A stretch of 64,000 bases of DNA, taken from assembly GCF_055900595.2 (NCBI RefSeq), contig NZ_CM148325.1. The stretch is one strand, 5' to 3'. This document shows, piece by piece, positions 1 through 64,000 of this stretch; position 1 is the first letter of the stretch, and each line of letters opens with the position of its first letter. Under the pieces are notes generated by a model. The model saw only the letters and a list, made by a program, of their open reading frames with translations, searched no databases and was not told where the DNA came from. Position numbers and translations under genes: made by a program.

Positions 1-79
1 TGTGTTTAACTAACTGATAATACTAGGATATGACGAGAGAAGTGATAGAGCGGAATAATAACAAATGAACATTATGAAA

Positions 80-115
80 ACTGGAATGGTTCAAAATTGT
101 AGCAATTTTGAACCA
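80..115 (-). terminator. Candidate terminator hairpin downstream of yqeG
   Basis: Perfect 12-bp inverted repeat tggttcaaaatt/aattttgaacca (87-98 and 104-115) with 5-nt loop, T-rich on the minus-strand 3' side. Confidence 0.4.
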
Positions 116-128
116 TTCACAACGGATA

Positions 129-1358
129 TTAGCTAAAGAACATTACCGATACGCACAGGATACCCACGATCAGCGTAATCAGATTTCCGATGGAACGCCA
201 GGGTTTAAGCGCCGGGATGAGATATGTTGACAGCGTAGGCATGATGAAAAGTATCATGGCAATGAGCGGGCCGCTGATCGCGTAAATCATCGAAATCGCG
301 TTCGGGTTAATGCAACAAACAAAGAAGGTAATGAGCGATACCAACATAATTGATAGTGCGCGGTTAAATGCACGACTTTTCTTTACACCAACCTGCTGTA
401 GTGTTGTTTTGACGACCTCCGTGGCACCTTCAATAACGCCAAAGTACGTACCCAGGAATGATTTCGACATCGCAACTACTGCGACAATAATCCCGGAAAT
501 TGACAACCATGCTGGGGCGTTCGGCAGCATAGAAAGCGCCGATAAAATGGTAACCCCTTCTTCTTTAGCCGCTTCAATATACGAAGGTGGAATAGAAAGC
601 AGGCAGCTAAAGACAAAGAACAGTACACTTATGCAGATGATGAGATAAGCGACTTTCATAATTTTTTTGCATTTATCCATAGCGTGTTCGCCATATTTTT
701 CACGTCTGTCTATGGCAAACGTAGAAATAATGGGCGTATGGCTAAAGGCGAAAACCATCACGGGAATCGATATCCATATCTGGTGAAGGGTATTCTGATT
801 GAACTCTACCTGGGTAGTTAATAGATCAGGTTGCCAACTACCGACCAGGTAAATAGATAGAAATAAGAAATAGGCAATCAATGGGAATACCAAAAATCCC
901 ATTACCCGAATAGTGGCATGGCGTCCCATCAGAAAAATGAGATTCAGAATTAATACAACACCCAGACTCACCAACATACGGATGCGAAGATCAATAACCA
1001 TATGCTTTGCCAGCTGTTCCGTAAGTGAGTTGGTAATTGCCACGGCATATATCAACACGACGACAAAAAAGGCGATGAAGTACAGCGTGGTAATCAGATT
1101 ACCAATCTTCTTGCCATAGTAGTGTGTTACCGCGCCCGTTATCCCTTCACCTGCTGATGTTTTTGATGAGAGGATGAATTGGCATAAGGCTTTATGTGGC
1201 CAATATGTTAAAGGCCAGGCGACCAGAGCAGTAATAAACAGGACCACAGCCCCTGCCGAACCTAACTGAATAGGAAGGAAGAGCGTGCCTGCACCAACGG
1301 CTGTGCCGTAGAGTGCGAAACTCCACAGAGTTTCTTCTTTTGACCAAATCTTAGACAT
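129..1358 (-). CDS. yqeG: Putative amino-acid (HAAAP/SdaC-TdcC-like) transporter YqeG
   Basis: 409-aa ORF, highly hydrophobic multi-pass membrane protein; divergent from yqeF as in the E. coli yqeG-yqeF arrangement. Confidence 0.85.
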   Translation of the reverse strand: MSKIWSKEETLWSFALYGTAVGAGTLFLPIQLGSAGAVVLFITALVAWPLTYWPHKALCQFILSSKTSAGEGITGAVTHYYGKKIGNLITTLYFIAFFVVVLIYAVAITNSLTEQLAKHMVIDLRIRMLVSLGVVLILNLIFLMGRHATIRVMGFLVFPLIAYFLFLSIYLVGSWQPDLLTTQVEFNQNTLHQIWISIPVMVFAFSHTPIISTFAIDRREKYGEHAMDKCKKIMKVAYLIICISVLFFVFSCLLSIPPSYIEAAKEEGVTILSALSMLPNAPAWLSISGIIVAVVAMSKSFLGTYFGVIEGATEVVKTTLQQVGVKKSRAFNRALSIMLVSLITFFVCCINPNAISMIYAISGPLIAMILFIMPTLSTYLIPALKPWRSIGNLITLIVGILCVSVMFFS

Positions 1359-1612
1359 TATTTGAACGTATCATCTACAAATTAAACAAAATGGAGGGCA
1401 ATTTACCATAAACCAGGTTCAGTATGGGAGATTAACGCCATATCTACCCCTCTATTGGTGGGTTAGTGGTTGCAAACCTTACGTGCCAGTTATGTCTCTG
1501 AGTGCTGGTCAGGCGTATTTCCTTTGTGATAAAAATCACTTTTTTTAAACAATTAAGATAACTGTAATTAACAATCATTTACTATTGCACTGTCAATTGG
1601 TGCGAGGTTGTG

Positions 1613-2794
1613 ATGAAAGACGTTGTGATTGTCGGGGCGTTACGGACACCTATCGGCTGTTTTCGTGGTGCGTTAGCGGGTCATTCCGCCGTGGAACTTG
1701 GCAGCCTGGTCGTGAAAGCGTTAATAGAACGTACCGGTGTTTCTGCATATGCGGTGGATGAAGTGATTCTTGGTCAGGTGTTGACTGCAGGGGCAGGGCA
1801 AAATCCGGCAAGGCAATCGGCTATTAAAGGTGGTCTTCCTAACAGCGTTTCTGCAATCACTATTAATGACGTTTGCGGTTCCGGGCTTAAAGCACTGCAT
1901 CTGGCTACTCAGGCGATCCAGTGTGGCGAGGCGGATATTGTCATCGCCGGTAGCCAGGAAAACATGAGCCGCGCACCACACGTTCTTACAGATAGCCGCA
2001 CCGGTGCACAGCTTGGCAATAGCCAGTTGGTTGATAGTCTGGTGCATGACGGCTTGTGGGATGCCTTCAATGATTATCATATTGGTGTCACCGCCGAAAA
2101 TCTGGCTCGCGAATATGGCATCAGCCGTCAGTTGCAGGATGCTTACGCACTTAGCTCGCAACAAAAAGCGCGAGCGGCGATTGACGCCGGACGATTTAAA
2201 GATGAAATCGTCCCGGTAATGACCCAAAGTAACGGTCAGGCGTTGGTTGTTGATACCGATGAACAGCCACGCACTGACGCCAGTGCAGAAGGCTTGGCCC
2301 GTTTAAATCCTTCATTTGATAGTCTCGGTTCTGTGACAGCGGGTAATGCATCATCCATAAACGATGGCGCAGCTGCGGTAATGATGATGAGCGAAGCCAA
2401 AGCGCGAGCGTTGAATTTACCCGTGCTTGCCCGCATTCGCGCATTTGCCAGCGTTGGTGTAGATCCGGCATTAATGGGAATTGCGCCGGTGTATGCGACA
2501 CGCCGTTGCCTGGAACGTGTCGGCTGGCAGTTGGCTGATGTCGATCTTATTGAGGCTAATGAAGCGTTTGCTGCTCAGGCGCTTTCGGTTGGCAAGATGC
2601 TTGAATGGGATGAGCGTCGGGTCAATGTTAATGGTGGCGCGATCGCGCTCGGTCACCCAATAGGCGCGTCCGGTTGCCGAATCCTGGTTTCTCTGGTTCA
2701 TGAAATGGTGAAACGTAATGCCCGCAAAGGACTGGCTACGCTTTGTATCGGCGGGGGCCAGGGCGTGGCATTGACCATTGAACGTGACGAATAG
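1613..2794 (+). CDS. yqeF: Acetyl-CoA C-acetyltransferase (thiolase II family) YqeF
   Basis: 393 aa from ATG at 1613 (track ORF begins one codon earlier at GTG); thiolase motifs including active-site Cys in NDVCGSGLKA and C-terminal CIGGGQG. Confidence 0.9.
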   Translation: MKDVVIVGALRTPIGCFRGALAGHSAVELGSLVVKALIERTGVSAYAVDEVILGQVLTAGAGQNPARQSAIKGGLPNSVSAITINDVCGSGLKALHLATQAIQCGEADIVIAGSQENMSRAPHVLTDSRTGAQLGNSQLVDSLVHDGLWDAFNDYHIGVTAENLAREYGISRQLQDAYALSSQQKARAAIDAGRFKDEIVPVMTQSNGQALVVDTDEQPRTDASAEGLARLNPSFDSLGSVTAGNASSINDGAAAVMMMSEAKARALNLPVLARIRAFASVGVDPALMGIAPVYATRRCLERVGWQLADVDLIEANEAFAAQALSVGKMLEWDERRVNVNGGAIALGHPIGASGCRILVSLVHEMVKRNARKGLATLCIGGGQGVALTIERDE

Positions 2795-2950
2795 CTCTGC
2801 ATTTCCTCCTTACCGATAAATATCAGCCGTCATTAATCTGTTGAATAATGGTGGCTGGCGAGTCGACATACATTTTCAGGGCTCCCTGATTTTTCCATTC
2901 TCATGACATATTCGTGATCGACACTGCACTTTTTTCAGTCCTTACCTTAA

Positions 2951-2971
2951 AAATGAAATATTGTTTTATTT
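2951..2971. promoter_or_regulatory. KdgR-type operator upstream of kduI
   Basis: aaatgaaatattgttttattt closely matches the palindromic KdgR box AAATGAAACA-N-TGTTTCATTT; lies about 110 bp upstream of the kduI start. Confidence 0.5.
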
Positions 2972-3080
2972 TTAATTGAAAACCCTATCCCGTGGGCATA
3001 TCATCCCCTTATAGAGAAAACGAAACAGCGTTTCACTATCGTTTTCTATTTTCACGCTTCACTGATTATCGGAGGTTGAT

Positions 3081-3917
3081 GTGGACGTAAGACAGAGCAT
3101 CCACAGTGCGCATGCAAAAACGCTGGATACCCAGGGGTTGCGCAATGAATTTTTGGTTGAAAAGGTATTTGTCGCCGATGAGTACACCATGGTTTACAGC
3201 CACATTGACCGTATTATTGTTGGCGGCATTATGCCGGTAACTAAAACGGTTTCCGTTGGCGGGGAAGTTGGTAAACAACTCGGGGTAAGCTATTTCCTGG
3301 AACGTCGCGAGCTAGGTGTTATCAATATTGGCGGTGCCGGTACGATTACCGTCGATGGTCAATGCTATGAAATCGGTCACCGCGAAGCCCTGTATGTTGG
3401 TAAAGGCGCAAAAGAAGTTGTCTTTGCCAGTATTGATACCGCTACTCCGGCGAAGTTTTATTACAATTGCGCACCTGCGCATACGACGTATCCCACCAAA
3501 AAAGTCACACCGGACGAAGTATCTCCAGTCACGTTAGGCGATAACCTCACCAGCAACCGTCGCACGATTAACAAATATTTTGTCCCGGATGTGCTGGAAA
3601 CCTGCCAATTGAGTATGGGGCTGACGGAGCTGGCTCCGGGTAACTTGTGGAACACCATGCCGTGTCACACCCACGAGCGCCGGATGGAAGTTTATTTCTA
3701 TTTCAATATGGATGATGACGCCTGCGTTTTCCACATGATGGGGCAGCCGCAAGAAACGCGTCATATTGTGATGCATAACGAGCAGGCGGTGATCTCCCCG
3801 AGCTGGTCGATCCATTCCGGTGTCGGAACCAAAGCTTATACCTTTATCTGGGGCATGGTCGGTGAAAACCAGGTCTTTGATGATATGGACCATGTGGCCG
3901 TTAAAGATTTGCGCTAG
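3081..3917 (+). CDS. kduI: 4-deoxy-L-threo-5-hexosulose-uronate ketol-isomerase
   Basis: 278-aa ORF with GTG start preceded by ggagg RBS; cupin-type KduI sequence, followed by kduD. Confidence 0.93.
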
Positions 3918-3946
3918 TTGTGGGCATAAACGAATAAGGTATTGTT

Positions 3947-4708
3947 ATGATTTTAAGTGCATTTTCTCTCGAAGGTAAAGTTGCGGTCGTCACTGGTTGT
4001 GATACTGGACTGGGTCAGGGGATGGCGTTGGGGCTGGCGCAAGCGGGCTGTGACATTGTTGGCATTAACATCGTTGAACCGACTGAAACCGTCAAGCAGG
4101 TCACGGCGCTGGGGCGTCGTTTTTTAAGCCTGACCGCCGATCTGCGAAAGATTGATGGTATTCCTGGACTGCTGGATCGCGCGGTAGCTGAGTTTGGTCA
4201 TATTGATATCCTGGTGAATAACGCCGGATTGATTCGGCGCGAAGATGCTCTCGAGTTCAGCGAAAAAGACTGGGACGATGTCATGAACCTGAATATCAAG
4301 AGCGTATTCTTCATGTCTCAGGCAGCGGCGAAACACTTTATCGCACAAGGCAATGGCGGCAAGATTATCAATATCGCGTCAATGCTCTCCTTCCAGGGCG
4401 GGATCCGTGTGCCTTCTTATACCGCATCAAAAAGCGGCGTGATGGGCGTGACGCGATTGATGGCGAATGAATGGGCTAAACACAACATTAATGTTAATGC
4501 GATAGCTCCGGGTTACATGGCGACCAACAATACTCAACAACTACGGGCAGATGAACAACGTAGCGCGGAAATTCTCGACCGCATTCCAGCTGGCCGTTGG
4601 GGACTGCCGAGTGACCTGATGGGGCCGGTAGTGTTTCTTGCCTCCAGTGCTTCAGATTATGTGAATGGTTATACCATTGCCGTGGATGGCGGTTGGCTGG
4701 CTCGTTAA
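3947..4708 (+). CDS. kduD: 2-dehydro-3-deoxy-D-gluconate 5-dehydrogenase (SDR family)
   Basis: 253 aa; short-chain dehydrogenase with N-terminal TGCDTGLG Rossmann motif and YTASK catalytic motif; adjacent to kduI. Confidence 0.93.
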   Translation: MILSAFSLEGKVAVVTGCDTGLGQGMALGLAQAGCDIVGINIVEPTETVKQVTALGRRFLSLTADLRKIDGIPGLLDRAVAEFGHIDILVNNAGLIRREDALEFSEKDWDDVMNLNIKSVFFMSQAAAKHFIAQGNGGKIINIASMLSFQGGIRVPSYTASKSGVMGVTRLMANEWAKHNINVNAIAPGYMATNNTQQLRADEQRSAEILDRIPAGRWGLPSDLMGPVVFLASSASDYVNGYTIAVDGGWLAR

Positions 4709-4730
4709 TCCATTCTTCTTACTTTTATGA

Positions 4731-4754
4731 CCCTGCCGCATGGCAGGGTTTTTT
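4731..4754 (+). terminator. Rho-independent terminator after kduD
   Basis: Hairpin ccctgcc-gcat-ggcaggg followed by a run of six T. Confidence 0.7.
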
Positions 4755-4965
4755 ATACCTGTAGATCATCATAATCCATATCATGGTTATGAAATAATCC
4801 ATATCAATTATCAATTAGTGAACTTTATGAATTTTATCTGCTTTAAAATTAGTTGGTTAATAATAATCTCAATAATTCAACTTAATTTGAAAATTGGAAT
4901 ATCCATCACATAACGACATGTCGCAGCAATTTAATCCATATTTATGCTATTTCCGACCTGACACC

Positions 4966-4983
4966 TGTGTGAATTGTTCACGT
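4966..4983. promoter_or_regulatory. CRP-like site in araE promoter region
   Basis: tgtgaattgttcacg fits the TGTGA-N6-TCACA consensus; upstream tccata-type repeats resemble AraC half-sites. Confidence 0.45.
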
Positions 4984-5022
4984 ATTTTTTCACTATGTCT
5001 TACTCTCTGCTGGCAGGAAAAA

Positions 5023-6441
5023 ATGGTTACTATCAATACGGAATCTGCTTTAACGCCACGTTCTTTGCGGGATACGCGGCGTATGAATATGTTTGTTTCG
5101 GTAGCTGCTGCGGTCGCAGGATTGTTATTTGGTCTTGATATCGGCGTAATCGCCGGAGCCTTGCCGTTCATTACCGATCACTTTGTGCTGACCAGCCGTT
5201 TGCAGGAATGGGTGGTTAGTAGCATGATGCTCGGCGCAGCAATTGGTGCGCTGTTTAATGGGTGGCTGTCGTTCCGCCTGGGGCGTAAATACAGCCTGAT
5301 GGCGGGGGCTATCCTTTTTGTGCTCGGTTCGATAGGGTCCGCTTTTGCGACCAGCGTAGAGATGTTAATCGCCGCTCGTGTGGTGCTGGGCATTGCTGTC
5401 GGGATCGCGTCTTACACCGCTCCTCTGTATCTTTCTGAAATGGCAAGTGAAAACGTTCGCGGTAAGATGATCAGTATGTACCAGTTGATGGTCACACTCG
5501 GCATCGTGCTGGCGTTTTTATCCGATACAGCGTTCAGTTATAGCGGTAACTGGCGCGCAATGTTGGGGGTTCTTGCTTTACCAGCAGTCCTGCTGATTAT
5601 TCTGGTGGTCTTCCTGCCAAATAGCCCGCGCTGGCTGGCGGAAAAGGGGCGTCATATTGAGGCGGAAGAAGTGTTGCGTATGCTGCGCGATACGTCGGAA
5701 AAAGCGCGAGAAGAACTCAACGAAATTCGTGAAAGCCTGAAGTTAAAACAGGGCGGTTGGGCACTGTTTAAGATCAACCGTAACGTCCGTCGTGCTGTGT
5801 TTCTCGGTATGTTGTTGCAGGCGATGCAGCAGTTTACCGGTATGAACATCATCATGTACTACGCGCCGCGTATCTTCAAAATGGCGGGCTTTACGACCAC
5901 AGAACAACAGATGATTGCGACTCTGGTCGTAGGGCTGACCTTTATGTTCGCCACCTTCATTGCGGTCTTTACGGTAGATAAAGCAGGGCGTAAGCCGGCT
6001 CTGAAAATTGGTTTCAGCGTGATGGCGTTAGGCACTCTGGTGCTGGGTTACTGCCTGATGCAGTTTGATAACGGTACGGCTTCCAGTGGCTTGTCCTGGC
6101 TCTCTGTTGGCATGACGATGATGTGTATTGCCGGTTATGCGATGAGCGCCGCGCCAGTGGTGTGGATCCTGTGCTCTGAAATTCAGCCGCTGAAATGCCG
6201 CGATTTTGGCATCACCTGCTCAACGACGACAAACTGGGTGTCGAATATGATTATCGGCGCGACCTTCCTGACACTGCTTGATAGCATTGGCGCTGCCGGT
6301 ACGTTCTGGCTCTACACTGCGCTGAACATTGCGTTTGTGGGCATCACTTTCTGGCTCATTCCGGAAACCAAAAATGTCACGCTGGAACATATCGAACGCA
6401 AACTGATGGCAGGCGAGAAGTTGAGAAATATCGGCGTCTGA
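5023..6441 (+). CDS. araE: Arabinose:H+ symporter (MFS sugar porter)
   Basis: 472 aa from ATG at 5023 ([15 protein letters not shown]...), preceded by aggaaa RBS; the track ORF start at 4894 is an upstream in-frame extension through the promoter; MFS sugar transporter motifs. Confidence 0.92.
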
Positions 6442-6447
6442 TTTCAC

Positions 6448-6480
6448 GGGCCGGATGTGCTGTACATCCGGCCCTTTTTT
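6448..6480 (+). terminator. Rho-independent terminator after araE
   Basis: 11-bp stem gggccggatgt/acatccggccc with 5-nt loop, followed by a run of six T. Confidence 0.75.
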
Positions 6481-6569
6481 CGTTAATAGAGATTGGGCAC
6501 CTGGCCGTTGAGGCGTTTGTCTCGTTCCTTATTCAGCCTTGTTGCGGTAACACACATCAGGAGAGAGGA

Positions 6570-7262
6570 ATGAAAACAATTGGTTTGCTGGGAGGAATGA
6601 GTTGGGAATCCACTATTCCTTATTATCGTCTGATTAATGAAGGTATTAAACAGCGGCTTGGTGGGCTTCACTCTGCGCAAGTGCTGCTACATAGCGTCGA
6701 TTTTCATGAAATAGAAGAGTGCCAGCGTCGCGGCGAGTGGGACAAAACCGGGGATATTCTGGCTGAGGCGGCGCTTGGCTTACAGCGGGCGGGCGCAGAA
6801 GGCATTGTGTTATGTACCAACACGATGCACAAAGTGGCGGATGCCATTGAGTCTCGTTGCTCTCTGCCTTTCTTACATATAGCGGATGCCACTGGACGTG
6901 CAATTATCCGGGCTGGGATGACTCGTGTGGCGCTGCTGGGTACGCGTTACACCATGGAACAGGATTTTTATCGCGGGCGGCTGACGGAACAATTTTCCAT
7001 CAACTGTCTCATTCCTGAAGCGGATGAACGGGCGAAAATTAATCAGATTATTTTTGAAGAACTGTGTCTGGGGCAATTTACCGAAGCGTCACGCACTTAT
7101 TATGCGCAAGTGATTGCTCGCCTTGCAGAACAGGGCGCACAGGGTGTCATTTTTGGCTGTACGGAAATTGGTTTACTGGTGCCAGACGAGCGCAGTGTTC
7201 TGCCTGTGTTTGATACCGCGGCGATCCATGCCGAGGATGCTGTCGCTTTTATGCTGTCGTAG
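6570..7262 (+). CDS. ygeA: Asp/Glu/hydantoin-family amino-acid racemase YgeA
   Basis: 230-aa ORF with racemase-like sequence; position between araE and lysR matches K-12 order. Confidence 0.85.
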
Positions 7263-8184
7263 CTGACGACAAAATAGCGTCAAGAGAAGTGACCAGTTTC
7301 GGTAATCCCGCTTGTAAATGCTCACTAAACGCCTGAACCAGCGCTGATGACGGGCGGTGCAGGGGGCGGATCAGGCTGACGGTGAACGGAACCGCAATAC
7401 TGAACCGCCGCACTACTAAACCGCTTGCCGCATAATCCAGTGCGGTGAGCGGGTTAACCACAGAAACACCTACCCCCGCCCGTACCATTGCGCAGACTGA
7501 CGCGGCGCTGTGGGTTTCTACGATCATGCGTCGTTTAACCTGATTCTCAGTAAACAATTGATCCAGCAACTGGCGATAGCTGTCAGTACGGGAAAGGCTG
7601 ATGTAGTTCTCACCCTGAAAATCATCCGGCGTTAATACCTTTTTTACCGCCAGCGGATGACCCGGAGGTAACACACACACTTCATCTAAAGAGAGTAATT
7701 CGGTACGTTCTGTTCCCGCAGGCGTATGGAGCGTTTCAGTGAGTCCTAAATCATGACGCTGGGCCGAGAGCCACTCTTCAAGTAGCGGTGATTCCTGGGG
7801 CACGATGTTTAAGCTGACATCGGGATAACGTGCCAGAAAGGGTTGCAGGAGCTGCGGTAAAAAAGATTGCGAAAAGACCGGCAGGCAGGCAATAGACAGT
7901 TCTCCCTGGCGAAACTCGCGCAGACTTTCTGCGGCACTGACAATGCGATCCAGTCCGTACCAGGATCGTTGCACTTCTTCAAACAGACGCAGTCCTTGCA
8001 CGGTAGGATGTAATCGTCCACGTATGCGCTCAAACAATTTCAGCCCGATCACCTTCTCAAAGCGCGCCAGTTCGCGGCTGACGGTTGGCTGTGAGGTGTG
8101 TAGCAGGTGTGCTGCCTCAGTCAGGCTTCCGGCGGTCATTACCGCATGAAAAATTTCAATATGACGTAAGTTAACGGCAGCCAT
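7249..8184 (-). CDS. lysR: LysR transcriptional activator of lysA
   Basis: 311 aa; N-terminal HTH ([23 protein letters not shown]), divergent from lysA. Confidence 0.93.
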
Positions 8185-8305
8185 TAGCGCTCTCTCGCAA
8201 TCCGGTAATCCATATCATTTTTGCATAGACTCGACATAAATCGATATTTTTTATTCTTTTTATGATGTGGCGTAATCATAAAAAAGCACTTATCTGGAGT
8301 TTGTT
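8185..8305. promoter_or_regulatory. lysR-lysA divergent promoter/operator region
   Basis: 121-bp AT-rich intergenic segment between divergently transcribed lysR and lysA; a canonical LTTR-regulated arrangement. Confidence 0.5.
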
Positions 8306-9568
8306 ATGCCACATTCACTGTTCAGCACCGATACCGACCTCACCGCCGAAAATCTGCTGCGTTTGCCCGCAGAATTTGGCTGCCCGGTGTGGGTCTACGA
8401 TGCGCAAATTATTCGTCGGCAGATTGCAGCGCTAAAACAGTTTGATGTGGTGCGCTTCGCACAGAAAGCCTGTTCCAATATTCATATTTTGCGCTTAATG
8501 CGTGAGCAGGGCGTAAAAGTGGATTCCGTCTCGTTAGGCGAAATAGAGCGTGCACTGGTGGCGGGTTACAATCCGCAAACGCACCCCGATGATATTGTTT
8601 TTACGGCAGATGTTATCGATCAGGCGACGATTGAACGCGTCAGTGAATTGCAAATTCCGGTGAATGCGGGTTCTGTTGATATGCTCGACCAACTGGGTCA
8701 GGTTTCGCCAGGGCATCGGGTATGGCTGCGTGTTAATCCGGGGTTTGGTCACGGGCATAGCCAAAAAACCAATACCGGTGGCGAAAACAGCAAGCACGGT
8801 ATCTGGTATACCGACCTGCCCGCCGCACTGGAAGTGATACAACGTCATCATCTGCAGCTGGTCGGTGTTCACATGCATATTGGTTCCGGCGTTGATTACG
8901 CACATCTGGAGCAGGTGTGTGGTGCTATGGTGCGTCAGGTCATCGAATTTGGTCAGGATTTACAGGCTATTTCTGCGGGCGGTGGGCTTTCTATTCCTTA
9001 TCAACAGGGTGAAGAGGCGGTTGATACCGAACATTATTATGGTCTGTGGAATGCCGCGCGTGAGCAAATCGCCCGCCATTTGGGCCATCCTGTGAAACTG
9101 GAAATTGAACCGGGTCGCTTTCTGGTAGCGCAGGCTGGCGTATTAATTACTCAAGTGCGGAGCGTCAAACAAATGGGTAGCCGCCACTTTGTGCTGGTTG
9201 ATGCCGGGTTCAACGATCTGATGCGCCCGGCAATGTACGGTAGTTACCACCATATCAGTGCCCTGGCATCTGATGGTCGTTCTCTGGAACACGCACCAAC
9301 GGTGGAAACCGTCGTCGCCGGACCGTTATGTGAATCGGGCGATGTCTTTACCCAGCAGGAAGGGGGAAATGTTGAAACCCGCGCCTTGCCGGAAGTGAAG
9401 GCGGGTGATTATCTGGTACTGCATGATACGGGGGCATATGGCGCATCAATGTCATCCAACTACAACAGCCGTCCGCTGTTACCAGAAGTTCTGTTTGATA
9501 ATGGTCAGGCGCGGTTGATTCGCCGTCGCCAGACCATTGAAGAATTACTGGCGCTGGAATTGCTTTAA
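8306..9568 (+). CDS. lysA: Diaminopimelate decarboxylase
   Basis: 420 aa; PLP-dependent Orn/DAP decarboxylase fold; classic lysR-lysA pairing. Confidence 0.94.
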   Translation: MPHSLFSTDTDLTAENLLRLPAEFGCPVWVYDAQIIRRQIAALKQFDVVRFAQKACSNIHILRLMREQGVKVDSVSLGEIERALVAGYNPQTHPDDIVFTADVIDQATIERVSELQIPVNAGSVDMLDQLGQVSPGHRVWLRVNPGFGHGHSQKTNTGGENSKHGIWYTDLPAALEVIQRHHLQLVGVHMHIGSGVDYAHLEQVCGAMVRQVIEFGQDLQAISAGGGLSIPYQQGEEAVDTEHYYGLWNAAREQIARHLGHPVKLEIEPGRFLVAQAGVLITQVRSVKQMGSRHFVLVDAGFNDLMRPAMYGSYHHISALASDGRSLEHAPTVETVVAGPLCESGDVFTQQEGGNVETRALPEVKAGDYLVLHDTGAYGASMSSNYNSRPLLPEVLFDNGQARLIRRRQTIEELLALELL

Positions 9569-9574
9569 CTGCGG

Positions 9575-10606
9575 TTAGTCGCTGGTTGCATGATGACTTG
9601 CCTCCAGCGACGGAGTTGACACTGAATGGCGACGTACCAGCGTCGGACTAAAGACATTAGTGATTTCCGGGAGAGGGCGATTATCAGCCAGCGCCAAAGC
9701 CAGTTCGGCAGCCTGGGTCGCCATCGTCACGATTGGGTAACGCACGGTGGTCAGACGCGGGCGCACATAGCGTGACACCAGCACATCATCAAAGCCAATT
9801 AACGAAATCTCACCCGGTACATCAATACCATTATCATTGAGAACGCCCATCGCGCCCGCTGCCATTGAATCGTTATAACAGGCTACCGCAGTGAAATTTC
9901 TTCCTCGCCCCAAAAGCTCGGTCATTGCCTGTTCGCCGCCGCTTTCGTCCGGTTCGCCAAACGTCACCAGCCGATCATTGGCCGGAATACCACTTTCAGC
10001 GAGGGCATCGTAATAACCCTGCAGACGATCTTCGGCGTCAGAAATAGAGTGGTTAGAGCACAAATAACCAATGCGGGTATGACCTTGTTGAATTAGATGA
10101 CGCGTTGCCAGCCAGGCACCGTAACGGTCGTCCAGAGCAATACAACGGTTTTCAAAGCCAGGCAGGATACGGTTGATCAGCACCATACCGGGCATTTGTT
10201 TCATTAATGAGGCTAAGTCGGCATCCGGGATCATTTTGGCATGGACGACCAGCGCAGCGCAGCGATGGCGGATCAGTTGCTCAATGGCCTGACGCTCTTT
10301 TTGCTCGTTGTGGTAACCGTTGCCAATCAATAAGAAATTACCGGTGTGATAAGCCACCTGTTCGACCGCTTTCACCATTGCACCGAAAAACGGATCGGAA
10401 ACATCACCAACGACCAGACCGATCGTTTCAGTGGTCTGCTGCGCCAGCGCACGGGCGTTGGCGTTCGGGTGATAGCTAAGAGACTCCATTGCACTATGCA
10501 CAGCCAGTCGGGAAGCTTCGCTGGCTTTGGGTGAATTATTAATGACGCGGGAAACGGTGGCGACTGAAACGCCTGCCAGTCGGGCTACATCCTTTATGGT
10601 CGCCAT
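9575..10606 (-). CDS. galR: Galactose repressor (LacI family)
   Basis: 343 aa; N-terminal MATIKDVARLAGVSVATVSRVIN LacI-type HTH. Confidence 0.93.
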   Translation of the reverse strand: MATIKDVARLAGVSVATVSRVINNSPKASEASRLAVHSAMESLSYHPNANARALAQQTTETIGLVVGDVSDPFFGAMVKAVEQVAYHTGNFLLIGNGYHNEQKERQAIEQLIRHRCAALVVHAKMIPDADLASLMKQMPGMVLINRILPGFENRCIALDDRYGAWLATRHLIQQGHTRIGYLCSNHSISDAEDRLQGYYDALAESGIPANDRLVTFGEPDESGGEQAMTELLGRGRNFTAVACYNDSMAAGAMGVLNDNGIDVPGEISLIGFDDVLVSRYVRPRLTTVRYPIVTMATQAAELALALADNRPLPEITNVFSPTLVRRHSVSTPSLEASHHATSD

Positions 10607-10819
10607 GAAAATACCTTAGTGGGTAAACGCTTACATTCTGTCAGTGTTACGGAAAATACCTGTTGGTTCAAGTGGCGACGTGTTTTCATCGTGGGAATGT
10701 GAGCCAAACGCAAATAAATAAGACAAAAAAAGAGATTGCAAACCTTTGGTTACACTTTGCGAAACGCTGTTGCGATTGACCGCTGGTTGCGTTTGGCTTC
10801 AGGTTGCTAAAGTGGTGGT

Positions 10820-10902
10820 CCCAGAGGTATTGATAGGTGAAGTCAACTTCGGGTTGAGCACATGAATTACACCAGCCTGCGCAGATGCGCAGGTTTTTTT
10901 TT
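10820..10902 (+). ncRNA. omrB: OmrB small regulatory RNA
   Basis: Starts cccagaggtattgataggtga..., ends with hairpin cctgcgcagatgcgcagg plus a T9 run; about 83 nt; paralogous to the downstream copy. Confidence 0.85.
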
Positions 10903-11016
10903 GCCGGTCATCAATCTGTAACAGTAACCGACAATTTACACACCTCGTTGCATTTCCCTTCATTCCTTTGCGTTTTCTCGCTGGCGAAGAGTCGTCGTGC
11001 AGACCACAATCAAGAT

Positions 11017-11104
11017 CCCAGAGGTATTGATTGGTGAGATTATTCGGTACGCTCTTCGTACCCTGTCTCTTGCACCAACCTGCGCGGATGCGCAGGTTTT
11101 TTTT
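11017..11104 (+). ncRNA. omrA: OmrA small regulatory RNA
   Basis: Starts cccagaggtattgattggtgag..., same conserved 5' seed and 3' terminator (cctgcgcggatgcgcagg plus T8); about 88 nt; immediately upstream of aas. Confidence 0.85.
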
Positions 11105-11170
11105 CGCACCTAATTTACTGTCGCTCGCGTTCTTTATCTCGTGTAATCTCCCTCCATTCGCTTTTACTGA

Positions 11171-14537
<3,367 letters not shown>

Positions 14538-14542
14538 GCTTT

Positions 14543-14571
14543 CACCAGATGGCATATTCAGCCATCTGGTG
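14543..14571. terminator. Perfect 11-bp palindrome between convergent lplT and the DUF4139-like gene
   Basis: caccagatggc-atattca-gccatctggtg, 5 nt after the lplT stop and 5 nt before the opposite-strand stop; no clear U-tract on either side. Confidence 0.4.
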
Positions 14572-14575
14572 AAGA

Positions 14576-16231
14576 TCACATTCCCGAAGGGTGCATACCT
14601 TTCGGATACTTCACGCTGTATGAGAATGGCAGACTCACGTTCTCTTTGCCTGACAGTTTCAGCGTCCAGGACAGTTCACCCGTTTTCGCATCAAACTGTG
14701 CCTGGCCATATTGCATTTTTTCCACCGTAATATCACTGTTAGCACTGACTGGGATCTGGTCGAGTAGAGTGATATCCACCGCTTCGCCGTAGCTGTTCTT
14801 TACATTGAGGGTGTAACTGAAGTTGCGTACCGCGCTGTCGTTAAAGATAGATAACGCATTCTCTTTTTTGAGTACGGCTTTACGCTGAATAATCAGCTTA
14901 GGATCGCGGTTAAGCTGAATATCCAGCGACTTACCATCTTCTGGCGGCTGCAAATAGCCCACGCCGGTACGGTTGTTACCAAAGAAGATCTGACTTTCGC
15001 CGGGGATTAAATTTAACTGTTCCCACTCTTTAATTTGCACCTGGAGATACGCGTCATTACTGATCTTCGGAATAGCAAAGAAGCGATATTTACCGCTGAC
15101 CGACTCTTCCTTAATGACCACCGTGCGCGCGGTATTATCGCTGTCGATTTGCCACGGCAGCGAAAGCGCATAGCGGACATTTTGCGCAGTGAAACTTTCT
15201 GGTCGAGCCGAAGCTGGCACTGCCTGTTCGGCATACTTGCGCCCGGCTTGTCGCTCCCTTGTTTTTTGCATCTCTGCCTTCAGGGTTTTCTGCAATTCTG
15301 AGGCATCCTGGTTAGACGAATATTCCGAACGCTGTTCCATCACGGGTGATGCTGAAAGCGAGCCGCTTACACCACCATACTCCGGAACATCCACATACAG
15401 GGTTTCCAGGTGTGGCAACGTAAGATGAGTATCAGGTTCACTGGTCGAGAGCACGAGATTAACGCCTTTCCAGGGCAACCCCGTATACTGGCGAATATTA
15501 GCCTTGTAAACCAGACGCAGCGGCTGGTTTATGGCAGTGGCGTGAATATCATAGATCGGCGTCCAGGTAGCATCAGGGGTCATATAACGTACCACCGCTT
15601 TCGCTGTGACGGCTTTTGGGGCATAGACCTTAGCGATAATAACCTGCGGATCATTGGCTGCCACCGAATCGCCGTTACTCATGCTCTCGCGTTGCTCCAG
15701 CTTTTCAATTTCAAGCTGCTTATCAGCAAGTTTCTGCGTCAACTCATTGTCGACTTGTAATAACTCACCATTTTTCTCTTTCACCATTTGCAGATACTTG
15801 CCAACTTCGGCGGCACTTTTATTGGTTAATGTGCTATTTGCCTCTAATACCTTAATTTGAGCCGCGATATTGTTTTTCTCGGCGGTCAGTTTTGCCTGTT
15901 CCACCTTTGCTGCTTTTAACTGTTGCTGAATATCTGACGGCAGCGCATTCGGCTGTGTTTCCATTAGCGCGATACGTGAGGAAAGCACCGTCACTCCGTT
16001 ATCGATAGAAATGGCGATGCTGTCGTCGGTTACTGAATTGGCGATATTAGTAAAGATAATTTCGCTTTCACCTGCCGGTAAGTGGAGTATCTCTTCACCT
16101 TGCAGGCTGGCACCATGCAGATAAACAGTGACGTCTTTAAGTGTTAGCGGTTGGGTTACCTGCGCCCCCCAAGCGGAGGACAGGCACCCGGTAAGCAACA
16201 TGGCGAGGGGAATAGGTTTGAAAATCAACAT
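14576..16231 (-). CDS. DUF4139/DUF4140-like (MuiA-like) lipoprotein with central coiled coil
   Basis: 551 aa from ATG at 16231 (MLIFKPIPLAMLLTGC..., aagga RBS 5 nt upstream; the track ORF starts 5 codons earlier at TTG). Lipobox LLTGC; central K/E/Q-rich heptad-like region; Y/T/N-rich C-terminal part. I do not recall a gene at this position in K-12. Confidence 0.75.
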   Translation of the reverse strand: MLIFKPIPLAMLLTGCLSSAWGAQVTQPLTLKDVTVYLHGASLQGEEILHLPAGESEIIFTNIANSVTDDSIAISIDNGVTVLSSRIALMETQPNALPSDIQQQLKAAKVEQAKLTAEKNNIAAQIKVLEANSTLTNKSAAEVGKYLQMVKEKNGELLQVDNELTQKLADKQLEIEKLEQRESMSNGDSVAANDPQVIIAKVYAPKAVTAKAVVRYMTPDATWTPIYDIHATAINQPLRLVYKANIRQYTGLPWKGVNLVLSTSEPDTHLTLPHLETLYVDVPEYGGVSGSLSASPVMEQRSEYSSNQDASELQKTLKAEMQKTRERQAGRKYAEQAVPASARPESFTAQNVRYALSLPWQIDSDNTARTVVIKEESVSGKYRFFAIPKISNDAYLQVQIKEWEQLNLIPGESQIFFGNNRTGVGYLQPPEDGKSLDIQLNRDPKLIIQRKAVLKKENALSIFNDSAVRNFSYTLNVKNSYGEAVDITLLDQIPVSANSDITVEKMQYGQAQFDAKTGELSWTLKLSGKENVSLPFSYSVKYPKGMHPSGM

Positions 16232-16339
16232 GGTTATCCTTAACAATGGGCACAGACATTGAAACGCGCGCTGGCGTTGACCAAAAGAGTCTATTGCGCT
16301 TTGTCAGGAAAGATGCGGAGAAAAGTAGTGAATATATTC

Positions 16340-16382
16340 TGAAAAGTGGAGAAAAGAGACGCCTGGTGCAAAACACCAGGCG
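16340..16382 (-). terminator. Rho-independent terminator after tas
   Basis: Stem cgcctggtg/caccaggcg with caaaa loop, 6 nt downstream of the tas stop, followed on the minus strand by a T-rich tract. Confidence 0.6.
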
Positions 16383-16388
16383 AAAGGA

Positions 16389-17429
16389 TCACGGTGCCGG
16401 ATAAGTATAAACCTGATGTACCGCTTCAATTTCAGCTAATACGTCTTCGCTTAACTCCAGATGCAAACTTTCGACGTTAGTTTTCAGCTGCTCCATCGTG
16501 GTTGCGCCCAGCAGAGTGCTGGCAACAAACGGTTGACGGCGTACAAAAGCGAGCGCCATCTGAGCAGGATCCAGGCCATGACGTCTGGCGATATCGACAT
16601 ACGCCGCGACGGCTTTTTGCGTTTGCTCACCGCTATAGCGAGTGAAGCGGCTAAAGAGCGTATTACGTGCGCCAGCAGGTTTTGCACCGTTGAGGTATTT
16701 CCCGGTCAGCGTGCCGAAACCCAGACACGAATAGGCCAGCAGCTCGACCCCTTCATACTGGCTGACTTCTGCCAGACCCACTTCAAAACTGCGGTTTAAC
16801 AGACTGTAGGGGTTCTGAATGGTGACAATACGCGGCAGATCGTGTTTGTCCGCCAGATGCAGGTAGCGCATTACGCCAAATGCAGTTTCGTTCGACACGC
16901 CGATATAACGAATTTTTCCCGCGCGTTGGTACTCTGCCAGTGCGTCCAGCGTATCCAGCAGCGAAACCGCAGGGGCAGAATCTGTCCAGCTATAACCGAG
17001 TTTGCCGAAGCAGTTGGTTGGGCGCTGCGGCCAGTGCACCTGATAAAGATCGAGGTAATCAGTCTGCAGGCGCTTGAGGCTGTCATGCAGAGCTTCGCGG
17101 ATATTCTTCCGATCCAGCGCCTGATCCGGGCGGATGCCCTTGTCATTATTGCGCGACGGTCCGCTCACTTTGGAAGCGATAATTAACTTTTCGCGGCTGC
17201 CATGTTTTGCCAGCCAGTTACCGACGTAGGTTTCGGTTAACCCTTGCGTTTCGGGGCGCGGCGGCACTGGGTACATTTCGGCAACGTCGATAAGGTTAAT
17301 GCCCTGAGCGACGGCATAGTCGAGTTGTGCGTGGGCGTCGGCTTCGCTGTTCTGTTCACCAAACGTCATCGTGCCAAGCCCCAGCGTGCTGACTTCCAGC
17401 GAACTGTGGGGTATACGGTGATATTGCAT
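16389..17429 (-). CDS. tas: NADP(H)-dependent aldo-keto reductase Tas
   Basis: 346 aa; aldo-keto reductase family sequence (MQYHRIPHSSLEVSTLGLGTMTFG...). Confidence 0.92.
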   Translation of the reverse strand: MQYHRIPHSSLEVSTLGLGTMTFGEQNSEADAHAQLDYAVAQGINLIDVAEMYPVPPRPETQGLTETYVGNWLAKHGSREKLIIASKVSGPSRNNDKGIRPDQALDRKNIREALHDSLKRLQTDYLDLYQVHWPQRPTNCFGKLGYSWTDSAPAVSLLDTLDALAEYQRAGKIRYIGVSNETAFGVMRYLHLADKHDLPRIVTIQNPYSLLNRSFEVGLAEVSQYEGVELLAYSCLGFGTLTGKYLNGAKPAGARNTLFSRFTRYSGEQTQKAVAAYVDIARRHGLDPAQMALAFVRRQPFVASTLLGATTMEQLKTNVESLHLELSEDVLAEIEAVHQVYTYPAP

Positions 17430-17536
17430 AGCCGTTTCCTTTTTATAATCACGACATAAGGAATATAAAAATGGCAGAGGGAAGGGAAAAGGGAAAGCGA
17501 AAAATCTTAAGGCCAGCCGGATGCTGACCTTATTTT

Positions 17537-17755
17537 TTAACGTTCAATAATTTGCGAAACATCATCACGGTTAATTTGCATCGCGTTACCTTGCTGATCG
17601 TGATAACTCACCAGCCCGGTATCATCATCAATTTCAGGTTTTCCATCGGTCAAAATCATACGGCCATCTTTGGTCGCCATGACGTAATCACTGGAACACC
17701 CGGAAACAGCAAACGCCAGTCCGACTGCAGAAATTATTACTGCCCATTTTTTCAT
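17537..17755 (-). CDS. ygdR: Small lipoprotein YgdR (DUF903)
   Basis: 72 aa; signal peptide with lipobox VSGC; paralogous to ygdI at 51386. Confidence 0.88.
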
Positions 17756-17892
17756 CCGGTTATCCTCATTTGGCCCACCTATGATAATAGTCTTTTTATA
17801 AACCGACGTTATATATCTTGAAAGCAGGAAAATCTTAAACTGTGAGGGTAACAGGAGTGAGTACGCTCTCCTGCAGGAGAGCGTACGGAGTA

Positions 17893-18606
17893 TCAGAGCG
17901 GATTCTTTTTGTTGCGAATCAGGTTGAGACTTTCAACCGCAATAGAGAAGAACATCGCGAAGTAGATGTAACCTTTCGGTACGTGGATGTCGAAACTTTC
18001 CAGAATCAGGGTAAAGCCCACCAGAATCAGGAAAGAGAGCGCCAGCATTTTTACCGAAGGATGGCGTTCGACAAAATCACCAATCGAGCGCGCGGCAAAC
18101 ATCATCACGCCTACGGCAATCACCACGGCTGCCATCATAATAAACAGGTGATCTGACAGACCCACAGCGGTAATCACCGAGTCGAGGCTGAAGATAATAT
18201 CCAGCAGCATAATCTGCACGATAGCGCCGAGGAATGATGAAACGCGTGTTTTCAGCCCTTCTTCTTCACCTTCGATGGATTCGTGGATTTCCTTACTGGC
18301 TTTCCAGATAAGGAACAGACCTCCCAGCAGCAGAATCAAATCACGGGCGGAAATTTCCTGACTGAATATTGTAAAAAGCGGATTCGTCAGGCGCGTAACC
18401 CAGGCGATGGATGCCAGCAGCGCCAGACGCATAACCATGGCTCCCGCCAACCCCAGACGGCGCGCATGTGCACGTTGTGCTGTGGGGAGCTTTGCCACCA
18501 CCAGAGAAAGAAAAATAATATTGTCGATCCCAAGAACGATCTCCAGCAGCGTCAGCGTACCGAGCGCAAGCCAGGCGTTAGGATCGGTTATCCATGCAAA
18601 TAACAT
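17893..18606 (-). CDS. ygdQ: TerC/UPF0053-family inner membrane protein
   Basis: 237-aa multi-pass membrane protein; position between ygdR and mutH. Confidence 0.88.
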
Positions 18607-18674
18607 CTAAAAAGCCCTGCCAAAAAAATGAAGCGGTAATTATATGCCCGGAAAGCGGCAGGTCAAAGCGATGG

Positions 18675-19364
18675 CTACTGGATCAGAAAATGACGGGCCA
18701 GTAGCGCACTGGTGAAATTCTTCTTCAAATAAAAGCCACGCGGCAGCGTCAGAATCCGTTCGCCCCGGGCACCAATGGCTTCGGTAAGCGCTTTCGCATT
18801 CGCTGCTTTCGGGCGTATCTGTAAATACTCCCCGTGACGAGCGGTGATCCGCTCAACCTGACCGAGAACAATCATATCCATTAATTCTTCCCAGTCTTCG
18901 CGCAGTTGCCGGTCTTCCTCTTCATTCGGGCTCCATAGCAATGGTGATCCTACGCGACGCTGCGCCAGCGGGATGCTGCGCTCGCCTTCAACCGGTATCC
19001 ACAGTACGCGTTTGAGCTTGTGGCGCACGTGGCTGGTTTCCCAGGTCACCCCGCTATTACCCGTTAACGGGGCAACACAAACGAATGTTGTTTCCAGCGG
19101 ACGACCAAGACTATCCACAGGGATAGTTTTAAGTTCCACGCCCAGAGCAGCAAAATCTTGCTCAGGTTTACTCCCTGCGCTGGCACTTAGCCAGATCTCC
19201 AGTAACACGCCAATCCAGCCCTTATCGCGTTTTAAATTCTCCGGCGTCACCAGCCCGGCAAGTGCCGCCAGTTCTCCCAATGTATAACCAGAAAGTTGTT
19301 GTGCTTGCGCTAACAATTGTTCTTCAGTTTCGGGAGGAGAGAGCAGTGGGCGAGGTTGGGACAT
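18675..19364 (-). CDS. mutH: DNA mismatch repair endonuclease MutH
   Basis: 229 aa; MutH sequence ([33 protein letters not shown]...). Confidence 0.95.
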
Positions 19365-19549
19365 GTCATGATACCTTGGTTAAAAAACAAACAGCACTTC
19401 TGTGCCGAATATTCGCAGTGTAACTTTTTCCACATGCGTTGTTCAATTCTCTGATTTATATTGCTTTTTAGATTGTCGGTAATCGAGTTGCGCAACACTG
19501 CAACGGGTTTTCCAAATCTGGTCACTGAAAATAAACAGGATCTTACACC

Positions 19550-19696
19550 ATGTTATCCACAGAAAGCTGGGATAACTGTGAAAAACCTCCACTACTGTTT
19601 CCATTTACAGCCTTGACGTGCGACGAAACTCCAGTTTTTAGTGGTTCAGTGCTTAACTTAGTGGCACATTCTGTGGATAAATACGGCGTTGGTTGA
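19550..19696 (+). CDS. ygdT: Small 48-aa ORF in the mutH-rppH intergenic region
   Basis: ATG at 19550 preceded by agga RBS; encodes MLSTESWDNCEKPPLLFPFTALTCDETPVFSGSVLNLVAHSVDKYGVG. Below the ORF-track length cutoff. The symbol is a tentative recollection of a K-12 small protein at this position. Confidence 0.35.
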   Translation: MLSTESWDNCEKPPLLFPFTALTCDETPVFSGSVLNLVAHSVDKYGVG

Positions 19697-20048
19697 TCTT
19701 TCGCCAACCTGTAAATGAGAGGTGTGACTTGGGTCACGAATTACTCCTTTTTATTACTTAAATTACATGTAATGCATTGACTAATAATGATTATTTTAAA
19801 ATGTCGATATCAGGCTTATTCAGAATGCTCCGGGTTTTCCCGTAGTAATTCCGTAGTTCTTCACAACTCTATCCACAGAAAAGGTGAATAAAAACGGCTA
19901 TCCACCCCTTCCTCTGTTTATAACTCTGCACATAACTGTGAGTTATTCAATTGTTATTAGTGTGTAATGCCCTGCAGAGAGTGGTTTACCGTCTTCATGG
20001 AGTATGAAACAATCATTCGTATATAAAGCTTTATTTTGAGGTAGTCCG

Positions 20049-20579
20049 GTGATTGATGACGATGGCTACCGCCCAAACGTAGGTATCGTGATTTGTAATC
20101 GCCAGGGGCAGGTAATGTGGGCCCGGCGATTTGGTCAGCACTCCTGGCAATTTCCGCAAGGCGGAATTAACCCAGGAGAATCCGCAGAACAGGCGATGTA
20201 CCGTGAATTGTTTGAAGAAGTAGGATTAAGCCGCAAAGACGTTCGAATCCTTGCTTCAACGCGTAACTGGTTGCGCTACAAATTACCGAAACGTTTGGTG
20301 CGTTGGGACACGAAGCCGGTTTGTATCGGCCAAAAACAAAAATGGTTTCTCTTGCAGCTGGTGAGCGGCGATGCAGAAATCAATATGCAAACCAGCAGTA
20401 CACCAGAGTTTGATGGCTGGAGATGGGTAAGTTACTGGTATCCGGTCAGACAGGTGGTGTCATTTAAACGTGATGTCTACCGTAGGGTAATGAAAGAGTT
20501 CGCGAGTGTTGTGATGGCGCTGCAGGATAATACGCCAAAACCACAAAACGCATCTGCTTATCGACGTAAAAGAGGTTAA
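20049..20579 (+). CDS. rppH: RNA pyrophosphohydrolase (Nudix)
   Basis: 176 aa, GTG start; Nudix box [23 protein letters not shown]; 12 nt upstream of ptsP. Confidence 0.94.
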
Positions 20580-20591
20580 GTCACGCCAATT

Positions 20592-22838
20592 ATGCTCACT
20601 CGCCTGCGCGAAATAGTCGAAAAGGTAGCCAGCGCACCACGCCTGAATGAGGCGTTAAATATTCTGGTTACCGACATCTGTCTTGCGATGGATACCGAGG
20701 TCTGTTCGGTCTACCTGGCCGATCATGACCGACGTTGTTACTACCTGATGGCGACCCGGGGGCTGAAAAAACCACGCGGTCGCACTGTAACGCTTGCGTT
20801 TGATGAAGGGATCGTCGGCCTGGTTGGCAGGCTGGCGGAACCGATAAACCTTGCAGATGCGCAAAAGCACCCCAGCTTCAAATACATCCCCTCCGTAAAA
20901 GAAGAACGTTTCCGCGCGTTTTTAGGCGTACCAATTATTCAACGTCGCCAGTTGCTTGGTGTACTGGTGGTACAGCAACGAGAGTTGCGCCAGTATGACG
21001 AAAGTGAAGAATCCTTCCTGGTGACGCTTGCCACCCAGATGGCAGCGATTCTTTCTCAGTCGCAGTTGACTGCCTTGTTTGGGCAATATCGCCAGACGCG
21101 AATCCGTGCATTACCGGCAGCGCCCGGTGTAGCAATTGCCGAAGGCTGGCAGGATGCCACGTTACCTTTAATGGAACAGGTGTATCAGGCATCAACGCTG
21201 GATCCGGCTCTGGAACGCGAACGACTGACCGGGGCGCTGGAAGAAGCGGCAAACGAGTTTCGCCGCTACAGCAAACGCTTTGCCGCCGGTGCACAAAAAG
21301 AAACGGCGGCTATTTTCGATCTTTACTCGCACCTGCTTTCGGACACCCGGCTGCGTCGCGAATTGTTTGCCGAGGTTGATAAAGGCTCGGTGGCAGAGTG
21401 GGCGGTAAAAACGGTCATTGAAAAATTTGCCGAACAGTTTGCCGCGCTAAGCGATAACTATCTCAAAGAGCGGGCTGGCGATTTACGTGCGCTGGGTCAG
21501 CGATTGCTGTTTCATCTTGATGACGCTAATCAAGGGCCGAACGCCTGGCCGGAACGTTTCATTCTGGTGGCAGATGAACTGTCAGCGACAACGCTTGCTG
21601 AGCTGCCCCAGGATCGCTTAGTCGGTGTTGTCGTGCGAGATGGCGCAGCCAACTCCCATGCTGCGATCATGGTACGTGCGCTGGGGATTCCTACCGTAAT
21701 GGGCGCGGATATTCAGCCTTCTGTGCTGCATCGTCGGACGTTGATCGTCGATGGTTATCGCGGTGAATTGCTGGTCGATCCGGAGCCGGTACTGCTGCAA
21801 GAATATCAGCGGCTAATTAGTGAAGAGATTGAGCTTAGCCGTCTGGCGGAAGATGACGTCAATTTACCCGCCCAGTTAAAAAGCGGCGAGCGCATTAAAG
21901 TCATGCTCAATGCCGGTTTAAGCCCGGAACATGAACAAAAACTGGGCAGCCGTATTGATGGCATAGGACTTTATCGCACTGAAATCCCATTCATGTTGCA
22001 AAGTGGTTTTCCGTCGGAAGAAGAACAGGTGGCGCAGTATCAGGGGATGCTGCAAATGTTCAATGATAAACCCGTCACCTTGCGTACGCTGGATGTCGGA
22101 GCAGATAAGCAGCTGCCTTACATGCCGATCAGCGAAGAGAATCCATGCCTGGGTTGGCGTGGGATTCGCATTACGCTCGATCAGCCGGAGATCTTCTTGA
22201 TTCAGGTGCGGGCGATGCTGCGTGCTAATGCCGCTACGGGCAACCTGAATATTCTGTTGCCGATGGTCACCAGCCTCGATGAAGTTGACGAAGCACGCCG
22301 CCTGATTGAACGTGCCGGACGTGAAGTCGAGGAGATGATCGGTTACGAAATTCCCAAACCACGTATCGGCATCATGCTTGAAGTGCCGTCAATGGTATTT
22401 ATGCTGCCGCATCTGGCAAAGCGGGTCGATTTTATCTCTGTTGGCACCAACGATCTGACTCAATACATCCTGGCCGTTGATCGCAACAATACCCGGGTGG
22501 CGAACATTTATGACAGTCTTCATCCTGCAATGTTACGAGCTCTGGCGATGATCGCTCGGGAAGCGGAAATACATGGCATCGATCTCCGTTTGTGCGGTGA
22601 AATGGCAGGCGATCCCATGTGCGTGGCAATCCTCATTGGGCTTGGCTATCGCCATCTGTCTATGAACGGACGGTCTGTTGCGCGCGTAAAATACCTGCTG
22701 CGGCGCATTGATTTTGCCGAAGCAGAAAACCTTGCGCAGCGCAGTCTGGAAGCGCAACTGGCGACCGAAGTTCGCCATCAGGTTGCGGCCTTTATGGAGC
22801 GTCGCGGCATGGGCGGGTTGATTCGCGGAGGGTTATAG
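20592..22838 (+). CDS. ptsP: PEP-protein phosphotransferase EI-Ntr (GAF domain-containing)
   Basis: 748 aa; N-terminal GAF domain and C-terminal PEP-utilizing Enzyme I domain. Confidence 0.94.
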   Translation: MLTRLREIVEKVASAPRLNEALNILVTDICLAMDTEVCSVYLADHDRRCYYLMATRGLKKPRGRTVTLAFDEGIVGLVGRLAEPINLADAQKHPSFKYIPSVKEERFRAFLGVPIIQRRQLLGVLVVQQRELRQYDESEESFLVTLATQMAAILSQSQLTALFGQYRQTRIRALPAAPGVAIAEGWQDATLPLMEQVYQASTLDPALERERLTGALEEAANEFRRYSKRFAAGAQKETAAIFDLYSHLLSDTRLRRELFAEVDKGSVAEWAVKTVIEKFAEQFAALSDNYLKERAGDLRALGQRLLFHLDDANQGPNAWPERFILVADELSATTLAELPQDRLVGVVVRDGAANSHAAIMVRALGIPTVMGADIQPSVLHRRTLIVDGYRGELLVDPEPVLLQEYQRLISEEIELSRLAEDDVNLPAQLKSGERIKVMLNAGLSPEHEQKLGSRIDGIGLYRTEIPFMLQSGFPSEEEQVAQYQGMLQMFNDKPVTLRTLDVGADKQLPYMPISEENPCLGWRGIRITLDQPEIFLIQVRAMLRANAATGNLNILLPMVTSLDEVDEARRLIERAGREVEEMIGYEIPKPRIGIMLEVPSMVFMLPHLAKRVDFISVGTNDLTQYILAVDRNNTRVANIYDSLHPAMLRALAMIAREAEIHGIDLRLCGEMAGDPMCVAILIGLGYRHLSMNGRSVARVKYLLRRIDFAEAENLAQRSLEAQLATEVRHQVAAFMERRGMGGLIRGGL

Positions 22839-22988
22839 CGCGGATCATATACATATCTTTTAACGGTATCCGGCAACCAGCCAGGTCCCCTTGTGCTATT
22901 ATTCGCACCTTTGGAGCGCCTGAAACCTGCGGCGCGCATTTCAATCGCTGTTCTCTTTCAGCGAAATAACAAGAACTTGTGGTGACAG

Positions 22989-23864
22989 ATGACCAGTAGC
23001 TATCTGCATTTTCCGGAGTTTGATCCGGTCATTTTCTCAATAGGACCCGTAGCGCTTCACTGGTACGGCCTGATGTATCTGGTGGGTTTCATTTTTGCAA
23101 TGTGGCTGGCAACACGTCGGGCGAATCGTCCGGGCAGCGGCTGGACCAAAAATGAAGTTGAAAACTTACTCTATGCGGGCTTCCTCGGCGTCTTCCTCGG
23201 TGGACGTATTGGTTATGTTCTGTTCTACAACTTCCCGCAGTTTATGGCCGATCCGCTGTATCTTTTCCGTGTCTGGGACGGCGGCATGTCCTTCCACGGC
23301 GGCCTGATTGGCGTTATCGTGGTGATGATTATCTTCGCCCGCCGTACTAAACGTTCCTTCTTCCAGGTTTCTGATTTTATCGCACCACTCATTCCGTTTG
23401 GTCTTGGTGCCGGGCGTCTGGGCAACTTTATTAACGGTGAATTGTGGGGCCGCGTTGACCCGAACTTCCCGTTTGCCATGCTGTTCCCCGGCTCCCGTAC
23501 AGAAGATATTTTGCTGCTGCAAACCAACCCGCAGTGGCAATCCATTTTCGACACTTACGGTGTGCTGCCGCGCCACCCATCACAGCTTTACGAGCTGCTG
23601 CTGGAAGGTGTGGTGCTGTTTATTATCCTCAACCTGTATATTCGTAAACCGCGCCCAATGGGAGCTGTCTCAGGTTTGTTCCTGATTGGCTACGGCGCGT
23701 TTCGCATCATTGTTGAGTTTTTCCGCCAGCCCGACGCGCAGTTTACCGGTGCCTGGGTGCAGTACATCAGCATGGGACAAATTCTTTCCATCCCGATGAT
23801 TGTCGCGGGTGTGATCATGATGGTCTGGGCATATCGTCGCAGCCCACAGCAACACGTTTCCTGA
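22989..23864 (+). CDS. lgt: Phosphatidylglycerol-prolipoprotein diacylglyceryl transferase
   Basis: 291 aa; Lgt signature region (HGGLIG) in a polytopic membrane protein; 6 nt upstream of thyA. Confidence 0.95.
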
Positions 23865-23870
23865 GGAACC

Positions 23871-24665
23871 ATGAAACAGTATTTAGAACTGATGCAAAAA
23901 GTGCTCGACGAAGGCACACAGAAAAACGACCGTACCGGAACCGGAACGCTTTCCATTTTTGGTCATCAGATGCGTTTTAACCTGCAGGATGGATTCCCGC
24001 TGGTGACAACCAAACGTTGTCACCTGCGTTCCATCATCCACGAACTGCTGTGGTTCCTGCAGGGCGACACTAACATTGCTTATCTACACGAAAACAATGT
24101 CACCATCTGGGACGAATGGGCCGATGAAAACGGCGACCTCGGGCCAGTGTATGGTAAACAGTGGCGCGCCTGGCCAACGCCGGATGGTCGTCATATTGAC
24201 CAGATCACTACGGTACTGAACCAGCTGAAAAACGACCCGGATTCGCGCCGCATTATTGTTTCAGCGTGGAACGTAGGCGAACTGGATAAAATGGCGCTGG
24301 CACCGTGCCATGCATTCTTCCAGTTCTATGTGGCAGACGGCAAACTCTCTTGCCAGCTTTATCAGCGCTCCTGTGACGTCTTCCTCGGCCTGCCGTTCAA
24401 CATTGCCAGCTACGCGTTACTGGTGCATATGATGGCGCAGCAGTGCGATCTGGAAGTGGGTGATTTTGTCTGGACCGGTGGCGACACGCATCTGTACAGC
24501 AACCATATGGATCAAACTCATCTGCAATTAAGCCGCGAACCGCGTCCGCTGCCGAAGTTGATTATCAAACGTAAACCCGAATCCATCTTCGACTACCGTT
24601 TCGAAGACTTTGAGATTGAAGGCTACGATCCACATCCGGGCATTAAAGCGCCGGTGGCTATCTAA
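23871..24665 (+). CDS. thyA: Thymidylate synthase
   Basis: 264 aa; canonical ThyA sequence with active-site Cys in [13 protein letters not shown]. Confidence 0.97.
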
Positions 24666-24686
24666 TTACGAAACATCCTGCCAGAG

Positions 24687-24714
24687 CCGACGCCAGTGTG
24701 CGTCGGTTTTTTTT
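24687..24714 (+). terminator. Rho-independent terminator after thyA
   Basis: Stem ccgacgc/gcgtcgg with 6-nt loop followed by a run of eight T. Confidence 0.7.
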
Positions 24715-24849
24715 ACCCTCCGTTAAATTCTTCGAGACGCCTTCCCGAAATTTTGCAACCTCCTGCAACGGCGTAAATAGTCCGGAAGATGCGCCGAAGA
24801 AATAGAAACTGGCCCTCGTCTTTTTTTCTCCTCGCTCCATACTGCCGGC

Positions 24850-25320
24850 ATGAAAACACAACATGGTTATACGCTGATTGAAACGCTGGTCGCGATGCTG
24901 ATTCTGGTCATGCTAAGCGCAAGTGGACTCTATGGCTGGCAATACTGGCAGCAGTCGCAACGGCTATGGCAAACCGCCAGCCAGGCGCGGGACTATTTGC
25001 TCTATTTACGTGAAGATGCCAACTGGCATAACCGCGACCACAGTATCAGCGTTATCAGGGAGGGGGCGTTATGGTGCCTTGTGAGTTCCGCGGCTGGGGC
25101 CAATACCTGTCATGGCAGTTCACCATTGGTCTTTGTGCCACGCTGGCCCGAAGTCGAAATGAGCGACCTGACACCTTCGCTTGCTTTCTTTGGCCTGCGC
25201 AATACCGCATGGGCCGGGCATATTCGCTTTAAAAACTCAACGGGCGAGTGGTGGCTGGTGGTTTCGCCGTGGGGAAGACTCCGGCTTTGTCAGCAAGGAG
25301 AAACAGAAGCATGCCTGTAA
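24850..25320 (+). CDS. ppdA: Prepilin peptidase-dependent protein A (type IV pilin-like)
   Basis: 156 aa; N-terminal [14 protein letters not shown] prepilin-type leader and hydrophobic segment. Confidence 0.88.
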
Positions 25321-25874
25321 AAGAGCTAGGTTTTTCTCTGCTGGAAGTGTTGATTGCTATGGCGATCAGTAGCGTATTGTTGCTGGGGGCAGCACGCTTT
25401 CTGCCTGCGTTACAGCGTGAAAGTTTAACGAGCACCCGTAAGCTGGCGCTGGAAGATGAAATCTGGCTGCGGGTATTTACCGTCGCGAAGCATCTCCAGA
25501 GGGCGGGTTATTGTCATGGCAGCTGTACCGGCGAAGGGCTGGAAATTGTCGGACAGGGGGACTGTATCATTGTGCAGTGGGATGCGAACAGTAACGGTAT
25601 CTGGGATCGCGAACCGGTAAAAGAGTCCGACCAGATTGCATTTCGTCTGAAGGAGCATGTGCTGGAAACGCTACGCGGTGCGACATCCTGTGAAGGTAAG
25701 GGCTGGGATAAAGTCACTAATCCGGATGCCATCATTATCGACACTTTTCAGGTTACCCGACAGGATGTCAGCGGTTTCTCGCCGGTGTTGACGGTTAATA
25801 TGCATGCTGCCAGCAAGGCTGATCCACAAACTGTGGTGGATGCCAGCTATAGCGTGACAGGATTCAACCTGTGA
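25311..25874 (+). CDS. ppdB: Prepilin peptidase-dependent protein B
   Basis: 187 aa from ATG at 25311 ([18 protein letters not shown]...), aggag RBS; overlaps the ppdA stop; the track ORF is a 21-codon upstream extension. Confidence 0.85.
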
Positions 25875-26278
25875 ACCGCGAAAAGGGTGTTTCGTCACTG
25901 GCTCTGGTCCTTATGCTGCTGGTTTTGGGTAGCTTGCTATTGCAAGGAATGAGTCAGCAGGATCGCAGTTTTGCCTCTCGCGTGAGCATGGAAAGTCAGT
26001 CATTGCGCCGCCAGGCCATCGTTCAGTCGACGCTGGAGTGGGGAAAAATGCACGCCTGGCAGACGCAGCCCGCAGTTCAGTGCTTACTGTACGCTGCCAC
26101 CGGTGCCCGGGTTTGTCTGCGTTTATTGGCAGATAATGAAGCCTTATTGATTGCCGGTTATGAAGGCGTTTCGTTGTGGCGAACAGGCGAAGTCATCGAT
26201 GGAAACATTGTTTTTTCGCCACGCGGCTGGAGCGATTTTTGTCCGCTGAAAGAGAGGGCGTTATGTCAGCTTCCCTGA
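25871..26278 (+). CDS. ygdB: Pilus-assembly-like protein YgdB
   Basis: 135 aa; GTG start overlapping the ppdB stop; N-terminal hydrophobic segment. Confidence 0.8.
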
Positions 26279-26586
26279 AGAATCAACAAGGCTTTAGCCT
26301 GCCGGAGGTGATGTTGGCGATGGTGCTGATGGTGATGATTGTCACTGCGTTATCGGGTTTCCAGCGAACATTAATGAACAGTCTTGCCAGCAGAAACCAG
26401 TACCAACAGCTCTGGCGGCATGGCTGGCAGCAAACGCAACTGCGTGCGATTTCGCCACCTGCCAACTGGCAGGTCAACCGAATGCAGACATCGCAGGCGG
26501 GATGTGTCAGCATCAGCGTTACGCTAGTTTCACCCGGGGGCAGAGAAGGCGAGATGACCCGCCTGCATTGCCCGAATCGTCAGTAG
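26263..26586 (+). CDS. ppdC: Prepilin peptidase-dependent protein C
   Basis: 107 aa from ATG at 26263 ([21 protein letters not shown]...), prepilin-type N-terminus; overlaps the ygdB stop. Confidence 0.85.
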
Positions 26587-26598
26587 TCAGGAGCCGCT

Positions 26599-29500
26599 AT
26601 GTTAAGGGTCTACCATTCCAATCGTCTGGACGTGCTGGAAGCGTTGATGGAGTTTATTGTCGAACGCGAACGGCTGGACGATCCTTTCGAACCAGAGATG
26701 ATTCTGGTGCAAAGTACCGGTATGGCGCAGTGGCTGCAAATGACCCTGTCGCAAAAGTTTGGTATTGCGGCAAACATTGATTTTCCGCTGCCAGCGAGCT
26801 TTATCTGGGATATGTTCGTCCGGGTGTTACCGGAGATCCCCAAAGAGAGCGCCTTTAACAAACAGAGCATGAGCTGGAAACTGATGACTCTGCTGCCGCA
26901 ACTGTTGGAGCGCGAAGACTTTACCCTGTTGCGGCATTATCTGACTGACGATAGCGACAAGCGAAAACTGTTCCAGCTTTCCTCTAAAGCGGCGGACCTG
27001 TTTGACCAGTATCTGGTCTATCGCCCGGACTGGCTGGCACAGTGGGAAGCCGGGAATCTGGTAGAAGGACTTGGAGAGGCGCAGGCCTGGCAAGCGCCGT
27101 TGTGGAAGGCGCTGGTGGAATATACCCATCAACTCGGGCAACCGCGCTGGCACCGCGCCAATCTCTATCAGCGCTTTATCGAAACGCTGGAGTCCGCGAC
27201 GACCTGCCCGCCGGGGTTACCTTCGCGCGTCTTTATATGCGGTATTTCCGCGTTACCGCCTGTTTATCTCCAGGCGCTACAGGCGCTGGGTAAACATATT
27301 GAAATCCATCTCCTGTTTACCAACCCCTGCCGTTATTACTGGGGCGACGTTAAAGATCCTGCTTATCTGGCGAAACTGCTGACTCGCCAGCGCCGACACA
27401 GTTTTGAAGATCGCGAATTACCGCTATTTCGCGACAGCGAAAATGCCGGGCAGCTCTTTAACAGCGATGGTGAACAGGATGTCGGCAACCCGCTGCTGGC
27501 CTCATGGGGCAAGCTTGGGCGCGACTACATTTATCTCCTTTCTGATCTGGAGAGCAGCCAGGAGCTGGACGCTTTTGTCGATGTGACGCCAGATAACCTG
27601 CTGCATAACATTCAGTCTGACATTCTGGAACTGGAGAACCGCGCCGTTGCGGGTGTGAACATCGAAGAGTTTTCCCGTAGCGATAACAAACGCCCTCTTG
27701 ATCCACTGGATAGCAGTATCACCTTCCACGTTTGCCATAGCCCGCAGCGTGAAGTTGAAGTTTTACACGATCGCTTGCTGGCGATGCTGGAGGAAGACCC
27801 GACACTTACTCCGCGCGACATCATCGTGATGGTGGCCGACATCGACAGCTACAGTCCGTTTATTCAGGCTGTGTTTGGTAGCGCACCTGCGGATCGTTAC
27901 CTGCCTTACGCCATTTCCGACCGTCGAGCGCGGCAGTCGCATCCGGTACTTGAAGCGTTTATCAGCCTGTTATCGTTGCCAGACAGCCGATTTGTGTCGG
28001 AAGACGTGCTGGCATTACTGGATGTGCCGGTGCTGGCGGCGCGGTTTGACATCACCGAAGAAGGGCTGCGTTATTTACGTCAGTGGGTCAACGAGTCCGG
28101 AATTCGTTGGGGGATAGATGACGATAACGTTCGCGAGCTGGAACTCCCCGCCACAGGTCAACACACCTGGCGGTTTGGCCTGACGCGCATGTTGCTGGGC
28201 TACGCGATGGAAAGCGCGCAGGGCGAGTGGCAATCGGTTCTGCCTTATGATGAATCGAGCGGCTTAATTGCAGAACTGGTGGGGCATCTGGCTTCACTGC
28301 TAATGCAGCTAAACATCTGGCGTCGCGGGCTGGCGCAGGAGCGTCCGCTGGAAGAGTGGTTGCCGGTTTGTCGCGATATGCTCAACGCCTTCTTCCTGCC
28401 GGATGCGGAAACCGAAGCGGCGATGACGCTGATCGAACAACAATGGCAGGCGATTATCGCCGAAGGTTTAGGTGCGCAGTATGGCGACGCGGTGCCGTTG
28501 TCACTATTGCGTGATGAACTGGCACAACGTCTGGATCAGGAACGTATCAGCCAGCGTTTTCTCGCCGGGCCGGTTAACATTTGTACTCTGATGCCAATGC
28601 GTTCCATCCCATTCAGAGTGGTTTGCCTGCTGGGAATGAACGACGGCGTTTACCCACGCCAGCTTGCGCCATTGGGCTTTGACCTGATGAGTCAGAAACC
28701 GAAGCGTGGCGACCGTAGCCGTCGCGATGATGACCGCTATCTGTTCCTGGAAGCGTTAATTTCCGCGCAGCAAAAACTCTATATCAGCTATATCGGGCGT
28801 TCCATTCAGGATAACAGTGAACGTTTCCCGTCGGTGCTGGTGCAGGAACTGATCGACTACATCGGGCAAAGCCATTATCTACCGGGCGATGAAGCGCTCA
28901 ATTGTGATGAAAGCGAGGCGAGGGTAAAAGCGCATCTTACTTGCCTCCATACCCGGATGCCGTTTGATCCACAAAACTATCAGCCAGGTGAACGACAAAG
29001 CTATGCACGTGAGTGGTTACCTGCGGCAAGCCAGGCTGGTAAGGCACATTCTGAATTTGTTCAGCCGCTGCCGTTTACCTTGCCGGAAACCGTGCCGCTG
29101 GAGACGCTACAACGATTCTGGGCGCATCCGGTGCGGGCGTTTTTCCAGATGCGCTTGCAGGTGAACTTCCGTACCGAAGATAGCGAAATTCCCGACACCG
29201 AACCTTTTATTCTTGAAGGGCTTAGTCGTTATCAAATCAACCAGCAGTTATTGAATGCTCTGGTCGAGCAAGATGATGCCGATCGCTTATTCCGCCGCTT
29301 CCGGGCGGCAGGGGATTTACCGTATGGCGCTTTTGGTGAAATTTTCTGGGAAACACAGTGTCAGGAGATGCAGCAGCTTGCCGACAGAGTCATTGCCTGT
29401 CGCCAACCGGGGCAAAGTATGGAAATTGATCTCGCCTGCAACGGTGTGCAAATAACGGGTTGGTTGCCGCAGGTGCAGCCGGATGGCCTGTTACGCTGGC

Positions 29501-29967
29501 GTCCCTCTTTATTAAGTGTGGCGCAGGGAATGCAACTTTGGCTGGAACACCTTGTCTACTGTGCCAGCGGTGGTAATGGTGAAAGTCGCCTTTTTCTACG
29601 CAAAGACGGCGAGTGGCGTTTTCCGCCGCTTGCAGCCGAACAGGCTTTACATTACCTCTCAGAACTGATTGAGGGGTATCGTGAAGGGATGTCCACGCCG
29701 CTGCTGGTGTTACCTGAAAGTGGCGGCGCGTGGCTAAAAACCTGTTATGACGCGCAAAACGATGCCATGCTGGATGACGATTCCACGTTGCAGAAAGCCC
29801 GTACGAAATTCCTTCAGGCTTACGAAGGCAACATGATGGTGCGTGGAGAAGGTGATGATATCTGGTATCAACGGCTCTGGCGGCAATTAACACCAGAGAC
29901 AATGGAAGCCATCGTTGAACAGTCGCAACGTTTCCTGTTACCGCTGTTTCGCTTTAATCAGTCATGA
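26599..29967 (+). CDS. recC: Exodeoxyribonuclease V gamma subunit
   Basis: 1122 aa; RecC sequence; first gene of the recC-ptrA-recB-recD cluster. Confidence 0.96.
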   Translation: MLRVYHSNRLDVLEALMEFIVERERLDDPFEPEMILVQSTGMAQWLQMTLSQKFGIAANIDFPLPASFIWDMFVRVLPEIPKESAFNKQSMSWKLMTLLPQLLEREDFTLLRHYLTDDSDKRKLFQLSSKAADLFDQYLVYRPDWLAQWEAGNLVEGLGEAQAWQAPLWKALVEYTHQLGQPRWHRANLYQRFIETLESATTCPPGLPSRVFICGISALPPVYLQALQALGKHIEIHLLFTNPCRYYWGDVKDPAYLAKLLTRQRRHSFEDRELPLFRDSENAGQLFNSDGEQDVGNPLLASWGKLGRDYIYLLSDLESSQELDAFVDVTPDNLLHNIQSDILELENRAVAGVNIEEFSRSDNKRPLDPLDSSITFHVCHSPQREVEVLHDRLLAMLEEDPTLTPRDIIVMVADIDSYSPFIQAVFGSAPADRYLPYAISDRRARQSHPVLEAFISLLSLPDSRFVSEDVLALLDVPVLAARFDITEEGLRYLRQWVNESGIRWGIDDDNVRELELPATGQHTWRFGLTRMLLGYAMESAQGEWQSVLPYDESSGLIAELVGHLASLLMQLNIWRRGLAQERPLEEWLPVCRDMLNAFFLPDAETEAAMTLIEQQWQAIIAEGLGAQYGDAVPLSLLRDELAQRLDQERISQRFLAGPVNICTLMPMRSIPFRVVCLLGMNDGVYPRQLAPLGFDLMSQKPKRGDRSRRDDDRYLFLEALISAQQKLYISYIGRSIQDNSERFPSVLVQELIDYIGQSHYLPGDEALNCDESEARVKAHLTCLHTRMPFDPQNYQPGERQSYAREWLPAASQAGKAHSEFVQPLPFTLPETVPLETLQRFWAHPVRAFFQMRLQVNFRTEDSEIPDTEPFILEGLSRYQINQQLLNALVEQDDADRLFRRFRAAGDLPYGAFGEIFWETQCQEMQQLADRVIACRQPGQSMEIDLACNGVQITGWLPQVQPDGLLRWRPSLLSVAQGMQLWLEHLVYCASGGNGESRLFLRKDGEWRFPPLAAEQALHYLSELIEGYREGMSTPLLVLPESGGAWLKTCYDAQNDAMLDDDSTLQKARTKFLQAYEGNMMVRGEGDDIWYQRLWRQLTPETMEAIVEQSQRFLLPLFRFNQS

Positions 29968-30142
29968 GTGCTGTATAAAAATTGCGCAATTCATCTGCTT
30001 ACTTTATGATGCGCACCAGTCACGGACTGATGGTTATATAGACATAGGCTGACTCGTGCAGCACAAGATTAAATTCTGCCGGATAATTTTCGTTAACGTA
30101 TTGAATCTGGACAGAAAATAAAGTTGATAATGAGGTCCGTGA

Positions 30143-33031
30143 ATGCCCCGCAGCACCTGGTTCAAAGCATTATTGTTGTTTGTTGCCCTTTGGGCACCCT
30201 TAAGTCAGGCAGAAACGGGATGGCAGCCGATTCAGGAAACCATCCGTAAAAGTGGTAAAGATAACCGCCAGTATCAGGCTATACGTCTGGATAACGGTAT
30301 GGTGGTTTTGCTGGTTTCTGACCCGCAGGCGGTTAAATCGCTCTCGGCGCTGGTGGTGCCCGTTGGGTCGCTGGAAGATCCCGAGGCGTACCAGGGGCTG
30401 GCACATTACCTTGAACATATGAGTCTGATGGGTTCGAAAAAGTACCCGCAGGCTGACAGTCTGGCTGAATACCTCAAAATGCACGGCGGCAGCCACAATG
30501 CCAGCACGGCACCGTATCGCACGGCTTTCTATCTGGAAGTTGAGAACGACGCCTTACCCGGTGCGGTAGACCGCCTGGCCGATGCTATTGCTGAACCCTT
30601 GCTCGACAAGAAATACGCCGAACGTGAGCGTAATGCGGTGAACGCTGAATTAACCATGGCGCGTACGCGTGATGGGATGCGCATGGCACAGGTCAGCGCA
30701 GAAACCATTAACCCGGCACACCCAGGTTCAAAGTTTTCTGGTGGTAACCTCGAAACTTTAAGCGATAAACCCGGCAATCCGGTACAGCAGGCGCTGAAAG
30801 ATTTCCACGAGAAATATTACTCTGCCAATCTGATGAAGGCGGTTATATACAGCAATAAACCGTTGTCGGAGTTGGCAAAAATGGCGGCGGACACTTTTGG
30901 TCGCGTGCCGAACAAAGAGAGCAAAAAACCGGAAATCACCGTGCCGGTAGTCACCGACGCGCAAAAGGGCATTATCATTCATTACGTCCCGGCGCTGCCG
31001 CGTAAAGTTCTGCGCGTTGAGTTTCGCATCGATAACAATTCAGCGAAGTTCCGTAGTAAAACGGATGAATTGATTACCTATCTGATTGGTAATCGCAGCC
31101 CAGGTACACTTTCTGACTGGCTGCAAAAGCAGGGATTAGTTGAGGGCATTAGCGCCAATTCCGATCCTATCGTCAACGGCAACAGCGGCGTATTAGCGAT
31201 CTCTGCGTCTTTAACCGATAAAGGTCTGGCGAATCGCGATCAGGTTGTGGCGGCCATTTTTAGCTACCTCAATCTGTTACGCGAAAAAGGGATTGATAAA
31301 CAATACTTCGATGAACTGGCGAATGTGCTGGATATCGACTTTCGTTATCCGTCAATCACCCGTGATATGGATTACGTTGAATGGCTGGCAGATACCATGA
31401 TTCGCGTTCCTGTTGAGCATACGCTGGATGCAGTCAATATTGCCGATCGGTACGATGCTAAAGCAGTAAAAGAACGCCTGGCGATGATGACGCCGCAGAA
31501 TGCGCGTATCTGGTATATCAGCCCGAAAGAGCCGCACAACAAAACGGCTTACTTTGTCGATGCGCCGTATCAGGTAGATAAAATTAGCGCACAAACTTTC
31601 GCCGACTGGCAGAAAAAAGCCGCCGACATTGTGCTCTCTTTGCCAGAGCTTAACCCTTATATTCCTGACGATTTCTCGCTGATTAAGTCAGAGAAGAAAT
31701 ACGACCATCCAGAGCTGATTGTTGATGAGTCGAATCTGCGCGTGGTGTATGCGCCAAGCCGTTATTTTGCCAGCGAACCCAAAGCTGATGTTAGCCTGAT
31801 TTTGCGTAACCCGAAAGCCATGGACAGCGCCCGCAATCAGGTGATGTTTGCGCTCAATGATTATCTTGCCGGACTGGCGCTTGATCAGTTAAGCAACCAG
31901 GCGTCGGTTGGTGGCATAAGTTTTTCCACCAATGCTAACAACGGCCTTATGGTTAATGCCAATGGTTACACCCAGCGCCTGCCGCAGCTGTTCCAGGCTC
32001 TGCTGGAGGGCTACTTTAGCTATACCGCTACGGAAGATCAGCTTGAGCAGGCGAAGTCCTGGTATAACCAGATGATGGATTCCGCAGAAAAGGGCAAAGC
32101 GTTCGAGCAGGCGATTATGCCCGCGCAGATGCTCTCGCAAGTGCCGTACTTCTCGCGAGATGAACGGCGCAAAATTTTGCCTTCAATCACTTTGAAAGAG
32201 GTGCTGGCCTATCGCGACGCCTTAAAATCAGGGGCTCGACCAGAGTTTATGGTTATTGGCAACATGACCGAAGACCAGGCAACAACGCTGGCACGCGATG
32301 TGCAAAAACAGTTGGGCGCTGATGGTTCGGAGTGGTGTCGTAACAAAGATGTCGTGGTCGATAAAAAACAATCCGTCATCTTTGAAAAAGCCGGTAACAG
32401 CACCGACTCCGCACTGGCAGCGGTATTTGTACCGACTGGCTACGATGAATACACCAGCTCAGCCTATAGCTCTCTGCTGGGGCAGATCGTACAGCCGTGG
32501 TTCTACAATCAGTTGCGTACCGAAGAACAGTTGGGCTATGCCGTGTTTGCGTTTCCAATGAGCGTGGGACGTCAGTGGGGCATGGGCTTCCTGTTGCAAA
32601 GCAATGATAAACAGCCTTCATTCTTGTGGGAGCGTTACAAGGCGTTTTTCCCAACCGCAGAGGCAAAATTGCGGACGATGAAGCCAGAAGAGTTTGCGCA
32701 AATCCAGCAGGCGGTAATAACCCAGATGCTGCAGGCACCGCAAACGCTCGGCGAAGAAGCATCGAAGTTAAGTAAAGATTTCGATCGCGGCAATATGCGC
32801 TTCGATTCGCGTGATAAAATCGTGGCCCAGATAAAACTGCTGACGCCGCAAAAACTTGCTGATTTCTTCCATCAGGCGGTGGTCGAGCCGCAAGGCATGG
32901 CTATTCTGTCGCAGATTTCCGGCAGCCAGAACGGGAAAGCCGAATATGTGCATCCTGAAGGTTGGAAAGTGTGGGAGAACGTCAGCGCGTTACAGCAAAC
33001 AATGCCCCTGATGAGTGAAAAGAATGAGTGA
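30143..33031 (+). CDS. ptrA: Protease III (pitrilysin, M16 family)
   Basis: 962 aa; signal peptide; inverted zinc-binding HYLEH motif. Confidence 0.96.
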   Translation: MPRSTWFKALLLFVALWAPLSQAETGWQPIQETIRKSGKDNRQYQAIRLDNGMVVLLVSDPQAVKSLSALVVPVGSLEDPEAYQGLAHYLEHMSLMGSKKYPQADSLAEYLKMHGGSHNASTAPYRTAFYLEVENDALPGAVDRLADAIAEPLLDKKYAERERNAVNAELTMARTRDGMRMAQVSAETINPAHPGSKFSGGNLETLSDKPGNPVQQALKDFHEKYYSANLMKAVIYSNKPLSELAKMAADTFGRVPNKESKKPEITVPVVTDAQKGIIIHYVPALPRKVLRVEFRIDNNSAKFRSKTDELITYLIGNRSPGTLSDWLQKQGLVEGISANSDPIVNGNSGVLAISASLTDKGLANRDQVVAAIFSYLNLLREKGIDKQYFDELANVLDIDFRYPSITRDMDYVEWLADTMIRVPVEHTLDAVNIADRYDAKAVKERLAMMTPQNARIWYISPKEPHNKTAYFVDAPYQVDKISAQTFADWQKKAADIVLSLPELNPYIPDDFSLIKSEKKYDHPELIVDESNLRVVYAPSRYFASEPKADVSLILRNPKAMDSARNQVMFALNDYLAGLALDQLSNQASVGGISFSTNANNGLMVNANGYTQRLPQLFQALLEGYFSYTATEDQLEQAKSWYNQMMDSAEKGKAFEQAIMPAQMLSQVPYFSRDERRKILPSITLKEVLAYRDALKSGARPEFMVIGNMTEDQATTLARDVQKQLGADGSEWCRNKDVVVDKKQSVIFEKAGNSTDSALAAVFVPTGYDEYTSSAYSSLLGQIVQPWFYNQLRTEEQLGYAVFAFPMSVGRQWGMGFLLQSNDKQPSFLWERYKAFFPTAEAKLRTMKPEEFAQIQQAVITQMLQAPQTLGEEASKLSKDFDRGNMRFDSRDKIVAQIKLLTPQKLADFFHQAVVEPQGMAILSQISGSQNGKAEYVHPEGWKVWENVSALQQTMPLMSEKNE

Positions 33032-36000
33032 TGTCGCCGAGACACTAGATCCTTTGCGCTTGCCCTTACAGGGCGAGCGCCTGATTGAAGCCTCTGCCGG
33101 CACAGGCAAAACCTTTACGATTGCGGCGCTCTATTTGCGCCTGTTACTTGGACTAGGCGGTTCTGCCGCCTTTCCCCGCCCGCTGACCGTTGAAGAACTG
33201 CTGGTGGTGACCTTTACCGAGGCTGCCACGGCAGAATTGCGCGGTCGTATCCGTAGCAATATCCACGAGTTGCGCATCGCCTGTCTGCGTGAAACCACCG
33301 ACAATCCACTGTACGAACGCCTGCTGGAAGAGATCGACGATAAAGCGCAAGCCGCGCAGTGGTTGTTGTTAGCCGAACGGCAGATGGATGAAGCGGCAGT
33401 CTTTACTATTCACGGTTTTTGCCAGCGCATGCTCAACTTGAATGCCTTTGAATCCGGCATGCTGTTTGAGCAGCAGCTGATTGAAGATGAGTCTCTGCTA
33501 CGCTACCAGGCCTGCGCCGATTTCTGGCGTCGCCACTGCTACCCGCTGCCGCGTGAAATTGCCCAGGTGGTCTTTGAAACCTGGAAAGGGCCGCAGGCGT
33601 TGCTGCGCGATATTAATCGTTATCTGCAAGGCGAAGCACCGGTTATCAAAGCACCGCCGCCCGATGATGAAACGCTGGCTTCCCGCCACGCGCAAATTGT
33701 GGCGCGTATTGATACGGTAAAACAGCAGTGGCGCGACGCAGTGGGTGAACTGGATGCGCTGATCGAATCTTCTGGTATTGATCGACGCAAGTTTAACCGT
33801 AGCAATCAGGCTAAATGGATCGAGAAGATCAGTGCCTGGGCAGAAGAAGAGACCAACAGTTATCAGTTACCGGAGTCGCTGGAAAAATTCTCTCAGCGTT
33901 TCTTAGAAGATCGCACGAAAGCCGGGGGGGAAACCCCGCGACATCCACTGTTTGAGGCGATCGATCAACTGCTTGCAGAACCATTGTCGATCCGTGATCT
34001 GGTGATCACCCGCGCATTGGCTGAGATCCGCGAAACAGTAGCGCGTGAAAAACGCCGCCGTGGCGAATTGGGTTTTGATGACATGTTAAGTCGGCTCGAT
34101 TCCGCGCTGCGTAGCGAAAGCGGCGAGGTGTTGGCAGCGGCGATCCGTACGCGATTCCCGGTGGCAATGATTGATGAATTTCAGGATACCGACCCCCAGC
34201 AGTACCGAATTTTTCGCCGTATCTGGCACCATCAGCCGGAAACCGCATTGTTGCTGATTGGCGACCCGAAACAGGCCATATATGCATTCCGGGGTGCGGA
34301 TATCTTCACTTATATGAAGGCGCGTAGCGAAGTTCACGCCCACTACACCTTAGATACCAACTGGCGCTCCGCACCAGGAATGGTGAACAGCGTGAATAAG
34401 CTTTTCAGTCAGACTGATGACGCGTTCATGTTTCGCGAAATACCGTTTATTCCAGTGAAATCAGCCGGGAAAAATCAGGCGTTACGTTTTGTGTTTAAAG
34501 GTGAAACGCAGCCTGCGATGAAAATGTGGCTGATGGAAGGCGAAAGCTGCGGCGTTGGCGATTATCAAAGTACCATGGCGCAGGTATGTGCTGCGCAAAT
34601 CCGCGACTGGCTACAAGCCGGACAGCGGGGCGAAGCGTTGCTGATGAACGGCGACGACGCGCGTCCGGTGCGTGCTTCGGACATCAGTGTGCTGGTGCGC
34701 AGCCGCCAGGAGGCCGCTCAGGTGCGCGATGCCTTAACGCTGCTGGAAATCCCTTCCGTTTACCTTTCGAACCGCGACAGTGTTTTTGAAACTCTGGAAG
34801 CGCAGGAGATGCTTTGGCTGTTGCAGGCGGTGATGACACCAGAACGTGAGAACACCCTGCGCAGTGCGCTGGCAACGTCAATGATGGGGCTGAATGCGCT
34901 GGATATTGAAACGCTGAATAATGACGAACATGCGTGGGATGCGGTAGTCGAAGAGTTCGATGGTTATCGGCAAATCTGGCGCAAACGTGGCGTTATGCCG
35001 ATGCTGCGGGCGCTGATGTCGGCGCGTAACATTGCAGAAAACTTGCTGGCAACAGCAGGCGGTGAGCGGCGTCTTACCGATATCTTGCATATCAGCGAAT
35101 TGCTACAAGAAGCCGGAACGCAGCTGGAAAGTGAACATGCGCTGGTACGCTGGTTATCGCAACATATCCTCGAGCCAGACAGTAATGCCTCCAGCCAACA
35201 AATGCGTCTCGAAAGTGATAAACATCTGGTGCAGATTGTCACGATCCACAAATCGAAAGGGCTGGAATATCCATTGGTCTGGCTGCCGTTTATCACCAAT
35301 TTCCGCGTCCAGGATCAGGCGTTTTATCACGATCGCCACTCGTTTGAGGCTGTTCTGGATCTTAATGCTGCGCCAGAAAGCGTCGACCTCGCGGAGGCCG
35401 AACGTCTGGCGGAAGATCTGCGTTTGCTTTACGTTGCGCTGACGCGTTCGGTTTGGCATTGCAGTCTCGGCGTTGCACCGCTGGTGCGCCGTCGTGGCGA
35501 TAAAAAAGGTGACACCGACGTCCACCAAAGTGCGCTCGGGCGTTTGCTGCAAAAAGGGGAACCGCAAGATGCGGCAGGGCTTCGCACCTGTATTGAAGCG
35601 TTATGCGATGATGATATTGCCTGGCAAACGGCACAAACTGGTGATAACCAGCCCTGGCAGGTTAATGATGCTTTAACTGCAGAACTGAATGCGAGGACGC
35701 TACAACGATTGCCCGGCGATAACTGGCGTGTCACCAGCTACTCCGGTTTGCAGCAGCGTGGTCACGGTATCGCTCAGGATCTGATGCCACGGCTGGATGT
35801 TGATGCCGCAGGCGTGGTCAGCGTCGTTGAAGAACCGACGTTAACACCGCATCAGTTCCCGCGCGGTGCGTCACCAGGGACATTCTTGCACAGTTTGTTT
35901 GAAGACCTCGATTTTACCCAGCCGGTTGACCCGAACTGGGTACAGGAAAAACTGGAACTCGGCGGCTTTGAATCGCAGTGGGAACCAGTGTTGACCGAGT

Positions 36001-36566
36001 GGATCACGGCTGTCCTCCAGGCACCTCTCAATGAAACGGGTGTTAGCCTGAATCAGCTTTCCGACCGCGATAAACAGGTGGAGATGGAGTTTTACCTGCC
36101 GATTAGTGAACCGCTCATCGCCAGCCAGCTTGATGCACTAATTCGCCAGTTTGATCCGCTATCCGCTGGCTGCCCGCCGCTGGAGTTCATGCAGGTACGC
36201 GGCATGTTAAAAGGCTTTATCGACCTGGTATTCCGCCACGAAGGGCGTTATTACCTGCTCGACTATAAATCCAACTGGCTGGGTGAAGACAGTTCGGCTT
36301 ATACCCAACAGGCTATGGCAGCGGCGATGCAGGCACACCGCTATGATCTGCAATATCAGCTTTATACCCTGGCGCTGCATCGTTATCTGCGCCATCGCAT
36401 TGCTGATTACGACTATGATCGTCACTTTGGCGGCGTTATCTATCTGTTCCTGCGTGGCGTTGATAAAGAACATCCGCAACAAGGGATTTACACAACCCGA
36501 CCCAACGCCGGGTTGATTGACCTGATGGATGAGATGTTTGCCGGTATGACCCTGGAGGAGGCGTAA
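33024..36566 (+). CDS. recB: Exodeoxyribonuclease V beta subunit (helicase-nuclease)
   Basis: 1180 aa from ATG at 33024 ([11 protein letters not shown]...); Walker A GTGKT; overlaps the ptrA stop by 8 nt. Confidence 0.96.
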
Positions 36567-38392
36567 TGAAATTGCAAAAGCAATTACTGGAAGCTGTGGA
36601 GCACAAACAGCTACGCCCGCTGGATGTGCAATTTGCCCTGACCGTGGCGGGAGATGAACATCCTGCCGTCACCCTCGCGGCAGCCCTGTTAAGCCACGAC
36701 GCCGGGGAAGGGCATGTCTGTTTACCGCTCTCACGACTGGAAAATAACGAGGAGTCACATCCGCTGTTAGCAACCTGCGTCAGCGAAATCGGTGAGTTAC
36801 AAAATTGGGAAGAATGCTTGCTGGCTTCACAAGCGGTCAGCCGGGGAGATGAACCAACGCCGATGATCCTCTGTGGTGATCGTCTTTATTTGAATCGCAT
36901 GTGGTGTAACGAGCGCACAGTGGCACGCTTTTTCAACGAAGTGAATCATGCCATTGAGGTTGATGAAGCTCTACTGGCGCAAACCCTGGACAAACTTTTT
37001 CCAGTAAGCGATGAAATTAACTGGCAAAAAGTGGCGGCGGCAGTGGCGCTGACGCGGCGGATCTCGGTGATTTCCGGCGGCCCTGGCACCGGTAAAACGA
37101 CCACCGTAGCGAAGTTGCTGGCAGCGTTAATTCAAATGGCAGACGGCGAACGCTGCCGTATCCGTCTGGCTGCACCAACGGGTAAAGCTGCCGCGCGCTT
37201 AACCGAATCTCTCGGCAAGGCTTTGCGCCAGTTACCGCTGACCGATGAACAAAAGAAACGCATTCCGGAAGATGCCAGCACTTTGCACCGATTGCTGGGT
37301 GCGCAGCCGGGTAGCCAGCGTTTACGTCATCATGCCGGTAACCCGCTGCATCTTGATGTGCTGGTGGTAGATGAAGCGTCAATGATCGATCTGCCTATGA
37401 TGTCGAGACTGATCGACGCCTTGCCCGATCATGCGCGAGTGATCTTTCTCGGCGATCGTGATCAACTGGCCTCGGTTGAGGCTGGGGCTGTGCTGGGCGA
37501 TATCTGCGCTTATGCCAATGCGGGCTTTACCGCAGAGCGTGCCGGGCAGCTAAGCCGCCTGACGGGAAGCCACGTCCCGGCGGGAAGCGGTACGGAAGCG
37601 GCATCTTTGCGCGACAGTCTCTGCCTGCTGCAAAAAAGCTATCGTTTCGGCAGCGATTCTGGCATTGGTCAGTTAGCTGCGGCGATCAACCGTGGTGATA
37701 AAACGGCAGTGAAAACCGTTTTTCAGCAGGATTTTACTGATATCGAAAAACGGCTTTTACAGAGCGGCGAAGACTATATTGCGATGCTTGAGGAGGCTCT
37801 TGCGGGTTACGGGCGTTATCTGGATCTGCTTCAGGCACGTGCCGAGCCGGATTTAATCATTCAGGCGTTCAATGAGTACCAGCTTTTGTGCGCCCTGCGG
37901 GAAGGGCCGTTTGGCGTGGCTGGACTGAATGAGCGAATTGAGCAGTTTATGCAACAGAAGCGCAAAATTCATCGTCATCCGCACTCTCGTTGGTACGAAG
38001 GCCGACCAGTGATGATTGCCCGTAATGACAGCGCGCTTGGGTTGTTTAATGGCGATATCGGTATTGCGCTGGATCGCGGGCAGGGGACGCGCGTCTGGTT
38101 TGCGATGCCGGATGGCAATATTAAGTCTGTGCAACCGAGCCGCCTGCCAGAACACGAAACCACGTGGGCGATGACGGTACATAAATCGCAGGGATCGGAG
38201 TTTGACCATGCGGCGTTGATTTTACCGAGCCAACGCACGCCAGTTGTAACGCGAGAGCTGGTTTACACTGCGGTGACCCGCGCGCGTCGCCGTCTGTCGT
38301 TGTATGCCGATGAGCGCATATTAAGTGCGGCAATCGCCACTCGTACTGAGCGGCGCAGTGGTCTGGCGGCGTTGTTTAGTTCGCGGGAATAA
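36566..38392 (+). CDS. recD: Exodeoxyribonuclease V alpha subunit
   Basis: 608 aa; Walker [10 protein letters not shown]; start ATG overlaps the recB stop (TAATG). Confidence 0.96.
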
Positions 38393-38401
38393 ACGTGATT
38401 G

Positions 38402-38510
38402 CCTGATGCGATGCATGCGCGTCCTGTCATGCCTCCGGGCATTGCGCATATGCGCATCTGGCGATTTCCGTCGCTTACCCTAAATCCGCCATCAACACCT
38501 TTGATTTGAT
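38402..38510. repeat. Degenerate direct copy of the argA 3' end and flank
   Basis: About 109 bp (cctgatgcgatgcatgcgcg...ccatcaacac) about 85% identical to 38559-38667, which contains the real argA stop. Confidence 0.7.
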
Positions 38511-38546
<36 letters not shown>

Positions 38547-38558
38547 TGAGCGTCAATA

Positions 38559-38667
38559 CCTGATGCGATGCTAGCGTGTTTATCATGCCTCCAGGCATTG
38601 CGCATGTCGCATCTGGCGATTTCCACCACTTACCCCAAATCCGCCATCAACACTTTGGATTTACGCT
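38559..38667. repeat. Second copy of the direct repeat (overlaps the argA 3' coding end)
   Basis: Reverse complement of 38633-38653 encodes the ArgA C-terminus ...VLMADLG followed by the stop codon. Confidence 0.7.
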
Positions 38668-39961
38668 GGTAGTTGTACAACTGCTTTTTGCTCTCGGGCA
38701 GTAAATCAATATCCACCGGGGTAAATCCACGTTCCTGGAACCAGTGAATACTGCGCGTGGTCAGTACAAACAATTTGCTTAATCCGCTTTGCTTCGCCTG
38801 AGCGGCAATGCGCTCCAGCAAAACCTCGCCCCTTGATGAGCTGCGGTAATCCGGGTGAACGGCCACACAGGCCATTTCCCCAATCTTCTCTTCCGGGAAC
38901 GGATAGAGTGCTGCGCAGGCAATAGTCGTGTTATCGCGCTGAATAATAGTGAATTTGTCGATTTCCATCTCCAGTTGCTCGCGAGAACGGCGTACCAGAA
39001 TACCTTGCTGCTCCAGTGGGCGAATCAACTCCAGAATGCCGCCAATATCGTTGATTGTTGCGCGACGAATTTGCTCGGCGCTTTCCATCACAATCTGCGT
39101 ACCGATACCGTCACGTGAGAACAACTCTTGCAACAGCGCGCCATCTTCCTGGTAACTAATTAAATGACAGCGACGTACGCCGCTGCGGCAGGCTTTCACC
39201 GCACCACGCAAAAAGCGCACCGTACCGGAGTTGTAATCGCCTTTCTCTTCCTGAGCTTCTACCCGCGCTTGTGCTTCGTTAGGGAAAAGCTCGGAGACAA
39301 TATCGCCGTCGTCATTAGTGACGCCCTGTGAAGAGCAAAAACCAATCATCTTTTCAGCTTTCAGTTTGATGGCCAGTTGAGTGGCGATCTCTTCCGAGGT
39401 CAGATTAAAGCTCTCGCCAGTGACTGAAACCGCGACCGGCCCCAGCAGCACTATCGCACCGCTGTCCAGTTGACGATGAATCGCATCTTCGTCAATCCGC
39501 CGGATACGCCCGCTATGGCAGTAATCCACACCGTCATCCACGCCCAGCGGCTGGGCAATAATAAAATTGCCACTGACGACGTTGATATGCGCGCCCTGCA
39601 GCGGCGTGTTATTGAGACTCATCGACAGGCGAGCAGTAATGTCCAGTTGCAATGTTCCCGCAGCCTGCTTCACCAGTTCTAGTGTTTTGGCGTCGGTCAC
39701 GCGTATATTTTTGTGATATAGCGGTTCGTGGTGATGCGCTGCCAGATTCGCATCGATCTGCGGGCGCGCTCCATAGACCACGACCAGACGGATGCCGAGG
39801 CTGTGCAGCAACCCGATATCATTAACGATACTGGAGAAATTCTCATGCTCAATGGCTTCACCGCCGAGCATGATGACAAACGTTTTTCCCCGGTGGGTAT
39901 TGATATAAGGAACCGAATGGCGGAATCCCTCGACCAACTCGGTTTTACGTTCCTTCACCAC
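38630..39961 (-). CDS. argA: N-acetylglutamate synthase
   Basis: 443 aa from a GTG start ([33 protein letters not shown]...); amino-acid kinase-like domain plus GNAT domain; the track ORF carries a 24-codon upstream extension. Confidence 0.93.
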
Positions 39962-40191
39962 GGCACACCTCTTTGCATGATTATTCGTAATTATTGTATT
40001 TTTATTCTGTTTTTTCACTGGGTGCAAGTGCAAATTTTACGCATGAGCAACTTTTTTATCAGTAATGCCGTGAATATAAAAAGAATGTTTACCGTTTATT
40101 AGATGACAGATTATGCGTCTTTCGCTAAAGTTTCCGGTCAAATTAGTCGTTTATTTGTTACACAGCTTAGATTTTTTTGCTCGGGAGATGC

Positions 40192-41445
40192 ATGTCGGGA
40201 TCCAACACAGCAATCAGCCGTCGTCGTTTACTGCAAGGCGCGGGTGCCATGTGGCTATTGAGCGTAAGTCAGGTCAGTCTGGCTGCGGTCAGCCAGGTCG
40301 TGGCGGTGCGCGTCTGGCCTGCGTCCAGCTACACCCGTGTGACGGTAGAATCTAATCGTCAGCTGAAATATAAGCAGTTCGCGTTGAGTAACCCTGAACG
40401 CGTGGTGGTGGATATCGAAGATGTAAACCTGAACTCAGTGCTCAAGGGGATGGCGGCACAAATTCGTGCTGATGACCCGTTCATCAAGTCGGCGCGCGTC
40501 GGGCAGTTTGACCCGCAAACCGTGCGGATGGTTTTTGAGTTAAAGCAAAACGTAAAACCGCAGCTGTTTGCCCTTGCTCCGGTCGCCGGGTTTAAAGAGC
40601 GTCTGGTGATGGATCTCTATCCTGCCAATGCTCAGGACATGCAGGACCCGCTGCTGGCGCTGCTGGAGGATTACAATAAAGGCGATCTCGAAAAGCAGGT
40701 GCCGCCTGCGCAGAGTGGCCCGCAGCCAGGCAAAGCAGGGCGCGATCGTCCGATTGTCATTATGCTTGACCCTGGCCATGGCGGCGAAGACTCCGGTGCG
40801 GTGGGGAAATACAAAACGCGTGAAAAAGATGTGGTATTGCAAATTGCCCGCCGTTTGCGCTCTCTGATTGAGAAAGAGGGCAATATGAAAGTTTACATGA
40901 CCCGTAATGAAGACATCTTCATTCCGTTGCAAGTGCGCGTAGCAAAAGCACAGAAACAGCGTGCTGACTTGTTTGTCTCTATTCATGCCGATGCCTTTAC
41001 CAGTCGCCAGCCGAGCGGTTCCTCTGTGTTTGCGCTCTCTACCAAAGGTGCAACCAGTACCGCGGCAAAATATCTGGCGCAAACTCAGAACGCCTCGGAC
41101 TTGATTGGTGGCGTGAGTAAGAGCGGCGACCGTTATGTCGACCATACTATGTTCGATATGGTGCAGTCGCTGACCATTGCCGACAGTCTGAAGTTTGGTA
41201 AAGCTGTGTTGAATAAGCTCGGTAAAATCAACAAGCTGCATAAAAATCAGGTTGAACAAGCCGGGTTTGCCGTGCTGAAAGCGCCTGATATACCCTCCAT
41301 TTTGGTCGAAACGGCGTTTATCAGTAACGTTGAGGAAGAACGTAAACTGAAAACGGCAACCTTCCAGCAGGAAGTTGCGGAATCAATCCTCGCAGGGATA
41401 AAAGCGTATTTTGCCGATGGGGCGACGCTGGCGAGAAGGGGATAA
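40192..41445 (+). CDS. amiC: N-acetylmuramoyl-L-alanine amidase AmiC
   Basis: 417 aa from ATG at 40192 ([23 protein letters not shown]... Tat-type RR signal); gggaga RBS; Amidase_3 catalytic domain. Confidence 0.94.
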
Positions 41446-41613
41446 TGTTTTTATTTATTCAATGAATTTATATTTCGTTGAATAGATAATATTTACCTGA
41501 ATATTAGACGTTGGTTTTGTGACTGATGTCGAATATTTGAATGTCGGCTTGAAAAATAAGCCGACCATCTCTTTAATTAAGCACAATTCCGTGTAATGTA
41601 TATGCATTAGTTA

Positions 41614-41647
41614 ATCATCTTGTAACTGTTAAATCAGGCAAGGCAAT
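41614..41647 (+). promoter_or_regulatory. RAT (ribonucleic antiterminator) element in the operon leader
   Basis: tcatcTTGTaACTGtTAAAtCAGGCAAggCa resembles the SacY/LicT/BglG RAT consensus GGATTGTTACTGATAAAGCAGGCAAAACC; its 3' part overlaps the left arm of the following terminator. Confidence 0.6.
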
Positions 41648-41691
41648 GTTTGAAGTAATTATTACTTCTGACGTGCCTTGCCTTTTTTTTT
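41638..41691 (+). terminator. Leader rho-independent terminator overlapping the RAT
   Basis: Outer stem ggcaaggca/tgccttgcc (41638-41646 and 41674-41682) with an inner stem gaagtaat/attacttc, followed by T9 (41683-41691). Confidence 0.7.
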
Positions 41692-41702
41692 GGAGCTATG
41701 GA

Positions 41703-42527
41703 ATGATCATCGAAAAAGTCATGAACAATAATTGTGTACAGGCATCGATGAATGGACAGGAGGTTATCATTTCTGGGCCTGGCGTCGGTTACAACAAAAA
41801 ATATGGAATGTCGGTCCCTGAGCATCCGGCTAACCGGATTTTTTATGTCAGAAATGAACAAAAAAATAAACTCTACAAATTGATTGAACATGTGGATATT
41901 GAGTATGTTTTTGTTGCCGAAAAAATAGTGCAATATGCGGAGAACAATCTCGAAAAAAATCTCAATCCATCGCTACTATTGATTCTTGCTGATCATATTT
42001 CGAATGCAATATCCCGAGTCGCTTCAGGCATACAAATTAATAATGTTTTCCTTGATGAAATCAAAGCGTTGTACAAAGCAGAGTATGCGATAAGTCGCGA
42101 TGCATTAACTATCATTAATGAGCAATTCAGCGTTCAACTTCCTGATGATGAGATTGGTTTTATAGCATTGCATATTTTAAATAATTATGAAAATTCAGTT
42201 GATTATGAATCAGTACGGATTATTGAGTTGTCGCAAATAATCACGGGGCTTATTGAAGTTGTTTATAACAGAAAGGTGGACAGAAGTTCATTTAATTATT
42301 CCAGGTTCATGATACACCTTAAATATTTTTCAAGTCGCGTATTATGCAATGAAAAAATAAAACAGAAAGATATTGGTGATCTCTATGAACAGTTTCTTGA
42401 GAAAGACATTCTGTTACAGCGCGCAATTCATGAAATTGAAAGGTATTTGTACGCCACTTTTAAATATGAATTGATTTTGGAAGAAAAACTATATCTCTCT
42501 ATTCGCACCAAAGTATTAATGGACTGA
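41703..42527 (+). CDS. BglG/LicT/SacY-family transcriptional antiterminator (CAT domain plus two PRDs)
   Basis: 274 aa from ATG at 41703 (MIIEKVMNNNCVQASMNGQEVIISGPGVGYNKK = CAT RNA-binding domain); conserved His in PRD-like segments (IGFIALHILNN, RFMIHLKYFSS); ggag RBS 7 nt upstream. The track start at 41646 lies inside the terminator hairpin. Confidence 0.8.
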   Translation: MIIEKVMNNNCVQASMNGQEVIISGPGVGYNKKYGMSVPEHPANRIFYVRNEQKNKLYKLIEHVDIEYVFVAEKIVQYAENNLEKNLNPSLLLILADHISNAISRVASGIQINNVFLDEIKALYKAEYAISRDALTIINEQFSVQLPDDEIGFIALHILNNYENSVDYESVRIIELSQIITGLIEVVYNRKVDRSSFNYSRFMIHLKYFSSRVLCNEKIKQKDIGDLYEQFLEKDILLQRAIHEIERYLYATFKYELILEEKLYLSIRTKVLMD

Positions 42528-42558
42528 TTATATATAACATTTATATGAGATAACCCGC

Positions 42559-44139
42559 ATGAAACAAAAGAAAGCCTGGAGTTTTTTTCAGAGCCTGGGA
42601 AAGGCATTTATGTATCCCATCGCTCTGCTAAGTGTATGTGGCATGATGTTAGGGCTAGGAAGTGGTTTAGCCAGCGATGATATGGCAAAATTAATTCCAC
42701 TACTGGCTATTCCCGTAATTAAAACCATTCTTGATTTTATTGTTAGCCTTGGTTTGTTTGCCTTTGTCAATTTACCTGTATTGTTTGCGATAGCTATACC
42801 TCTGGGGTTATTAAAAGAGAAAGAGGATAAAGCCTATGGCGCTTTTTCTGGCTTAATTGGTTTCATGGCGATGCATCTGGGAACGAACTTTTATCTTAAA
42901 CAACATGACTTATTGGTCGCTGCTGATCAAATGTCGACACATGGGCAAACCATTATTCTGGGAATCCAGTCCTACAATACCAGTGTGTTGGGTGGGATTA
43001 TAGCAGGATTATTAGTCGCCAGTATGTATAAAAAGATCGTTAACTTACGTATTCCTGAATCATTAGGATTTTATAGTGGCCCACGCCTGGTGCCTATTAT
43101 TACACTGATTGTGATGAGCGGATTTGGTCTGATCATCCCTTTTATCTGGCCGCCATTTTTCAATCTTTTCATGCTCATTGGCCACTGGATTTCAACTTCC
43201 GGTCCTGTTGGCTATTTTTTCTATGCAGTCGCCGAACGCGTGACGATACCTTTTGGTTTAAATCACCTGGTGACGTCAGTTTTCCGCTTTACCCCCATCG
43301 GCGGATCGGCAGTGATCGGCGGAGAAGAGTATTATGGCACCCTGAACATGTTTATGGCGTACGTCAAAGAGAATGCGGTCATTCCGCTGGATTTGGCGGG
43401 GAAAATGGAACAGGGCAAACTGATGATTCAGTATGGTCTGGCTGGTGCCGCGCTGGCGATGTATCGCACTGCTCATGCTCAAAACAGAAAAGCTATCAAA
43501 GCATTGCTTATTTCCGGGGTGCTTACAGTCATTATTGGCGGCGTCAGCGAACCGATTGAGTTTCTGTTCTTATTTGTCAGTCCACTGCTATTTGTCTTCC
43601 ATGCTTTTATGAATGGATTCGCCAACATGGTCTTGCCATATATGGGCGTGAAGATGGGATTTACTGGCGATCTGATTCAATTTATTAGCTTTGGCGTATT
43701 GCGTGGCACAAGAACAGGTTGGCCAATAGCGGTGTGTGTCGAAGTGGCCTATTTCTTTATTTATTACTTTGTGTTCCGTTGGACTATTCTCAAATTTAAC
43801 CTGATGACGGTAGGCCGTGAAGAGTCCAGTCCTGTCACGCTGAACGCTCATGAGGATACGGCTATAGCGGATATCCCACCGCTTGATAAATCAGAGCTGC
43901 AAGCAGCGGAGCAGATGGTTAAGGCACTTGGTGGTAAAGAGAATATTAAATCCCTGGATAATTGCGTAACTCGTTTACGTTTAACAATCGCAGATATGGG
44001 ATTGATTGACGAGGCAGCAATAAAAAGAGCTGGCGGAATTGCGGTTGTTAAACTTGATCAAAATACCCTACAAGTCATTATCGGTACTAAAGTCATCGCC
44101 TTGCGTCGGGATATGGATAACTACATGGGGATATGCTGA
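42559..44139 (+). CDS. PTS glucose-family EIICB permease (no EIIA domain)
   Basis: 526 aa; about 10 TM segments (EIIC) then a C-terminal EIIB domain with phosphorylatable Cys in NCVTRLRLTIADMGL...AVVKLDQNTLQVIIGTK. Confidence 0.85.
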   Translation: MKQKKAWSFFQSLGKAFMYPIALLSVCGMMLGLGSGLASDDMAKLIPLLAIPVIKTILDFIVSLGLFAFVNLPVLFAIAIPLGLLKEKEDKAYGAFSGLIGFMAMHLGTNFYLKQHDLLVAADQMSTHGQTIILGIQSYNTSVLGGIIAGLLVASMYKKIVNLRIPESLGFYSGPRLVPIITLIVMSGFGLIIPFIWPPFFNLFMLIGHWISTSGPVGYFFYAVAERVTIPFGLNHLVTSVFRFTPIGGSAVIGGEEYYGTLNMFMAYVKENAVIPLDLAGKMEQGKLMIQYGLAGAALAMYRTAHAQNRKAIKALLISGVLTVIIGGVSEPIEFLFLFVSPLLFVFHAFMNGFANMVLPYMGVKMGFTGDLIQFISFGVLRGTRTGWPIAVCVEVAYFFIYYFVFRWTILKFNLMTVGREESSPVTLNAHEDTAIADIPPLDKSELQAAEQMVKALGGKENIKSLDNCVTRLRLTIADMGLIDEAAIKRAGGIAVVKLDQNTLQVIIGTKVIALRRDMDNYMGIC

Positions 44140-45314
44140 TGGATGTTTTTAATACTCCTATTTCCCGCAAAGGAACATATTGTACCCAATGGGACTTTTG
44201 CGAGGACAGATTTGGTGTAAAAGATGTATTACCATTCTCTATTTCAGATATGGATCTTCCGATACCGGAAGCTATCATCAGGGCATTAAAAAAACGTCTG
44301 GAACACCCGATTTTAGGGTACAGCCGTTGGCAGCATGATGACTATCTGAATGCGATAGTCAATTGGTATCATCAACAATATAAAACTGAAATCAAACCAG
44401 AATGGATCACCTATAGCCCAAGCGTGATGTACTCCATTGCTAAAGCAATAGAGTTATTGACATCGCATGGTGATAATATTCTCGTTTTTACACCTGTCTA
44501 TAATGCATTTTTTGATATAATTAAACATAGTGAGAGAAATATTCTGACAGCCTCTTTGATTATAAAAAATGAGGGGGGCTACGCTATCAATTGGCAAGAT
44601 TTTGATCTTAAGATTCAAAGCGCAAAGATGGTGTTATTATGTAATCCTCATAACCCGACAGGAACCGTCTGGTCGGAAGAAGATCTGCATAAAATCGCTG
44701 CAAGCTGTGCAAGACATAATGTCTGGTTATGTTCAGATGAAATTCACAGTGATTTTGTTTTTAATCGTAGCTTTACATCTGCGCTTAAAATAAAAAAAGA
44801 AAAAGTAGTGGTGTTTAATTCGATATCGAAGACATTTAATGTTCCCGCGCTAACAGGATCGTATATGATTTCAACTGACGATAATTTTAATCATAAGTTC
44901 AGAACGATATCAAGATATCGCGATTTTGTAAACTCCCCATCCGTACTGAATATAATTGCAACTATTATTGCCTATAACGAATGTGAGGGATGGTTAAAGT
45001 CATTAAAGGCACATATTGCCTCTAACATTCAATTCACCCAGCAGTATCTGAACGAAAATACTCCAGAATTGATCGTAAGGCCAGCTGATGGTTGCTATTT
45101 TTCGTGGATAGATTGCTCTGCTATTGGTTATCCATTTGATGAATTCTACAGTCGATTAATTCATGAAGGCAAAGTGGGCATTATGGCGGGGAATGTCTAT
45201 GGAACGGAGGGGGAGGGCTACCTTCGTCTGAACCTGGCCTGCGGTCGAGAAAAATTATATATGGGGCTTACGCGTCTTGCGAGTGTAATTAAAAATATTA
45301 ATCAAGGAAAATAA
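44133..45314 (+). CDS. PLP-dependent aminotransferase class I/II, MalY/PatB-like C-S lyase
   Basis: 393 aa; NPHNPTG motif and Schiff-base Lys in NSISKTFN; start overlaps the PTS gene stop (ATGCTGATGGA). Confidence 0.8.
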   Translation: MLMDVFNTPISRKGTYCTQWDFCEDRFGVKDVLPFSISDMDLPIPEAIIRALKKRLEHPILGYSRWQHDDYLNAIVNWYHQQYKTEIKPEWITYSPSVMYSIAKAIELLTSHGDNILVFTPVYNAFFDIIKHSERNILTASLIIKNEGGYAINWQDFDLKIQSAKMVLLCNPHNPTGTVWSEEDLHKIAASCARHNVWLCSDEIHSDFVFNRSFTSALKIKKEKVVVFNSISKTFNVPALTGSYMISTDDNFNHKFRTISRYRDFVNSPSVLNIIATIIAYNECEGWLKSLKAHIASNIQFTQQYLNENTPELIVRPADGCYFSWIDCSAIGYPFDEFYSRLIHEGKVGIMAGNVYGTEGEGYLRLNLACGREKLYMGLTRLASVIKNINQGK

Positions 45315-45316
45315 AA

Positions 45317-45913
45317 ATGAACAGCACGGATCTTATCCATCTCATTAAACATTTTATGCGTAACGAACATAAAGCAGTTGAAGAAGTTATTGATTCCCCC
45401 CTTTCGGAGGTTGCAAATTTAATTAAAGTATTACAGTCTTGTCAGGGGAAAGTTGTTTTTATTGGTGTCGGTAAGTCCGGTATTATTGCCCGAAAACTCG
45501 CCGCAACATTTGCCAGCACTGGAACTCCCTCGTTTTTTGTTCACGGTACTGAAGCCGTACACGGCGATCTTGGGATGGTGGCGAAAGATGATGTTGTTAT
45601 TCTTATTTCAAACAGTGGTGAGACGACAGAAATCCTGGCAACACTACCTAGTCTGAAAAAAATGGGTAATTATTTGATCTCCTTTACCCGCAGTCATCGC
45701 TCATCGCTTGCGATAAGTTGTGATTTATCCGTTGAAATTCCCGTAAAAAGTGAGGCGGATAATTTAGGTTTAGCGCCGTCATGCTCATCAACAGTCGTTC
45801 TGGTTGTTGGTGATGCGGTGGCGCTTGCGCTCTCCGAATTGAAAAAGTTTACTCGTGCTGATTTCGGCTTATATCATCCAGGAGGTGCGCTCGGTATTAA
45901 AGCAAACTCATAA
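45317..45913 (+). CDS. SIS-domain sugar-phosphate isomerase (KdsD/GutQ-like catalytic domain without CBS domains)
   Basis: 198 aa; VVFIGVGKSGIIARKLAATFASTGTPSFFVHGTEAVHGDLGMV...ISNSGET...HPGGALG closely resembles the SIS core of arabinose-5-phosphate isomerases; no C-terminal CBS pair. Confidence 0.8.
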   Translation: MNSTDLIHLIKHFMRNEHKAVEEVIDSPLSEVANLIKVLQSCQGKVVFIGVGKSGIIARKLAATFASTGTPSFFVHGTEAVHGDLGMVAKDDVVILISNSGETTEILATLPSLKKMGNYLISFTRSHRSSLAISCDLSVEIPVKSEADNLGLAPSCSSTVVLVVGDAVALALSELKKFTRADFGLYHPGGALGIKANS

Positions 45914-45983
45914 TTTTAGAATATAAAACAGTAACCGGTCACGCCATCTTTTGGGGTGGCGTTCATTGATGTGAGTGTCAGCT

Positions 45984-46931
45984 ATGAAAAACGTTCTGGT
46001 CACCGTTCCCAGCTTTTCAGCGCGTTGTGTTTCTGCCAGCAAGCTGCTAAGAGAAAATCATTTTAACCTTATTATCAAGAATAATGTGGAGCATCTGGTT
46101 AAATCAGAATCCACAGTATTACGAGAATCTATTTGCGCAGTCATTGCCGGAAAAGATTGTTATCAAGCGGATACGTTATCGCGACTACCAGGAGTGAAAA
46201 TAATATCGAGATTCGGGACAGGGATTGATAATATTGATCTTCATACGGCTCGACAATCAGGTATTGTGGTCAATAATGCTGTTGGGATTAATTCAAATGC
46301 AGTCGCGGAATTTATCATTGGTCTTATTTTTGCGAGCATGAGAAATATCCCCGGTAGCTATCATGCGATGCAAAATGGTTATTGGGGCGAGTCGCATGGC
46401 TGCGAGTTACAAGGTAAACGTATTGGCCTGCTTGGCTACGGCAATATTGGCAAAACACTGGCGAAAAGGTTATCTGGTTTTGATGTTGAGCTTTTAGCTT
46501 TTGACAAACAACCCGATTTCCAGGCCGCAGGCAAAGATGGAGTTCAGTTCGTATCAATTGAAGATATCTTTATGCAGTCTCATGTCATCATCGTTCTTTT
46601 GCCATTTTCTCCTGAGCTGGAGAACTTCATTAGTCATAAATATTTGTCGATGATGCGCAATGGTGCTCTTATCATCAACGCCGCAAGGGGAAAGTTGCTG
46701 GATGAGGGGGCTTTACTTCAGGTAATTGAAGAACGAAATGTTTTTGCAGCACTGGATGTGTTTAGCTCTGAACCGCTAGCGCAATTTAGCCCATTGCTAC
46801 ATGCCAGGAATATCATTACAACGCCGCATATTGCGGCCGCCACCGTTGAGTCATACCAGCAAACCGGGATATACGTTGCCAGGTCGATAATAGATTTCTT
46901 TGCAGGAAGGGAGATAAAAAACGTGCTGTGA
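45984..46931 (+). CDS. D-isomer-specific 2-hydroxyacid dehydrogenase family, NAD(P)-binding
   Basis: 315 aa from ATG at 45984 (MKNVLVTVPSF...; the track ORF starts 3 codons earlier at GTG); GLLGYGNIGKTLAKRL nucleotide-binding motif; catalytic-region motifs NAARGKLLDE and TPHIAAAT. Confidence 0.8.
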   Translation: MKNVLVTVPSFSARCVSASKLLRENHFNLIIKNNVEHLVKSESTVLRESICAVIAGKDCYQADTLSRLPGVKIISRFGTGIDNIDLHTARQSGIVVNNAVGINSNAVAEFIIGLIFASMRNIPGSYHAMQNGYWGESHGCELQGKRIGLLGYGNIGKTLAKRLSGFDVELLAFDKQPDFQAAGKDGVQFVSIEDIFMQSHVIIVLLPFSPELENFISHKYLSMMRNGALIINAARGKLLDEGALLQVIEERNVFAALDVFSSEPLAQFSPLLHARNIITTPHIAAATVESYQQTGIYVARSIIDFFAGREIKNVL

Positions 46932-46957
46932 GTTCAGCTAAGGAAGATTTCAGGTAC

Positions 46958-46991
46958 AAAAAAACCGCAATCTGTGAAACACATTGCGGTT
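46958..46991 (-). terminator. Terminator of the tRNA-fMet operon (bidirectional hairpin)
   Basis: Stem aaccgcaat/attgcggtt with 11-nt loop; on the minus strand it is followed by a U7 tract (the A-run 46958-46964), 19 nt downstream of the tRNA 3' end. Confidence 0.65.
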
Positions 46992-47009
46992 TATCAGCAT
47001 CATAAGTGT

Positions 47010-47086
<77 letters not shown>

Positions 47087-47119
47087 TCACCGTACTGCTT
47101 TACTTCATCAAATTTTGAT

Positions 47120-47196
<77 letters not shown>

Positions 47197-47229
47197 TCAC
47201 CGTACTGCTTTACTTCATCAAATTTTAAT

Positions 47230-47306
<77 letters not shown>

Positions 47307-47514
47307 TCCGTGGATGCGCACTATACTCCGCTCGCGTTTTCATGCAACCTTTTTTTTACCCAGATCACGGATTTGGTATGATTTTGAGCAAAAACAAATC
47401 ACTAAAGCCTGTTTTTTGTGCAAAATTTGCGTCAGGGAGAGGCTGCTCATTTCATTAAACGCGGCGGTTTGTTATCTTCATTGCGCCTTATTTTTTAAAC
47501 TGAAGAAGAGAACA

Positions 47515-48612
47515 ATGAAAGGACGTTGGGTAAAGTACCTTCTTATGGGCACGGTTGTGGCAATGCTTGCCGCCTGCTCTTCCAAACCAACCGATCGCGG
47601 ACAGCAATATAAAGACGGGAAATTTACCCAGCCTTTCTCTCTGGTAAACCAGCCAGATGCCGTTGGCGCGCCAATTAACGCCGGTGATTTTGCCGAGCAA
47701 ATTAACCATATCCGTACTTCGTCACCGCGTCTGTATGGCAACCAGAGTAATGTTTATAATGCGGTGCAGGAGTGGCTACGCGCAGGCGGTGATACCCGCA
47801 ATATGCGTCAGTTCGGCATTGACGCCTGGCAGATGGAAGGTGCCGACAACTATGGCAACGTGCAGTTTACGGGCTATTACACGCCTGTCATTCAGGCGCG
47901 CCATACCCGTCAGGGCGAGTTCCAGTATCCTATTTACCGTATGCCGCCAAAACGTGGTCGTCTGCCGTCTCGTGCGGAGATCTACGCGGGAGCATTGAGC
48001 GATAAATACATCCTCGCTTACAGCAACTCTCTGATGGATAACTTCATTATGGATGTGCAGGGTAGCGGGTATATCGATTTTGGTGATGGCAGTCCGCTTA
48101 ACTTCTTCAGCTATGCCGGAAAGAATGGTCATGCCTATCGCAGTATTGGTAAGGTGCTGATTGACCGTGGCGAAGTGAAAAAAGAAGATATGTCGATGCA
48201 GGCGATTCGTCACTGGGGTGAAACACACAGTGAAGCCGAGGTTCGCGAGCTGCTGGAACAGAACCCGTCTTTCGTCTTCTTTAAACCGCAATCTTTTGCT
48301 CCGGTGAAAGGGGCAAGTGCGGTGCCGCTGGTTGGTCGCGCTTCAGTTGCGTCCGATCGTTCCATTATCCCACCTGGTACAACCTTACTGGCAGAAGTGC
48401 CGCTGCTGGATAATAACGGCAAATTTAACGGTCAGTACGAACTACGGCTGATGGTGGCGCTGGATGTCGGTGGTGCAATCAAAGGCCAACACTTCGATAT
48501 TTATCAAGGTATCGGGCCGGAAGCCGGACACCGCGCAGGTTGGTACAACCACTATGGACGTGTTTGGGTGCTGAAAACCGCCCCGGGCGCAGGTAACGTC
48601 TTTAGCGGCTGA
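47515..48612 (+). CDS. mltA: Membrane-bound lytic murein transglycosylase A
   Basis: 365 aa from ATG at 47515 (MKGRWVKYLLMGTVVAMLAACSSKP..., lipobox LAAC); the track ORF 47233-48612 is an in-frame extension running through tRNA copy 3. Confidence 0.93.
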   Translation: MKGRWVKYLLMGTVVAMLAACSSKPTDRGQQYKDGKFTQPFSLVNQPDAVGAPINAGDFAEQINHIRTSSPRLYGNQSNVYNAVQEWLRAGGDTRNMRQFGIDAWQMEGADNYGNVQFTGYYTPVIQARHTRQGEFQYPIYRMPPKRGRLPSRAEIYAGALSDKYILAYSNSLMDNFIMDVQGSGYIDFGDGSPLNFFSYAGKNGHAYRSIGKVLIDRGEVKKEDMSMQAIRHWGETHSEAEVRELLEQNPSFVFFKPQSFAPVKGASAVPLVGRASVASDRSIIPPGTTLLAEVPLLDNNGKFNGQYELRLMVALDVGGAIKGQHFDIYQGIGPEAGHRAGWYNHYGRVWVLKTAPGAGNVFSG

Positions 48613-48647
48613 TGTGTTATTCTGTATACCGTTTTGACGGATACGAC

Positions 48648-48674
48648 AGGGTGAGGGATAACCTCGCCCTTTTT
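48648..48674 (+). terminator. Rho-independent terminator after mltA
   Basis: Stem agggtgagg/cctcgccct (one G-U pair) with 5-nt loop followed by a T-run. Confidence 0.55.
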
Positions 48675-48688
48675 AATTCTGAGGTGCT

Positions 48689-49495
48689 ATGTCTGTGGTA
48701 ATTAGTGATGCATGGCGTCAGCGTTTTGGTGGCACTGCGCGTCTGTATGGTGAAAAAGCGTTGCAACTGTTTGCTGATGCGCATATTTGTGTGGTCGGTA
48801 TCGGTGGCGTTGGTTCCTGGGCGGCGGAAGCGTTGGCGCGCACGGGTATTGGCGCAATCACACTTATCGATATGGATGATGTGTGCGTCACTAATACCAA
48901 TCGGCAAATTCACGCGCTGCGCGATAACGTCGGGCTGGCTAAAGCGGAAGTCATGGCCGAACGTATTCGCCAGATTAACCCAGAGTGCCGTGTAACGGTG
49001 GTGGATGACTTCGTAACGGTGGATAACGTAGCACAATATATGAGTGCCGGTTATTCGTACGTGATTGATGCCATTGATAGTGTGCGACCCAAGGCGGCGC
49101 TGATTGCTTATTGTCGTCGCAATAAAATCCCTCTGGTCACGACTGGTGGTGCTGGTGGGCAGATTGATCCGACGCAGATTCAGGTTACCGATCTGGCTAA
49201 AACGATTCAGGACCCGCTGGCGGCGAAGTTGCGCGAGCGCCTGAAAAGCGATTTTGGTGTAGTGAAAAACAGCAAAGGTAAGCTCGGCGTGGATTGCGTG
49301 TTCTCTACCGAAGCGCTGGTGTACCCGCAGTCAGACGGTACGGTGTGCGCGATGAAAGCCACGGCAGAAGGGCCGAAGCGGATGGATTGTGCATCTGGAT
49401 TTGGCGCGGCGACGATGGTGACCGCCACCTTTGGTTTTGTTGCGGTTTCTCATGCGTTGAAGAAGATGATGGCGAAAGCTGCGCGTCAGGGGTAA
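48689..49495 (+). CDS. tcdA: tRNA threonylcarbamoyladenosine dehydratase (E1-like)
   Basis: 268 aa; ThiF/MoeB-type nucleotide-binding fold (CVVGIGGVGSWAAEALARTGIG). Confidence 0.9.
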   Translation: MSVVISDAWRQRFGGTARLYGEKALQLFADAHICVVGIGGVGSWAAEALARTGIGAITLIDMDDVCVTNTNRQIHALRDNVGLAKAEVMAERIRQINPECRVTVVDDFVTVDNVAQYMSAGYSYVIDAIDSVRPKAALIAYCRRNKIPLVTTGGAGGQIDPTQIQVTDLAKTIQDPLAAKLRERLKSDFGVVKNSKGKLGVDCVFSTEALVYPQSDGTVCAMKATAEGPKRMDCASGFGAATMVTATFGFVAVSHALKKMMAKAARQG

Positions 49496-49500
49496 ACAAT

Positions 49501-49541
49501 CAGGTCGGATGCGACGTGAACGTCTTATCCGACCTGGTTTT
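49501..49541 (+). terminator. Terminator between convergent tcdA and csdE
   Basis: 10-bp stem caggtcggat/atccgacctg with structured loop followed by gttttg. Confidence 0.55.
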
Positions 49542-49545
49542 GCGC

Positions 49546-49989
49546 TTAACCCTGCTTCGCCGCCGCGATAATCGCCTCACTTAACGCATTCAACCCCTGG
49601 CTGCGTGAGGCGCTAAGCTGCGCACGCAATCCCAGCTCATCAAACAATGCCAGCGGCGACTGAGCCTGCAATTCGGCGGCGGTTTTCCCCTCAACGGCAG
49701 TCAACAACACTGCCAGCAGGCCGCGCACAATGCGTCCTTCGCTGTCGCCAAAGAAATGCATCGTGCCGTTTTCAGCCACGGTATACCCCAGCCAGACGCG
49801 GTTTTCGCATCCGGCAATCTCTTTAGCCTGCGCTTTTAACTCGTCTGGCAAAGCAGGAAGCTGTTTCCCCAACATAATCAGCTGGCGATATTTGTCTTCC
49901 CATTGCGTCAGTGGCGCGAAAGTATCGCGTAACGTCTCTATGGTAACGGTTGTGCCGAACGGATGTCCGGCGAATTGCGGGTTTGTCAT
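49546..49989 (-). CDS. csdE: Cysteine desulfurase sulfur-acceptor protein (SufE-like)
   Basis: 147 aa; SufE family; start overlaps the csdA stop. Confidence 0.9.
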
Positions 49990-51194
49990 TAATCCACCAA
50001 TAATTCCAGCGCGCGGTCAACGGCATTCACCAGCGCATCCACATCACTCTTTGTATTATATGGCGCAAAAGAGGCGCGCAGTGTGCCGGTTACGCCTAAT
50101 TCTGCCAATAGCGGCTGAGCGCAATGCTGCCCGGCCCGCAGGGCAATGCCGTACTCCGCCAGCAGCGTCACCATATCGCTTTGATGAACGCCAGCAAAAT
50201 CAAAGGCTAGCAGGCTGGAATCCTGGCTGCGGAATGAACGAAAGCCTGGACGTTTCGTCAGCGCATCTTCCGCCAGCGTTGCTAAGCTACGGCTCCAGCT
50301 TTCGGCCTGGTTGATATCGTAATCTGCCAGCCATTCCAGCGCCGCGCTTAATCCTATGACACCAGCGACATTTGGCGTTCCTGCTTCCAGTTTCCACGGC
50401 GCAGATTGAGTGATGAAGCCGTCAAAACTCACTTCGTGAACCATTTTGCCGCCGCCCAGCCAGGGCGACATTGCTTCCAGCAGTTCTGGTTTGCCGTAAA
50501 GTACGCCTATCCCTGTCGGGCCATACAGTTTGTGACCAGAGAAAGCGTAAAAATCAATATCCAGTTGCTGAACATCTGCGGGGAAATGCACCGCCCCCTG
50601 AGCACCATCAACCATCACCACCATCCCGGCTGAATGAGCAAAGGTAATCGCTCGTGCCAGATCCGGGCAACCGCCAGTGACGTTAGACATCTGGCCCAAC
50701 GCCAGAATCCGACTATGGGGAGTAATCAGTTCAGGCAACAAATCGATATCTGGCAACCGCTGCGCATTAAGCGGCAATTTCACCACTTTGGCTCCGGTTT
50801 GTTGGGCGACCATCAGCCAGGGGACGAGGTTGGCGTGATGCTCTGCCACACTGACAATAATTTCATCGCCCGGTTGCAGACGCGGACGGGCATAGCATTG
50901 CGCCACCATGTTGATGGATTCAGTGGTGCCGCGCGTCCAGACGATAGTTTTGTCATCTGGTGCATTCAGTAATAGCGCCACTTTTTCCCGTGCAGCTTCG
51001 TAACGCGCGGTCAGGCGTTGGGCCTCGGCAAACTGGCTACGATGGACGTTTCCGGCGCTCAGGCTGTAAAACTGTCGGGTTGCTTCAACCACGGCTTCAG
51101 GTTTAAGCGCGGTCGCGGCACTGTCGAGATAGACGCCCGCATCCTGTAGCGCGGGAAACTGGGCGCGAAATTGCGCGGGATTAAAAACGTTCAT
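49989..51194 (-). CDS. csdA: Cysteine desulfurase CsdA (class V aminotransferase)
   Basis: 401 aa from ATG at 51194 ([16 protein letters not shown]...); PLP-binding motif around [10 protein letters not shown]; the track ORF has a 12-codon extension. Confidence 0.93.
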
Positions 51195-51385
51195 GGTACT
51201 CCTCGGCTTGATGCACCGATCGTGACGCAAAATTCACTTTGATACAAGGAGAGTGCTAACCATCAGAATTATCTGGATATCCTGGCGAAGCCGCGTAAGT
51301 AACATATGCTAAATAGTGTTAGGCGTTAATTTTAGCCTGTTAATCAATACTATTAAGATTTATTAATCGCTTTAAGGAGAAGATG

Positions 51386-51613
51386 ATGAAAAAGACTGCC
51401 GCAATTATTTCTGCCTGTATGCTGACTTTTGCCCTGAGCGCCTGTTCCGGTTCGAACTATGTGATGCACACCAATGACGGACGTACCATCGTCTCTGACG
51501 GCAAACCACAGACTGATAACGATACCGGTATGATTTCGTATAAAGACGCTAATGGCAACAAACAGCAGATCAACCGTACCGACGTGAAAGAGATGGTCGA
51601 ACTGGATCAGTAA
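51386..51613 (+). CDS. ygdI: Small lipoprotein YgdI (DUF903)
   Basis: 75 aa; signal peptide with lipobox LSAC; paralog of ygdR; aggaga RBS 5 nt upstream. Confidence 0.88.
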
Positions 51614-51629
51614 TTCGCGATCGCAAGGT

Positions 51630-51835
51630 AAAAAAAAGCACCGCAATTAGGCGGTGCTACATTAATCACTATGGACAGACAGGGTAAATGTACAGGAAGT
51701 GAAAAAAGGTAGCTTTGCTACCATGGTCTGAATCGCAGACCAATTGCAAACACAACAACACAACATCACAACCGTAAGCCAAAAGTTCACCAGAACACGC
51801 ATTCCGATAAAACTTTTCGTTCCGGCTCAGGAAGT
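51630..51835 (-). ncRNA. gcvB: GcvB small regulatory RNA
   Basis: Minus strand reads ACTTCCTGAGCCGGAACGAAAAGTTTTATCGGAATGCGTGTTCTGGTGAAC...GTTGTGTTGTTGTGTTTGCAATTGG...GCACCGCCTAATTGCGGTGCTTTTTTTT: G/U-rich seed region and terminal hairpin plus U8; divergent from gcvA. Confidence 0.9.
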
Positions 51836-51963
51836 GCCGCCACTATAGGTATTTGCTGGTAGAAGCTCAACGGACAATTTATAATGGCTCAGATTAAAAA
51901 AACTAATAGGTTACACAGAGTGATCTAATTGTTAAATTCATTTAACATCAAAGTTTAAAAGCC

Positions 51964-52881
51964 ATGTCTAAACGATTACCACCGCTAAATGCCTTACGAG
52001 TTTTTGATGCCGCAGCACGCCATTTAAGTTTCACTCGCGCAGCAGAAGAGCTTTTTGTGACTCAGGCCGCAGTAAGTCATCAAATCAAGTCTCTTGAGGA
52101 TTTTCTGGGGCTAAAACTGTTCCGCCGCCGTAATCGTTCACTCCTGCTGACCGAGGAAGGGCAAAGCTATTTCCTCGATATCAAAGAGATATTTTCGCAA
52201 TTAACCGAAGCGACACGTAAACTCCAGGCCCGTAGCGCCAAGGGGGCGTTGACGGTCAGTTTACTCCCCAGTTTCGCCATTCATTGGTTGGTTCCACGAC
52301 TTTCCAGCTTTAATTCAGCTTATCCGGGAATTGACGTTCGCATCCAGGCGGTTGATCGTCAGGAAGATAAGTTGGCGGATGATGTTGACGTGGCGATATT
52401 CTATGGTCGGGGCAACTGGCCGGGACTACGGGTGGAAAAACTTTACGCCGAATATTTATTGCCGGTGTGTTCGCCGCTACTGCTGACAGGCGATAAACCC
52501 TTGAAGACCCCGGAAGACTTGGCTAAACATACGTTATTACATGATGCGTCTCGCCGTGACTGGCAGACATATACTCGCCAATTGGGGTTAAATCATATCA
52601 ACGTTCAGCAAGGACCAATATTTAGTCATAGCGCCATGGTGCTGCAAGCGGCTATCCACGGGCAGGGAGTGGCGCTAGCGAATAACGTGATGGCGCAATC
52701 TGAAATTGAAGCCGGACGTCTTGTTTGCCCGTTTAATGATGTTCTGGTCAGTAAAAACGCTTTTTATCTGGTTTGTCATGACAGCCAGGCAGAACTGGGT
52801 AAAATAGCCGCCTTTCGCCAATGGATCCTGGCGAAAGCCGCTGCTGAACAAGAAAAATTCCGCTTTCGTTATGAACAATAA
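51964..52881 (+). CDS. gcvA: Glycine cleavage system transcriptional regulator (LysR family)
   Basis: 305 aa; N-terminal LysR-type HTH (LSFTRAAEELFVTQAAVSHQIKSLE). Confidence 0.94.
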   Translation: MSKRLPPLNALRVFDAAARHLSFTRAAEELFVTQAAVSHQIKSLEDFLGLKLFRRRNRSLLLTEEGQSYFLDIKEIFSQLTEATRKLQARSAKGALTVSLLPSFAIHWLVPRLSSFNSAYPGIDVRIQAVDRQEDKLADDVDVAIFYGRGNWPGLRVEKLYAEYLLPVCSPLLLTGDKPLKTPEDLAKHTLLHDASRRDWQTYTRQLGLNHINVQQGPIFSHSAMVLQAAIHGQGVALANNVMAQSEIEAGRLVCPFNDVLVSKNAFYLVCHDSQAELGKIAAFRQWILAKAAAEQEKFRFRYEQ

Positions 52882-52899
52882 TTTACGTAGGGTACGACC

Positions 52900-53295
52900 A
52901 TGACCAGCCGTTTTATGCTGATTTTTGCCGCCATTAGCGGCTTCATTTTTGTGGCTCTGGGCGCTTTTGGCGCGCATGTGTTAAGTAAAACCATGGGGGC
53001 CGTTGAGATGGGCTGGATCCAGACCGGTCTCGAATACCAGGCGTTCCATACGCTGGCGATCTTAGGTCTGGCGGTGGCAATGCAGCGTCGCATCAGTATC
53101 TGGTTTTACTGGAGTAGCGTTTTCCTTGCGTTAGGCACGGTGCTGTTCAGCGGCAGCCTTTATTGCCTGGCGCTGTCCCATCTGCGTTTGTGGGCATTTG
53201 TCACACCGGTTGGCGGCGTGAGCTTCCTCGCGGGCTGGGCGTTAATGTTAGTTGGTGCTATCCGTTTAAAGCGCAAGGGCGTAAGTCATGAATAA
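52900..53295 (+). CDS. ygdD: DUF423 inner membrane protein
   Basis: 131 aa, four predicted TM helices; overlaps the rlmM start. Confidence 0.85.
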
Positions 53296-54388
53296 GGTTG
53301 TATTGCTGTGCCGTCCGGGCTTTGAAAAAGAGTGCGCCGCAGAAATTACCGATAAAGCCGGCCAGCGGGAAATTTTCGGTTTTGCCCGCGTGAAAGAGAA
53401 TGCGGGTTATGTCATTTATGAATGTTATCAACCTGATGATGGCGATAAGTTAATCCGTGAGCTGCCGTTCAGTTCATTAATTTTTGCCCGCCAGTGGTTT
53501 GTGGTCGGGGAACTCCTGCAGCATTTGCCGCCAGAAGATCGTATTACCCCCATTGTCGGCATGTTACAGGGCGTAGTAGAGAAGGGCGGTGAACTGCGTG
53601 TTGAAGTTGCCGATACCAACGAAAGCAAAGAGTTGCTGAAATTCTGCCGTAAATTCACCGTGCCGCTACGCGCTGCCTTGCGCGATGCCGGGGTGCTGGC
53701 GAACTATGAAACGCCGAAGCGTCCGGTTGTGCATGTATTCTTTATTGCACCAGGTTGCTGCTATACCGGTTACTCATACAGCAACAATAATTCGCCGTTC
53801 TATATGGGCATTCCGCGCCTGAAATTTCCGGCAGATGCGCCGAGTCGTTCCACGCTCAAACTGGAAGAGGCATTTCATGTGTTTATTCCGGCGGATGAGT
53901 GGGATGAACGTCTGGCGAACGGGATGTGGGCGGTGGATTTAGGCGCTTGCCCAGGCGGCTGGACCTACCAACTGGTGAAGCGCAACATGTGGGTTTATTC
54001 CGTCGACAACGGCCCGATGGCGCAAAGTCTGATGGATACCGGACAGGTGACGTGGCTGCGGGAAGACGGTTTCAAATTCCGTCCGACACGCAGCAATATC
54101 TCCTGGATGGTATGCGATATGGTTGAAAAACCGGCGAAAGTTGCGGCATTGATGGCGCAGTGGCTGGTTAATGGCTGGTGCCGTGAAACCATTTTCAACC
54201 TCAAACTGCCGATGAAAAAACGCTACGAAGAAGTGTCACATAATCTGGCGTATATTCAGGCACAGCTTGATGAACATGGCATAAATGCTCAGATTCAGGC
54301 GCGACAGTTGTATCACGATCGTGAAGAAGTGACGGTGCATGTCCGCCGCATCTGGGCTGCGGTGGGAGGCCGTCGCGACGAGCGATAA
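53288..54388 (+). CDS. rlmM: 23S rRNA (cytidine2498-2'-O)-methyltransferase
   Basis: 366 aa; THUMP-like N-terminal domain plus FtsJ-like methyltransferase domain (motif [10 protein letters not shown]). Confidence 0.9.
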
Positions 54389-54394
54389 CAGGCA

Positions 54395-54418
54395 AGGCCG
54401 GGGCGTCGTCTCCGGCCT
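54395..54418. terminator. Hairpin between convergent rlmM and fucR
   Basis: Stem aggccgg/ccggcct with 10-nt loop; modest U-tract on the plus side. Confidence 0.4.
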
Positions 54419-54431
54419 GCTACCCTTTCCG

Positions 54432-55163
54432 TCAGGCTGTTACCAAAGAAGCCGCAACCTGGCGCTCATCAGAAATAATGTGCGTGACCTCATCCAGATG
54501 CCCGATGCGGGCTTCCCCTGAACGATTAAATTTACTTTTATCAATCAATAACAACGATTGCGCGGCACGTTTTAATAGCATCGATTTGTAATCAGCGTTG
54601 ATGGCATTGGAGTCCCACAGTGCACCGCTGCTATCGATCCCTTCACAAGAAAAAATAAACAGATCGATTTCCAGCGATTTAAGTTGGGAAATCAGCGAGG
54701 GATTGACGTAACAGCCATATTTGCGCTCAAGTGTGCCGCCGGAACTGATCAGTTGAATGCGTTCACGTTTACCGAGTTCATGGCAAATCGGATGGCTATT
54801 GGTGAAGACCTGAATGTCGATGTCAGGCAACTGGCGTGCCAGATACCAGCAAGTTGAACTGGCGTCTAAGGCTATCACCATCCCTTCTTCAATCCACGCG
54901 AGCGCTTCGCGCGCGATATCTGCTTTATGCGCATAATGGCTTTTCAGCCGGATGTGAAAGGGATCGCCACTGTCTTGATTTTGACGGTGGATATATTTAG
55001 CGCGCCCATGATTGCGCAGAATTTTACCCTGCGTCTGTAATTCATTGAGATCGCGACGAATGGTTTCTTTACTGACCTTTAGCTGTTCAGAGAGAGCTTC
55101 CGTGGTCAGGCTGGTATGGTTCAGCAGCAGGTCGACTATCGCTTGCTGGCGTGCCGCTTTCAT
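54432..55163 (-). CDS. fucR: L-fucose operon activator (DeoR family)
   Basis: 243 aa from ATG at 55163 (MKAARQQAIVDLLLNHTSLTTEALSEQLKVSKETIRRDL = DeoR HTH). Confidence 0.93.
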   Translation of the reverse strand: MKAARQQAIVDLLLNHTSLTTEALSEQLKVSKETIRRDLNELQTQGKILRNHGRAKYIHRQNQDSGDPFHIRLKSHYAHKADIAREALAWIEEGMVIALDASSTCWYLARQLPDIDIQVFTNSHPICHELGKRERIQLISSGGTLERKYGCYVNPSLISQLKSLEIDLFIFSCEGIDSSGALWDSNAINADYKSMLLKRAAQSLLLIDKSKFNRSGEARIGHLDEVTHIISDERQVAASLVTA

Positions 55164-55220
55164 ATTTTTCACCCCATCATTCGATAACCGCCCGCGTCAT
55201 GCGGGCGTACCGGTATGAGA

Positions 55221-55643
55221 TTACGGTGTTACCCCTTTTTTTAAAAGAATATTCCCGTACTTCGCTCGTTCGCCTGTGATAACGATCGCAAAGGCTTTTT
55301 GCGCCCGCTCATAAAACGCAAAACGATTGATGCGGATGATGTCAGGACAGGGGGCTTGTAGTGAAAGCGCATTACGATAACGTCGTTCTACTTCAGGATC
55401 GAGAGTGTCACCTTCTACCGCCGCCATCATCACCAGCGGCGGTGCATAACTGTCCAGTTCAAATAACGGGATAATCGCCTGGAGTAAGTCGCTCACCAAC
55501 AGGCCATCAGCACGGATCACCTGCGGTCCCATCGAATGGGCGGGAAAGTGAGCATCGGAAAAAATAATTTCATCTCCATGTCCCATCTCTGCCAGCACTT
55601 TCAATAGTTCGGGAGAAATTAACGGCGAAATTGTTTTCAGCAT
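55221..55643 (-). CDS. fucU: L-fucose mutarotase
   Basis: 140 aa; RbsD/FucU family. Confidence 0.93.
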
Positions 55644-55644
55644 T

Positions 55645-57063
55645 TCACACTTCCTCTATAAATTCAGGTTCAGTTTGTGGGTAGAAATAACGGTACTGAT
55701 AATGAATCTGCGCGCGAGCTTCTTCCGGGCTGTTAAATTCCCCTACGCCATACCAACCGAACAGCGCAGCTCCTGCGACGGTCGTTTCGGCGTCGTCGAG
55801 AACTTTTACCGGAATATCAAGCATATTGGCTTTAATCTGATTCCACAATGTGTTGCGACTTCCTCCACCTACTAACAATAATTCAGAGGCTTTAAAGTGC
55901 CCGATTTTTTCCAGCATCTGTAGATTGCGCTGTAATTGCGCGGTTAACCCTTCCAGCGCCGCGCGATAGAAATGTCCGCGCGTGGTATTGAGCGTCACTC
56001 CTTGCCAGCCAGCGTTCTGACACGACAATAAATCACACTGCATTTTCACGCCATCCGCGCCAGGCGCGATCAGACGAGCCTCTTCAATCAACATTTGCCA
56101 GGGCGTTTCAGCAGTCCAGAACAGTTTTCTCACCCATTCCAGCACGCCGGATGCCAGCCATTGCATACCTGGGTTATACAACCCTGCCTGACTATCCAGT
56201 TCGCAGGTCGAACCGGCGTACTGACTTAACAGCGAAGTATCAACCTGGGCGCTACGGACCATTAAAATTTCCCATGTACCGGAAGAGAGCACGGGTTCAT
56301 TTTGTTCGGCACCAGCGCCAAAAAGGGCGAACTGGGTATCGTGACCTGCGGAAATCACCGGTATGCCAACGGGTAAGCCGAGCATTGCTGCGGCGCTGTT
56401 CTGTAACGTACCAATCTGTTCACCCGCTTCCCCCAGACGAGGGAAGAGTCGGCGCGGAATACCGGTGGCTTGTAAAATTTGCGGACTGAAATCGCGTTGC
56501 TGGATATCCAGCATCTGGCTGGTTCCGGCCATCGTGATATCAGTAGTGAATTCGCCGGTTAAACGGTGGTTAATCAGCGACGAAATAAAGAGCCAGGCGT
56601 GCGCGCGTTCCAGCAGTTGTGGATGATTTTCTTTCAACCACACCAATTTATATAACGTATTGAAACTAAAGGCTCCGACGCCAGAAATAGCCTGCAACTG
56701 CTGTGCGGAGATCAACCGTTCAATATTGTCCATTACCGCTGCTGTTCGCGGACATTTCCAGCTAATGATCGGATAGAGCAGATTGCCTTGCTTATCTACC
56801 AGAGCGCCATCCACACCAAAGGTGGTGACGGCGATACCGCGGATGTGGCATTCAGTCAGTTCACTATTGATTTGCCGACAGCAATCAGCAAAGCGTTGCA
56901 AAATGGCGTCTAAAGACCACTGGTGCCAGGTGTTGTTTTCCATCGCGATATCGCTGGCATTAGGCGTTGAGGCGCGGGCAACAATTTTTCCCTGCCGATT
57001 AACCGCGATGGCCCTGACATTGGTCGCGCCACAGTCGAGTACCAGGATAACTTCTTGTTTCAT
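55645..57063 (-). CDS. fucK: L-fuculokinase
   Basis: FGGY carbohydrate kinase; start chosen at [18 protein letters not shown] (472 aa) because of a strong aggag RBS; an alternative upstream ATG at 57093 would give 482 aa. Confidence 0.9.
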
Positions 57064-57171
57064 AATCGCTCCTGCAATATAGCCGGATAACATTGCTTAT
57101 CCGGCTAACCACTCTTGCTTGTTCAGGCCCGGAAGCCGGGGCGACCGGGCATCACATCAGGGAGTAATGTA

Positions 57172-58947
57172 TTAACGCTTGTACAACGGGCCGTAGTTCT
57201 GGCAAGCGCGGTAATCCTGGCCTTCAATATCCATGCCGTGCGCGGCCCAGGCAGAAGGACGATACACTTTGGTCTCTTCAACGTTATGCATACATACCGG
57301 GATACGCAGCATGGAGGCGAGAGTGATAAAGTCAGCGCCAACGTGGCCGATGGTCAGAACCCCGTGGTTAGCGCCCCAGTTCGCCATTACCGAGTACACA
57401 TCCGTAAACGGCCCTTTACCGGTGAGGCGCGGTGCAAACCAGGTGGTTGGCCAGGTTGAGTTGGTGCGTTTGTTGAGGATGTCATGCACATCCTTCGGTA
57501 ACTCAACGCTCCAGCCTTCCGCGATTTGCAGTACCGGTCCCAGGCCTTTGATGATGTTGACACGGGTCATGGTGAACGGGACACCGCCTTCAGTAAGGAA
57601 GCGGGAAGAGTAACCACCGCCACGGAAATATTCGTGGATAGCCGGGCACCATTCGGTCGCGGCGAGGCAAGCGTCAGCCTCTTGCTGAGAGATTTCCCAG
57701 TGCGGCTTCATCGTCGGTTTACCTTCGCTGTCGCGTTGTTTACAGGATCCGTCCAGCGCAGCAGAACCGGAGTTGATCAAGTGGATGATGCCGTGTTCTG
57801 CCAGTCCGTCCAGTTTATGCCCCGTTACTCGCTCAATTGCTTCTGGTGACCAGTAGGTACGCACATCGGCAAATACCTGAGCGGTGCCGGTGAGTTGGTG
57901 ACCCATTAGCATTGCCACGCCGTTAAGACTGTCGTTTTCGGTCGCCACGACAAAGGGTTCGCGTACGCCATTCCAGTCAAATGAACTGTTGAGGATCGCT
58001 TCGGCGGTGTCGCCATTTGGATATTGATCGGTCCAGTGACGTTGCCCCTGGAAGCCCGCAGCGATGGCGTTGTAACCAAGAGATTCTTCCACGCGACCAA
58101 TATCGGCCAGTTTGCTGTTGCCTTGCATCATGTCGCGGATACACATCGTCATCAGTAAACTTTCGCGTAGAACTGCGCGGCTTTGCTCGGCATTGCGTTG
58201 ATACTGTTTGTTATTTTCATCTTCGCCATAGCGGAAGTTTTTATCAGCCCAGGCCAGCGCCATTTCCAGTTCTGCTTCGTCGTAAATCTTCTGATCAATA
58301 CGGCGACGCAGTTCGGTCATATCCACCGCCTGGACTTTCATTCCCAGCCAGGATTCAAAGAAGTTGTGGTCAACGATGGAACCGGCGATCCCCATCGAAA
58401 CGCCGCCCAGCGACAGATAGCTTTTACCTTTCATACTGGCGACTGCCAAACCGGCGCGGGCAAAGCGCAGCAGTTTTTCTTCAACGTCGGCAGGAATCGA
58501 TGTGTCATCGGCATCCTGAACGTCATGACCGTAAATGGAGAATGCCGGGATACCTTTCTGACTGTGAGCTGCCAGAGCTGCGGCGAGGTAAACAGCGCCT
58601 GGGCGTTCAGTGCCGTTAAAGCCCCAAATGGCTTTCGGGCGGGTAGGGTCCATGTCAATGGTTTCACTGCCATAGCACCAGCAAGGCGTTACCGTAATGG
58701 TGAGGCCTACATTCTGGCTGCTGAATTTTTCTTCGCAAGCAGCAGCTTCAGCCATACCCGCGATACAGGTATCGGAAATGACACACTCGACGGCAGCTCC
58801 GCAGGCATGGCGCAGTTTCTCGGTCAGCAGTGCGGCCGTAGCTTTCGCCATATTCATTGTTTGTTCTTCAAGCGACTCACGAACACCCATGCGACGACCG
58901 TCAATAACCGGGCGGATACCAATTTTCGGTAAGCTGATTTTTTTCAT
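57172..58947 (-). CDS. fucI: L-fucose isomerase
   Basis: 591 aa; FucI sequence ([19 protein letters not shown]...). Confidence 0.96.
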
Positions 58948-58979
58948 TACAGATTCCTCACTTTATTCGGAAAATATGT

Positions 58980-60296
58980 TCAGTTAGTTGCCGTTTGAGA
59001 ACGGAAACGGGCAAAGATAAAGATGACCGCGAAGCAGAGTGCGGGGATCAGTTCGGCTGTGGGGATGTTGCCCGCCGCGTCACTGACAAAACCCATGACC
59101 GGAGTGACAATACCGCCGCCAATAATGGTCATAACGATGAAGGACGAGCCGTATTTGGTGTCCTGGCCGAGATTCTTTATGCCCAGCGAGAAGATTGTTG
59201 GGTACTGAATCGACATAAAGGCGCTGCATAAAGTCAGGGCTATTAAACCCACATGACCGCCAGCGAAGGCTGAGATCAGGCACAGTGCCATAGCGATTAA
59301 TGCGTAGGCTGCCAGGACTTTGTGTGGTGCGAAGCGACTGATGAGCCAGGTGCCGGTGAAACGACCAATAAAGAAGCACACCATGGTTCCGGTTAAATAG
59401 TTAGCGGCAAAGCCTGCGGTCATACCTGGAATTTCTTCTACAGCGTAGCGAATCAAATAGCTCCAGCAGGCCGTTTGCGCGCCGACGTAGCAGAATTGCG
59501 CTAATACTGCCCAGCGCCAGTGGCGAATACGCGCCAGGCGAGAAAGCGATGCGGAGAACGATCCTTGTTTGGCGTCACTGTGATTATCACTCTGCAATGC
59601 CGGGAATTTCGTCAGCATGATCAGCAGGGCGACCAGTAACACGATAGCCACGATGATCATATAAGGTGTCTGTACCGATAATACCAGGCTGTGTTTATAC
59701 GCACTCAATTGCTCTGGTGACATTTTATCGAGAACGTCTTGCGATTGATGTGGCACGTTAGACAAAATAAGACTTTGCCCAAAGACAACCGCAATAATTG
59801 CGCCAAATGAGTTAAATGTTTGCGCAAGATTTAAGCGAAAGTGACCGCTGCTTTCTGGTCCTAATACCGTAACGAAAGGGTTTGCGGCAGTTTCCAGACA
59901 ACCTAATCCGGCTGCAATAATAAATAGGCCAATTAAAAATAAGGTGTAGTTCATTATTTCTGCGGCGGGCCAGAATAATGCAGCGCCGAAGGCATATAAA
60001 AACAATCCGGTAATAATCCCTGCTTTATAACTGAGTTTTTTCATCAATATCCCGGCAGGGATTGGGATAATGAAATAACCAAAGTAAAAGGCCGATTGGA
60101 TCAGACCTGCCTGAAAGTTTGTCAGCGTAAAAGCCTGCTGAAATTGAGGCAATAAAATGTCGTTAAGGTTATTGGCTACCGCCCAAAGAAAAAACAGTGA
60201 GCACAGCAGCGCGAATGGAATAATGTAACTTCTGCTTTGCCCTGCATCTTTATCTACCGCACGGTAACTCTGCGTTTGTATTGATGTGTTTCCCAT
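58980..60296 (-). CDS. fucP: L-fucose:H+ symporter (MFS)
   Basis: 438 aa; 12-TM MFS permease. Confidence 0.95.
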   Translation of the reverse strand: MGNTSIQTQSYRAVDKDAGQSRSYIIPFALLCSLFFLWAVANNLNDILLPQFQQAFTLTNFQAGLIQSAFYFGYFIIPIPAGILMKKLSYKAGIITGLFLYAFGAALFWPAAEIMNYTLFLIGLFIIAAGLGCLETAANPFVTVLGPESSGHFRLNLAQTFNSFGAIIAVVFGQSLILSNVPHQSQDVLDKMSPEQLSAYKHSLVLSVQTPYMIIVAIVLLVALLIMLTKFPALQSDNHSDAKQGSFSASLSRLARIRHWRWAVLAQFCYVGAQTACWSYLIRYAVEEIPGMTAGFAANYLTGTMVCFFIGRFTGTWLISRFAPHKVLAAYALIAMALCLISAFAGGHVGLIALTLCSAFMSIQYPTIFSLGIKNLGQDTKYGSSFIVMTIIGGGIVTPVMGFVSDAAGNIPTAELIPALCFAVIFIFARFRSQTATN

Positions 60297-60842
60297 AGCA
60301 TCCTCTTAGGTTCAGAAGCTTAAGCACGTAATCGGTTATGTTTTCAAAAGTGCAAAACCAGCGAGTTCGGGCTTCATATCAGTGAATATTTGCCTGTCTG
60401 AAATGAACTCATGGATTCATTTTCAAATAAAAAACGCTCTGTAATATGACGACGGTCACACTTATTAGCTGGGAGGTGACTTTATGTGACTACCATCACT
60501 TTAATAATCGAAATTTCATGCCCGTTTCAGAAAATAAATCATAAAAAACACAAACCAGATGACCGTATTAATTGTTTATGCCGAAAACGGGCATTTCTGG
60601 CGAGGGGAAATGGAAAAATGACCGTTTTGATAAATATTTTTAAGAGCGGTCATTTTTAACGGGGTTATAAAAAGAGAACTTGCAGTTATTTACTGTGATT
60701 AGTTGAGCCAGGTCACAAAATATAAGCTTGTGAATTTCTTTCCGGTTAATCAGGAAGAAGATGGTGGGTAATTAAACGGCTAATTCAATAGTGTGAAAGG
60801 AACAACATTATTGCCCTGTTTTGAATCAGAGAGAGGTAGCTA
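60297..60842. promoter_or_regulatory. Divergent fucPIK / fucAO control region
   Basis: 546-bp AT-rich intergenic segment between divergent operons; contains several inverted-repeat motifs (atgcccgtttc ... gaaacgggcat; atgaccg ... cggtcat). Confidence 0.6.
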
Positions 60843-61490
60843 ATGGAACGAAATAAACTTGCTCGTCAGATTATTGACACTTGCCTGGAAATGACCCGCC
60901 TGGGACTGAATCAGGGAACAGCGGGTAACGTCAGTGTACGTTATCAGGATGGGATGCTGATTACGCCTACAGGCATTCCGTATGAAAAACTGACGGAGTC
61001 GCATATTGTCTTTATTGATGGCAACGGTAAACATGAGGAAGGAAAGCTTCCCTCAAGCGAATGGCGTTTCCATATGGCGGCCTATCAAAGCAGACCGGAT
61101 GCCAACGCGGTTGTTCACAATCATGCCGTTCATTGCACGGCAGTTTCCATTCTTAACCGACCTATCCCCGCTATTCACTACATGATTGCGGCGGCTGGCG
61201 GTAATTCTATTCCTTGCGCGCCTTATGCGACCTTTGGAACTCGGGAACTTTCTGAACATGTTGCGCTGGCTCTCAAAAACCGTAAGGCAACTTTGTTACA
61301 ACATCATGGGCTTATCGCTTGTGAGGTGAATCTGGAGAAAGCGTTATGGCTGGCGCATGAAGTTGAAGTGCTGGCGCAGCTTTACCTGACGACCCTGGCG
61401 ATTACGGACCCGGTGCCAGTGCTGAGCGATGAAGAGATTGCCGTAGTGCTGGAGAAATTCAAAACCTACGGGTTACGGATTGAAGAGTAA
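60843..61490 (+). CDS. fucA: L-fuculose-phosphate aldolase (class II)
   Basis: 215 aa; class II aldolase fold with His-rich metal site (VHNHAVHCTA). Confidence 0.95.
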   Translation: MERNKLARQIIDTCLEMTRLGLNQGTAGNVSVRYQDGMLITPTGIPYEKLTESHIVFIDGNGKHEEGKLPSSEWRFHMAAYQSRPDANAVVHNHAVHCTAVSILNRPIPAIHYMIAAAGGNSIPCAPYATFGTRELSEHVALALKNRKATLLQHHGLIACEVNLEKALWLAHEVEVLAQLYLTTLAITDPVPVLSDEEIAVVLEKFKTYGLRIEE

Positions 61491-61517
61491 TTTCGTAAAG
61501 CAAAAAGGAGCAGGATG

Positions 61518-62666
61518 ATGGCTAACAGAATGATTCTGAACGAAACGGCATGGTTTGGTCGGGGAGCTGTTGGGGCCTTAACTGAGGAGGTGAAACGCCG
61601 TGGTTATCAGAAGGCGCTGATCGTCACCGATAAAACGCTGGTGCAATGCGGCGTGGTGGCGAAAGTGACCGATAAGATGGATGCTGCAGGGCTGGCATGG
61701 GCGATTTACGATGGTGTAGTGCCCAACCCGACAATTACTGTCGTCAAAGAAGGGCTTGGTGTATTCCAGAGTAGCGGTGCGGATTACCTGATCGCTATTG
61801 GTGGTGGTTCTCCACAGGACACGTGTAAAGCGATTGGCATCATCAGCAACAACCCGGAATTCGCCGATGTGCGCAGTCTGGAAGGGCTTTCCCCGACCAA
61901 TAAACCCAGTGTACCGATTCTGGCAATCCCCACCACAGCAGGCACTGCGGCAGAAGTGACCATTAACTATGTGATCACTGACGAAGAAAAACGACGCAAG
62001 TTCGTTTGTGTTGATCCGCATGATATCCCGCAGGTGGCATTTATTGACGCTGACATGATGGATGGTATGCCGCCTGCGCTGAAAGCCGCGACGGGTGTCG
62101 ATGCGCTCACTCATGCTATTGAGGGGTATATTACTCGTGGTGCGTGGGCGCTAACCGATGCGCTGCACATTAAAGCGATTGAAATTATTGCTGGGGCGCT
62201 ACGAGGATCGGTTGCTGGTGATAAGGATGCCGGAGAAGAAATGGCGCTCGGGCAGTATGTTGCGGGTATGGGCTTCTCGAATGTTGGGTTAGGGCTGGTG
62301 CATGGTATGGCGCATCCGCTGGGCGCGTTTTACAACACGCCACACGGTGTTGCGAACGCCATCCTGTTACCGCATGTCATGCGCTATAACGCTGACTTTA
62401 CCGGTGAGAAGTACCGCGATATTGCGCGTGTAATGGGCGTAAAAGTGGAAGGTTTGAGCCTGGAAGACGCGCGTAATGCCGCTGTTGAAGCGGTATTTGC
62501 TCTCAACCGTGATGTCGGTATTCCGCCACATTTGCGTGATGTTGGTGTACGCAAGGAAGACATTCCGGCACTGGCGCAGGCGGCTCTGGACGATGTTTGT
62601 ACCGGTGGCAACCCGCGTGAAGCAACGCTTGAGGATATTGTAGCGCTTTACCATACCGCCTGGTAA
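61518..62666 (+). CDS. fucO: Lactaldehyde reductase / L-1,2-propanediol oxidoreductase (Fe-ADH)
   Basis: 382 aa from the second ATG (aaggag RBS 7 nt upstream); iron-containing alcohol dehydrogenase motifs (GGGSPQDT). Confidence 0.93.
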   Translation: MANRMILNETAWFGRGAVGALTEEVKRRGYQKALIVTDKTLVQCGVVAKVTDKMDAAGLAWAIYDGVVPNPTITVVKEGLGVFQSSGADYLIAIGGGSPQDTCKAIGIISNNPEFADVRSLEGLSPTNKPSVPILAIPTTAGTAAEVTINYVITDEEKRRKFVCVDPHDIPQVAFIDADMMDGMPPALKAATGVDALTHAIEGYITRGAWALTDALHIKAIEIIAGALRGSVAGDKDAGEEMALGQYVAGMGFSNVGLGLVHGMAHPLGAFYNTPHGVANAILLPHVMRYNADFTGEKYRDIARVMGVKVEGLSLEDARNAAVEAVFALNRDVGIPPHLRDVGVRKEDIPALAQAALDDVCTGGNPREATLEDIVALYHTAW

Positions 62667-62681
62667 TTGCGCTGATGTGAC

Positions 62682-62716
62682 GATGCCGGATGCGACGTTT
62701 GCGCCGTATCCGGCAC
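62682..62716. repeat. REP-type palindromic element after fucO
   Basis: gatgccggatgcgacgtttgcgccgtatccggcac: GCCGGATGCG / CGCCGTATCCGGC imperfect palindrome. Confidence 0.6.
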
Positions 62717-62720
62717 GCCG

Positions 62721-63587
<867 letters not shown>

Positions 63588-64000
63588 TTAATCGCAGGCA
63601 ACAATCTTCATCGCCAGGCCACCACGAGAGGTTTCGCGGTACTTGGCATTCATATCTTTACCTGTTTCGTACATGGTTTCGATAACTTTATCGAGGCAGA
63701 CACGTGGTTCGCTGGTACGGCGTAGCGCCATACGTGCAGCGTTCACCGCTTTTACTGCCGCAATGGCGTTACGCTCAATGCACGGTACCTGAACTTGTCC
63801 AGCAACCGGGTCACAAGTCAGACCGAGGTTGTGTTCCATGGCGATTTCCGCCGCGATGCACACCTGCGCCGGGCTTGCGCCTAACAATTCTGCCAGACCA
63901 GCTGCCGCCATAGAGCACGCCACGCCAACTTCACCCTGGCAACCCACTTCGGCACCAGAAATCGAGGCGTTCATCTTATAAAGAGAACCAATCGCGCTGG
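63588..64000 (-). CDS. sdaB: L-serine dehydratase (C-terminal part; gene continues beyond the window)
   Basis: C-terminal residues ...[37 protein letters not shown]; the reading frame runs off the window end. sdaA/sdaB paralog assignment rests on the neighbouring xni and fuc genes. Confidence 0.8.

Follow-up and report, generated by a model that had tools for sequence, protein, structure and literature searches.

A five-gene PTS operon between amiC and metV in Escherichia coli: identity with the pafR-pafP operon, a predicted RAT-terminator switch and a probable Firmicute origin

What is the AT-rich operon that lies between amiC and the initiator tRNA genes of this strain, where did it come from, and how might it be switched on? 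In the window (the whole stretch of DNA analysed here, 64,000 nucleotides of contig NZ_CM148325.1), five intact co-directional genes, all on the + strand in its ORF list, occupy the gap between the core gene amiC (40192–41445, + strand) on the left and three initiator tRNA-Met genes, the equivalents of metV, metW and metZ (47010–47306, − strand), on the right. We favor, at a probability of about three in four, a joint reading in which this is a known operon that encodes RAT-controlled sugar uptake and that descends from an old Firmicute acquisition.

Boundaries and identity of the operon

A sequence-only reading had described a co-directional PTS gene set that is missing from K-12 and richer in AT than its surroundings, and each of these observations holds: the five ORFs fall into the expected NCBIfam families, the amiC-metV gap of K-12 MG1655 spans only 73 bp and contains no gene, and the GC content of the operon is 0.407 against 0.514 for the remainder of the window (by 500-nt windows, down to 0.33–0.46 in the operon and 0.50–0.57 in the flanks). 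Its left boundary was also correct, since K-12 and the window part exactly at the amiC stop codon, which is TGA followed by the gene's own terminator in K-12 and TAA followed by an AT-rich leader here. The right boundary, placed at 46957, was not, because the segment absent from K-12 extends from 41446 to 47009 and takes in a hairpin (inverted repeat I8, 46962–46992, assigned to neither strand) in the interval between the last gene, which encodes a dehydrogenase, and the first tRNA-fMet at 47010, which it adjoins. The A-run on the + side of this hairpin is a T-run on the − strand, suggesting that it serves mainly as the terminator of the tRNA operon; K-12 carries a different hairpin at this place.

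As the sequence-only reading had supposed, the operon has been described before: it is pafR-pafP of the E. coli metV island (c3405-c3409/10 in CFT073). The same five genes adjoin amiC in the same order in CFT073, their products are 92.7–98.3% identical to those of the window, and the gene for the sugar isomerase (SIS) protein is the second counting upward along the CFT073 record, which fits c3406. Bryant 2010 (PMC2831201) placed c3405-c3410 within PAI-CFT073-metV and found the operon in all four UPEC genomes available at that time. A further paper (PMC8882828) treats pafR as a metV-island regulator and includes pafRP and pafP mutants among those attenuated in mouse UTI. Lloyd 2007/2009, Mosberg 2011 and Baum 2014 also deal with the CFT073 operon.

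The match to the metV island applies to the operon and not to the island as a whole. A type VI secretion (T6SS) module sits between the operon and metV in CFT073 and UTI89, and the repeat of the tRNA 3' end in UTI89 flanks that module only; the window has the operon-only form. The "island" of CFT073 and UTI89 is two nested modules, of which the T6SS part is a separate later insertion.

The locus is also the target of a PAI typing marker for virulence, a point that, like the RAT/terminator control described below, goes beyond the sequence-only reading. The "malX" PAI primers RPAi-f and RPAi-r (PMC12058657, PMC4654559), a marker that originated with Johnson & Stell 2000, match CFT073 perfectly, 922 bp apart and spanning the antiterminator and EIICB genes, and they match UTI89 as well. 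The window allele, about 6% diverged in DNA from that of UTI89, has 2 and 5 mismatches to the two primers and would thus probably type malX-negative by PCR.

Gene products and leader RNA

Products were assigned by NCBIfam profile search, comparing bit scores with model cut-offs. The first gene (41703–42527) encodes a 274-aa PRD antiterminator orthologous to PafR of CFT073 (97.8% identical); it scores 228 bits with the LicT model and 179 with the GlcT model, has the LicT-type order of a CAT domain followed by two PRDs, and aligns to the LicT PRD structures 1TLV/1H99 and the CAT-PRD1 structure 6TWR. Three of the four LicT regulatory histidines are conserved; the equivalent of H269, the second PRD2 histidine, is arginine in the Escherichia, Atlantibacter and Citrobacter versions, suggesting that HPr-dependent control may differ. 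The second gene (42559–44139), the one underlying the malX PAI marker, encodes a glucose-family PTS EIICB, the orthologue of CFT073 PafP (98.3% identical), which is closest to MalX (TIGR02004, 536 bits, under the cut-off of 632), contains no EIIA domain, retains the EIIB motif NCVTRLRL and has PtsG EIICB as its nearest structures. The third product (44139–45314, 391 aa) is a MalY/PatB-family PLP-dependent beta C-S lyase that exceeds its cut-off (TIGR04350, 367 bits against 340), finds its best PDB match in MalY (1D2F) and conserves the PLP lysine (SISK231TF) along with the other invariant residues. The fourth (45317–45913, 198 aa) is a KpsF/GutQ-type, SIS-only arabinose-5-phosphate isomerase that lacks CBS domains and matches PDB 5UQI/5VHU at 192 of its 198 residues, the 5UQI chain being the CFT073 SIS protein itself. 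The fifth (45984–46931, 315 aa) is a short D-2-hydroxyacid dehydrogenase (TIGR01327, 210 bits, under its cut-off) that most resembles ACT-less 3-phosphoglycerate dehydrogenases (PGDHs), with the 307-aa PGDH 1WWK as its best PDB match. Four of the products (EIICB, antiterminator, SIS protein and dehydrogenase) fall short of the NCBIfam equivalog or family cut-offs; these are relatives, not orthologues, of MalX, LicT, KpsF/GutQ and SerA.

This gene set could in principle serve biosynthesis, with the isomerase raising the supply of arabinose 5-phosphate for the Kdo of LPS or capsule during infection and the dehydrogenase and PLP enzyme making an amino-acid-type precursor in the manner of SerA/SerC or PdxB/SerC. 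PGDHs are indeed the closest relatives of the dehydrogenase, the title of Mosberg 2011 names the CFT073 SIS orthologue an arabinose 5-phosphate isomerase, and PafR is reported to raise capsule gene expression. However, a PTS importer coupled to an antiterminator is a catabolic signature, and the PLP enzyme groups with the lyases (TIGR04350) and not with SerC. The dehydrogenase is also dispensable, as its gene is missing from the four-gene version in Enterobacter sp. Strains without the operon, moreover, are known to make LPS and capsule normally, and we consider a supply role quite improbable.

The leader (41446–41702, + strand) is 31% GC, and we did not find a consensus sigma-70 promoter within it. 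Downstream of a small hairpin (41543–41565) lies a RAT-like antiterminator target (CTTGTAACTGTTAAATCAGGCAAG; 41619–41642, + strand), which we take to resemble the sacB/licS/bgl RAT consensus and which can fold into a 4-bp lower stem, an internal loop, a 3-bp upper stem and a 6-nt loop. The pattern is unique within the 64-kb window (0.01 matches expected by chance), its pairing holds in 100% of cells across seven taxa with one compensatory change (G-C to A-U), and the Enterococcus termitis element is nearly identical; this candidate RAT is conserved from Escherichia to Enterococcus. It is followed by an intrinsic terminator (41636–41691, + strand), consisting of a hairpin at 41636–41682 and a run of nine T at 41683–41691, with a folding energy of −30.3 kcal/mol (z = −4.2; an equally good folding in 0 of 200 shuffles) and a structure that is conserved in the seven taxa with compensatory changes in five pairs. 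Both RAT and terminator are conserved in the leader of E. termitis and kept in the UTI89 copy, a close relative of the CFT073 copy. Because the terminator's 5' arm shares sequence with the 3' half of the RAT, the two structures are mutually exclusive. A mechanical ORF start at 41646 crosses the terminator; the ATG at 41703 is the true start of the antiterminator gene.

The AT-rich leader with no clear promoter might instead suggest a cryptic or decaying remnant, functionless in the window strain. In keeping with this, the operon is reported not to be expressed either in vitro or in urine, and some strains have an IS21 insertion or truncated copies, with partial proteins in Shigella. Decay is, however, at odds with five full-length ORFs that match their orthologues end to end, with the conserved leader RNA elements, and with protein identity that exceeds DNA identity (for the EIICB gene, 98.3% against CFT073 and 93.7% against UTI89, respectively), which indicates purifying selection. 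We regard it as very improbable.

Distribution and origin

Low GC, a tRNA neighbor and absence from K-12, together with presence in the four UPEC genomes and attenuated mutants, are what one would expect of a recent uropathogen-specific islet, integrated at metV and carrying a new pathway that commensal E. coli lack. Distribution and synteny already largely refute this explanation, and we consider it improbable. The operon is neither universal nor rare in E. coli: 1688 of 5426 complete genomes (31%) have it, among them Nissle 1917, an EPEC strain of serotype O127:H6 and a bovine strain of serotype O111:H8, so that the uropathogen link drawn by the sequence-only reading does not amount to specificity. 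The operon-only form occurs in at least 595 genomes, the UTI89 repeat bounds the T6SS module and not the operon, and the operon itself lacks an integrase, an IS element and direct repeats at its flanks. Furthermore, the same amiC-metV site holds the operon in E. whittamii and Atlantibacter hermannii, where its divergence parallels that of flanking core genes, indicating that acquisition is ancient. Citrobacter carries the operon at another locus, which points to some lateral movement and leaves strict vertical descent unproven.

The operon is AT-rich relative to every enterobacterial host compared, whereas in Enterococcus termitis its GC content matches that of the genome (0.368 versus 0.362). 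The antiterminator, EIICB, lyase and SIS genes form a conserved core that is shared by Escherichia, Atlantibacter, Citrobacter, Enterobacter and E. termitis; in about 55 of 80 loci, from different phyla, a MalY-family gene immediately follows an EIICB gene; and short SIS-only homologues are abundant in Firmicutes, where their neighbors include sugar kinases, transporters and aldolases of the DHDPS family and the KDPG type, in plainly catabolic clusters. The operon is old and common and not a new uropathogen-specific acquisition. It probably entered the Enterobacteriaceae long ago from a low-GC Firmicute, and the best explanation would have it since inherited, lost and recombined at the amiC-metV site. 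The horizontal acquisition proposed from AT-richness thus stands as to foreign origin, with the amendment that the event is old.

Proposed mechanism and known systems

In the mechanism we propose, transcription would begin in the AT-rich leader and halt at the strong terminator that immediately precedes the first gene. During transport of the cognate sugar, EIICB would no longer phosphorylate the PRD antiterminator, which, unphosphorylated, would bind the RAT hairpin and allow read-through of all five genes; we infer this interaction from the sequence anatomy and from the behavior of the BglG/LicT family. As EIICB lacks an EIIA domain, its phosphate presumably comes from Crr. EIICB would import and phosphorylate a glucoside-type carbohydrate, and the lyase, the isomerase and, in the five-gene version, the dehydrogenase would process the product. 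For the CFT073 SIS orthologue, arabinose-5-phosphate/ribulose-5-phosphate activity has reportedly been demonstrated; Crr dependence and the remaining catalytic steps are predicted from family membership. With low confidence, we suggest a working scheme: the phosphorylated sugar would lose an amino-acid-type aglycone through beta-elimination by the lyase, the dehydrogenase would act on a 2-oxo or 2-hydroxy (phospho)acid, and a pentose phosphate would pass by way of the isomerase into the pentose-phosphate pathway. The four steps put forward by the sequence-only reading (PTS uptake, isomerisation, PLP-dependent cleavage and 2-keto acid reduction) would likewise be reasonable chemistry, as a proposal. 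Relative to that reading, and for an operon that was itself already known, what this analysis adds is the RAT/terminator control, the malXY paralogy, the distribution, the ancient origin and the separateness of the T6SS module.

The lyase and isomerase may not be pathway enzymes at all, given that K-12 MalY, besides its enzymatic activity, regulates MalT and that GutQ has, to our knowledge, no clear catabolic role. The operon might then be mainly a regulatory module, in which the permease senses a host sugar instead of feeding on it, the MalY-like protein binds another protein as MalY binds MalT, arabinose 5-phosphate acts as a signal as proposed for GutQ, and PafR exerts global effects that underlie the virulence phenotypes. 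In its favor, the lyase shares 36% identity with MalY, which regulates without needing its catalytic activity, and the enzyme set makes no obvious complete pathway; in citing papers, PafR is reported to be expressed in vivo only and to alter the expression of numerous genes for virulence, biofilm and motility. We nevertheless think this possibility unlikely: the EIICB-lyase pair is conserved in phyla that lack MalT, the catalytic residues of lyase and isomerase are conserved, the Firmicute SIS-only homologues sit in catabolic surroundings, and catabolic PTS operons induced by their substrate classically have, as here, a RAT in their own leader.

The uptake operon that we favor has a counterpart in K-12 malI-malXY, which the sequence-only reading overlooked in finding no canonical E. 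coli pathway. In both, an EIICB gene precedes a MalY-family gene (42% and 36% identity), the K-12 catalytic motifs are kept in the window proteins, and the EIICB-lyase pair is, judging by sequence, a paralogue of malX-malY. The two differ in control (the LacI-type repressor MalI in K-12, a PRD antiterminator and RAT here), in the added isomerase and dehydrogenase, and in that the window EIICB, unlike K-12 MalX, falls below the MalX cut-off; MalT antagonism is so far a feature of K-12 MalY alone. The MurP-MurQ system for N-acetylmuramic acid likewise couples a glucose-family EIICB to a SIS-domain enzyme, an etherase, acting on a phosphorylated sugar, and a D-2-hydroxyacid would be its by-product. 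However, the window SIS protein matches MurQ models weakly (E ~1e-7) and has an isomerase as its orthologue, and the EIICB matches MurP in the EIIB domain only; the adjacency to amiC looks coincidental.

With KdsD, a member of the GutQ/KpsF/KdsD group, the isomerase shares a SIS catalytic domain that aligns well (2XHZ), but it lacks the CBS pair, is 198 aa long against about 320 and scores below the TIGR00393 cut-off; in Mosberg's hands, the CFT073 isomerase can reportedly replace KdsD/GutQ. With the BglG/SacY/LicT systems (E. coli bglGFB, B. subtilis licT-bglPH and glcT-ptsG), the operon shares an antiterminator built of CAT and two PRDs and a RAT hairpin that overlaps the 5' arm of the terminator, and its regulator gene lies, like bglG, downstream of the terminator it would control; from LicT itself the window protein is set apart by the arginine at H269 and by scores below the LicT and GlcT equivalog cut-offs. 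Both of these components have E. coli precedents, the antiterminator in bglG and an arabinose-5-phosphate isomerase within a PTS operon in gutQ, which, like the isomerase gene here, is a distal gene of a PTS sugar operon.

The five-gene operon beside amiC and its identity

The interval between amiC (40192-41445, + strand) and three initiator tRNA-Met genes (47010-47306, - strand) holds five co-directional + strand genes, as the sequence-only reading had reported and as ORF calls and NCBIfam matches bear out. They encode a LicT/GlcT-type PRD antiterminator (41703-42527), a glucose-family EIICB whose closest relative is MalX (42559-44139), a PatB/MalY C-S lyase scoring above its family cut-off (44139-45314), a SIS-only KpsF/GutQ-type protein of 198 amino acids (45317-45913) and a 315-residue D-2-hydroxyacid dehydrogenase that, by NCBIfam and PDB matches, is nearest to short phosphoglycerate dehydrogenases (45984-46931). 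That reading had also held that the islet has no counterpart in K-12 and is more AT-rich than its flanks, and both points stand: the amiC-metV gap in K-12 MG1655 is only 73 bp, and the GC content is 0.407 in the operon versus 0.514 in the remainder of the window. Because the window/K-12 alignment breaks exactly at the amiC stop codon and resumes at the tRNA 3' end, the segment absent from K-12 is 41446-47009; the proposed start at 41446 is correct, whereas the proposed end at 46957 falls short. Atypical composition and strain-variable presence (31% of genomes) are traits that it shares with tRNA-associated integrative genomic islands. ORF calls returned no integrase at the islet, and a repeat search found no island-border direct repeats or IS ends there. 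The operon directly adjoins tRNA-fMet, and the T6SS cluster of the full ~32-kb island is absent between the operon and metV. As a separate observation, the middle initiator tRNA-Met gene (47120-47196, - strand) carries a C-to-T change at gene position 16, within the D-loop region, whereas its two sister copies in the window and the three K-12 copies are mutually identical.

The suggestion that this is the metV operon of uropathogenic strain CFT073 (c3405-c3410) proved right. Read along rising CFT073 coordinates, the genes run dehydrogenase, SIS, lyase, EIICB and antiterminator, followed by amiC, and the operon proteins of the window and CFT073 are 92.7-98.3% identical. Since the SIS gene is second in that order, c3406 fits the SIS gene. 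Mosberg et al. in 2011 reportedly described c3406, in their title, as an arabinose 5-phosphate isomerase that is "unique", and interconversion of arabinose 5-phosphate and ribulose 5-phosphate is said to have been found for the CFT073 orthologue. PDB entries 5UQI/5VHU have the same sequence as the CFT073 SIS protein, which the window protein matches at 192 of 198 residues (97% identity to 5UQI); the isomerase of this operon is thus, as its CFT073 orthologue, already characterised and crystallised. Bryant et al. (2010) placed c3405-c3410 within PAI-CFT073-metV (PMC2831201). A passage in PMC4468546 summarises Baum et al. (2014) as finding expression of PafR, the antiterminator, solely in vivo, with none in urine, and a passage in PMC8882828 reports that operon mutants are attenuated in mouse UTI. 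The locus is therefore already known, under three names seldom connected in the literature: c3405-c3410, the "malX" PAI marker and, for its antiterminator and EIICB genes, pafRP. What we add is the anatomy of its antiterminator target (RAT) and terminator, its malXY paralogy and the recurrence across phyla of the central gene pair, the division of the island into two modules, evidence that the operon is an ancient resident, and the mapping of the marker primers with their likely failure on diverged alleles.

A malXY-like core joined to a SIS-only isomerase

Residues 6-521 of the EIICB match IIBC models, giving an EIIC domain with a C-terminal EIIB and no EIIA; the IIABC NagE model matches over the IIBC part only. 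Its motif NCVTRLRL, with the phosphorylatable Cys, aligns with NCITRLRL of MalX, and the protein is 42% identical to K-12 MalX, scoring under the MalX cut-offs (TIGR02004, 536 versus 632 bits; PRK10110, 526 versus 665 bits). The lyase exceeds its family cut-off (TIGR04350, 367 versus 340 bits), has MalY (1D2F) as its top PDB match and is 36% identical to K-12 MalY, with K231 (the PLP Lys), D200, H203, N172 and R363 invariant in the alignment. Judged by these comparisons, the centre of the operon is a paralogue of malXY, and the earlier claim that the enzyme set matches no canonical E. coli pathway needs correction for that reason. To our knowledge, the physiological substrate of malXY has never been settled. 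A scan for the lyase in species-representative genomes returned 80 loci, ~55 of them with an EIICB gene directly upstream, and these paired loci span Enterobacterales, Bacillales, Lactobacillales, Actinobacteria and Alphaproteobacteria. Conservation of the pair across phyla argues for a metabolic link between the two proteins, and not only for a MalT-directed role in E. coli.

Over residues 39-173 the SIS protein can be aligned with KdsD (2XHZ), and it keeps the motifs GxGKSG, HGDLG and SNSGE; it ends at residue 198 without the CBS pair, and covers only positions 1-152 of the 268 in TIGR00393 (192 bits versus a cut-off of 204). SIS-only homologues of 197-208 amino acids and 52-60% identity are abundant in Firmicutes, where their genes adjoin kinases, DHDPS-family and KDPG-type aldolases, and transporters, contexts that would fit a catabolic role in converting arabinose 5-phosphate to ribulose 5-phosphate. 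Most of these contexts differ from the operon, having either a gat-type PTS with aldolases or a kinase with MFS/TRAP transporters. Three such loci, in Lactiplantibacillus, Companilactobacillus and Enterococcus (L007, L015 and L016), place a SIS-only gene beside a gat-type PTS, DHDPS-family and KDPG-type aldolases and a PRD activator, a layout that would suit catabolism of a 3-deoxy-ulosonic acid (e.g., Kdo) via arabinose 5-phosphate.

The four-gene core of antiterminator, EIICB, lyase and SIS genes occurs in E. coli, E. whittamii, Atlantibacter, two Citrobacter spp., an Enterobacter sp. and Enterococcus termitis, the last being the only one among the Firmicute SIS homologues examined to have it. 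The dehydrogenase accompanies the core only in E. coli, E. whittamii, Atlantibacter and Citrobacter; the E. termitis contig stops directly after the SIS gene. The dehydrogenase itself has the short PGDH 1WWK as its nearest structure, scores 210 versus 454 bits against the SerA-type equivalog, and has no ACT or ASB region.

A bolder reading, to which we give a probability of roughly one in eight, is that the antiterminator-controlled set of EIICB, MalY-type lyase and SIS-only isomerase could be a PTS-dependent route, so far overlooked, for a sugar-amino-acid conjugate from the host, for example of the S- or O-glycosyl cysteine/serine type. The lyase would release the amino-acid part by beta-elimination, and a pentose phosphate would pass via arabinose 5-phosphate to ribulose 5-phosphate. 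In a working scheme whose steps, and their order, are put forward with low confidence, the PTS would import and phosphorylate the sugar, the lyase would beta-eliminate an amino-acid-type aglycone, the dehydrogenase might handle a 2-oxo or 2-hydroxy (phospho)acid, and the isomerase might pass a pentose phosphate into the pentose-phosphate pathway. If true, such a route would explain both the 30-year-old puzzle of the MalX-MalY pairing and the tracking of extraintestinal virulence by the "malX" marker. Recycling of muropeptides by a MurP/MurQ-type system, prompted by the neighbouring amiC and mltA genes, was considered and rejected, since MurQ models give no more than marginal matches to the SIS protein and the similarity of the EIICB to MurP is confined to the EIIB domain.

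Distribution, history and the "malX" marker

Of 5426 complete E. coli genomes, 1688 (31%) carry the operon, with a UTI89-type T6SS junction after it in 949 genomes and the tRNAs directly adjoining it, as in the window, in at least 595; among the carriers are Nissle 1917, an EPEC strain of O127:H6 and a bovine strain of O111:H8. In UTI89 the junction of operon and T6SS module, and no other position, bears TGGTTGCGGGGGCC, a 14-nt copy of the tRNA 3' end. Because the repeat sits there, the T6SS island looks like a separate insertion at metV into a chromosome that already bore the operon. The "metV island" would then comprise two nested modules that differ in history, with the operon as an ancient inhabitant of the site rather than a pathogenicity island of recent date. 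Among individual records, strain G12 (NZ_CP129272.1) has a window-type operon interrupted by the IS21-family element ISEc12, another genome match (H30) has an operon copy that is incomplete in the record, and SIS proteins under the labels Shigella flexneri and Klebsiella pneumoniae turned up as partial sequences.

Operon alleles differ by 2-12% among E. coli lineages. The same amiC site holds the operon in E. whittamii and Atlantibacter hermannii, and the Citrobacter operon sits at a different locus. In the comparison of divergence between the window and Atlantibacter, the operon stands at 68-77% versus 76-81% for amiC, argA and mltA. The operon is AT-rich against every enterobacterial host, and that of E. 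termitis matches its host genome in GC content (0.368 versus 0.362). Identity of the EIICB is higher for the protein (98.3%, to CFT073) than for the DNA (93.7%, to UTI89), which argues for purifying selection. The horizontal acquisition suggested by the sequence-only reading thus survives as a foreign origin, given the AT-richness against all enterobacterial hosts, but not as a recent, uropathogen-specific gain, given presence in 31% of genomes, in Nissle 1917 and, at the same site, in other genera. The most economical reading is a single old transfer from a low-GC Firmicute to Enterobacteriaceae, followed by descent, loss (e.g., in K-12) and allelic recombination.

The window is ~97% identical to K-12 overall and 94-95% identical next to the islet. 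In the segments that adjoin it (38000-41445 and 48000-50000, with amiC, argA, tcdA and csdE), core genes are 93-95% identical to K-12 versus ~97% elsewhere in the window, and the AmiC protein is identical across lineages despite the DNA divergence; synonymous divergence thus peaks locally at the variable amiC-tRNA site. Elsewhere, ~1.85 kb between lplT and tas (14545-16393) is missing from K-12 and contains an ORF (14576-16246, - strand) whose 556-residue product is a predicted lipoprotein and scores above the cut-off for the MuiA "mucoidy inhibitor" family (TIGR02231, 207 bits).

The operon also proved to contain the target of a common PCR marker. Two papers list the sequences of the Johnson and Stell primers RPAi-f and RPAi-r under the label "PAI" or "malX", with GenBank AF003742 and a 930-bp product (PMC4654559, PMC12058657). 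Both match CFT073 perfectly, 922 bp apart, with no second site in the 49-kb CFT073 stretch checked, and the amplicon takes in the antiterminator gene's 3' end together with the 5' half of the EIICB gene (23198-24119 of that stretch, L101). Because the primers map to these two genes, the ExPEC "pathogenicity-island marker malX" is the metV operon. Against UTI89 the forward and reverse primers have 0 and 1 mismatches, and against the window allele 2 and 5. Carrier genomes have the amplicon at a median of one place and a maximum of two, and among the 1688 carriers its identity to CFT073 is 99% or more in 968, 95-99% in 359 and 90-95% in 361; going by primer mismatches, diverged alleles of the window type would probably escape this PCR. 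Among the open-access papers searched, none mentions malX together with metV. A genome paper on ST131 took the "malX" marker as CFT073 c2013 and scored it positive in every strain compared there (PMC3203889), a result that fits a core malX gene, whereas the PCR marker is the metV operon. In-silico "malX" typing may be unreliable as a consequence. The practical value of the mapping is that a widely used ExPEC marker is now located on the antiterminator and EIICB genes of the metV operon.

The leader, its antiterminator and comparison with known systems

An ORF start called mechanically at 41646 is an artefact, as it reads across a strong hairpin (41636-41682) followed by nine T. Folding gave this leader terminator a dG of -30.3 kcal/mol (z = -4.2 versus shuffles); a simple promoter/terminator scan missed the long structure and found no consensus sigma-70 promoter on the + strand of the 31%-GC leader. 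The sequence CTTGTAACTGTTAAATCAGGCAAG (41619-41642), directly upstream of the hairpin and running into its 5' arm, is closely similar to the RAT consensus known from sacB, licS and bgl. When this element is made into a degenerate pattern, it has one match in the 64-kb window versus 0.01 expected. In an alignment of seven leaders (the window, three other E. coli alleles, Atlantibacter, Citrobacter and Enterobacter), the RAT pairs are present in 7/7, with one compensatory change from G-C to A-U, and the terminator structure is kept, with five compensated pairs. In Enterococcus termitis the antiterminator gene is preceded by a near-identical RAT and terminator, and the EIICB gene by a second RAT. 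A search of Rfam gave no family for the leader element, its matches being the three tRNAs only. In the best genome match, E200086, the islet has 5511 bases versus 5512 in the window and is elsewhere 100% identical; the one-base difference falls within the leader (99.6% identity there), and we suspect an indel in the terminator T-run (41683-41691).

The antiterminator has a CAT domain and two PRDs: the LicT model covers residues 1-268, the protein aligns with PDB 6TWR (CAT-PRD1) and 1TLV (PRD1-PRD2), and Pfam CAT_RBD and PRD are annotated on its orthologues. It scores below the equivalog cut-offs of LicT (228 versus 300 bits), GlcT (179 versus 320) and BglG (105 versus 322). The equivalents of LicT H100, H159 and H207 are conserved, and that of H269 is Arg (LSIRT), a replacement common to Escherichia, Atlantibacter and Citrobacter; Enterobacter sp. 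and E. termitis have His. The UTI89 antiterminator (6258-7070 of its locus, L002) is without four residues, ENNL, that are kept in the window and the other aligned orthologues, and that of CFT073 is full length (274 amino acids).

The layout is that of a substrate-induced, self-regulated antitermination operon, with RAT binding and phospho-control, by analogy with the family, as the presumed mode of action, and the conserved leader is a ready-made reporter for finding the inducer. As in the BglG, SacY and LicT systems, the RAT hairpin of the window overlaps an intrinsic terminator upstream of the regulated genes. The setting differs from that of the metV island of CFT073 and UTI89, in which a T6SS lies between the operon and metV after the 14-nt tRNA-end repeat, whereas the window has the operon without the T6SS.

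What the first reader, a model, noticed from the sequence alone, without database searches (positions are those of the whole stretch)
41614..41691. RAT-plus-terminator leader implies ribo-antitermination control of the islet operon
Just upstream of the antiterminator gene, a sequence resembling the SacY/LicT/BglG RAT consensus overlaps the 5' arm of a strong intrinsic terminator (9-bp outer stem, nested 8-bp inner stem, T9). This is the arrangement expected if the PRD-containing antiterminator, under phosphorylation control by its cognate PTS permease, stabilises the RAT and prevents terminator formation. It also shows that the long ORF start at 41646 is wrong, since it would begin inside the hairpin.
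Basis: partly seen in the sequence, partly recalled or inferred. Interest (0 to 1): 0.7.

Follow-up and report, generated by a model that had tools for sequence, protein, structure and literature searches.

The report
Antiterminator RNA switch before paf operon
The leader of a five-gene sugar-uptake islet in this E. coli chromosome carries a standard protein-controlled RNA stop signal, of the kind known from the bgl and sac operons; it is real and conserved, but it is an ordinary example in a locus already published as pafR/pafP.

Summary
At 41617-41645 lies a RAT-like hairpin, with its core at 41620-41642. Its 3' half forms the 5' arm of a strong intrinsic terminator: hairpin 41636-41683, followed by nine T at 41683-41691.

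A covariance model built only from six characterised RATs ranks this site first in the 64-kb window (20.2 bits, rough E 0.0013). Folding shows that RAT and terminator exclude each other. In nine distinct orthologous leaders (Escherichia, Citrobacter, Atlantibacter, metagenomes) the RAT core is invariant except for one base. The terminator keeps its pairing through three compensatory changes.

The gene starts at ATG 41703, not 41646.

The islet (41446-47008) lies between amiC and the tRNA-Met genes. It is the c3405-c3410 module of the CFT073 metV island, and its antiterminator is 98% identical to the CFT073 protein, published as PafR with the permease PafP (Baum et al. 2014; I could not read that paper).

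The mechanism is the textbook BglG/SacY one, inferred by homology and not shown here. The RAT departs from the canon: it lacks the basal G-G/C-C stem and internal loop 1. It occurs once per genome in 1688 of 5426 complete E. coli genomes and is not annotated there.

Interest is modest: this is a new, slightly divergent member of a known kind.

The parts
41594..41599 (+). Candidate -10 hexamer (TAATGT, of the form TAnnnT). The conserved CA at 41605-41606 is a possible transcription start. This is inference only.
   Evidence: TAnnnT and the downstream CA are conserved in all ten aligned leaders, while sequence further upstream diverges. The consensus scan found no sigma-70-like promoter scoring at least 9 of 12 in 41446-41700.
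41617..41645 (+). RAT-like antiterminator hairpin, with its core at 41620-41642. It is the predicted binding site for the CAT domain of the antiterminator encoded downstream.
   Evidence: Top hit of model R1, built from six characterised RATs (20.2 bits, rough E 0.0013, model positions 4-26). It folds alone at -6.3 kcal/mol and forms first during transcription. The core is invariant in nine distinct orthologous leaders apart from A8 to C. The motif is unique in the window.
41636..41683 (+). Intrinsic terminator hairpin of 10 + 4 + 7 bp. Its 5' arm (41636-41645) is the 3' part of the RAT.
   Evidence: The terminator fold of the leader is about -28 to -30 kcal/mol; z = -3.96. Across orthologues 93.6% of cells pair and three pairs carry compensatory changes. 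RNAalifold predicts the same helix on its own.
41683..41691 (+). T9 tract of the terminator.
   Evidence: Read from the sequence. A run of exactly nine T is present in the window, CFT073 and all ten other leaders examined.
41692..41695 (+). Shine-Dalgarno sequence GGAG, 7 nt before the true start codon.
   Evidence: Read from the sequence. Conserved in all aligned leaders.
41703..42527 (+). CAT-PRD1-PRD2 antiterminator gene (274 aa), 98% identical to the CFT073 metV-island protein, which I take to be PafR.
   Evidence: NCBIfam LicT 227.7 bits and GlcT 178.6 bits, both below the curated cut-offs. Pfam PF03123 and PF00874 on the orthologues. Matches solved LicT and GlcT structures. RefSeq start. 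268 of 274 residues identical to CFT073.
42559..44139 (+). MalX-like PTS EIICB permease (526 aa), presumed PafP. It is the presumed sensor that phosphorylates PRD1 of the antiterminator.
   Evidence: TIGR02004 PTS-IIBC-malX, 536 bits. EIIB motif CVTRLR at Cys469. It has no EIIA domain.
44133..45314 (+). MalY/PatB-family PLP-dependent C-S lyase gene. RefSeq starts it at 44139.
   Evidence: TIGR04350, 366.9 bits, above the cut-off of 340. RefSeq annotation.
45317..45913 (+). SIS-only KpsF/GutQ-like sugar-phosphate isomerase gene (198 aa, no CBS domains). From memory, this is c3406 of CFT073.
   Evidence: KdsD and KpsF models match only the SIS part. RefSeq annotation.
45975..46931 (+). D-2-hydroxyacid / phosphoglycerate dehydrogenase-like gene, last in the operon. 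RefSeq starts it at 45984.
46965..46989 (.). Hairpin at the end of the operon (CCGCAAT / ATTGCGG). A7 precedes it and TTT follows it. It lies between the operon and the converging tRNA-Met genes.
   Evidence: Read from the sequence printed. Not tested further.

Best explanation
This is a RAT-terminator gate of the BglG/SacY type. It controls a five-gene operon that includes the gene for its own antiterminator.

Transcription starts somewhere upstream of 41617. The start is probably a weak promoter with its -10 at 41594-41599, and read-through from amiC is also possible.

The nascent RNA first forms the small RAT hairpin (41618-41643, -6.3 kcal/mol). If no active antiterminator is bound, the 3' arm of the terminator (41674-41683) displaces the 3' half of the RAT. 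The 21-bp terminator then forms, and RNA polymerase stops at the T9 tract, 12 nt before the start codon.

If the CAT domain of the dimeric antiterminator (PafR) holds the RAT closed, bases 41636-41643 are unavailable to the terminator. Only an inner hairpin can form, and it ends 7 nt before the U tract. Transcription then continues into pafR, the MalX-like EIICB permease (PafP) and three metabolic genes.

By analogy with BglG/BglF and GlcT/PtsG, the idle permease phosphorylates PRD1 (His98, His157) and inactivates the antiterminator. Transport of the still unknown sugar drains the phosphate and activates it. Because the only gate lies before pafR itself, the circuit is positively autoregulated and depends on basal read-through.

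Shown here: the two structures, their mutual exclusion, their conservation, the domain content of the proteins and the identity of the locus.

Inferred: binding, antitermination, phosphorylation control, the promoter and the inducer.
For: - RAT core recognised by a model built from E. coli bgl RAT1 and RAT2 and B. subtilis sacB, sacPA, licS and bglP.
- The same model finds the known bgl RATs at 44 bits and RATs next to clostridial licT-like genes at 18-40 bits, so it works as intended.
- Terminator energy and z-score.
- Enforced-RAT fold is -18.0 against -29.6 kcal/mol. The residual hairpin is separated from the U tract, and prefix folding shows the RAT forming first.
- Terminator covariation: column 54/88 G-C to A-U in 4 of 9 leaders, 63/79 G-C to A-U in 2, and 58/84 U-G to G-C in 1. 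RNAalifold gives the same helix.
- The RAT is invariant while the upstream non-coding DNA diverges.
- The leader travels with the operon to a second chromosomal site in L009, L010 and L015.
- CAT-PRD protein with His98, His157 and His205 conserved.
- Permease with the EIIB cysteine.
- The pafR-pafP gap is 31 nt with no hairpin, and no second RAT exists in the window.
- One RAT per genome in 1688 of 5426 E. coli genomes.
- CFT073 has the same leader at 99% identity and the same protein at 98%.
- PafR is described as an antiterminator encoded on the metV island and expressed only in vivo (PMC8882828; PMC4468546; PMC9981650).
Against: - No experiment here shows binding or regulated read-through.
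- The RAT pairs never vary, so there is no covariation evidence for the RAT hairpin itself.
- The site scores about half as high as canonical RATs (20 against 34-44 bits), because positions 1-3 and 27-29 do not match.
- The basal G1G2/C28C29 stem and loop 1 are absent. In LicT, loop 1 is one of the two protein contact sites (PMC3105407).
- The CAT domain has Pro where LicT has Arg27, and Tyr where Phe31 is described as strictly conserved.
- The LicT His269 position is Arg.
- No good sigma-70 promoter was found.
- From memory of the Baum et al. 2014 abstract, PafR's targets were stated to be unknown. I could not check whether this leader was considered.
Confidence: 0.8

Rival explanations
1. 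The hairpin is only a constitutive terminator. It ends amiC transcripts and insulates the acquired islet, and the RAT resemblance has no function.
For: The islet begins directly after the amiC stop codon and replaces the amiC terminator that K-12 has there. The leader hairpin is therefore the first strong intrinsic terminator after amiC. The RAT pairs show no covariation, and the RAT lacks the basal stem.
Against: The RAT-like core is the top hit in 128 kb of searched strand, and it lies exactly where the family places it, before a CAT-PRD gene. It is invariant across genera where the flanking non-coding DNA is not. The same RAT and terminator accompany the operon at a site that has no amiC.
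Confidence: 0.07
2. The RAT is real but is served mainly by another antiterminator of the cell, such as BglG, through cross-talk rather than by the protein encoded downstream.
For: By my count the site shares 20 of 29 positions with the bgl RAT1 read. Cross-talk among family members is documented in B. subtilis (PMC1635312; PMC3105407).
Against: RAT and antiterminator gene are inherited together in every locus examined, including genera and sites with no known bgl link. The RAT departs from the bgl RATs at positions 1-3, 8, 13, 18, 26, 27 and 29. The paf CAT domain departs from LicT and BglG at the specificity positions (Pro26, Asn31), which suggests a matched pair.
Confidence: 0.06
3. The ORF starting at 41646 is translated, either as the true N-terminus or as a leader peptide, and ribosomes rather than a protein-RNA complex control terminator formation.
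For: An in-frame ATG at 41646 opens the longest ORF.
Against: The ATG is ACG or AGG in most of the non-Escherichia leaders. It lies inside the terminator stem and has no Shine-Dalgarno sequence before it. RefSeq uses 41703. The 19-residue extension MFEVIITSDVPCLFFWSYG has no counterpart in LicT, whose residue 2 aligns with residue 2 of the 41703 product.
Confidence: 0.02

Closest known systems
E. coli bgl operon leader (RAT1 with terminator t1 before bglG, sensed by BglF)
   Same: The RAT overlaps the terminator in the leader of an operon whose first gene is the antiterminator, followed by the PTS permease. The locus is AT-rich and horizontally acquired, and appears silent in the laboratory. 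The core UUGU-ACUG...CAGGCAA is shared.
   Different: bgl has a second RAT and terminator between bglG and bglF. Here the gap is 31 nt with nothing in it. The bgl RATs have the G1G2/C28C29 basal stem and the A3/A26A27 loop, and this one does not. The protein scores only 104 bits on the BglG model against 228 on LicT. The permease is of the glucose/maltose (MalX) class without EIIA, not a beta-glucoside EIIBCA.
B. subtilis sacB and sacPA RATs with SacY and SacT
   Same: Closest RAT sequence, at 20 of 29 positions with sacB by my count, including the UAAA top loop and G26. The CAT specificity positions match this pair: Pro at the LicT-Arg27 position as in SacT, and Asn at the Gln32 position as in SacY.
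   Different: A8 in place of U8, and U13/U18 in place of A13/G18. The basal stem is missing, and C3 can pair with G26, which closes loop 1. Those systems sense sucrose in Firmicutes. The B. subtilis RAT sequences are from my memory, cross-checked against the position-by-position description in PMC1635312.
B. subtilis GlcT with the ptsG RAT
   Same: An antiterminator coupled to a glucose-family EIICB permease. The RAT has a non-canonical lower loop. GlcT is the second-best NCBIfam match at 178.6 bits, and its solved structure 3RIO is also hit.
   Different: In B. subtilis the RAT lies between glcT and ptsG, so glcT is not behind its own gate. [quoted passage not shown]
PafR/PafP of uropathogenic E. 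coli CFT073 (Baum et al. 2014, Infect Immun 82:4241)
   Same: I take this to be the same locus. The protein is 98% identical, the leader 99% identical, and the position next to amiC in the metV island is the same. Papers I could read describe pafR as a transcription regulator or antiterminator of the metV island that is needed in the mouse urinary-tract model and expressed only in vivo.
   Different: In CFT073 a type VI secretion cluster of about 27 kb lies between the operon and metV. In this window the operon abuts the tRNA genes directly. I could not read the paper, so I cannot say whether it describes this RAT and terminator.
E. faecalis nagY-nagE leader
   Same: A single RAT-terminator gate before an antiterminator-permease operon, giving autoregulation. 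The RAT is divergent and was defined by comparative genomics and a covariance model (PMC9981650).
   Different: A different RAT sequence family, a Gram-positive host and an N-acetylglucosamine permease. Binding and regulation were shown experimentally there.

Membership tests
BglG/SacY-type RAT-terminator antitermination module | A hairpin of about 29 nt with the conserved RAT core (UUGUUACUG, a short loop, CAGGCAA), including internal loop 2 and the top stem | tested here: met
   Model R1, built from six characterised RATs, matches 41620-41642 at model positions 4-26 with 20.2 bits and rough E 0.0013, the best hit in the window. Orthologous leaders score 20-22 bits.
BglG/SacY-type RAT-terminator antitermination module | Basal stem G1-C29 and G2-C28, and asymmetric internal loop 1 (position 3 opposite 26/27), the second contact site for the CAT dimer | tested here: not met
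   Model positions 1-3 and 27-29 are not aligned. The sequence has A1, U2 and C3 opposite G26, G27, C28 and A29. The minimum-energy fold pairs U2-G27 and C3-G26 into a continuous lower helix. Canonical RATs score 34-44 bits.
BglG/SacY-type RAT-terminator antitermination module | The 3' part of the RAT is shared with the 5' arm of an intrinsic terminator, so the two folds exclude each other | tested here: met
   41636-41643 is used by both folds. Enforcing the RAT raises the energy from -29.6 to -18.0 kcal/mol and leaves 7 unpaired nt before the U tract. The licS RAT overlaps its terminator by 8 nt (PMC5393181).
BglG/SacY-type RAT-terminator antitermination module | A true intrinsic terminator: a stable G+C-containing stem followed directly by a U tract | tested here: met
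   21 bp, z = -3.96, T9. Three compensatory pairs and 93.6% of cells paired. T9 is present in every leader examined. Termination itself was not measured.
BglG/SacY-type RAT-terminator antitermination module | A cognate protein with an N-terminal CAT RNA-binding domain and two PRDs, encoded in the same operon | tested here: met
   PF03123 and PF00874 on the orthologues. LicT and GlcT models and solved structures match over residues 2-269. The scores fall below the LicT, GlcT and BglG equivalog cut-offs, so this is a separate subfamily.
BglG/SacY-type RAT-terminator antitermination module | Conserved phosphorylatable histidines in PRD1 and PRD2 (LicT H100, H159, H207, H269) | tested here: inconclusive
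   His98, His157 and His205 align with H100, H159 and H207. The H269 position is Arg268. Negative control through PRD1 is plausible. Activation by HPr through PRD2 may differ.
BglG/SacY-type RAT-terminator antitermination module | An adjacent PTS EII permease with a catalytic EIIB cysteine that acts as the sensor | tested here: met
   MalX-like EIICB, 536 bits. CVTRLR at Cys469. The sensing function is inferred.
BglG/SacY-type RAT-terminator antitermination module | The protein binds the RAT and causes sugar-dependent read-through | not testable with these tools
   This needs a gel-shift or thermophoresis assay and reporter fusions. From memory, the Baum et al. 2014 abstract says PafR can act as an antiterminator, but the paper is not held.
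BglG/SacY-type RAT-terminator antitermination module | The element lies in a 5' untranslated leader downstream of a promoter | tested here: inconclusive
   It lies 12-86 nt before the start codon. No sigma-70-like promoter scoring at least 9 of 12 was found in 41446-41700. A conserved TAnnnT and CA at 41594-41606 are only suggestive.
paf locus (pafR-pafP) of the E. coli metV island | The same genes at the same chromosomal position as in CFT073 | tested here: met
   CFT073 carries amiC, the PRD gene, EIIC, MalY/PatB, KpsF-like and dehydrogenase genes in this order. The protein is 98% and the leader 99% identical. c3405-c3410 are assigned to PAI-CFT073-metV in PMC2831201. It is the only PRD-plus-PTS pair in that island. 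That the name PafR refers to this protein is my inference, supported by memory.

The most novel reading that the evidence does not exclude
The leader RAT and terminator may be the so far undescribed direct target of PafR, and may be why the paf genes look 'in vivo induced'. Any fusion that includes the leader stops at the T9 tract unless PafR is activated by its unknown sugar.

Three further points could follow. First, the RAT is a reduced variant with no basal stem and no loop 1, matched to a CAT domain with Pro26, Tyr30 and Asn31. Second, it is the only near-identical copy in any E. coli genome, so PafR's reported effects on virulence and biofilm genes would be indirect. Third, because the islet replaced amiC's own terminator, read-through from amiC may supply the transcripts on which the gate acts.
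Probability: 0.35. Interest if true: 0.4.

Novelty: new member of a known kind. Interest (0 to 1): 0.3.

Why it matters
The paf genes contribute to urinary-tract infection in mice, and are reported to show no expression in laboratory conditions. A defined RAT-terminator gate gives a concrete and testable reason for that silence.

It also offers a practical handle. Deleting the terminator, or using a PRD1 mutant of PafR, should turn the operon on. That would allow a search for the unknown sugar.

The single-copy result argues that PafR's direct regulon in E. coli is its own operon.

For RNA-protein recognition, a natural RAT without loop 1 is a small but useful variant to compare with the LicT model, in which a dimer contacts two loops.

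None of this changes how the family is understood.

Tried and rejected
- **Rfam.** Neither the gathering threshold nor E up to 10 gave a relevant match; only chance miRNA-like hits at E of about 1 appeared. No RAT-like family matched in Rfam, so I built my own model.
- **Extended lower stem.** I considered pairing CAU 41616-41618 with AUG 41646-41648 around a CA bulge. I rejected it because L014 has UAA and AGG at those places and cannot pair.
- **CRP site.** I considered TGTGA-N6-TCGAA at 41518-41533. I rejected it as unsupported: the second half-site is poor and variable, and TGTGA lies in the loop of a conserved inverted repeat.
- **Second RAT or terminator inside the operon.** None was found. 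The hairpin at 42581-42605 flagged by the scan is weak and lies inside the coding sequence, and the scan found no more hits than in shuffled sequence.
- **Second RAT copy elsewhere in E. coli.** None; every genome that has it has exactly one. BLAST would only detect near-identical copies.
- **Weak R1 hit at 46476-46514 on the minus strand** (E 0.14), inside the dehydrogenase gene. I treat it as chance.
- **Covariation in the RAT.** There is none, because the RAT is invariant.
- **PADLOC.** No match for the antiterminator.
- **Literature.** Baum et al. 2014 and Gordon et al. 2015 are not held. Searches for pafP and for c3405-c3410 added nothing beyond PMC2831201.
- **Distant relatives.** The genome scan returned only five loci, and the nearest non-orthologous proteins are at most 37% identical clostridial LicT-like proteins. 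No intermediate RATs were available.

Full report
**Where the window comes from.** The window is E. coli chromosome. Rfam finds GcvB, OmrA/B and three tRNAs. RefSeq records that are 100% identical place amiC at 40177-41445, then five genes, then three tRNA-Met genes and mltA.

In K-12 only 73 bp separate amiC from metV. In the window, identity to K-12 stops at the amiC stop codon and resumes at 47009. The islet is therefore 41446-47008, with 40% G+C against 52% in the flanks, and it replaces K-12's own amiC terminator. The full islet is present in 1686 of 5426 complete E. coli genomes.

**Checking the observation.** The sequence at 41617-41691 is as described.
- The minimum-energy fold of 41600-41700 is a long hairpin: a 10-bp outer stem (41636-41645 with 41674-41683), a one-base bulge, 4 bp, then 7 bp around a 3-nt loop. 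Nine T follow at 41683-41691.
- The energy is -29.8 kcal/mol, z = -3.96, and none of 200 shuffles folds as well.
- Just upstream, AUCUUGUAACUGUUAAAUCAGGCAAGGCA (41617-41645) folds alone into a small hairpin of -6.3 kcal/mol.
- The motif TTGTWACTG-N4-8-CAGGCAA occurs once in the window and never in 100 shuffles.

**Is it a RAT?** No RAT-like family matched in Rfam, so I built a covariance model from six characterised RATs.
- The two E. coli bgl RATs were read directly from K-12.
- The B. subtilis sacB, sacPA, licS and bglP RATs are from memory. I checked them against the position-by-position description in PMC1635312.
- The model ranks 41620-41642 first in the whole window at 20.2 bits and rough E 0.0013; the next hit has E 0.14.
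- As a positive control, it finds the bgl RATs at 44 bits and finds RATs flanking clostridial licT-like genes that took no part in building it (18-40 bits).

The match covers model positions 4-26 only. The basal G1G2/C28C29 stem and loop 1 are missing, and C3 can pair with G26 to give a continuous lower helix. The core is therefore canonical and the base is not. A8, which differs from the usual U8, also occurs in two RATs of the Clostridium tertium locus.

**Mutual exclusion.** Bases 41636-41643 belong to both folds. Enforcing the RAT pairs raises the energy of the leader from -29.6 to -18.0 kcal/mol. The hairpin that remains ends 7 nt before the U tract, so it should not terminate.

Folding successive prefixes shows that the RAT forms first and survives until the 3' arm is transcribed to about 41679. 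The licS RAT overlaps its terminator by 8 nt in the same way (PMC5393181).

**Conservation.** Orthologous operons were recovered from Escherichia whittamii, a second E. coli allele, two Citrobacter genomes, Atlantibacter hermannii and several metagenome contigs.
- The proteins are 77-93% identical to the window's.
- The non-coding DNA upstream of about 41567 is poorly conserved outside Escherichia.
- From there to the start codon the leader is 91% identical on average, and the RAT core is invariant except for A8 to C.
- In the terminator, three pairs change on both sides while pairing is kept: G-C to A-U at 41643/41676 in four of nine distinct leaders, G-C to A-U at 41652/41668 in two, and U-G to G-C at 41647/41673 in one.
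- Overall 93.6% of cells pair, against 33-54% when the partner column is slid. RNAalifold recovers the same helix.
- The RAT pairs never vary, so they give no covariation evidence either way.
- In L009, L010 and L015 the operon and its leader lie at a different chromosomal site, after an LTXXQ-family gene and, in L009 (the only one of the three contigs that extends beyond the operon), before rnt. The gate therefore belongs to the operon, not to amiC.

**Gene start.** RefSeq begins the gene at the ATG equivalent to 41703. GGAG lies 7 nt upstream and is conserved. ATG 41646 is ACG or AGG in most of the non-Escherichia leaders. The product from 41703 aligns with LicT from residue 2.

**The proteins.**
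- The 274-aa product is a CAT-PRD1-PRD2 antiterminator. It scores 227.7 bits on LicT, 178.6 on GlcT and 104.5 on BglG, all below the curated cut-offs. It also matches the solved LicT and GlcT structures.
- His98, His157 and His205 match LicT H100, H159 and H207. The H269 position is Arg.
- At the RNA-contact positions listed in PMC3105407, it has Gly25-Pro26 where LicT has Gly26-Arg27 (SacT also has Pro). It has Tyr30 for Phe31, and Asn31 for Gln32 (SacY also has Asn).
- This fits a RAT with G26 and a UAAA loop, as in sacB and sacPA. That link is my inference.
- The next gene encodes a MalX-like EIICB permease with the EIIB motif CVTRLR and no EIIA domain.
- Three more genes follow: a MalY/PatB C-S lyase, a SIS-only KpsF-like isomerase and a 2-hydroxyacid dehydrogenase.
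- The gap between the first two genes is 31 nt with no structure, so there is a single gate for all five genes.

**What is already known.** The islet is the c3405-c3410 block of PAI-CFT073-metV (PMC2831201). In CFT073 the same five genes lie next to amiC, with a type VI secretion cluster between them and metV. The leader is 99% identical and the antiterminator 98% identical.

Papers I could read cite Baum et al. 2014 for pafR. They describe it as a transcription regulator or antiterminator of the metV island, needed together with pafP in the mouse urinary-tract model and apparently expressed only in vivo. That paper, and the RAT survey by Gordon et al. 2015 (mentioned in PMC12591593), are not held.

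From memory, the Baum abstract says that PafR can act as an antiterminator, that its targets are unknown, and that no in vitro expression was detected from the promoter before the paf genes. I could not check this.

The RAT is not an annotated feature in RefSeq, and it occurs exactly once in each of 1688 genomes.

**Mechanism and rivals.** The best explanation is the standard BglG/SacY switch described above, with positive autoregulation; confidence 0.8.
- A purely constitutive terminator with a chance RAT look-alike is unlikely, given the model hit, the invariance and the co-transfer with the operon.
- Cross-talk from BglG cannot be excluded, but it is not needed.
- A leader-peptide mechanism is contradicted by the loss of the ATG in orthologues.
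- The promoter is uncertain. No good sigma-70 match exists. A conserved TAnnnT at 41594-41599 and CA at 41605-41606 are the only candidates. Read-through from amiC is possible because its K-12 terminator is gone.

**Verdict.** This is a real, conserved and slightly non-canonical RAT-terminator gate in a published locus. It is a new member of a known kind, of modest interest (0.3). Its practical value is that it explains why the paf operon is silent and suggests how to switch it on.

Noticed in passing
window 41446-41566: Three consecutive inverted repeats lie between the amiC stop codon and the paf leader: 41451-41489, 41500-41537 and 41543-41565. They are kept, with some compensatory differences, in E. 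whittamii and the E69 allele, but not in Citrobacter or Atlantibacter. The stretch occurs once per genome in 1689 E. coli genomes. Its role is unknown; it could be the 3' end of the amiC mRNA, an island boundary or a protein-binding region.
   Followed up: partly
window 41445-41446 and 47008-47009: The islet replaces the whole 73-bp amiC-metV spacer of K-12, including the hairpin and T-run that directly follow amiC there. The first strong terminator after amiC is now the paf leader terminator, so amiC read-through could feed the RAT gate.
   Followed up: partly
L009 5888-11240; L010; L015: The same five-gene operon, with the same RAT-terminator leader, lies at a different chromosomal site in Citrobacter-like metagenome contigs. 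There it follows an LTXXQ-family gene and, in L009 (the only contig that extends past the operon), precedes rnt and rnhA, not amiC and metV. The operon and its leader move as a unit.
   Followed up: partly
L017 (CFT073) 8023-34290, against window 46932-47012: CFT073 has a type VI secretion cluster of about 27 kb between the operon and the tRNA-Met genes. The window strain has none. The metV island is therefore made of at least two separable modules.
   Followed up: no
window 42504-42506 (codon 268 of the antiterminator): The position matching LicT His269, the second phosphorylatable histidine of PRD2, is arginine, while the other three histidines are kept. Activation by HPr may therefore differ from LicT.
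   Followed up: partly
window 41682; L001, L006, L014: Some strains, including strain E200086 which is otherwise identical, lack one C in the 3' arm of the terminator (GCC becomes GC). This shifts the outermost pairs to G-U. The T9 run is unchanged in every leader examined.
   Followed up: partly
window 41618-41633 with 41687-41702: RNAalifold also pairs the 5' half of the RAT with the end of the T tract and the Shine-Dalgarno region. All those columns are invariant or nearly so, so there is no evidence for or against this pairing. It could matter for translation of read-through transcripts.
   Followed up: no
window 42559-46931: The cargo is a paralogue of the malX-malY pair (EIICB plus C-S lyase), together with a SIS-only KpsF-like isomerase and a 2-hydroxyacid dehydrogenase. 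The transported sugar and the pathway are unknown.
   Followed up: no
L018 3799-3826, 4866-4895, 5074-5103: The Clostridium tertium licT-like locus, one of the nearest non-orthologous relatives at 37% identity, carries three RATs. One lies before licT and two lie between licT and the EIIBCA gene. Those two have A8, like the paf RAT.
   Followed up: partly
window 10820-11104 and 51630-51835: OmrA, OmrB and GcvB small RNAs are found by Rfam at their expected E. coli positions. They are ordinary and unrelated to the finding.
   Followed up: no

Follow-up and report, generated by a model that had tools for sequence, protein, structure and literature searches.

The EIICB and MalY-like lyase genes of the paf (c3405-c3410) operon: probably a catabolic PTS cassette and not a second malXY

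When the gene of a PTS EIICB permease is followed directly by that of a MalY-like PLP enzyme, the question arises whether the enzyme is purely catabolic or could also interfere with MalT, as E. coli MalY does. The preliminary description of the stretch analysed here (64,000 nucleotides of contig NZ_CM148325.1, NCBI RefSeq assembly GCF_055900595.2; hereafter the window) saw in such a pair a second malXY, placed outside the mal system. The pair is real: the ORFs at 42559-44139 and 44139-45314 match profiles of an EIICB and of a MalY/PatB-type PLP lyase, their stop and start codons overlap in a manner that suits translational coupling, and the regulator gene is of the LicT/BglG type (41703-42527), no MalI homologue being found within 5 kb of the pair. 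But the two genes are not the whole unit. They belong to a low-GC operon of five genes, lying between amiC and tRNA-Met genes, that is already known: it is the published c3405-c3410 or pafR-pafP locus of PAI-CFT073-metV in strain CFT073. We consider it probable that this operon is a horizontally acquired, self-regulated PTS cassette, and that its lyase is catabolic and no MalT antagonist. The features of the region are as follows.

Up to 41445: amiC, left boundary of the island
41619-41642, + strand: RAT-like hairpin (CTTG-TAA-CTG / loop TTAAAT / CAG-G-CAAG), read from the sequence
41636-41691, + strand: intrinsic terminator, a long stem and a run of 9 T, from RNA folding
41703-42527, + strand: PafR (c3409), LicT/BglG-family PRD antiterminator, 274 aa, directly upstream of the EIICB gene
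42559-44139, + strand: PafP (c3408), PTS EIICB of the glucose/maltose family, 526 aa, with a C-terminal EIIB and the cysteine motif NCVTRLR
44139-45314, + strand: c3407, MalY/PatB-family PLP-dependent beta-lyase, 391 aa
45317-45913, + strand: c3406, SIS-only KpsF/GutQ-type sugar-phosphate isomerase, 198 aa, without CBS domains, from the KdsD model
45984-46931, + strand: c3405, PGDH-like D-isomer-specific 2-hydroxyacid dehydrogenase, 315 aa, from a profile match and PGAP
47010-47306, - strand: metZWV, three tRNA-Met genes, right boundary of the island

The GC content is 33-46% within 41.5-47.0 kb, as against about 51-58% in the flanks. Gene set, gene order and the site beside amiC are identical to those of CFT073 (C_RS16160-16180), and the protein identities are 98% for the antiterminator, 98% for EIICB, 96% for the lyase, 97% for the SIS isomerase and 93% for the dehydrogenase; synonymous divergence between the two alleles amounts to dS 0.14-0.43. 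In CFT073, however, a cluster of type VI secretion genes, about 26 kb in extent, separates the cassette from tRNA-Met, whereas in the window the cassette abuts tRNA-Met directly. The description of 'GR 19' in strain BEN2908 is identical to the window cassette, and a genome paper of 2026 remarks on the MalY resemblance of the lyase. Among complete E. coli genomes about 31% carry the locus, and the dN/dS values of its five genes (0.03-0.12) show purifying selection on all of them. A literature search by the locus tags c3405-c3410 turned up only a synteny paper (Bryant 2010), and a search of the open-access literature found none on the biochemistry of c3407.

The regulatory part of the operon has the features of the BglG/LicT type: a CAT-PRD1-PRD2 protein and, in the leader, a RAT that overlaps an intrinsic terminator. 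PafR matches the NCBIfam models LicT (E = 2e-67) and GlcT (2e-52) over its full length but below their equivalog cut-offs; PGAP labels it 'PRD domain-containing protein', and Pfam CAT_RBD and PRD are recorded for its orthologues. The PGAP start of the gene has GGAG 7 nt upstream; an alternative start at 41646 is not credible, as it falls inside the terminator. The RAT-like hairpin, presumed to be the antiterminator binding site, is the same in Citrobacter and in another E. coli allele, and its cores TTGTAACTG and CAGGCAA recur in C. difficile, where the orthologous operon has four RAT units. The terminator folds at -29.8 kcal/mol (z = -3.96), with none of 200 shuffles as good, and its stem shows one compensatory change, G-C to A-T, between the window and Citrobacter. 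Since the 5' arm of the terminator and the 3' half of the RAT overlap, the two structures are mutually exclusive. Consensus scans for sigma-70 promoters and for terminators gave chance-level results; hence no promoter is named here, and the leader terminator was missed by the scan because its stem is long and interrupted. An Rfam scan of the leader found no match, only the three tRNAs being matched; Rfam apparently holds no RAT family.

Transcription from the AT-rich leader would thus end at the terminator unless PafR occupied the overlapping RAT, and PafR in turn would, on the BglG/LicT paradigm, be controlled by EIICB through phosphorylation. The likeness to the BglG/LicT/SacY systems (E. 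coli bglGFB, B. subtilis licT-bglPH) extends to the cognate permease of the glucose superfamily that accompanies the CAT-PRD-PRD regulator, and, as in bglG, the RAT hairpin with its overlapping terminator precedes the regulator gene. The difference lies in the catabolic enzyme, which is a phospho-beta-glucosidase in those systems and a PLP lyase plus an isomerase in paf.

The best models for PafP are those of MalX (TIGR02004, 536.5 bits; PRK10110, 526 bits), although both scores lie below the curated cut-offs of 632.2 and 665. Identity matrices and average-linkage clustering place the Paf-type permeases in a clean cluster of 16 that are at least 61% identical to one another and at most 50% identical to all others. 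The EIICB stop codon TGA (44137-44139) shares its A with the lyase ATG at 44139, which is the PGAP start; an in-frame ATG further upstream, at 44133, would give a 7-nt overlap and a lyase of 393 instead of 391 aa.

The lyase was expected to fall in the C-S lyase clade and not among ordinary aminotransferases, and it does: it scores 366.9 bits against TIGR04350, 'PatB family C-S lyase' (cut-off 340), the next model reaching 138.7 bits, and its best PDB matches are all C-S lyases. Among solved structures that of E. coli MalY (1d2f; E = 3e-85, 36% identity) is closest to it, an unambiguous similarity, and PGAP likewise labels it "MalY/PatB family". All seven active-site positions that were checked, the PLP lysine included (MalY Y121, D201, H204, S230, S232, K233 and R365), are kept in the window lyase, and all 16 Paf-type sequences agree in them; in the whole set of 87 aligned sequences only S230 varies (A in 3). 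The protein looks like a catalytically intact PLP beta-lyase, and beta C-S lyase activity has been reported for its relatives from E. coli, C. difficile and L. sakei, all called MalY. The gene is nevertheless the least constrained of the cassette, with a dN/dS of 0.10-0.12 and 87% identity between the E. coli alleles, against 97% for EIICB. The Paf-type lyases also form no single clean identity cluster, for which reason we do not claim that they are monophyletic. Both points count against the catabolic reading.

The product of the next gene matches the KdsD model over residues 36-201, in the SIS domain only (E = 4e-58), and is nearly identical to the solved structures 5uqi and 5vhu (198 aa; E = 9e-121). 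As it lacks the CBS part, its score against TIGR00393 (191.8) stays under the cut-off (203.7). c3406 is reported to be an arabinose-5-phosphate isomerase, converting arabinose-5-P to ribulose-5-P (Mosberg 2011). The dehydrogenase, in turn, is an enterobacterial addition to the cassette: only E. coli, Citrobacter and Atlantibacter have it in their versions, whereas those of Firmicutes have an EIIA-Glc gene instead.

Is the cassette then a copy of malXY? It is not. Its orthologue is the C. difficile operon CD3031-CD3027 (antiterminator, malX, malY, phosphosugar isomerase, EIIA), to which EIICB and lyase are 68% (CD3030) and 48% identical, as against 42% and 36% to MalX and MalY. The four core genes are in the same order in both, with identities of 52% for the SIS protein and 36% for the antiterminator. 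The C. difficile operon differs in having its own EIIA-Glc and no dehydrogenase, and in carrying four tandem RAT-terminator units between the antiterminator and EIICB genes, where paf has one unit ahead of the antiterminator gene. E. coli malI-malXY resembles paf in that a PatB/MalY-family lyase follows EIICB directly, with neither an EIIA nor a glycosidase, but it has the LacI-type repressor MalI, encoded divergently, in place of the antiterminator and lacks the SIS and dehydrogenase genes.

Nor is malXY the only similar pairing, as had been supposed; the module is very widespread and no peculiarity of E. coli. Neighbourhoods were counted at the best 80 of at least 560 loci that encode this lyase subfamily in other species. 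In 75 of these best 80 of at least 560 loci the lyase gene is directly preceded, on its own strand, by a glucose-family EIICB gene, with one further, frameshifted case, and so the pairing is not due to chance. The four-gene core of antiterminator, EIICB, lyase and SIS isomerase was found again in 11 of the 80 scanned genomes (best 80 of at least 560 loci), in Enterobacterales and Firmicutes, and no glycosidase or kinase gene was seen in six inspected neighbourhoods of this core. Large regulators are encoded upstream of the Fusobacterium and Vibrio pairs; an NCBIfam search of these gave no match.

The B. subtilis glvA-glvR-glvC (malA-glvR-malP) operons combine an RpiR regulator, a MalX-like EIICB and a GH4 6-phospho-alpha-glucosidase. 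The same layout recurs, with the PLP beta-lyase replacing the GH4 enzyme, in the 28 of 80 loci (best 80 of at least 560) that carry the signature RpiR, EIICB and lyase. The two such loci inspected in detail, in Gottfriedia and Enterococcus durans, hold regulator, EIICB and lyase only, which would leave the conversion of the PTS product into central metabolites to the lyase by itself. Genes for PepT-like, M42 and M24 aminopeptidases flank the lyase and PTS genes in Vibrio, Granulicatella, C. intestinale, Peptacetobacter, Olsenella and L. sakei. In three MAG loci of alphaproteobacteria the lyase gene is followed directly by the gene for RidA, a deaminase of 2-aminoacrylate. The C. difficile version, the Vibrio version with its PepT-like peptidase and the alphaproteobacterial version with RidA are independent handles on the chemistry. 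The lyase gene keeps its place behind that of the permease in Firmicutes and Proteobacteria alike, and under three kinds of regulator, which makes the thirty-year-old question of MalX/MalY function experimentally approachable.

In the 80 genomes the lyase gene nearly always comes next after that of a PTS permease, in some cases together with aminopeptidase or RidA genes, an arrangement that points to a beta-elimination step in the catabolism of a sugar-amino-acid substrate. PafP would bring in and phosphorylate a glucose-family sugar derivative, presumably through the general EIIA-Glc (Crr), as the paf operon encodes no EIIA of its own. The lyase, downstream of the permease and in the place of the phospho-glycosidase of ordinary PTS disaccharide operons, would carry out an alpha,beta-elimination to pyruvate, ammonia and a leaving group; the SIS-only enzyme would isomerise the aldose phosphate so formed, and the PGDH-like dehydrogenase would be an enterobacterial accessory step. 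The flanking aminopeptidase genes and the RpiR-type modules of three genes argue for a substrate that contains an amino acid; our tentative choice is a sugar joined to the beta-carbon of an amino acid or short peptide. Nothing was found to favour bacillithiol-like conjugates, or substrates of the glucosaminate type, amino-sugar acids that would yield KDPG by beta-elimination or arabinose-5-P by chain shortening.

Several observations weigh against this catabolic reading. Deletion of c3406 alone reportedly left CFT073 unattenuated. The paf promoter is said to have been induced by no in vitro condition, and the targets of PafR to have been left undefined. A glucose-family EIICB offers no obvious route to arabinose-5-P. 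The activities reported for relatives of the lyase are only generic, those of a cysteine or cystathionine lyase and of an amino-acid racemase, and malY has been reported as essential in C. difficile, which would be odd for a purely catabolic enzyme.

It should be noted that the catabolic reading of paf can be widened to all EIICB-MalY modules (paf, malXY and the Firmicute RpiR-type pairs). They might be a widespread glycosidase-free route for sugars carried on the beta-carbon of serine or cysteine, as in glyco-amino acids or glycopeptides of host or dietary origin, a route in which the PTS phosphorylates the sugar, aminopeptidases trim the peptide and the PLP lyase frees the sugar phosphate (with pyruvate and ammonia) by beta-elimination, the aldose phosphate being taken by the SIS-only isomerase in the Paf type. 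We regard so broad a generalization as unlikely. If true, it would at last provide a physiological substrate for MalX/MalY and account for the presence of peptidase genes in PTS operons such as ypdDEF, frvX and sgcX.

Of the alternatives to the catabolic cassette, the one that survives best takes the lyase as a general sulfur-amino-acid enzyme, a cysteine desulfhydrase or cystathionase merely co-expressed with the permease, for example for pyruvate or H2S, the PTS substrate not being its target. MalY and C. difficile MalY do cleave cysteine or cystathionine in vitro, cysteine desulfhydrase activity having been reported for the latter, which is the orthologue of the lyase, and C. difficile malY responds to cysteine and SigL. 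Yet adjacency to a PTS permease, often with overlapping stop and start codons, is kept in essentially all of the best 80 of at least 560 loci, in at least five phyla and under three regulator types; the divergences of lyase and permease are correlated (r = 0.84); and inspection of a dozen neighbourhoods showed no genes of sulfur metabolism. We therefore find this explanation rather unlikely.

A second possibility is that the cassette serves mainly for sensing, in the manner of Bgl: PafP would sense a host signal, PafR would antiterminate distant virulence or biofilm genes, and the three enzymes would be dispensable passengers. As reviews of the work relate, pafR and pafP mutants are attenuated in mouse UTI, and overexpression of PafR alters biofilm, motility and metabolism genes (Baum et al. 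2014); by the same secondary accounts, the paf island is among the few metabolic islands tied by deletion experiments to the urinary-tract fitness of UPEC. Purifying selection, however, acts on the enzymes, which accompany the permease in Firmicutes as well as in E. coli, and the only clear RAT and terminator found are those of the operon's own leader, which fits autoregulated catabolism. As the main function of the cassette, sensing is very unlikely in our estimate. Sensory and catabolic roles are compatible with each other.

The MalT interference raised at the outset, in which the lyase would be bifunctional like E. coli MalY and would damp the maltose regulon whenever the cassette is expressed, draws on MalY being its best solved relative and on the gene arrangement behind a MalX-like permease as in malXY, but it is scarcely credible. 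MalY carries a MalT-binding patch that is absent from the paf lyase: the contact residues A84, C181, D182, E185, S218, N219, A221 and R222 are replaced by E, E, E, H, L, K, K and K, so that none of eight is identical, and the lysines at N219 and A221 stand where R143 and R147 of MalT dock. The MalY of V. furnissii, in which only two of these residues are altered (D182C and S218V), does not repress. The orthologous cassette occurs in Firmicutes, and a related MalY/PTS cluster has been reported in L. sakei, an organism without a MalT homologue. One speculative role of the paf lyase, cross-talk with MalT, is removed by this comparison. The contact positions are hypervariable across the family, even among enterobacterial MalY orthologues that are 72-73% identical to E. 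coli MalY.

The EIICB and lyase genes form the centre of a block of five same-strand genes, whose GC content is 33-46% against about 51-58% in the surroundings.

ends at 41445: amiC, left border of the block
41703-42527, + strand: LicT/BglG-type PRD antiterminator (PafR), GGAG preceding its start
42559-44139, + strand: glucose-family EIIC-EIIB permease (PafP), 526 aa, with profile match to MalX models
44139 (44133)-45314, + strand: PatB/MalY-type lyase, 391 aa (393 aa from 44133), with TIGR04350 match
45317-45913, + strand: SIS-only KpsF/GutQ-type isomerase, 198 aa, starting 2 nt past the lyase stop
45984-46931, + strand: PGDH-like D-2-hydroxyacid dehydrogenase
47010-47306: three tRNA-Met genes, right border of the block, with mltA beyond

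The stop and start codons of the pair overlap, as the preliminary description had it: the EIICB gene ends ...ATA TGC TGA, and the A of TGA (44139) doubles as the A of the lyase ATG at the PGAP start; an alternative in-frame ATG at 44133 gives an overlap of 7 nt. The top models for the EIICB are those of MalX, both scoring below cut-off (TIGR02004, 536.5 bits against 632.2; PRK10110, 526 bits against 665). The lyase scores 366.9 with TIGR04350, "PatB family C-S lyase", above the curated cut-off of 340, and its closest solved structures are C-S lyases throughout, led by E. coli MalY (1d2f; E = 3e-85, 36% identity over 383 residues), rather than ordinary aminotransferases. The pair is therefore real and its gene identities had been read correctly; in PGAP annotation the lyase is already a "MalY/PatB family protein". 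The SIS protein is near-identical to the solved structures 5uqi/5vhu, and no EIIA gene was found among the cassette genes. All five genes are under purifying selection (dN/dS 0.03-0.12), the lyase having the highest values (0.10-0.12).

Control by an antiterminator, also proposed earlier, is supported by the LicT/BglG-type gene directly upstream of the pair, which itself lies behind a RAT/terminator leader. A RAT-like hairpin (the presumed antiterminator target; 41619-41642, cores TTGTAACTG...CAGGCAA) precedes this gene, and its 3' half is overlapped by the 5' arm of a strong terminator (41636-41691), with stem GGCAAGGCA...TGCCTTGCC followed by nine T (fold -29.8 kcal/mol, z = -3.96). Both a second E. 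coli allele and Citrobacter retain the leader element, in which there is a single compensatory change (G-C to A-T), and the C. difficile orthologue has identical RAT cores in four tandem RAT-terminator units. The latter (locus L004, 5995-6390) are near-identical, about 95 nt each, and lie between the antiterminator and EIICB genes, an unusually redundant attenuator. An antiterminator ORF start at 41646 was discarded since it falls within the leader terminator; 41703 is the real start.

The pair had been described as a second malXY-like module, and as a copy of malXY it does not stand. The permease is 68% identical to C. difficile CD3030 but 42% to MalX, and the lyase 48% identical to CD3029 but 36% to MalY. 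The C. difficile operon has the order antiterminator, EIICB, lyase, SIS isomerase and EIIA-Glc; its fifth gene thus encodes an EIIA, whereas the window cassette has a dehydrogenase in its place and no EIIA. The higher identities and the matching operon identify the cassette, at the level of sequence comparison, as a horizontally acquired orthologue of the Firmicute operon and not a malXY duplicate.

How general such modules are was seen when one genome per species was scanned with the lyase-clade alignment as query; the best 80 of at least 560 loci were taken. A glucose-family EIICB lies immediately upstream of the lyase on the same strand in 75 of these 80, and likewise, although frameshifted, in a 76th. 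Three regulatory architectures occur among the 80: the Paf type (antiterminator, EIICB, lyase, SIS; 11 loci, in E. coli, Citrobacter, Atlantibacter, Enterobacter, Enterococcus termitis, two Clostridia, Massilicoli and Solobacterium), the MalI type (19 loci; Enterobacterales and Vibrionaceae) and the RpiR type (28 loci; Bacillaceae, Enterococcus and others). The permeases of the Paf type cluster cleanly, sharing at least 61% identity with one another and no more than 50% with all others, and pairwise identities of lyases and permeases are correlated (r = 0.84). Two RpiR-type loci looked at closely, those of Gottfriedia and Enterococcus durans, have only regulator, permease and lyase amid unrelated flanking genes. 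A gene for a PepT-like peptidase directly follows the lyase in two Vibrio species, and one for RidA, a 2-aminoacrylate deaminase, does so in three alphaproteobacterial MAGs. In the remaining four loci, and in C. intestinale and L. sakei, the lyase belongs to operons that combine another PTS with M42, M24 or PepT-like aminopeptidases.

In the frameshifted locus, of Bacillus sp. FJAT-25509 (L063, 4408-5959), the EIICB is in two overlapping reading-frame segments of an otherwise RpiR-type module, a probable frameshift or pseudogene. The clusters of C. intestinale (L009, 910-8179) and L. sakei (PMC5845896) combine a lactose/cellobiose-type PTS with M42/M24 peptidases. They resemble the unexplained ypdDEF-fryABC peptidase-PTS operon of E. 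coli. The M42 protein passes the NCBIfam aminopeptidase model PRK09961, which we take to be the model for YpdE. A Granulicatella locus (L008, 3138-9277) joins another PTS and a PepT-like peptidase to a MalY-subfamily lyase.

The sequence shows a RAT/terminator leader of the autoregulated kind, an EIICB that is complete, and, besides isomerase and dehydrogenase, a lyase whose active site is intact. We picture a pathway in which PafR would control its own operon through the RAT/terminator leader, and PafP, with the general EIIA-Glc (Crr) as EIIA, would import and phosphorylate a glucose-family sugar derivative, uptake relieving the inhibition of PafR as in Bgl/Lic systems. The lyase would then act on the PTS product by alpha,beta-elimination, and the SIS enzyme would isomerise the released aldose phosphate. 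The inspected modules showed neither glycosidase nor kinase genes, the lyase occupies the position of the GlvA-type phospho-glycosidase of comparable operons, and genes for peptidases and RidA are repeatedly found close by. From these gene associations the chemistry that we think likeliest, at low confidence, would be cleavage of a sugar carried on the beta-carbon of an amino acid or peptide. The in vitro activities of its relatives would suit a lyase for sulfur amino acids in general that is simply expressed along with the permease, but its tight linkage to PTS genes, nearly universal and seen across phyla, makes this unlikely. It is more doubtful still that the cassette is mainly a sensory device with the enzymes as passengers, as the enzymes are conserved and under purifying selection. 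Interest now attaches to the PTS substrate and to the fact that permease-lyase modules are conserved across phyla, with its bearing on what MalX/MalY do physiologically.

The weakest reading, raised in the preliminary description, is that the lyase antagonizes MalT. In the MalT-MalY cryo-EM study, the contacts of MalY are A84, C181, D182, E185, S218, N219, A221 and R222, and V. furnissii MalY, differing only by D182C and S218V, does not repress. The window lyase has E, E, E, H, L, K, K and K at these positions, none of the eight being conserved, with K in place of N219 and A221, the residues opposite R143 and R147 of MalT. The contact positions are hypervariable among 87 aligned family members, and they vary even among those MalY orthologues from other Enterobacterales that share 72-73% identity with the E. 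coli protein. By contrast, Y121, D201, H204, S230, S232, K233 and R365 are kept in every Paf-type lyase and near-invariant in all 87, only S230 varying (A in three sequences). Set against this near-invariant active site, MalT binding seems to be a surface trait specific to the lineage of E. coli MalY, and interference by the window lyase is very improbable.

A Mammaliicoccus lentus metagenome contig (L094, 4354-8854) has a SIS-only homologue, 52% identical, in an operon of mutarotase (RbsD/FucU), LacI, SIS, PfkB-kinase and MFS transporter, which resembles a catabolic pathway for a pentose, possibly D-arabinose, with an arabinose-5-P isomerase at work in a Gram-positive. Gram-positives need no Kdo, and the operon fits a catabolic role of SIS-only isomerases in them.

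CFT073 carries, beside amiC, the matching five genes in matching order, their proteins 93-98% identical to those of the window, whose cassette is c3405-c3410 of PAI-CFT073-metV. A c3405-c3410 deletion was reportedly outcompeted in mice, and deletion of c3406 singly is said not to attenuate; reportedly, too, no condition inducing the paf promoter in vitro was found. The locus is already described, and the resemblance of its lyase to MalY annotated and published. A 2010 list of UPEC-enriched gene sets includes c3405-c3410 as "PTS system, maltose/glucose specific"; the names pafR and pafP were given to the antiterminator and permease genes, mutants of which are attenuated in mouse urinary tract infection according to reviews citing Baum et al. 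(2014); c3406 appears as an arabinose-5-phosphate isomerase in Mosberg et al. (2011); and a 2026 BEN2908 genome paper lists the same five ORFs and points to the similarity with MalY, mentioning also that MalY acts as a repressor. Of 5426 complete E. coli genomes, 1686 carry at least 80% of the 5.5-kb query. Citrobacter has the same five genes at another chromosomal site, and Atlantibacter hermannii has them at the same argA-amiC/mltA site as the window, with the dehydrogenase fragmented (132 aa and 119 aa; L015, 7850-8797), probably a pseudogene.

Only 92 genomes are at least 99% identical to the window over the whole query, and E. coli alleles at the same site (window 41703-46931 against L012 of CFT073 and L006, the second allele) are deeply diverged (dS 0.14-0.49), which suggests old allelic lineages or repeated acquisition; between alleles the lyase is only 87% identical and the EIICB 97%. 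In the second allele (L006, 8001-9774) the lyase ORF has 402 aa and extends 32 nt into the SIS gene. Several E. coli/Shigella records (P0002-P0005, P0008, P0009) have fused lyase-SIS ORFs of 550-592 aa (Pfam PF00155 and PF01380). These may be true fusions, or else pseudogenes or artefacts of frameshifts; true fusions would hint, by Rosetta-stone logic, at a joint function of the two enzymes.

About 100 nt 3' of the amiC stop, a 9-bp GC-rich hairpin (GTCGGCTTG...TAAGCCGAC; 41543-41565), kept in the second E. coli allele and not in Citrobacter, may be the amiC terminator. At its other end (region 46932-47306) the cassette directly adjoins the metZWV tRNA genes, with a gap of 80 nt, whereas CFT073 has an entire type VI secretion cluster (about 26 kb of genes; L012, 7091-34590) between cassette and tRNA-Met; paf and the secretion cluster are therefore separable modules of 'PAI-metV'.

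Follow-up and report, generated by a model that had tools for sequence, protein, structure and literature searches.

A five-gene islet lies between amiC and the metV tRNA genes

We analysed a stretch of 64,000 nucleotides (contig NZ_CM148325.1 of RefSeq assembly GCF_055900595.2; hereafter the window), in which an acquired islet is located between amiC and three tRNA-Met genes (Table 1). Compared to K-12, 74 bp of the amiC-metV spacer are replaced by the islet, whose GC content is 40.2% versus 51.4% for the rest of the window. Its five genes encode an antiterminator, a phosphotransferase system (PTS) permease, a MalY/PatB-family lyase, a SIS-domain isomerase and a 2-hydroxyacid dehydrogenase. 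The block spans positions 41703-46931 with internal gaps of 31, 0 (an overlap), 2 and ~70 bp, and is flanked by spacers of 257 bp upstream and 78 bp downstream.

Table 1. Positions of the islet, its genes and its predicted regulatory features in the window.
Feature	Position	Strand	Description or basis
Acquired islet, 5,565 bp	41444..47008	+	BLAST against K-12, breakpoints 41443/47009
RAT-like antiterminator target	41620..41640	+	TTGTAACTGTTAAATCAGGCA; 3' end overlaps 5' arm of terminator
Predicted intrinsic terminator	41636..41692	+	Hairpin 41636-41683 followed by U9; 10 nt 5' of antiterminator start codon
BglG/LicT-family transcription antiterminator	41703..42527	+	274 aa; Pfam CAT_RBD + PRD
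PTS permease EIICB	42559..44139	+	526 aa; glucose family, MalX-like, without EIIA domain
Cys469 codon	43963..43965	+	Predicted EIIB phosphorylation site within LDNCVTRLRL
MalY/PatB-family PLP-dependent C-S lyase	44139..45314	+	391 aa; Pfam Aminotran_1_2
SIS-only (CBS-less) KpsF/GutQ-type sugar-phosphate isomerase	45317..45913	+	Pfam SIS
D-isomer-specific 2-hydroxyacid dehydrogenase (PGDH-like)	45984..46931	+	315 aa; Pfam 2-Hacid_dh, 2-Hacid_dh_C
Three tRNA-Met genes (metV/W/Z), right islet border	47010..47306	-	ARAGORN, Rfam, K-12 annotation

The islet was found in 1686 of the 5426 complete E. coli genomes (31%). In uropathogenic strain CFT073, the same five genes lie in the same order beside amiC (region 3249590-3254819, c3405-c3410), with 98% identity between the permeases and 97% identity between the SIS proteins. 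Genes c3405-c3410 have been placed in PAI-CFT073-metV and reported to be associated with UPEC, under the description 'PTS system, maltose/glucose specific' (PMC2831201). The islet occupies the amiC-proximal end of that pathogenicity island. In CFT073, a type VI secretion cluster separates it from the tRNA-Met genes, whereas in the window it directly adjoins them. Nucleotide alleles have also diverged, with ~94% identity to the allele of CUVET21-H2, where the layout is flanked by the type VI secretion cluster as in CFT073. The islet is the c3405-c3410 cluster of PAI-CFT073-metV and was horizontally acquired.

Among the accessory proteins, the lyase scored above the cutoff of the NCBIfam C_S_lyase_PatB model (366.9 versus 340 bits), and the KdsD and kpsF models match the SIS protein over their SIS half only. 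The SIS protein is the orthologue of CFT073 c3406, an arabinose-5-phosphate isomerase (API), for which API activity has reportedly been shown.

Four diverged E. coli alleles of the islet each retain the five genes intact, and dN/dS of the permease gene is 0.02-0.035 at a dS of 0.30-0.37. The permease is therefore under strong purifying selection in E. coli, which implies that something must phosphorylate it.

The permease is an EIIA-less EIICB of the PTS glucose family

Pfam searches of the permease returned two domains only, PTS_EIIC (residues 14-353, E = 4e-74) and PTS_EIIB (residues 452-484, E = 1.2e-14). Over its last 83 residues, the permease aligns with IIB-Glc of E. coli PtsG (PDB 1O2F chain B) as far as the end of that domain, and it stops 3 residues past this alignment, leaving no room for a fused EIIA. 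In the same alignment, the loop around Cys469 pairs with the active-site loop LDACITRLRV of PtsG IIB, and both Cys469 and the Cys-x-T-R-L-R loop are invariant among the aligned permease orthologues. The domain search and the 1O2F alignment thus confirmed the preliminary description of this protein as an EIIC plus an EIIB, with the cysteine in NCVTRLRL, and no EIIA.

The arrangement of a Glc/Mal-type EIIC followed by a C-terminal, Cys-type EIIB (PF00367) assigns the permease to the TC 4.A.1-type glucose family, and its matches in the PDB are PtsG EIICB and bcMalT. It aligns over its full length to PtsG structures 8QSR and 9HNP, and shares with PtsG the domain order, the Cys-type EIIB and the C-I/V-T-R-L-R loop. 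By contrast, identity to PtsG is only ~34% in EIIC and 42% in EIIB, and ptsG transcription is controlled otherwise. We conclude that the permease is an EIIA-less EIICB of the PTS glucose family and is ordinary for that family.

We rejected assignment of the permease as a MalX equivalog. It fell below the cutoffs of both NCBIfam malX-type IIBC models (536.5 versus 632.2 bits for TIGR02004; 526 versus 665 bits for NF007509) and is 42% identical to K-12 MalX, and so is MalX-like only. The gene linkage is of the MalX type, in that the lyase gene starts within the permease stop codon, and in K-12 the MalY/PatB lyase gene malY similarly comes straight after malX, which encodes an EIIA-less EIIC-EIIB permease. 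The two loci differ in sequence (36% identity between the lyases), in gene content (the islet adds the SIS isomerase and dehydrogenase genes) and in regulation, since malX-malY is controlled by the MalI repressor and the islet has a LicT-type antiterminator with a putative RAT and terminator. Pairing of an EIICB with a MalY/PatB lyase was found in K-12 and also in homologues from Enterococcus, Bacillus and Vibrio.

The leader contains a predicted RAT-terminator element

The antiterminator reading frame is open from 41646, and the domain match and RefSeq annotation begin at ATG 41703. The NCBIfam LicT model aligns to the protein over its full length at 227 bits, under its equivalog cutoff of 300, and both PRDs align to LicT (PDB 1TLV; also 1H99). 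Phosphorylated histidines H100, H159 and H207 of LicT are conserved, but the fourth (H269), which completes the set of four typical of BglG/LicT/SacY antiterminators, is an arginine. This position is also Arg in Atlantibacter, and it is His in Enterobacter and in the seven aligned Firmicute-type orthologues. Because the fourth regulatory histidine is Arg in E. coli, HPr-dependent control of the islet antiterminator may differ from that of LicT.

Upstream of this gene, a predicted RAT overlaps an intrinsic terminator, as in the leaders regulated by BglG, LicT and SacY. A single copy of the RAT-like pattern is present in the window, against an expectation of 0 from 100 shuffles, and the terminator RNA has a predicted folding energy of -29.8 kcal/mol (z = -3.96) that was matched by 0 of 200 shuffled sequences. 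Canonical RAT-terminator units with the same motif precede the C. difficile EIICB gene, and direct reading of the Clostridium sequence shows a close variant ahead of the EIICB gene there. Rfam matched only the three tRNAs and neither the RAT nor the terminator. Overall, the layout resembles the E. coli bgl operon and B. subtilis LicT in its CAT_RBD plus PRD antiterminator, its RAT overlapping a terminator 5' of the regulator gene and its PTS permease as a putative sensor. It differs in that BglF, a member of the beta-glucoside branch, includes an EIIA domain.

A CRP-like site at 41518-41533 (TGTGACTGATGTCGAA, 2 mismatches) was discarded as chance level (26 such sites in the window compared to 26.3 expected), and so we do not claim direct control by cAMP-CRP. 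A sigma-70 promoter scan of the islet was likewise at chance (15 found, 16.6 expected), and we assign no promoter.

Clostridial orthologues of the operon carry an EIIA gene that enterobacterial versions lack

The preliminary description also stated that no EIIA gene is present in the islet, and Pfam, tblastn and HMM searches agreed. The eight further islet ORFs of at least 60 aa gave no Pfam match at E ≤ 10 except for one at chance level (E = 0.17). For the wider scan, which covered every ORF of 30 aa or more in the window and in all orthologous loci, we used Crr and three clostridial EIIAs as tblastn queries and built an HMM from the same four sequences. Neither method detected an EIIA among the window's 1177 stop-to-stop ORFs (best E = 0.42 by tblastn and 0.79 by HMM), and the only other PTS gene in these 64 kb is ptsP (EI-Ntr, 20592-22838). 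Chance is not at issue here, as this is an observation of domain presence or absence.

Orthologous clusters, with 61-86% permease identity, were each checked for an adjacent PF00358 EIIA gene. Seven Firmicute-type loci were examined, of which six could be assessed for EIIA (five distinct, L003 and L004 being near-duplicates). An adjacent stand-alone PF00358 EIIA gene was found in C. difficile (L002), Clostridium (L003/L004), L009, L010, L011 and L012. At L007, also of Firmicute type, there is no EIIA gene in the 8 kb upstream, and the contig ends just past the SIS gene. By contrast, no adjacent PF00358 EIIA gene is present in any of the three enterobacterial versions (E. coli, Atlantibacter L005 and Enterobacter L006). 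In comparisons with Crr, two of the clostridial EIIAs showed 41-44% identity and retained both active-site histidines, and a more distant permease homologue (P0088) has a fused PF00358 domain. The contrast between a clostridial EIIA in cis and its enterobacterial absence is a modestly useful comparative result, in that it identifies the class of partner of this permease.

The C. difficile cluster CD3027-CD3031 illustrates the difference. The permeases are 68% identical, and both clusters have the order antiterminator-EIICB-lyase-SIS and a RAT/terminator control element. However, the fifth gene encodes a dedicated EIIA in C. difficile and the dehydrogenase in E. coli, and the C. difficile RAT-terminator is present in four tandem copies between the antiterminator and EIICB genes, compared with a single copy 5' of the antiterminator gene in E. 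coli. In earlier work, CD3027-CD3030 were treated as a putative glucose-maltose PTS that includes malY, and malY was reported to be essential in C. difficile (PMC6143707). The dehydrogenase gene is present in the Escherichia and Atlantibacter clusters, is fragmented in one Atlantibacter genome and is absent from the other nine orthologous loci (Enterobacter and Firmicutes).

Crr supplied in trans is the probable phosphoryl donor of the permease

Judged from sequence, the islet is probably an acquired, antiterminator-controlled operon for carbohydrate catabolism, whose EIIA-less glucose-family EIICB would be fed by host Crr (EIIA-Glc) in trans. We consider this reliance on Crr to be the best explanation of four sets of results. 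The islet EIIB is homologous to PtsG IIB, the domain that docks EIIA-Glc in 1O2F; the dedicated EIIAs of the clostridial clusters are of the Crr type; complete E. coli genomes almost always contain crr (5425 of 5426); and the permease gene is under purifying selection. These results support the initial proposal that EIIA acts in trans and that Crr is its most plausible source. We found no positive sign of an adaptation to Crr in the EIIB domain, which shows no consistent drift toward the PtsG and MalX EIIBs compared to the clostridial orthologues (identity to PtsG of 41.8 versus 35.4%; to MalX of 42.0 versus 46.9%, for E. coli and clostridial orthologues, respectively).

An EIIA-less EIICB that is served by Crr is standard for PtsG, TreB, AscF and probably MalX, and so is the family norm rather than an oddity. 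PtsG with Crr is the paradigm of a split glucose-family PTS, and Crr probably also acts as the EIIA for MalX (PMC6148471). In B. subtilis, the EIICB or EIIBC proteins MalP, NagP, TreP, SacP, SacX and MurP likewise lack EIIA and receive their phosphoryl groups in trans from glucose-family EIIA domains; SacX, in addition, has a PRD antiterminator under its control (PMC6148471). The donors there are PtsG, GamP and PtsA/YpqE rather than Crr, and lyase or SIS partners are not described (PMC6148471).

The donor could instead be another glucose-family EIIA, such as the NagE or BglF domain or a strain-specific EIIA_1 encoded on another island, which we regard as unlikely. Cross-talk of this kind is known, since the EIIA domains of NagE and BglF are able to replace Crr, BglF replaces EIIA-Glc for PtsG and ScrA, and glucose uptake was lost only in a crr man nagE triple mutant (PMC6148471). 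However, Crr is an abundant, constitutive and soluble EIIA_1 that nearly every E. coli genome encodes, and the locus has no neighbouring EIIA gene in E. coli, CFT073, Atlantibacter or Enterobacter. In addition, NagE and BglF are inducible or cryptic. The ability of these domains to stand in for Crr implies that a single crr mutant may be leaky.

Loss of the clostridial EIIA gene could alternatively have left the permease unphosphorylated in E. coli, either as a facilitator or sensor only or as part of a decaying operon, as the fragmented Atlantibacter dehydrogenase gene might suggest. This is very unlikely given the low dN/dS and the five intact ORFs of the diverged alleles, the invariant active-site loop and the retention of the islet in nearly a third of genomes. 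Moreover, deletion of c3405-c3410 reportedly attenuates CFT073 in mouse urinary tract infection. Finally, direct phosphorylation of EIIB by HPr, a formal possibility for any EIIA-less permease, is scarcely credible, because the Firmicutes orthologues retain a dedicated adjacent EIIA that would be pointless if HPr were enough. In B. subtilis, moreover, only glucose-family EIIA domains serve the EIIA-less transporters, and a strain deprived of every EIIA domain is unable to use the substrates that EIIA-less glucose-family transporters take up, which excludes direct transfer from HPr in that species (PMC6148471).

With Crr as the donor, the phosphoryl group would pass from PEP to EI, HPr, host EIIA-Glc and Cys469 of EIIB, and from there to the incoming substrate. 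In the absence of substrate, phosphorylated EIIB would phosphorylate the first PRD of the antiterminator and keep it inactive, and transcription would halt at the leader terminator. In the presence of substrate, EIIB would be drained of phosphate, and the antiterminator would bind the RAT and allow readthrough into the operon. The use of Crr, together with HPr acting on PRD2, would link the operon to the glucose and catabolite status of the host. The ancestral operon would be the Firmicutes form with its own glucose-type EIIA gene, and we propose that the enterobacterial forms lack this gene because the host already provides a compatible EIIA.

A possible two-gene catabolic module and its implications

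Our literature search found no known substrate for the EIICB-MalY-SIS cluster. A speculative idea, which we think improbable, is that the EIICB and the MalY/PatB PLP-dependent lyase form an ancient and widely conserved two-gene catabolic module for a single substrate. One candidate is a sugar joined to an amino acid, as in S- or O-glycosyl amino acids and similar conjugates. Import of the compound and phosphorylation of its sugar part would fall to the PTS, and the lyase would then free the sugar part through beta-elimination. The product would be fed into central metabolism by the CBS-less arabinose-5-phosphate isomerase of the islet variant, joined by the dehydrogenase in E. coli. For EIIA, the module would depend on a gene in cis in clostridia, whereas in enterobacteria Crr would act in trans. 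If this idea is right, the module would also explain the position of malY behind malX in K-12, the role of the cluster in kidney colonisation by UPEC and its strong induction in C. difficile biofilms.

The antiterminator-EIICB-lyase-isomerase core has been linked to urinary-tract fitness, and the islet has been known from UPEC since 2009-2011. An EIICB that borrows EIIA-Glc is the textbook enterobacterial arrangement, so that the present finding is correct but ordinary. It does make a clean prediction, namely that a crr-family mutant would lose transport by this permease and read through the leader terminator constitutively. The islet would also illustrate how an imported PTS operon is wired into the Crr-centred catabolite network of its host.

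Setting of the islet

The window is E. coli chromosome, whose shared core is ~97% identical to that of K-12. The gene order is ptsP-lgt-thyA-ppd-recC-ptrA-recB-recD-argA-amiC, followed by the islet and then metV/W/Z-mltA-tcdA-csdE-csdA-...-fuc. Alignment with K-12 placed the islet breakpoints at 41443 and 47009; these enclose a 5,565-bp segment, in place of which K-12 has 74 bp of amiC-metV spacer. GC content is 40.2% in the islet compared to 51.4% in the remainder of the window, and among 5426 complete E. coli genomes, 1686 carry this segment. Its five genes are co-oriented, with internal gaps of 31, 0, 2, and ~70 bp. As read by eye, an inverted repeat (CCGCAAT...ATTGCGG), with A7 on one flank and TTTAT on the other, separates the dehydrogenase stop codon from metV. 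It is probably the terminator of the minus-strand tRNA-Met operon, and the islet operon may terminate there as well. Elsewhere in the window, a 1.86-kb insertion relative to K-12 contains a single ORF encoding DUF4140 and DUF4139 domains.

Features of the islet and of a second insertion in the window
Feature	Coordinates	Strand	Length (aa)
RAT-like element	41620-41640
Leader hairpin	41636-41683
BglG/LicT-type antiterminator	41703-42527	+
EIICB permease	42559-44139	+	526
MalY/PatB C-S lyase	44139-45314	+
SIS-only KpsF/GutQ-type isomerase	45317-45913	+
D-2-hydroxyacid dehydrogenase	45984-46931	+
Inverted repeat	46965-46989
lplT-tas insertion	14538-16392
ORF of lplT-tas insertion	14576-16246	-	556

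Absence of EIIA from the permease and the islet

Pfam matches in the permease were confined to PTS_EIIC (residues 14-353; E 4e-74) and PTS_EIIB (452-484; E 1.2e-14), and the Cys of its NCVTRLRL motif is residue 469. The final 83 residues align with the PtsG IIB-Glc domain of the EIIA-Glc complex (1O2F_B), with LDNCVTRLRL opposite LDACITRLRV of PtsG. Because the permease stops 3 residues beyond this alignment, no fused EIIA is possible. The permease is 42% identical to K-12 MalX, falling under both NCBIfam MalX cutoffs, and the islet lyase is 36% identical to K-12 MalY; by sequence, we class the permease as MalX-like, but not as MalX. Its EIIB domain showed no sequence shift toward the EIIB of PtsG or MalX.

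Pfam searches of the eight further islet ORFs of at least 60 aa gave only one chance-level match (E 0.17). Across the 64-kb window, all 1177 ORFs (30 aa or longer) were searched for EIIA by tblastn, using Crr plus three EIIAs from clostridia as queries, and with an HMM built from the same proteins. Neither search detected an EIIA (best E 0.42 and 0.79, respectively), and ptsP is the sole other PTS gene. The preliminary description of a permease with EIIC and a Cys-type EIIB but no EIIA, in an islet that encodes none, is thus upheld, and the absence extends across the window.

EIIA genes at orthologous loci

Homologues at least 61% identical to the permease occur in Atlantibacter, Enterobacter, C. 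difficile, Clostridium, and gut metagenomes, and all contain EIIC and EIIB only. The antiterminator-EIICB-lyase-SIS core is conserved in the homologue contigs, except in locus L012, which lacks the SIS gene, and L011, where the SIS gene is upstream on the opposite strand. At Firmicute-type loci, a separate gene for a PF00358 (glucose-type) EIIA adjoins the core: directly 3' of the SIS gene in C. difficile (L002), upstream and divergent in Clostridium sp. KNHs214 (L003/L004), L009, and L010, upstream with the SIS gene in L011, and immediately upstream on the same strand in L012. The L007 contig ends after the SIS gene and is not judgeable for EIIA. When every locus was scanned uniformly with an HMM, these genes were confirmed and no EIIA was found at the loci of E. 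coli, Atlantibacter, or Enterobacter. Two clostridial EIIAs (L002 and L003) are 41-44% identical to Crr, with the contexts of both catalytic His residues conserved. The C. difficile locus corresponds to the published CD3027-CD3031 operon, in which CD3027 and CD3030 have been described as a putative glucose-maltose PTS flanking malY-CD3029 (PMC6143707). The EIIA genes beside Firmicute-type orthologues imply that the partner class of the permease is glucose-type EIIA, and their absence from enterobacterial loci implies that a private copy has been dispensed with there.

In Atlantibacter hermannii, the islet occupies the amiC-mltA site used in E. coli, and its dehydrogenase gene is fragmented (L005 11436-12383). 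The Enterobacter version (L006) is at a different site, beside fruBKA, and the dehydrogenase is absent.

Leader and antiterminator

A strong leader hairpin (-29.8 kcal/mol, z = -3.96 by RNA folding) followed by U9 lies 10 nt upstream of the antiterminator ATG. Its 5' arm is overlapped by TTGTAACTGTTAAATCAGGCA, which occurs at a single position in the window against a chance expectation of zero and is similar to the canonical RAT (antiterminator target RNA) preceding the EIICB gene in clostridial orthologues. The antiterminator aligns to LicT across both PRD regulatory domains; of the four regulatory histidines, three are conserved and the fourth is replaced by Arg. This RAT-like/terminator leader and LicT-like regulator imply a PTS-sensed operon of the BglG/LicT type. 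E. coli has one RAT and terminator unit, upstream of the antiterminator gene, whereas C. difficile has four tandem canonical units (L002 1177-1560; period ~104 nt) between the antiterminator and EIICB genes.

At the position of LicT His269, in PRD2, the antiterminators of E. coli (motif LYLSIRT, window 42493-42513) and Atlantibacter have Arg, and those of Enterobacter and of the seven Firmicute-type loci in the alignment have His; thus, HPr-dependent activation may differ. No Rfam family matched the leader, and a promoter scan of the islet stayed at chance level. A CRP-like site at 41518 was rejected, as its frequency was at chance level.

The phosphoryl donor

The preliminary description had further proposed that EIIA acts in trans and is most plausibly Crr, the soluble EIIA-Glc of the host. 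The PF00358 EIIAs beside orthologues and the ubiquity of crr (5425 of 5426 E. coli genomes) support this proposal, and we consider it likely that Crr relays phosphate to the permease of an antiterminator-controlled operon. Phosphate would pass from PEP through EI, HPr, Crr, and Cys469 to the substrate. When substrate is absent, phospho-EIIB would transfer phosphate to the antiterminator at PRD1, with transcription stopping at 41692; when substrate is present, the antiterminator would lose its phosphate and bind the RAT, resulting in read-through. By draining Crr~P, uptake would link the operon to inducer exclusion and to control by cAMP, as with any Crr-dependent PTS.

We regard a different EIIA_1 protein as an unlikely donor. 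It is quite improbable that the permease is not phosphorylated or that the operon is decaying. Against decay, all five ORFs are intact in the four E. coli alleles compared (window, CUVET21-H2, 88_1577, and 005008), and the permease dN/dS of 0.02-0.035, at dS of 0.30-0.37, implies strong purifying selection, incompatible with a dead remnant. Direct transfer from HPr to EIIB is the least probable route of all; in B. subtilis, a glucose-family EIIA domain is required by EIIA-less transporters, which HPr does not serve directly (PMC6148471).

Relation to PAI-metV and allelic divergence

The islet is the c3405-c3410 gene set of the pathogenicity island PAI-CFT073-metV. Work by Mosberg et al. in 2011 reportedly assigned c3406 as an arabinose-5-phosphate isomerase without CBS domains, and is said to have left the carbohydrate imported by the c3406 operon as unknown. 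In CFT073, five genes of identical type adjoin amiC, with a type VI secretion (T6SS) cluster beyond them, and the permease and SIS protein are 98% and 97% identical, respectively, to those of the window. The islet-T6SS arrangement (VasL and others) in CUVET21-H2 (L016 6132-6201) and CFT073 (L023 22915-24291) corresponds to the larger PAI-metV. By contrast, the window islet directly abuts the tRNA-Met genes without a T6SS, which implies that the metabolic islet is a module separable from the T6SS. In PMC2831201, the c3405-c3410 genes appear under 'PTS system, maltose/glucose specific' and are enriched in UPEC, where the islet has already been described.

Divergence among the E. coli islet alleles is unusually high (per-gene dS of 0.14-0.49; nucleotide identity of 91-94% for window 41100-47008 against L016, L017, and L018). 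This divergence reaches the amiC 3' end (91-92% over 345 nt, with identical protein), compared to 94.8% for argA-amiC and ~97% for the window core against K-12. These sequence comparisons suggest that the alleles are old, or that the islet and its flanks were imported by recombination.

Pairing of permease and lyase

A MalX-like EIICB gene directly precedes one for a MalY/PatB-type PLP lyase in the islet (window 42559-45314), K-12 malXY (L013 1856-4630), Enterococcus casseliflavus (L020 5001-7754), Bacillus salipaludis (L021 5001-7833, among GH38/GH125/GH85 genes), and Vibrio scophthalmi (L022 5001-7708, near GH18, GH3, and M42 peptidase genes). The regulators at these loci vary (LicT-type, MalI, RpiR-type, and Mga/PRD-type), and no EIIA was found within 5 kb at the Enterococcus, Bacillus, and Vibrio loci. 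A literature search returned no reported substrate for the EIICB-MalY-SIS cluster. The recurrent adjacency suggests that the MalX-like permease and the MalY/PatB lyase act on a common substrate. The EIIA-less state is normal for enterobacterial glucose-family EIICB permeases, and the possible shared substrate is the more interesting lead.

Follow-up and report, generated by a model that had tools for sequence, protein, structure and literature searches.

The question raised by this locus was whether a short SIS-domain gene, read together with genes of the phosphotransferase system (PTS), encodes a genuine arabinose-5-phosphate (A5P) isomerase, and what such an enzyme might do in that setting. 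The gene lies on the plus strand at positions 45317-45913 of the 64-kb stretch of DNA analysed here (the window). Based on its open reading frame, Pfam and NCBIfam matches, a PDB match and alignments, it very probably encodes a free-standing SIS-domain D-arabinose-5-phosphate/D-ribulose-5-phosphate (Ru5P) isomerase, orthologous to c3406 of Escherichia coli CFT073, within an antitermination-controlled PTS operon.

Architecture and identity of the SIS protein

The open reading frame started with ATG at 45317 and ended with a TAA stop (45911-45913), yielding a product of 198 aa. All four motifs that the initial annotation had quoted for the SIS core of KdsD and GutQ were present: GVGKSG (residues 50-55), ATFASTGTPSFFVH (63-76), SNSGET (98-103) and HPGGALG (187-193). 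A single SIS domain was detected by Pfam (PF01380, residues 41-170, E = 1.6e-25), and no Pfam match to a CBS domain was obtained over the 198 aa. In alignments with the K-12 sequences (NC_000913.3), the protein was co-linear with the SIS halves of KdsD and GutQ (48% and 37% identity, respectively), and its C-terminus fell five residues past HPGGALG, where the CBS pair of KdsD/GutQ (about 125 residues) starts. The domain search and the alignment therefore agreed with the annotation, according to which the protein ends before the tandem CBS domains. A CBS remnant in the DNA 3' of the gene was also considered and rejected, as the next gene, encoding a 2-hydroxyacid dehydrogenase, starts about 60-70 nt past the stop, so that no remnant is hidden in another frame.

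Among the NCBIfam models, the protein scored 197 bits with KdsD (4e-58), 191.8 with kpsF, 163 with GutQ, 50.8 with HxlB and 19.3 with GmhA. Its score fell narrowly short of the 203.7 cut-off of the kpsF model (TIGR00393), as the alignable part of that profile is limited to positions 1-152 of 268, corresponding to the SIS half. The family cut-offs of HxlB (160) and GmhA (265) were not reached either. The KdsD-type assignment of the initial annotation, preferred there over HxlB or GmhA, thus agreed with the profile scores. The structure of the KdsD SIS domain (2xhz) also matched the protein with an E-value of 1e-40. The catalytic residues of KdsD, which we take from mutagenesis and structural work to be K59, H88, E111, E152 and H193, aligned with K53, H82, E105, E146 and H187 of the SIS protein. 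These five columns were invariant in a 4-sequence alignment as well as in a 14-sequence alignment that included SIS-only Firmicutes proteins, KdsD and GutQ. Judged by its sequence, the protein has a KdsD/GutQ-type SIS core and lacks the CBS pair.

The CBS-less enzyme that the annotation mentioned from the metV island of a uropathogenic E. coli does exist, and it is the ortholog of the SIS protein, 97% identical and encoded at the same locus (within the c3405-c3410 block). The SIS protein was identical at 192 of 198 positions to the protein encoded at this locus in CFT073 (NC_004431.1), which is also 198 aa long and is residue-for-residue equal to the sequence of PDB entry 5uqi. Accordingly, the 198-aa 'phosphosugar isomerase' of 5uqi/5vhu matched the SIS protein over its full length (E = 8.8e-121). 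The six substitutions relative to c3406 (S3N, R15H, H18L, V32F, T104A and R128H) spared every conserved column, and the two genes shared 92% nucleotide identity. In CFT073, the same five-gene module adjoins amiC at the edge of the metV island, which bears a type VI secretion system (T6SS). The full-length near-identity and the shared gene order (antiterminator, EIICB, MalY, SIS and dehydrogenase beside amiC) place the gene in the c3406 orthologous group.

In the published record, Bryant et al. described a 'PTS maltose/glucose' block, c3405-c3410, within PAI-CFT073-metV (PMC2831201), an island delimited as c3385-c3410 and about 32 kb long (PMC6315130; PMC3573123), and c3406 was annotated as a 'phosphosugar isomerase' (PMC4032248). 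Its characterisation as an arabinose-5-phosphate isomerase is credited to Mosberg et al. (2011, J Bacteriol 193:2981) in the reference lists of two later papers. The name given to the window gene by RefSeq/PGAP is 'KpsF/GutQ family sugar-phosphate isomerase'. The gene is thus already known, having been characterised, crystallised and routinely annotated. The recombinant c3406 protein of Mosberg et al. reportedly had A5P isomerase activity without CBS domains, and their c3406 deletion mutant is said to have still colonised mice and not to have been attenuated. The A5P isomerase activity assigned here to the window protein is taken over from the report on its 97%-identical CFT073 counterpart, as cited in those lists, a protein that reportedly interconverts A5P and Ru5P and complements a deficiency in A5P isomerase. 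The missing CBS domains are a published hallmark of c3406 and no argument against such activity.

Organization and control of the operon

The SIS gene was the fourth of five co-directional, closely spaced genes encoding, in this order, a PRD antiterminator, a PTS EIICB, a MalY/PatB lyase, the SIS protein and a dehydrogenase, consistent with the earlier description of an isomerase embedded in a PTS operon. The locus as a whole comprised amiC, a leader, the five-gene module, three tRNA-Met genes on the minus strand, and mltA.

The first gene of the module (41703-42527, plus strand) encoded a BglG/LicT-family PRD antiterminator (NCBIfam LicT, 227 bits), whose orthologs matched the Pfam families CAT_RBD and PRD. 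Its start was placed at the ATG at 41703, downstream of a Shine-Dalgarno sequence (GGAG, 41692-41695) and equivalent to the PGAP start; the start of the longest reading frame, at 41646, was rejected because it falls within the terminator hairpin described below. The protein is a probable ortholog of PafR, a BglG/SacY-type antiterminator encoded in the metV island of CFT073 (PMC8882828; PMC9981650).

The EIICB gene (42559-44139, plus strand) belonged to the glucose/maltose (MalX-like) family, with a score of 536 bits for TIGR02004 (PTS-IIBC-malX) that lies below the equivalog cut-off of 632, and its orthologs matched the Pfam families PTS_EIIC and PTS_EIIB. As no EIIA domain was present in the EIICB, the transporter probably works with a trans-acting EIIA such as Crr. 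The third gene (44139-45314, plus strand) encoded a PLP-dependent C-S beta-lyase of the MalY/PatB family (TIGR04350 PatB, 367 bits; cut-off 340), and its closest solved relative was E. coli MalY (1d2f, E = 3e-85). The last, accessory gene (45984-46931, plus strand) encoded a D-2-hydroxyacid or phosphoglycerate dehydrogenase-like NAD enzyme, scoring 210 bits with the PGDH model, below its cut-off of 454, and named 'phosphoglycerate dehydrogenase' by PGAP.

The three tRNA-Met(CAT) genes (47010-47306, minus strand; ARAGORN and Rfam RF00005) marked the metZWV site and the island boundary. The mltA reading frame in the ORF list (47233-48612) was extended by about 90 codons in the upstream direction, to a TTG at 47233, and crossed a tRNA-Met gene; the RefSeq annotation for the identical strain places the mltA start near 47515.

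In the operon leader, a search with a core pattern identified a RAT-like antiterminator target, TTGTAACTGTTAAATCAGGCAA (41620-41641, plus strand). It occurred once in the window, where 0.01 occurrences were expected by chance, and resembles the BglG/SacY RAT consensus. The 5' arm of an intrinsic terminator (41636-41691, plus strand) overlapped the motif. RNA folding resolved this terminator as a hairpin (41636-41683; -29.8 kcal/mol, z = -5.4 relative to shuffled sequences) followed by nine T residues (41683-41691). The RAT-like motif was nearly invariant in the leaders of E. coli, CFT073, Atlantibacter, Citrobacter and Enterobacter, and the terminator stem varied across genera with compensatory changes in five pairs, the U-tract being kept.

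The full 29-nt BglG-type RAT consensus gave no match in the search allowing up to three mismatches, and the single leader site was found with the shorter core pattern. Within 40-48 kb, the three tRNAs were the sole Rfam matches, with no curated family over the leader, and a generic promoter and terminator scan did not exceed the number of matches obtained with shuffled sequence and failed to pick up the leader terminator with its long loop. Read from its motif and predicted fold, the leader is of the classical BglG/SacY-type antitermination design, located 5' of the antiterminator gene itself.

Distribution, selection and relatives of the cassette

Of the 5426 complete E. coli genomes searched, 1687 (31%) carried the SIS gene, with one copy in each. 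One of these copies was located on a plasmid record and the others were chromosomal. The window allele belonged to a minority, with 95 of the 1687 copies at least 99% identical to it at the nucleotide level and 1541 at 90-95%. Compared with the CFT073 allele, the gene carried 40 synonymous and 6 non-synonymous differences (dS = 0.35, dN/dS = 0.038), while dN/dS ranged from 0.03 to 0.10 for the four neighbouring genes and dS from 0.14 to 0.43 across the module. The low dN/dS of all five genes indicates purifying selection, and therefore that the SIS gene is not a decaying fragment.

These values bear on the reading that the SIS gene is a decaying remnant of kdsD or gutQ, or else a member of the HxlB or GmhA type, for which the sole argument is its short length, also typical of HxlB and GmhA. 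A truncated kdsD/gutQ pseudogene is excluded by the dN/dS of 0.038, the conserved length and the crystal structure of the full 198-aa protein, and an HxlB or GmhA identity by the scores of 51 and 19 bits against 197 bits for KdsD. The protein kept a length of 196-201 aa across genera, and the database matches included more than 100 SIS-only clusters. This reading was hence considered extremely improbable.

The GC content of the module (40.6%, compared to 50.4% for the window) is consistent with horizontal acquisition. The adjoining amiC gene shared just 93% nucleotide identity with that of CFT073, and synonymous divergence was unusually deep (window 40192-46931 compared to 24590-31330 of the CFT073 excerpt). 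This deep divergence and the rarity of the window allele point to two long-separated allelic lineages, or else to recombination at this hotspot. The two strains also differed downstream: in the window, nothing but the module separated amiC from the tRNA-Met genes, whereas in CFT073 it was followed by the T6SS cluster. Within 46932-47310 of the window, the module abutted the three tRNA-Met genes, and the CFT073 T6SS cluster of about 25 kb (1-24590 of the same excerpt) was absent. Within the 'metV island', the T6SS can thus be separated from the sugar module.

Outside E. coli, the amiC/mltA site was likewise occupied by this module in Atlantibacter hermannii, and a Citrobacter carried it at another site, between genes for an LTXXQ-motif protein and an RNase T-family exonuclease. 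In an Enterobacter, the antiterminator, EIICB, lyase and SIS genes were found without the dehydrogenase at a third site, near a fructose-type PTS, and the SIS protein was 61-63% identical to that of the window. In the excerpts examined, these cassette loci spanned 3382-7606 (L010), 3382-8621 (L013) and 3413-7591 (L012). As the cassette occupied three chromosomal sites and lacked the dehydrogenase at one of them, its core consists of four genes that move together. Within the roughly 7 kb inspected on each side of the cassette, none of the genes was a visible integrase.

Based on BLASTP, the best 120 database matches outside the Enterobacteriaceae were all short single-SIS proteins, mostly of 190-218 aa, and those named came from Firmicutes such as Companilactobacillus, Lactiplantibacillus, Mammaliicoccus, Virgibacillus and Enterococcus. 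Identity to the SIS protein was 52-61% for these matches, compared to 48% for E. coli KdsD. In one Firmicutes context, the SIS-only gene lay beside a Gat-family PTS, DHDPS-like and KDPG-aldolase-like genes and an Mga/PRD regulator. A SIS-only homolog of Mammaliicoccus lentus (50% identical) was located in a cluster of RbsD/FucU, LacI, SIS, PfkB kinase and MFS genes (5354-9854 in L007/L008). The LacI-SIS-PfkB-MFS cluster looks like a route of transport, kinase and isomerase leading from a free pentose, possibly D-arabinose, to Ru5P. Gram-positive bacteria generally do not synthesise Kdo. It is plausible that the CBS-less clade is catabolic and not dedicated to Kdo synthesis, and the occurrence of its members in Firmicutes sugar clusters, including this pentose-to-Ru5P-like unit, lends support to that view.

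Role of the isomerase and comparison with known systems

In the mechanism proposed for the operon, transport of the cognate sugar would lead the antiterminator, probably PafR, to bind the RAT, allowing read-through of the leader terminator. The MalX-like EIICB would import and phosphorylate the sugar, probably with a trans-acting EIIA such as Crr, and the MalY/PatB C-S lyase, the isomerase and the 2-hydroxyacid dehydrogenase would then process the product. The isomerase would most likely interconvert A5P and Ru5P, giving the pathway a link to the pentose phosphate pool instead of working specifically for Kdo synthesis. Within its SIS core, the GKSG and S/T-rich loops would bind the phosphate, and the Lys, His and Glu residues would serve aldose-ketose isomerisation via an enediol. 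A catabolic role of this kind, as proposed in the initial annotation, is plausible and fits the operon context.

The accessible literature names no imported sugar for this operon. The weak step of the mechanism is the route from the transported sugar to A5P. Glucose-family PTS transporters normally give hexose-6-phosphates, from which there is no obvious path to A5P, so that the activity reported in vitro may not be the physiological one. The protein might then isomerise A5P as an ancestral or side activity and act in the cell on another phosphosugar, one that the translationally coupled MalY/PatB C-S lyase would help to generate from the PTS cargo. This is a real possibility, though clearly the less probable one. 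It is in line with the hexoside-type glucose/maltose family of the EIICB, with the persistence of the antiterminator, EIICB, lyase and SIS genes together at three chromosomal sites down to 61-63% identity, and with the overlap or abutment of the lyase and SIS genes in every cassette. The varied sugar clusters that house SIS-only relatives (Gat-family PTS with DHDPS-like and KDPG-aldolase-like genes, or LacI-PfkB-MFS) point the same way, as does a Listeria homolog that was reported to be a glucose-6-phosphate isomerase. Against this, the window protein retained all residues conserved with bona fide A5P isomerases, was nearer to KdsD than to any non-A5P isomerase SIS family, and belongs with a protein whose published characterisation, in the citing literature, names it an A5P isomerase.

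A second alternative places the enzyme in biosynthesis, as a back-up or booster of A5P supply for Kdo (LPS core and the linker of group 2 capsules) that is switched on in the host, in a role like that of GutQ. GutQ, itself an A5P isomerase in a PTS operon, can replace KdsD according to a paper that cites Meredith and Woodard, and a review lists the c3406 enzyme under LPS precursor supply. For PafR, expression in vivo and an up-regulating effect on capsule genes have been reported. The window gene, for its part, is tied to a transporter and to catabolic-type enzymes, and E. coli already possesses KdsD and GutQ, with KpsF in addition in ExPEC strains. The c3406 deletion mutant reportedly still colonised mice, and the closest relatives outside the Enterobacteriaceae belong to the Gram-positive bacteria, generally understood to lack Kdo. 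A Kdo-related role is accordingly regarded as unlikely, and an A5P/Ru5P isomerase linked to sugar catabolism is retained as the preferred reading.

More tentatively, the four-gene cassette may constitute an undescribed catabolic pathway for a cargo such as an S-linked or amino-acid-linked glycoside, the isomerase acting on a different phosphosugar or on an unusual pentose phosphate that enters the pentose phosphate pathway. If so, the identity of the substrate would also bear on the malX-malY pairing of K-12, for which we know of no explanation. Deletion of c3405-c3410 reportedly lowered the urinary-tract fitness of CFT073. With the isomerase already described, the residual value of the locus lies in the operon, which roughly one in three complete E. 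coli genomes carries. The present analysis adds the leader structure, the corrected antiterminator start, the finding that the cassette is mobile and the affinity of the SIS-only clade to Firmicutes. The mobile four-gene cassette, the conserved RAT/terminator leader and an isomerase clade found mainly in Firmicutes sugar-catabolic clusters offer starting points toward the PTS substrate.

Compared with the known A5P isomerases, the window protein shared with KdsD and GutQ the GKSG, ASTGTPSFFVH, SNSGE and HPGGALG motifs and the five presumed catalytic residues, and lacked the tandem CBS domains of about 125 residues that follow the SIS domain in both enzymes and in KpsF. The gutQ gene is likewise located in a PTS operon. 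Unlike canonical kdsD and gutQ, the window gene appears to have been horizontally acquired, has a low GC content and is not universal, occurring in 31% of complete E. coli genomes.

A stand-alone SIS architecture was shared with the Bacteroides fragilis (3etn) and Listeria (3fxa) structures (E about 5e-30) and with Firmicutes proteins of about 200 aa named 'KpsF/GutQ family', which were 50-58% identical in the alignment. The Listeria homolog is said to be a glucose-6-phosphate isomerase that prefers glucose-6-phosphate, and substrate specificity would on that account not be uniform within the SIS-only clade. The same architecture was found in gp55 of phage RB69 and gp83 of phage DLP3, predicted A5P isomerases with a biosynthetic role in supplying arabinose for DNA modification (PMC13326640). 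The genomic contexts of these single-SIS homologs (capsule/Kdo genes, phage DNA arabinosylation, Gat-family PTS, or LacI-PfkB-MFS) differed from that of the window gene.

The closest parallel to the rest of the operon was the malX-malY pair of K-12, to which the window EIICB (526-536 bits) and lyase (1d2f, E = 3e-85) were paralogous and arranged in the same order. The malXY genes are controlled by the MalI repressor; the window operon is controlled instead by a PRD antiterminator with its RAT/terminator leader, and it carries the SIS isomerase and the dehydrogenase in addition.
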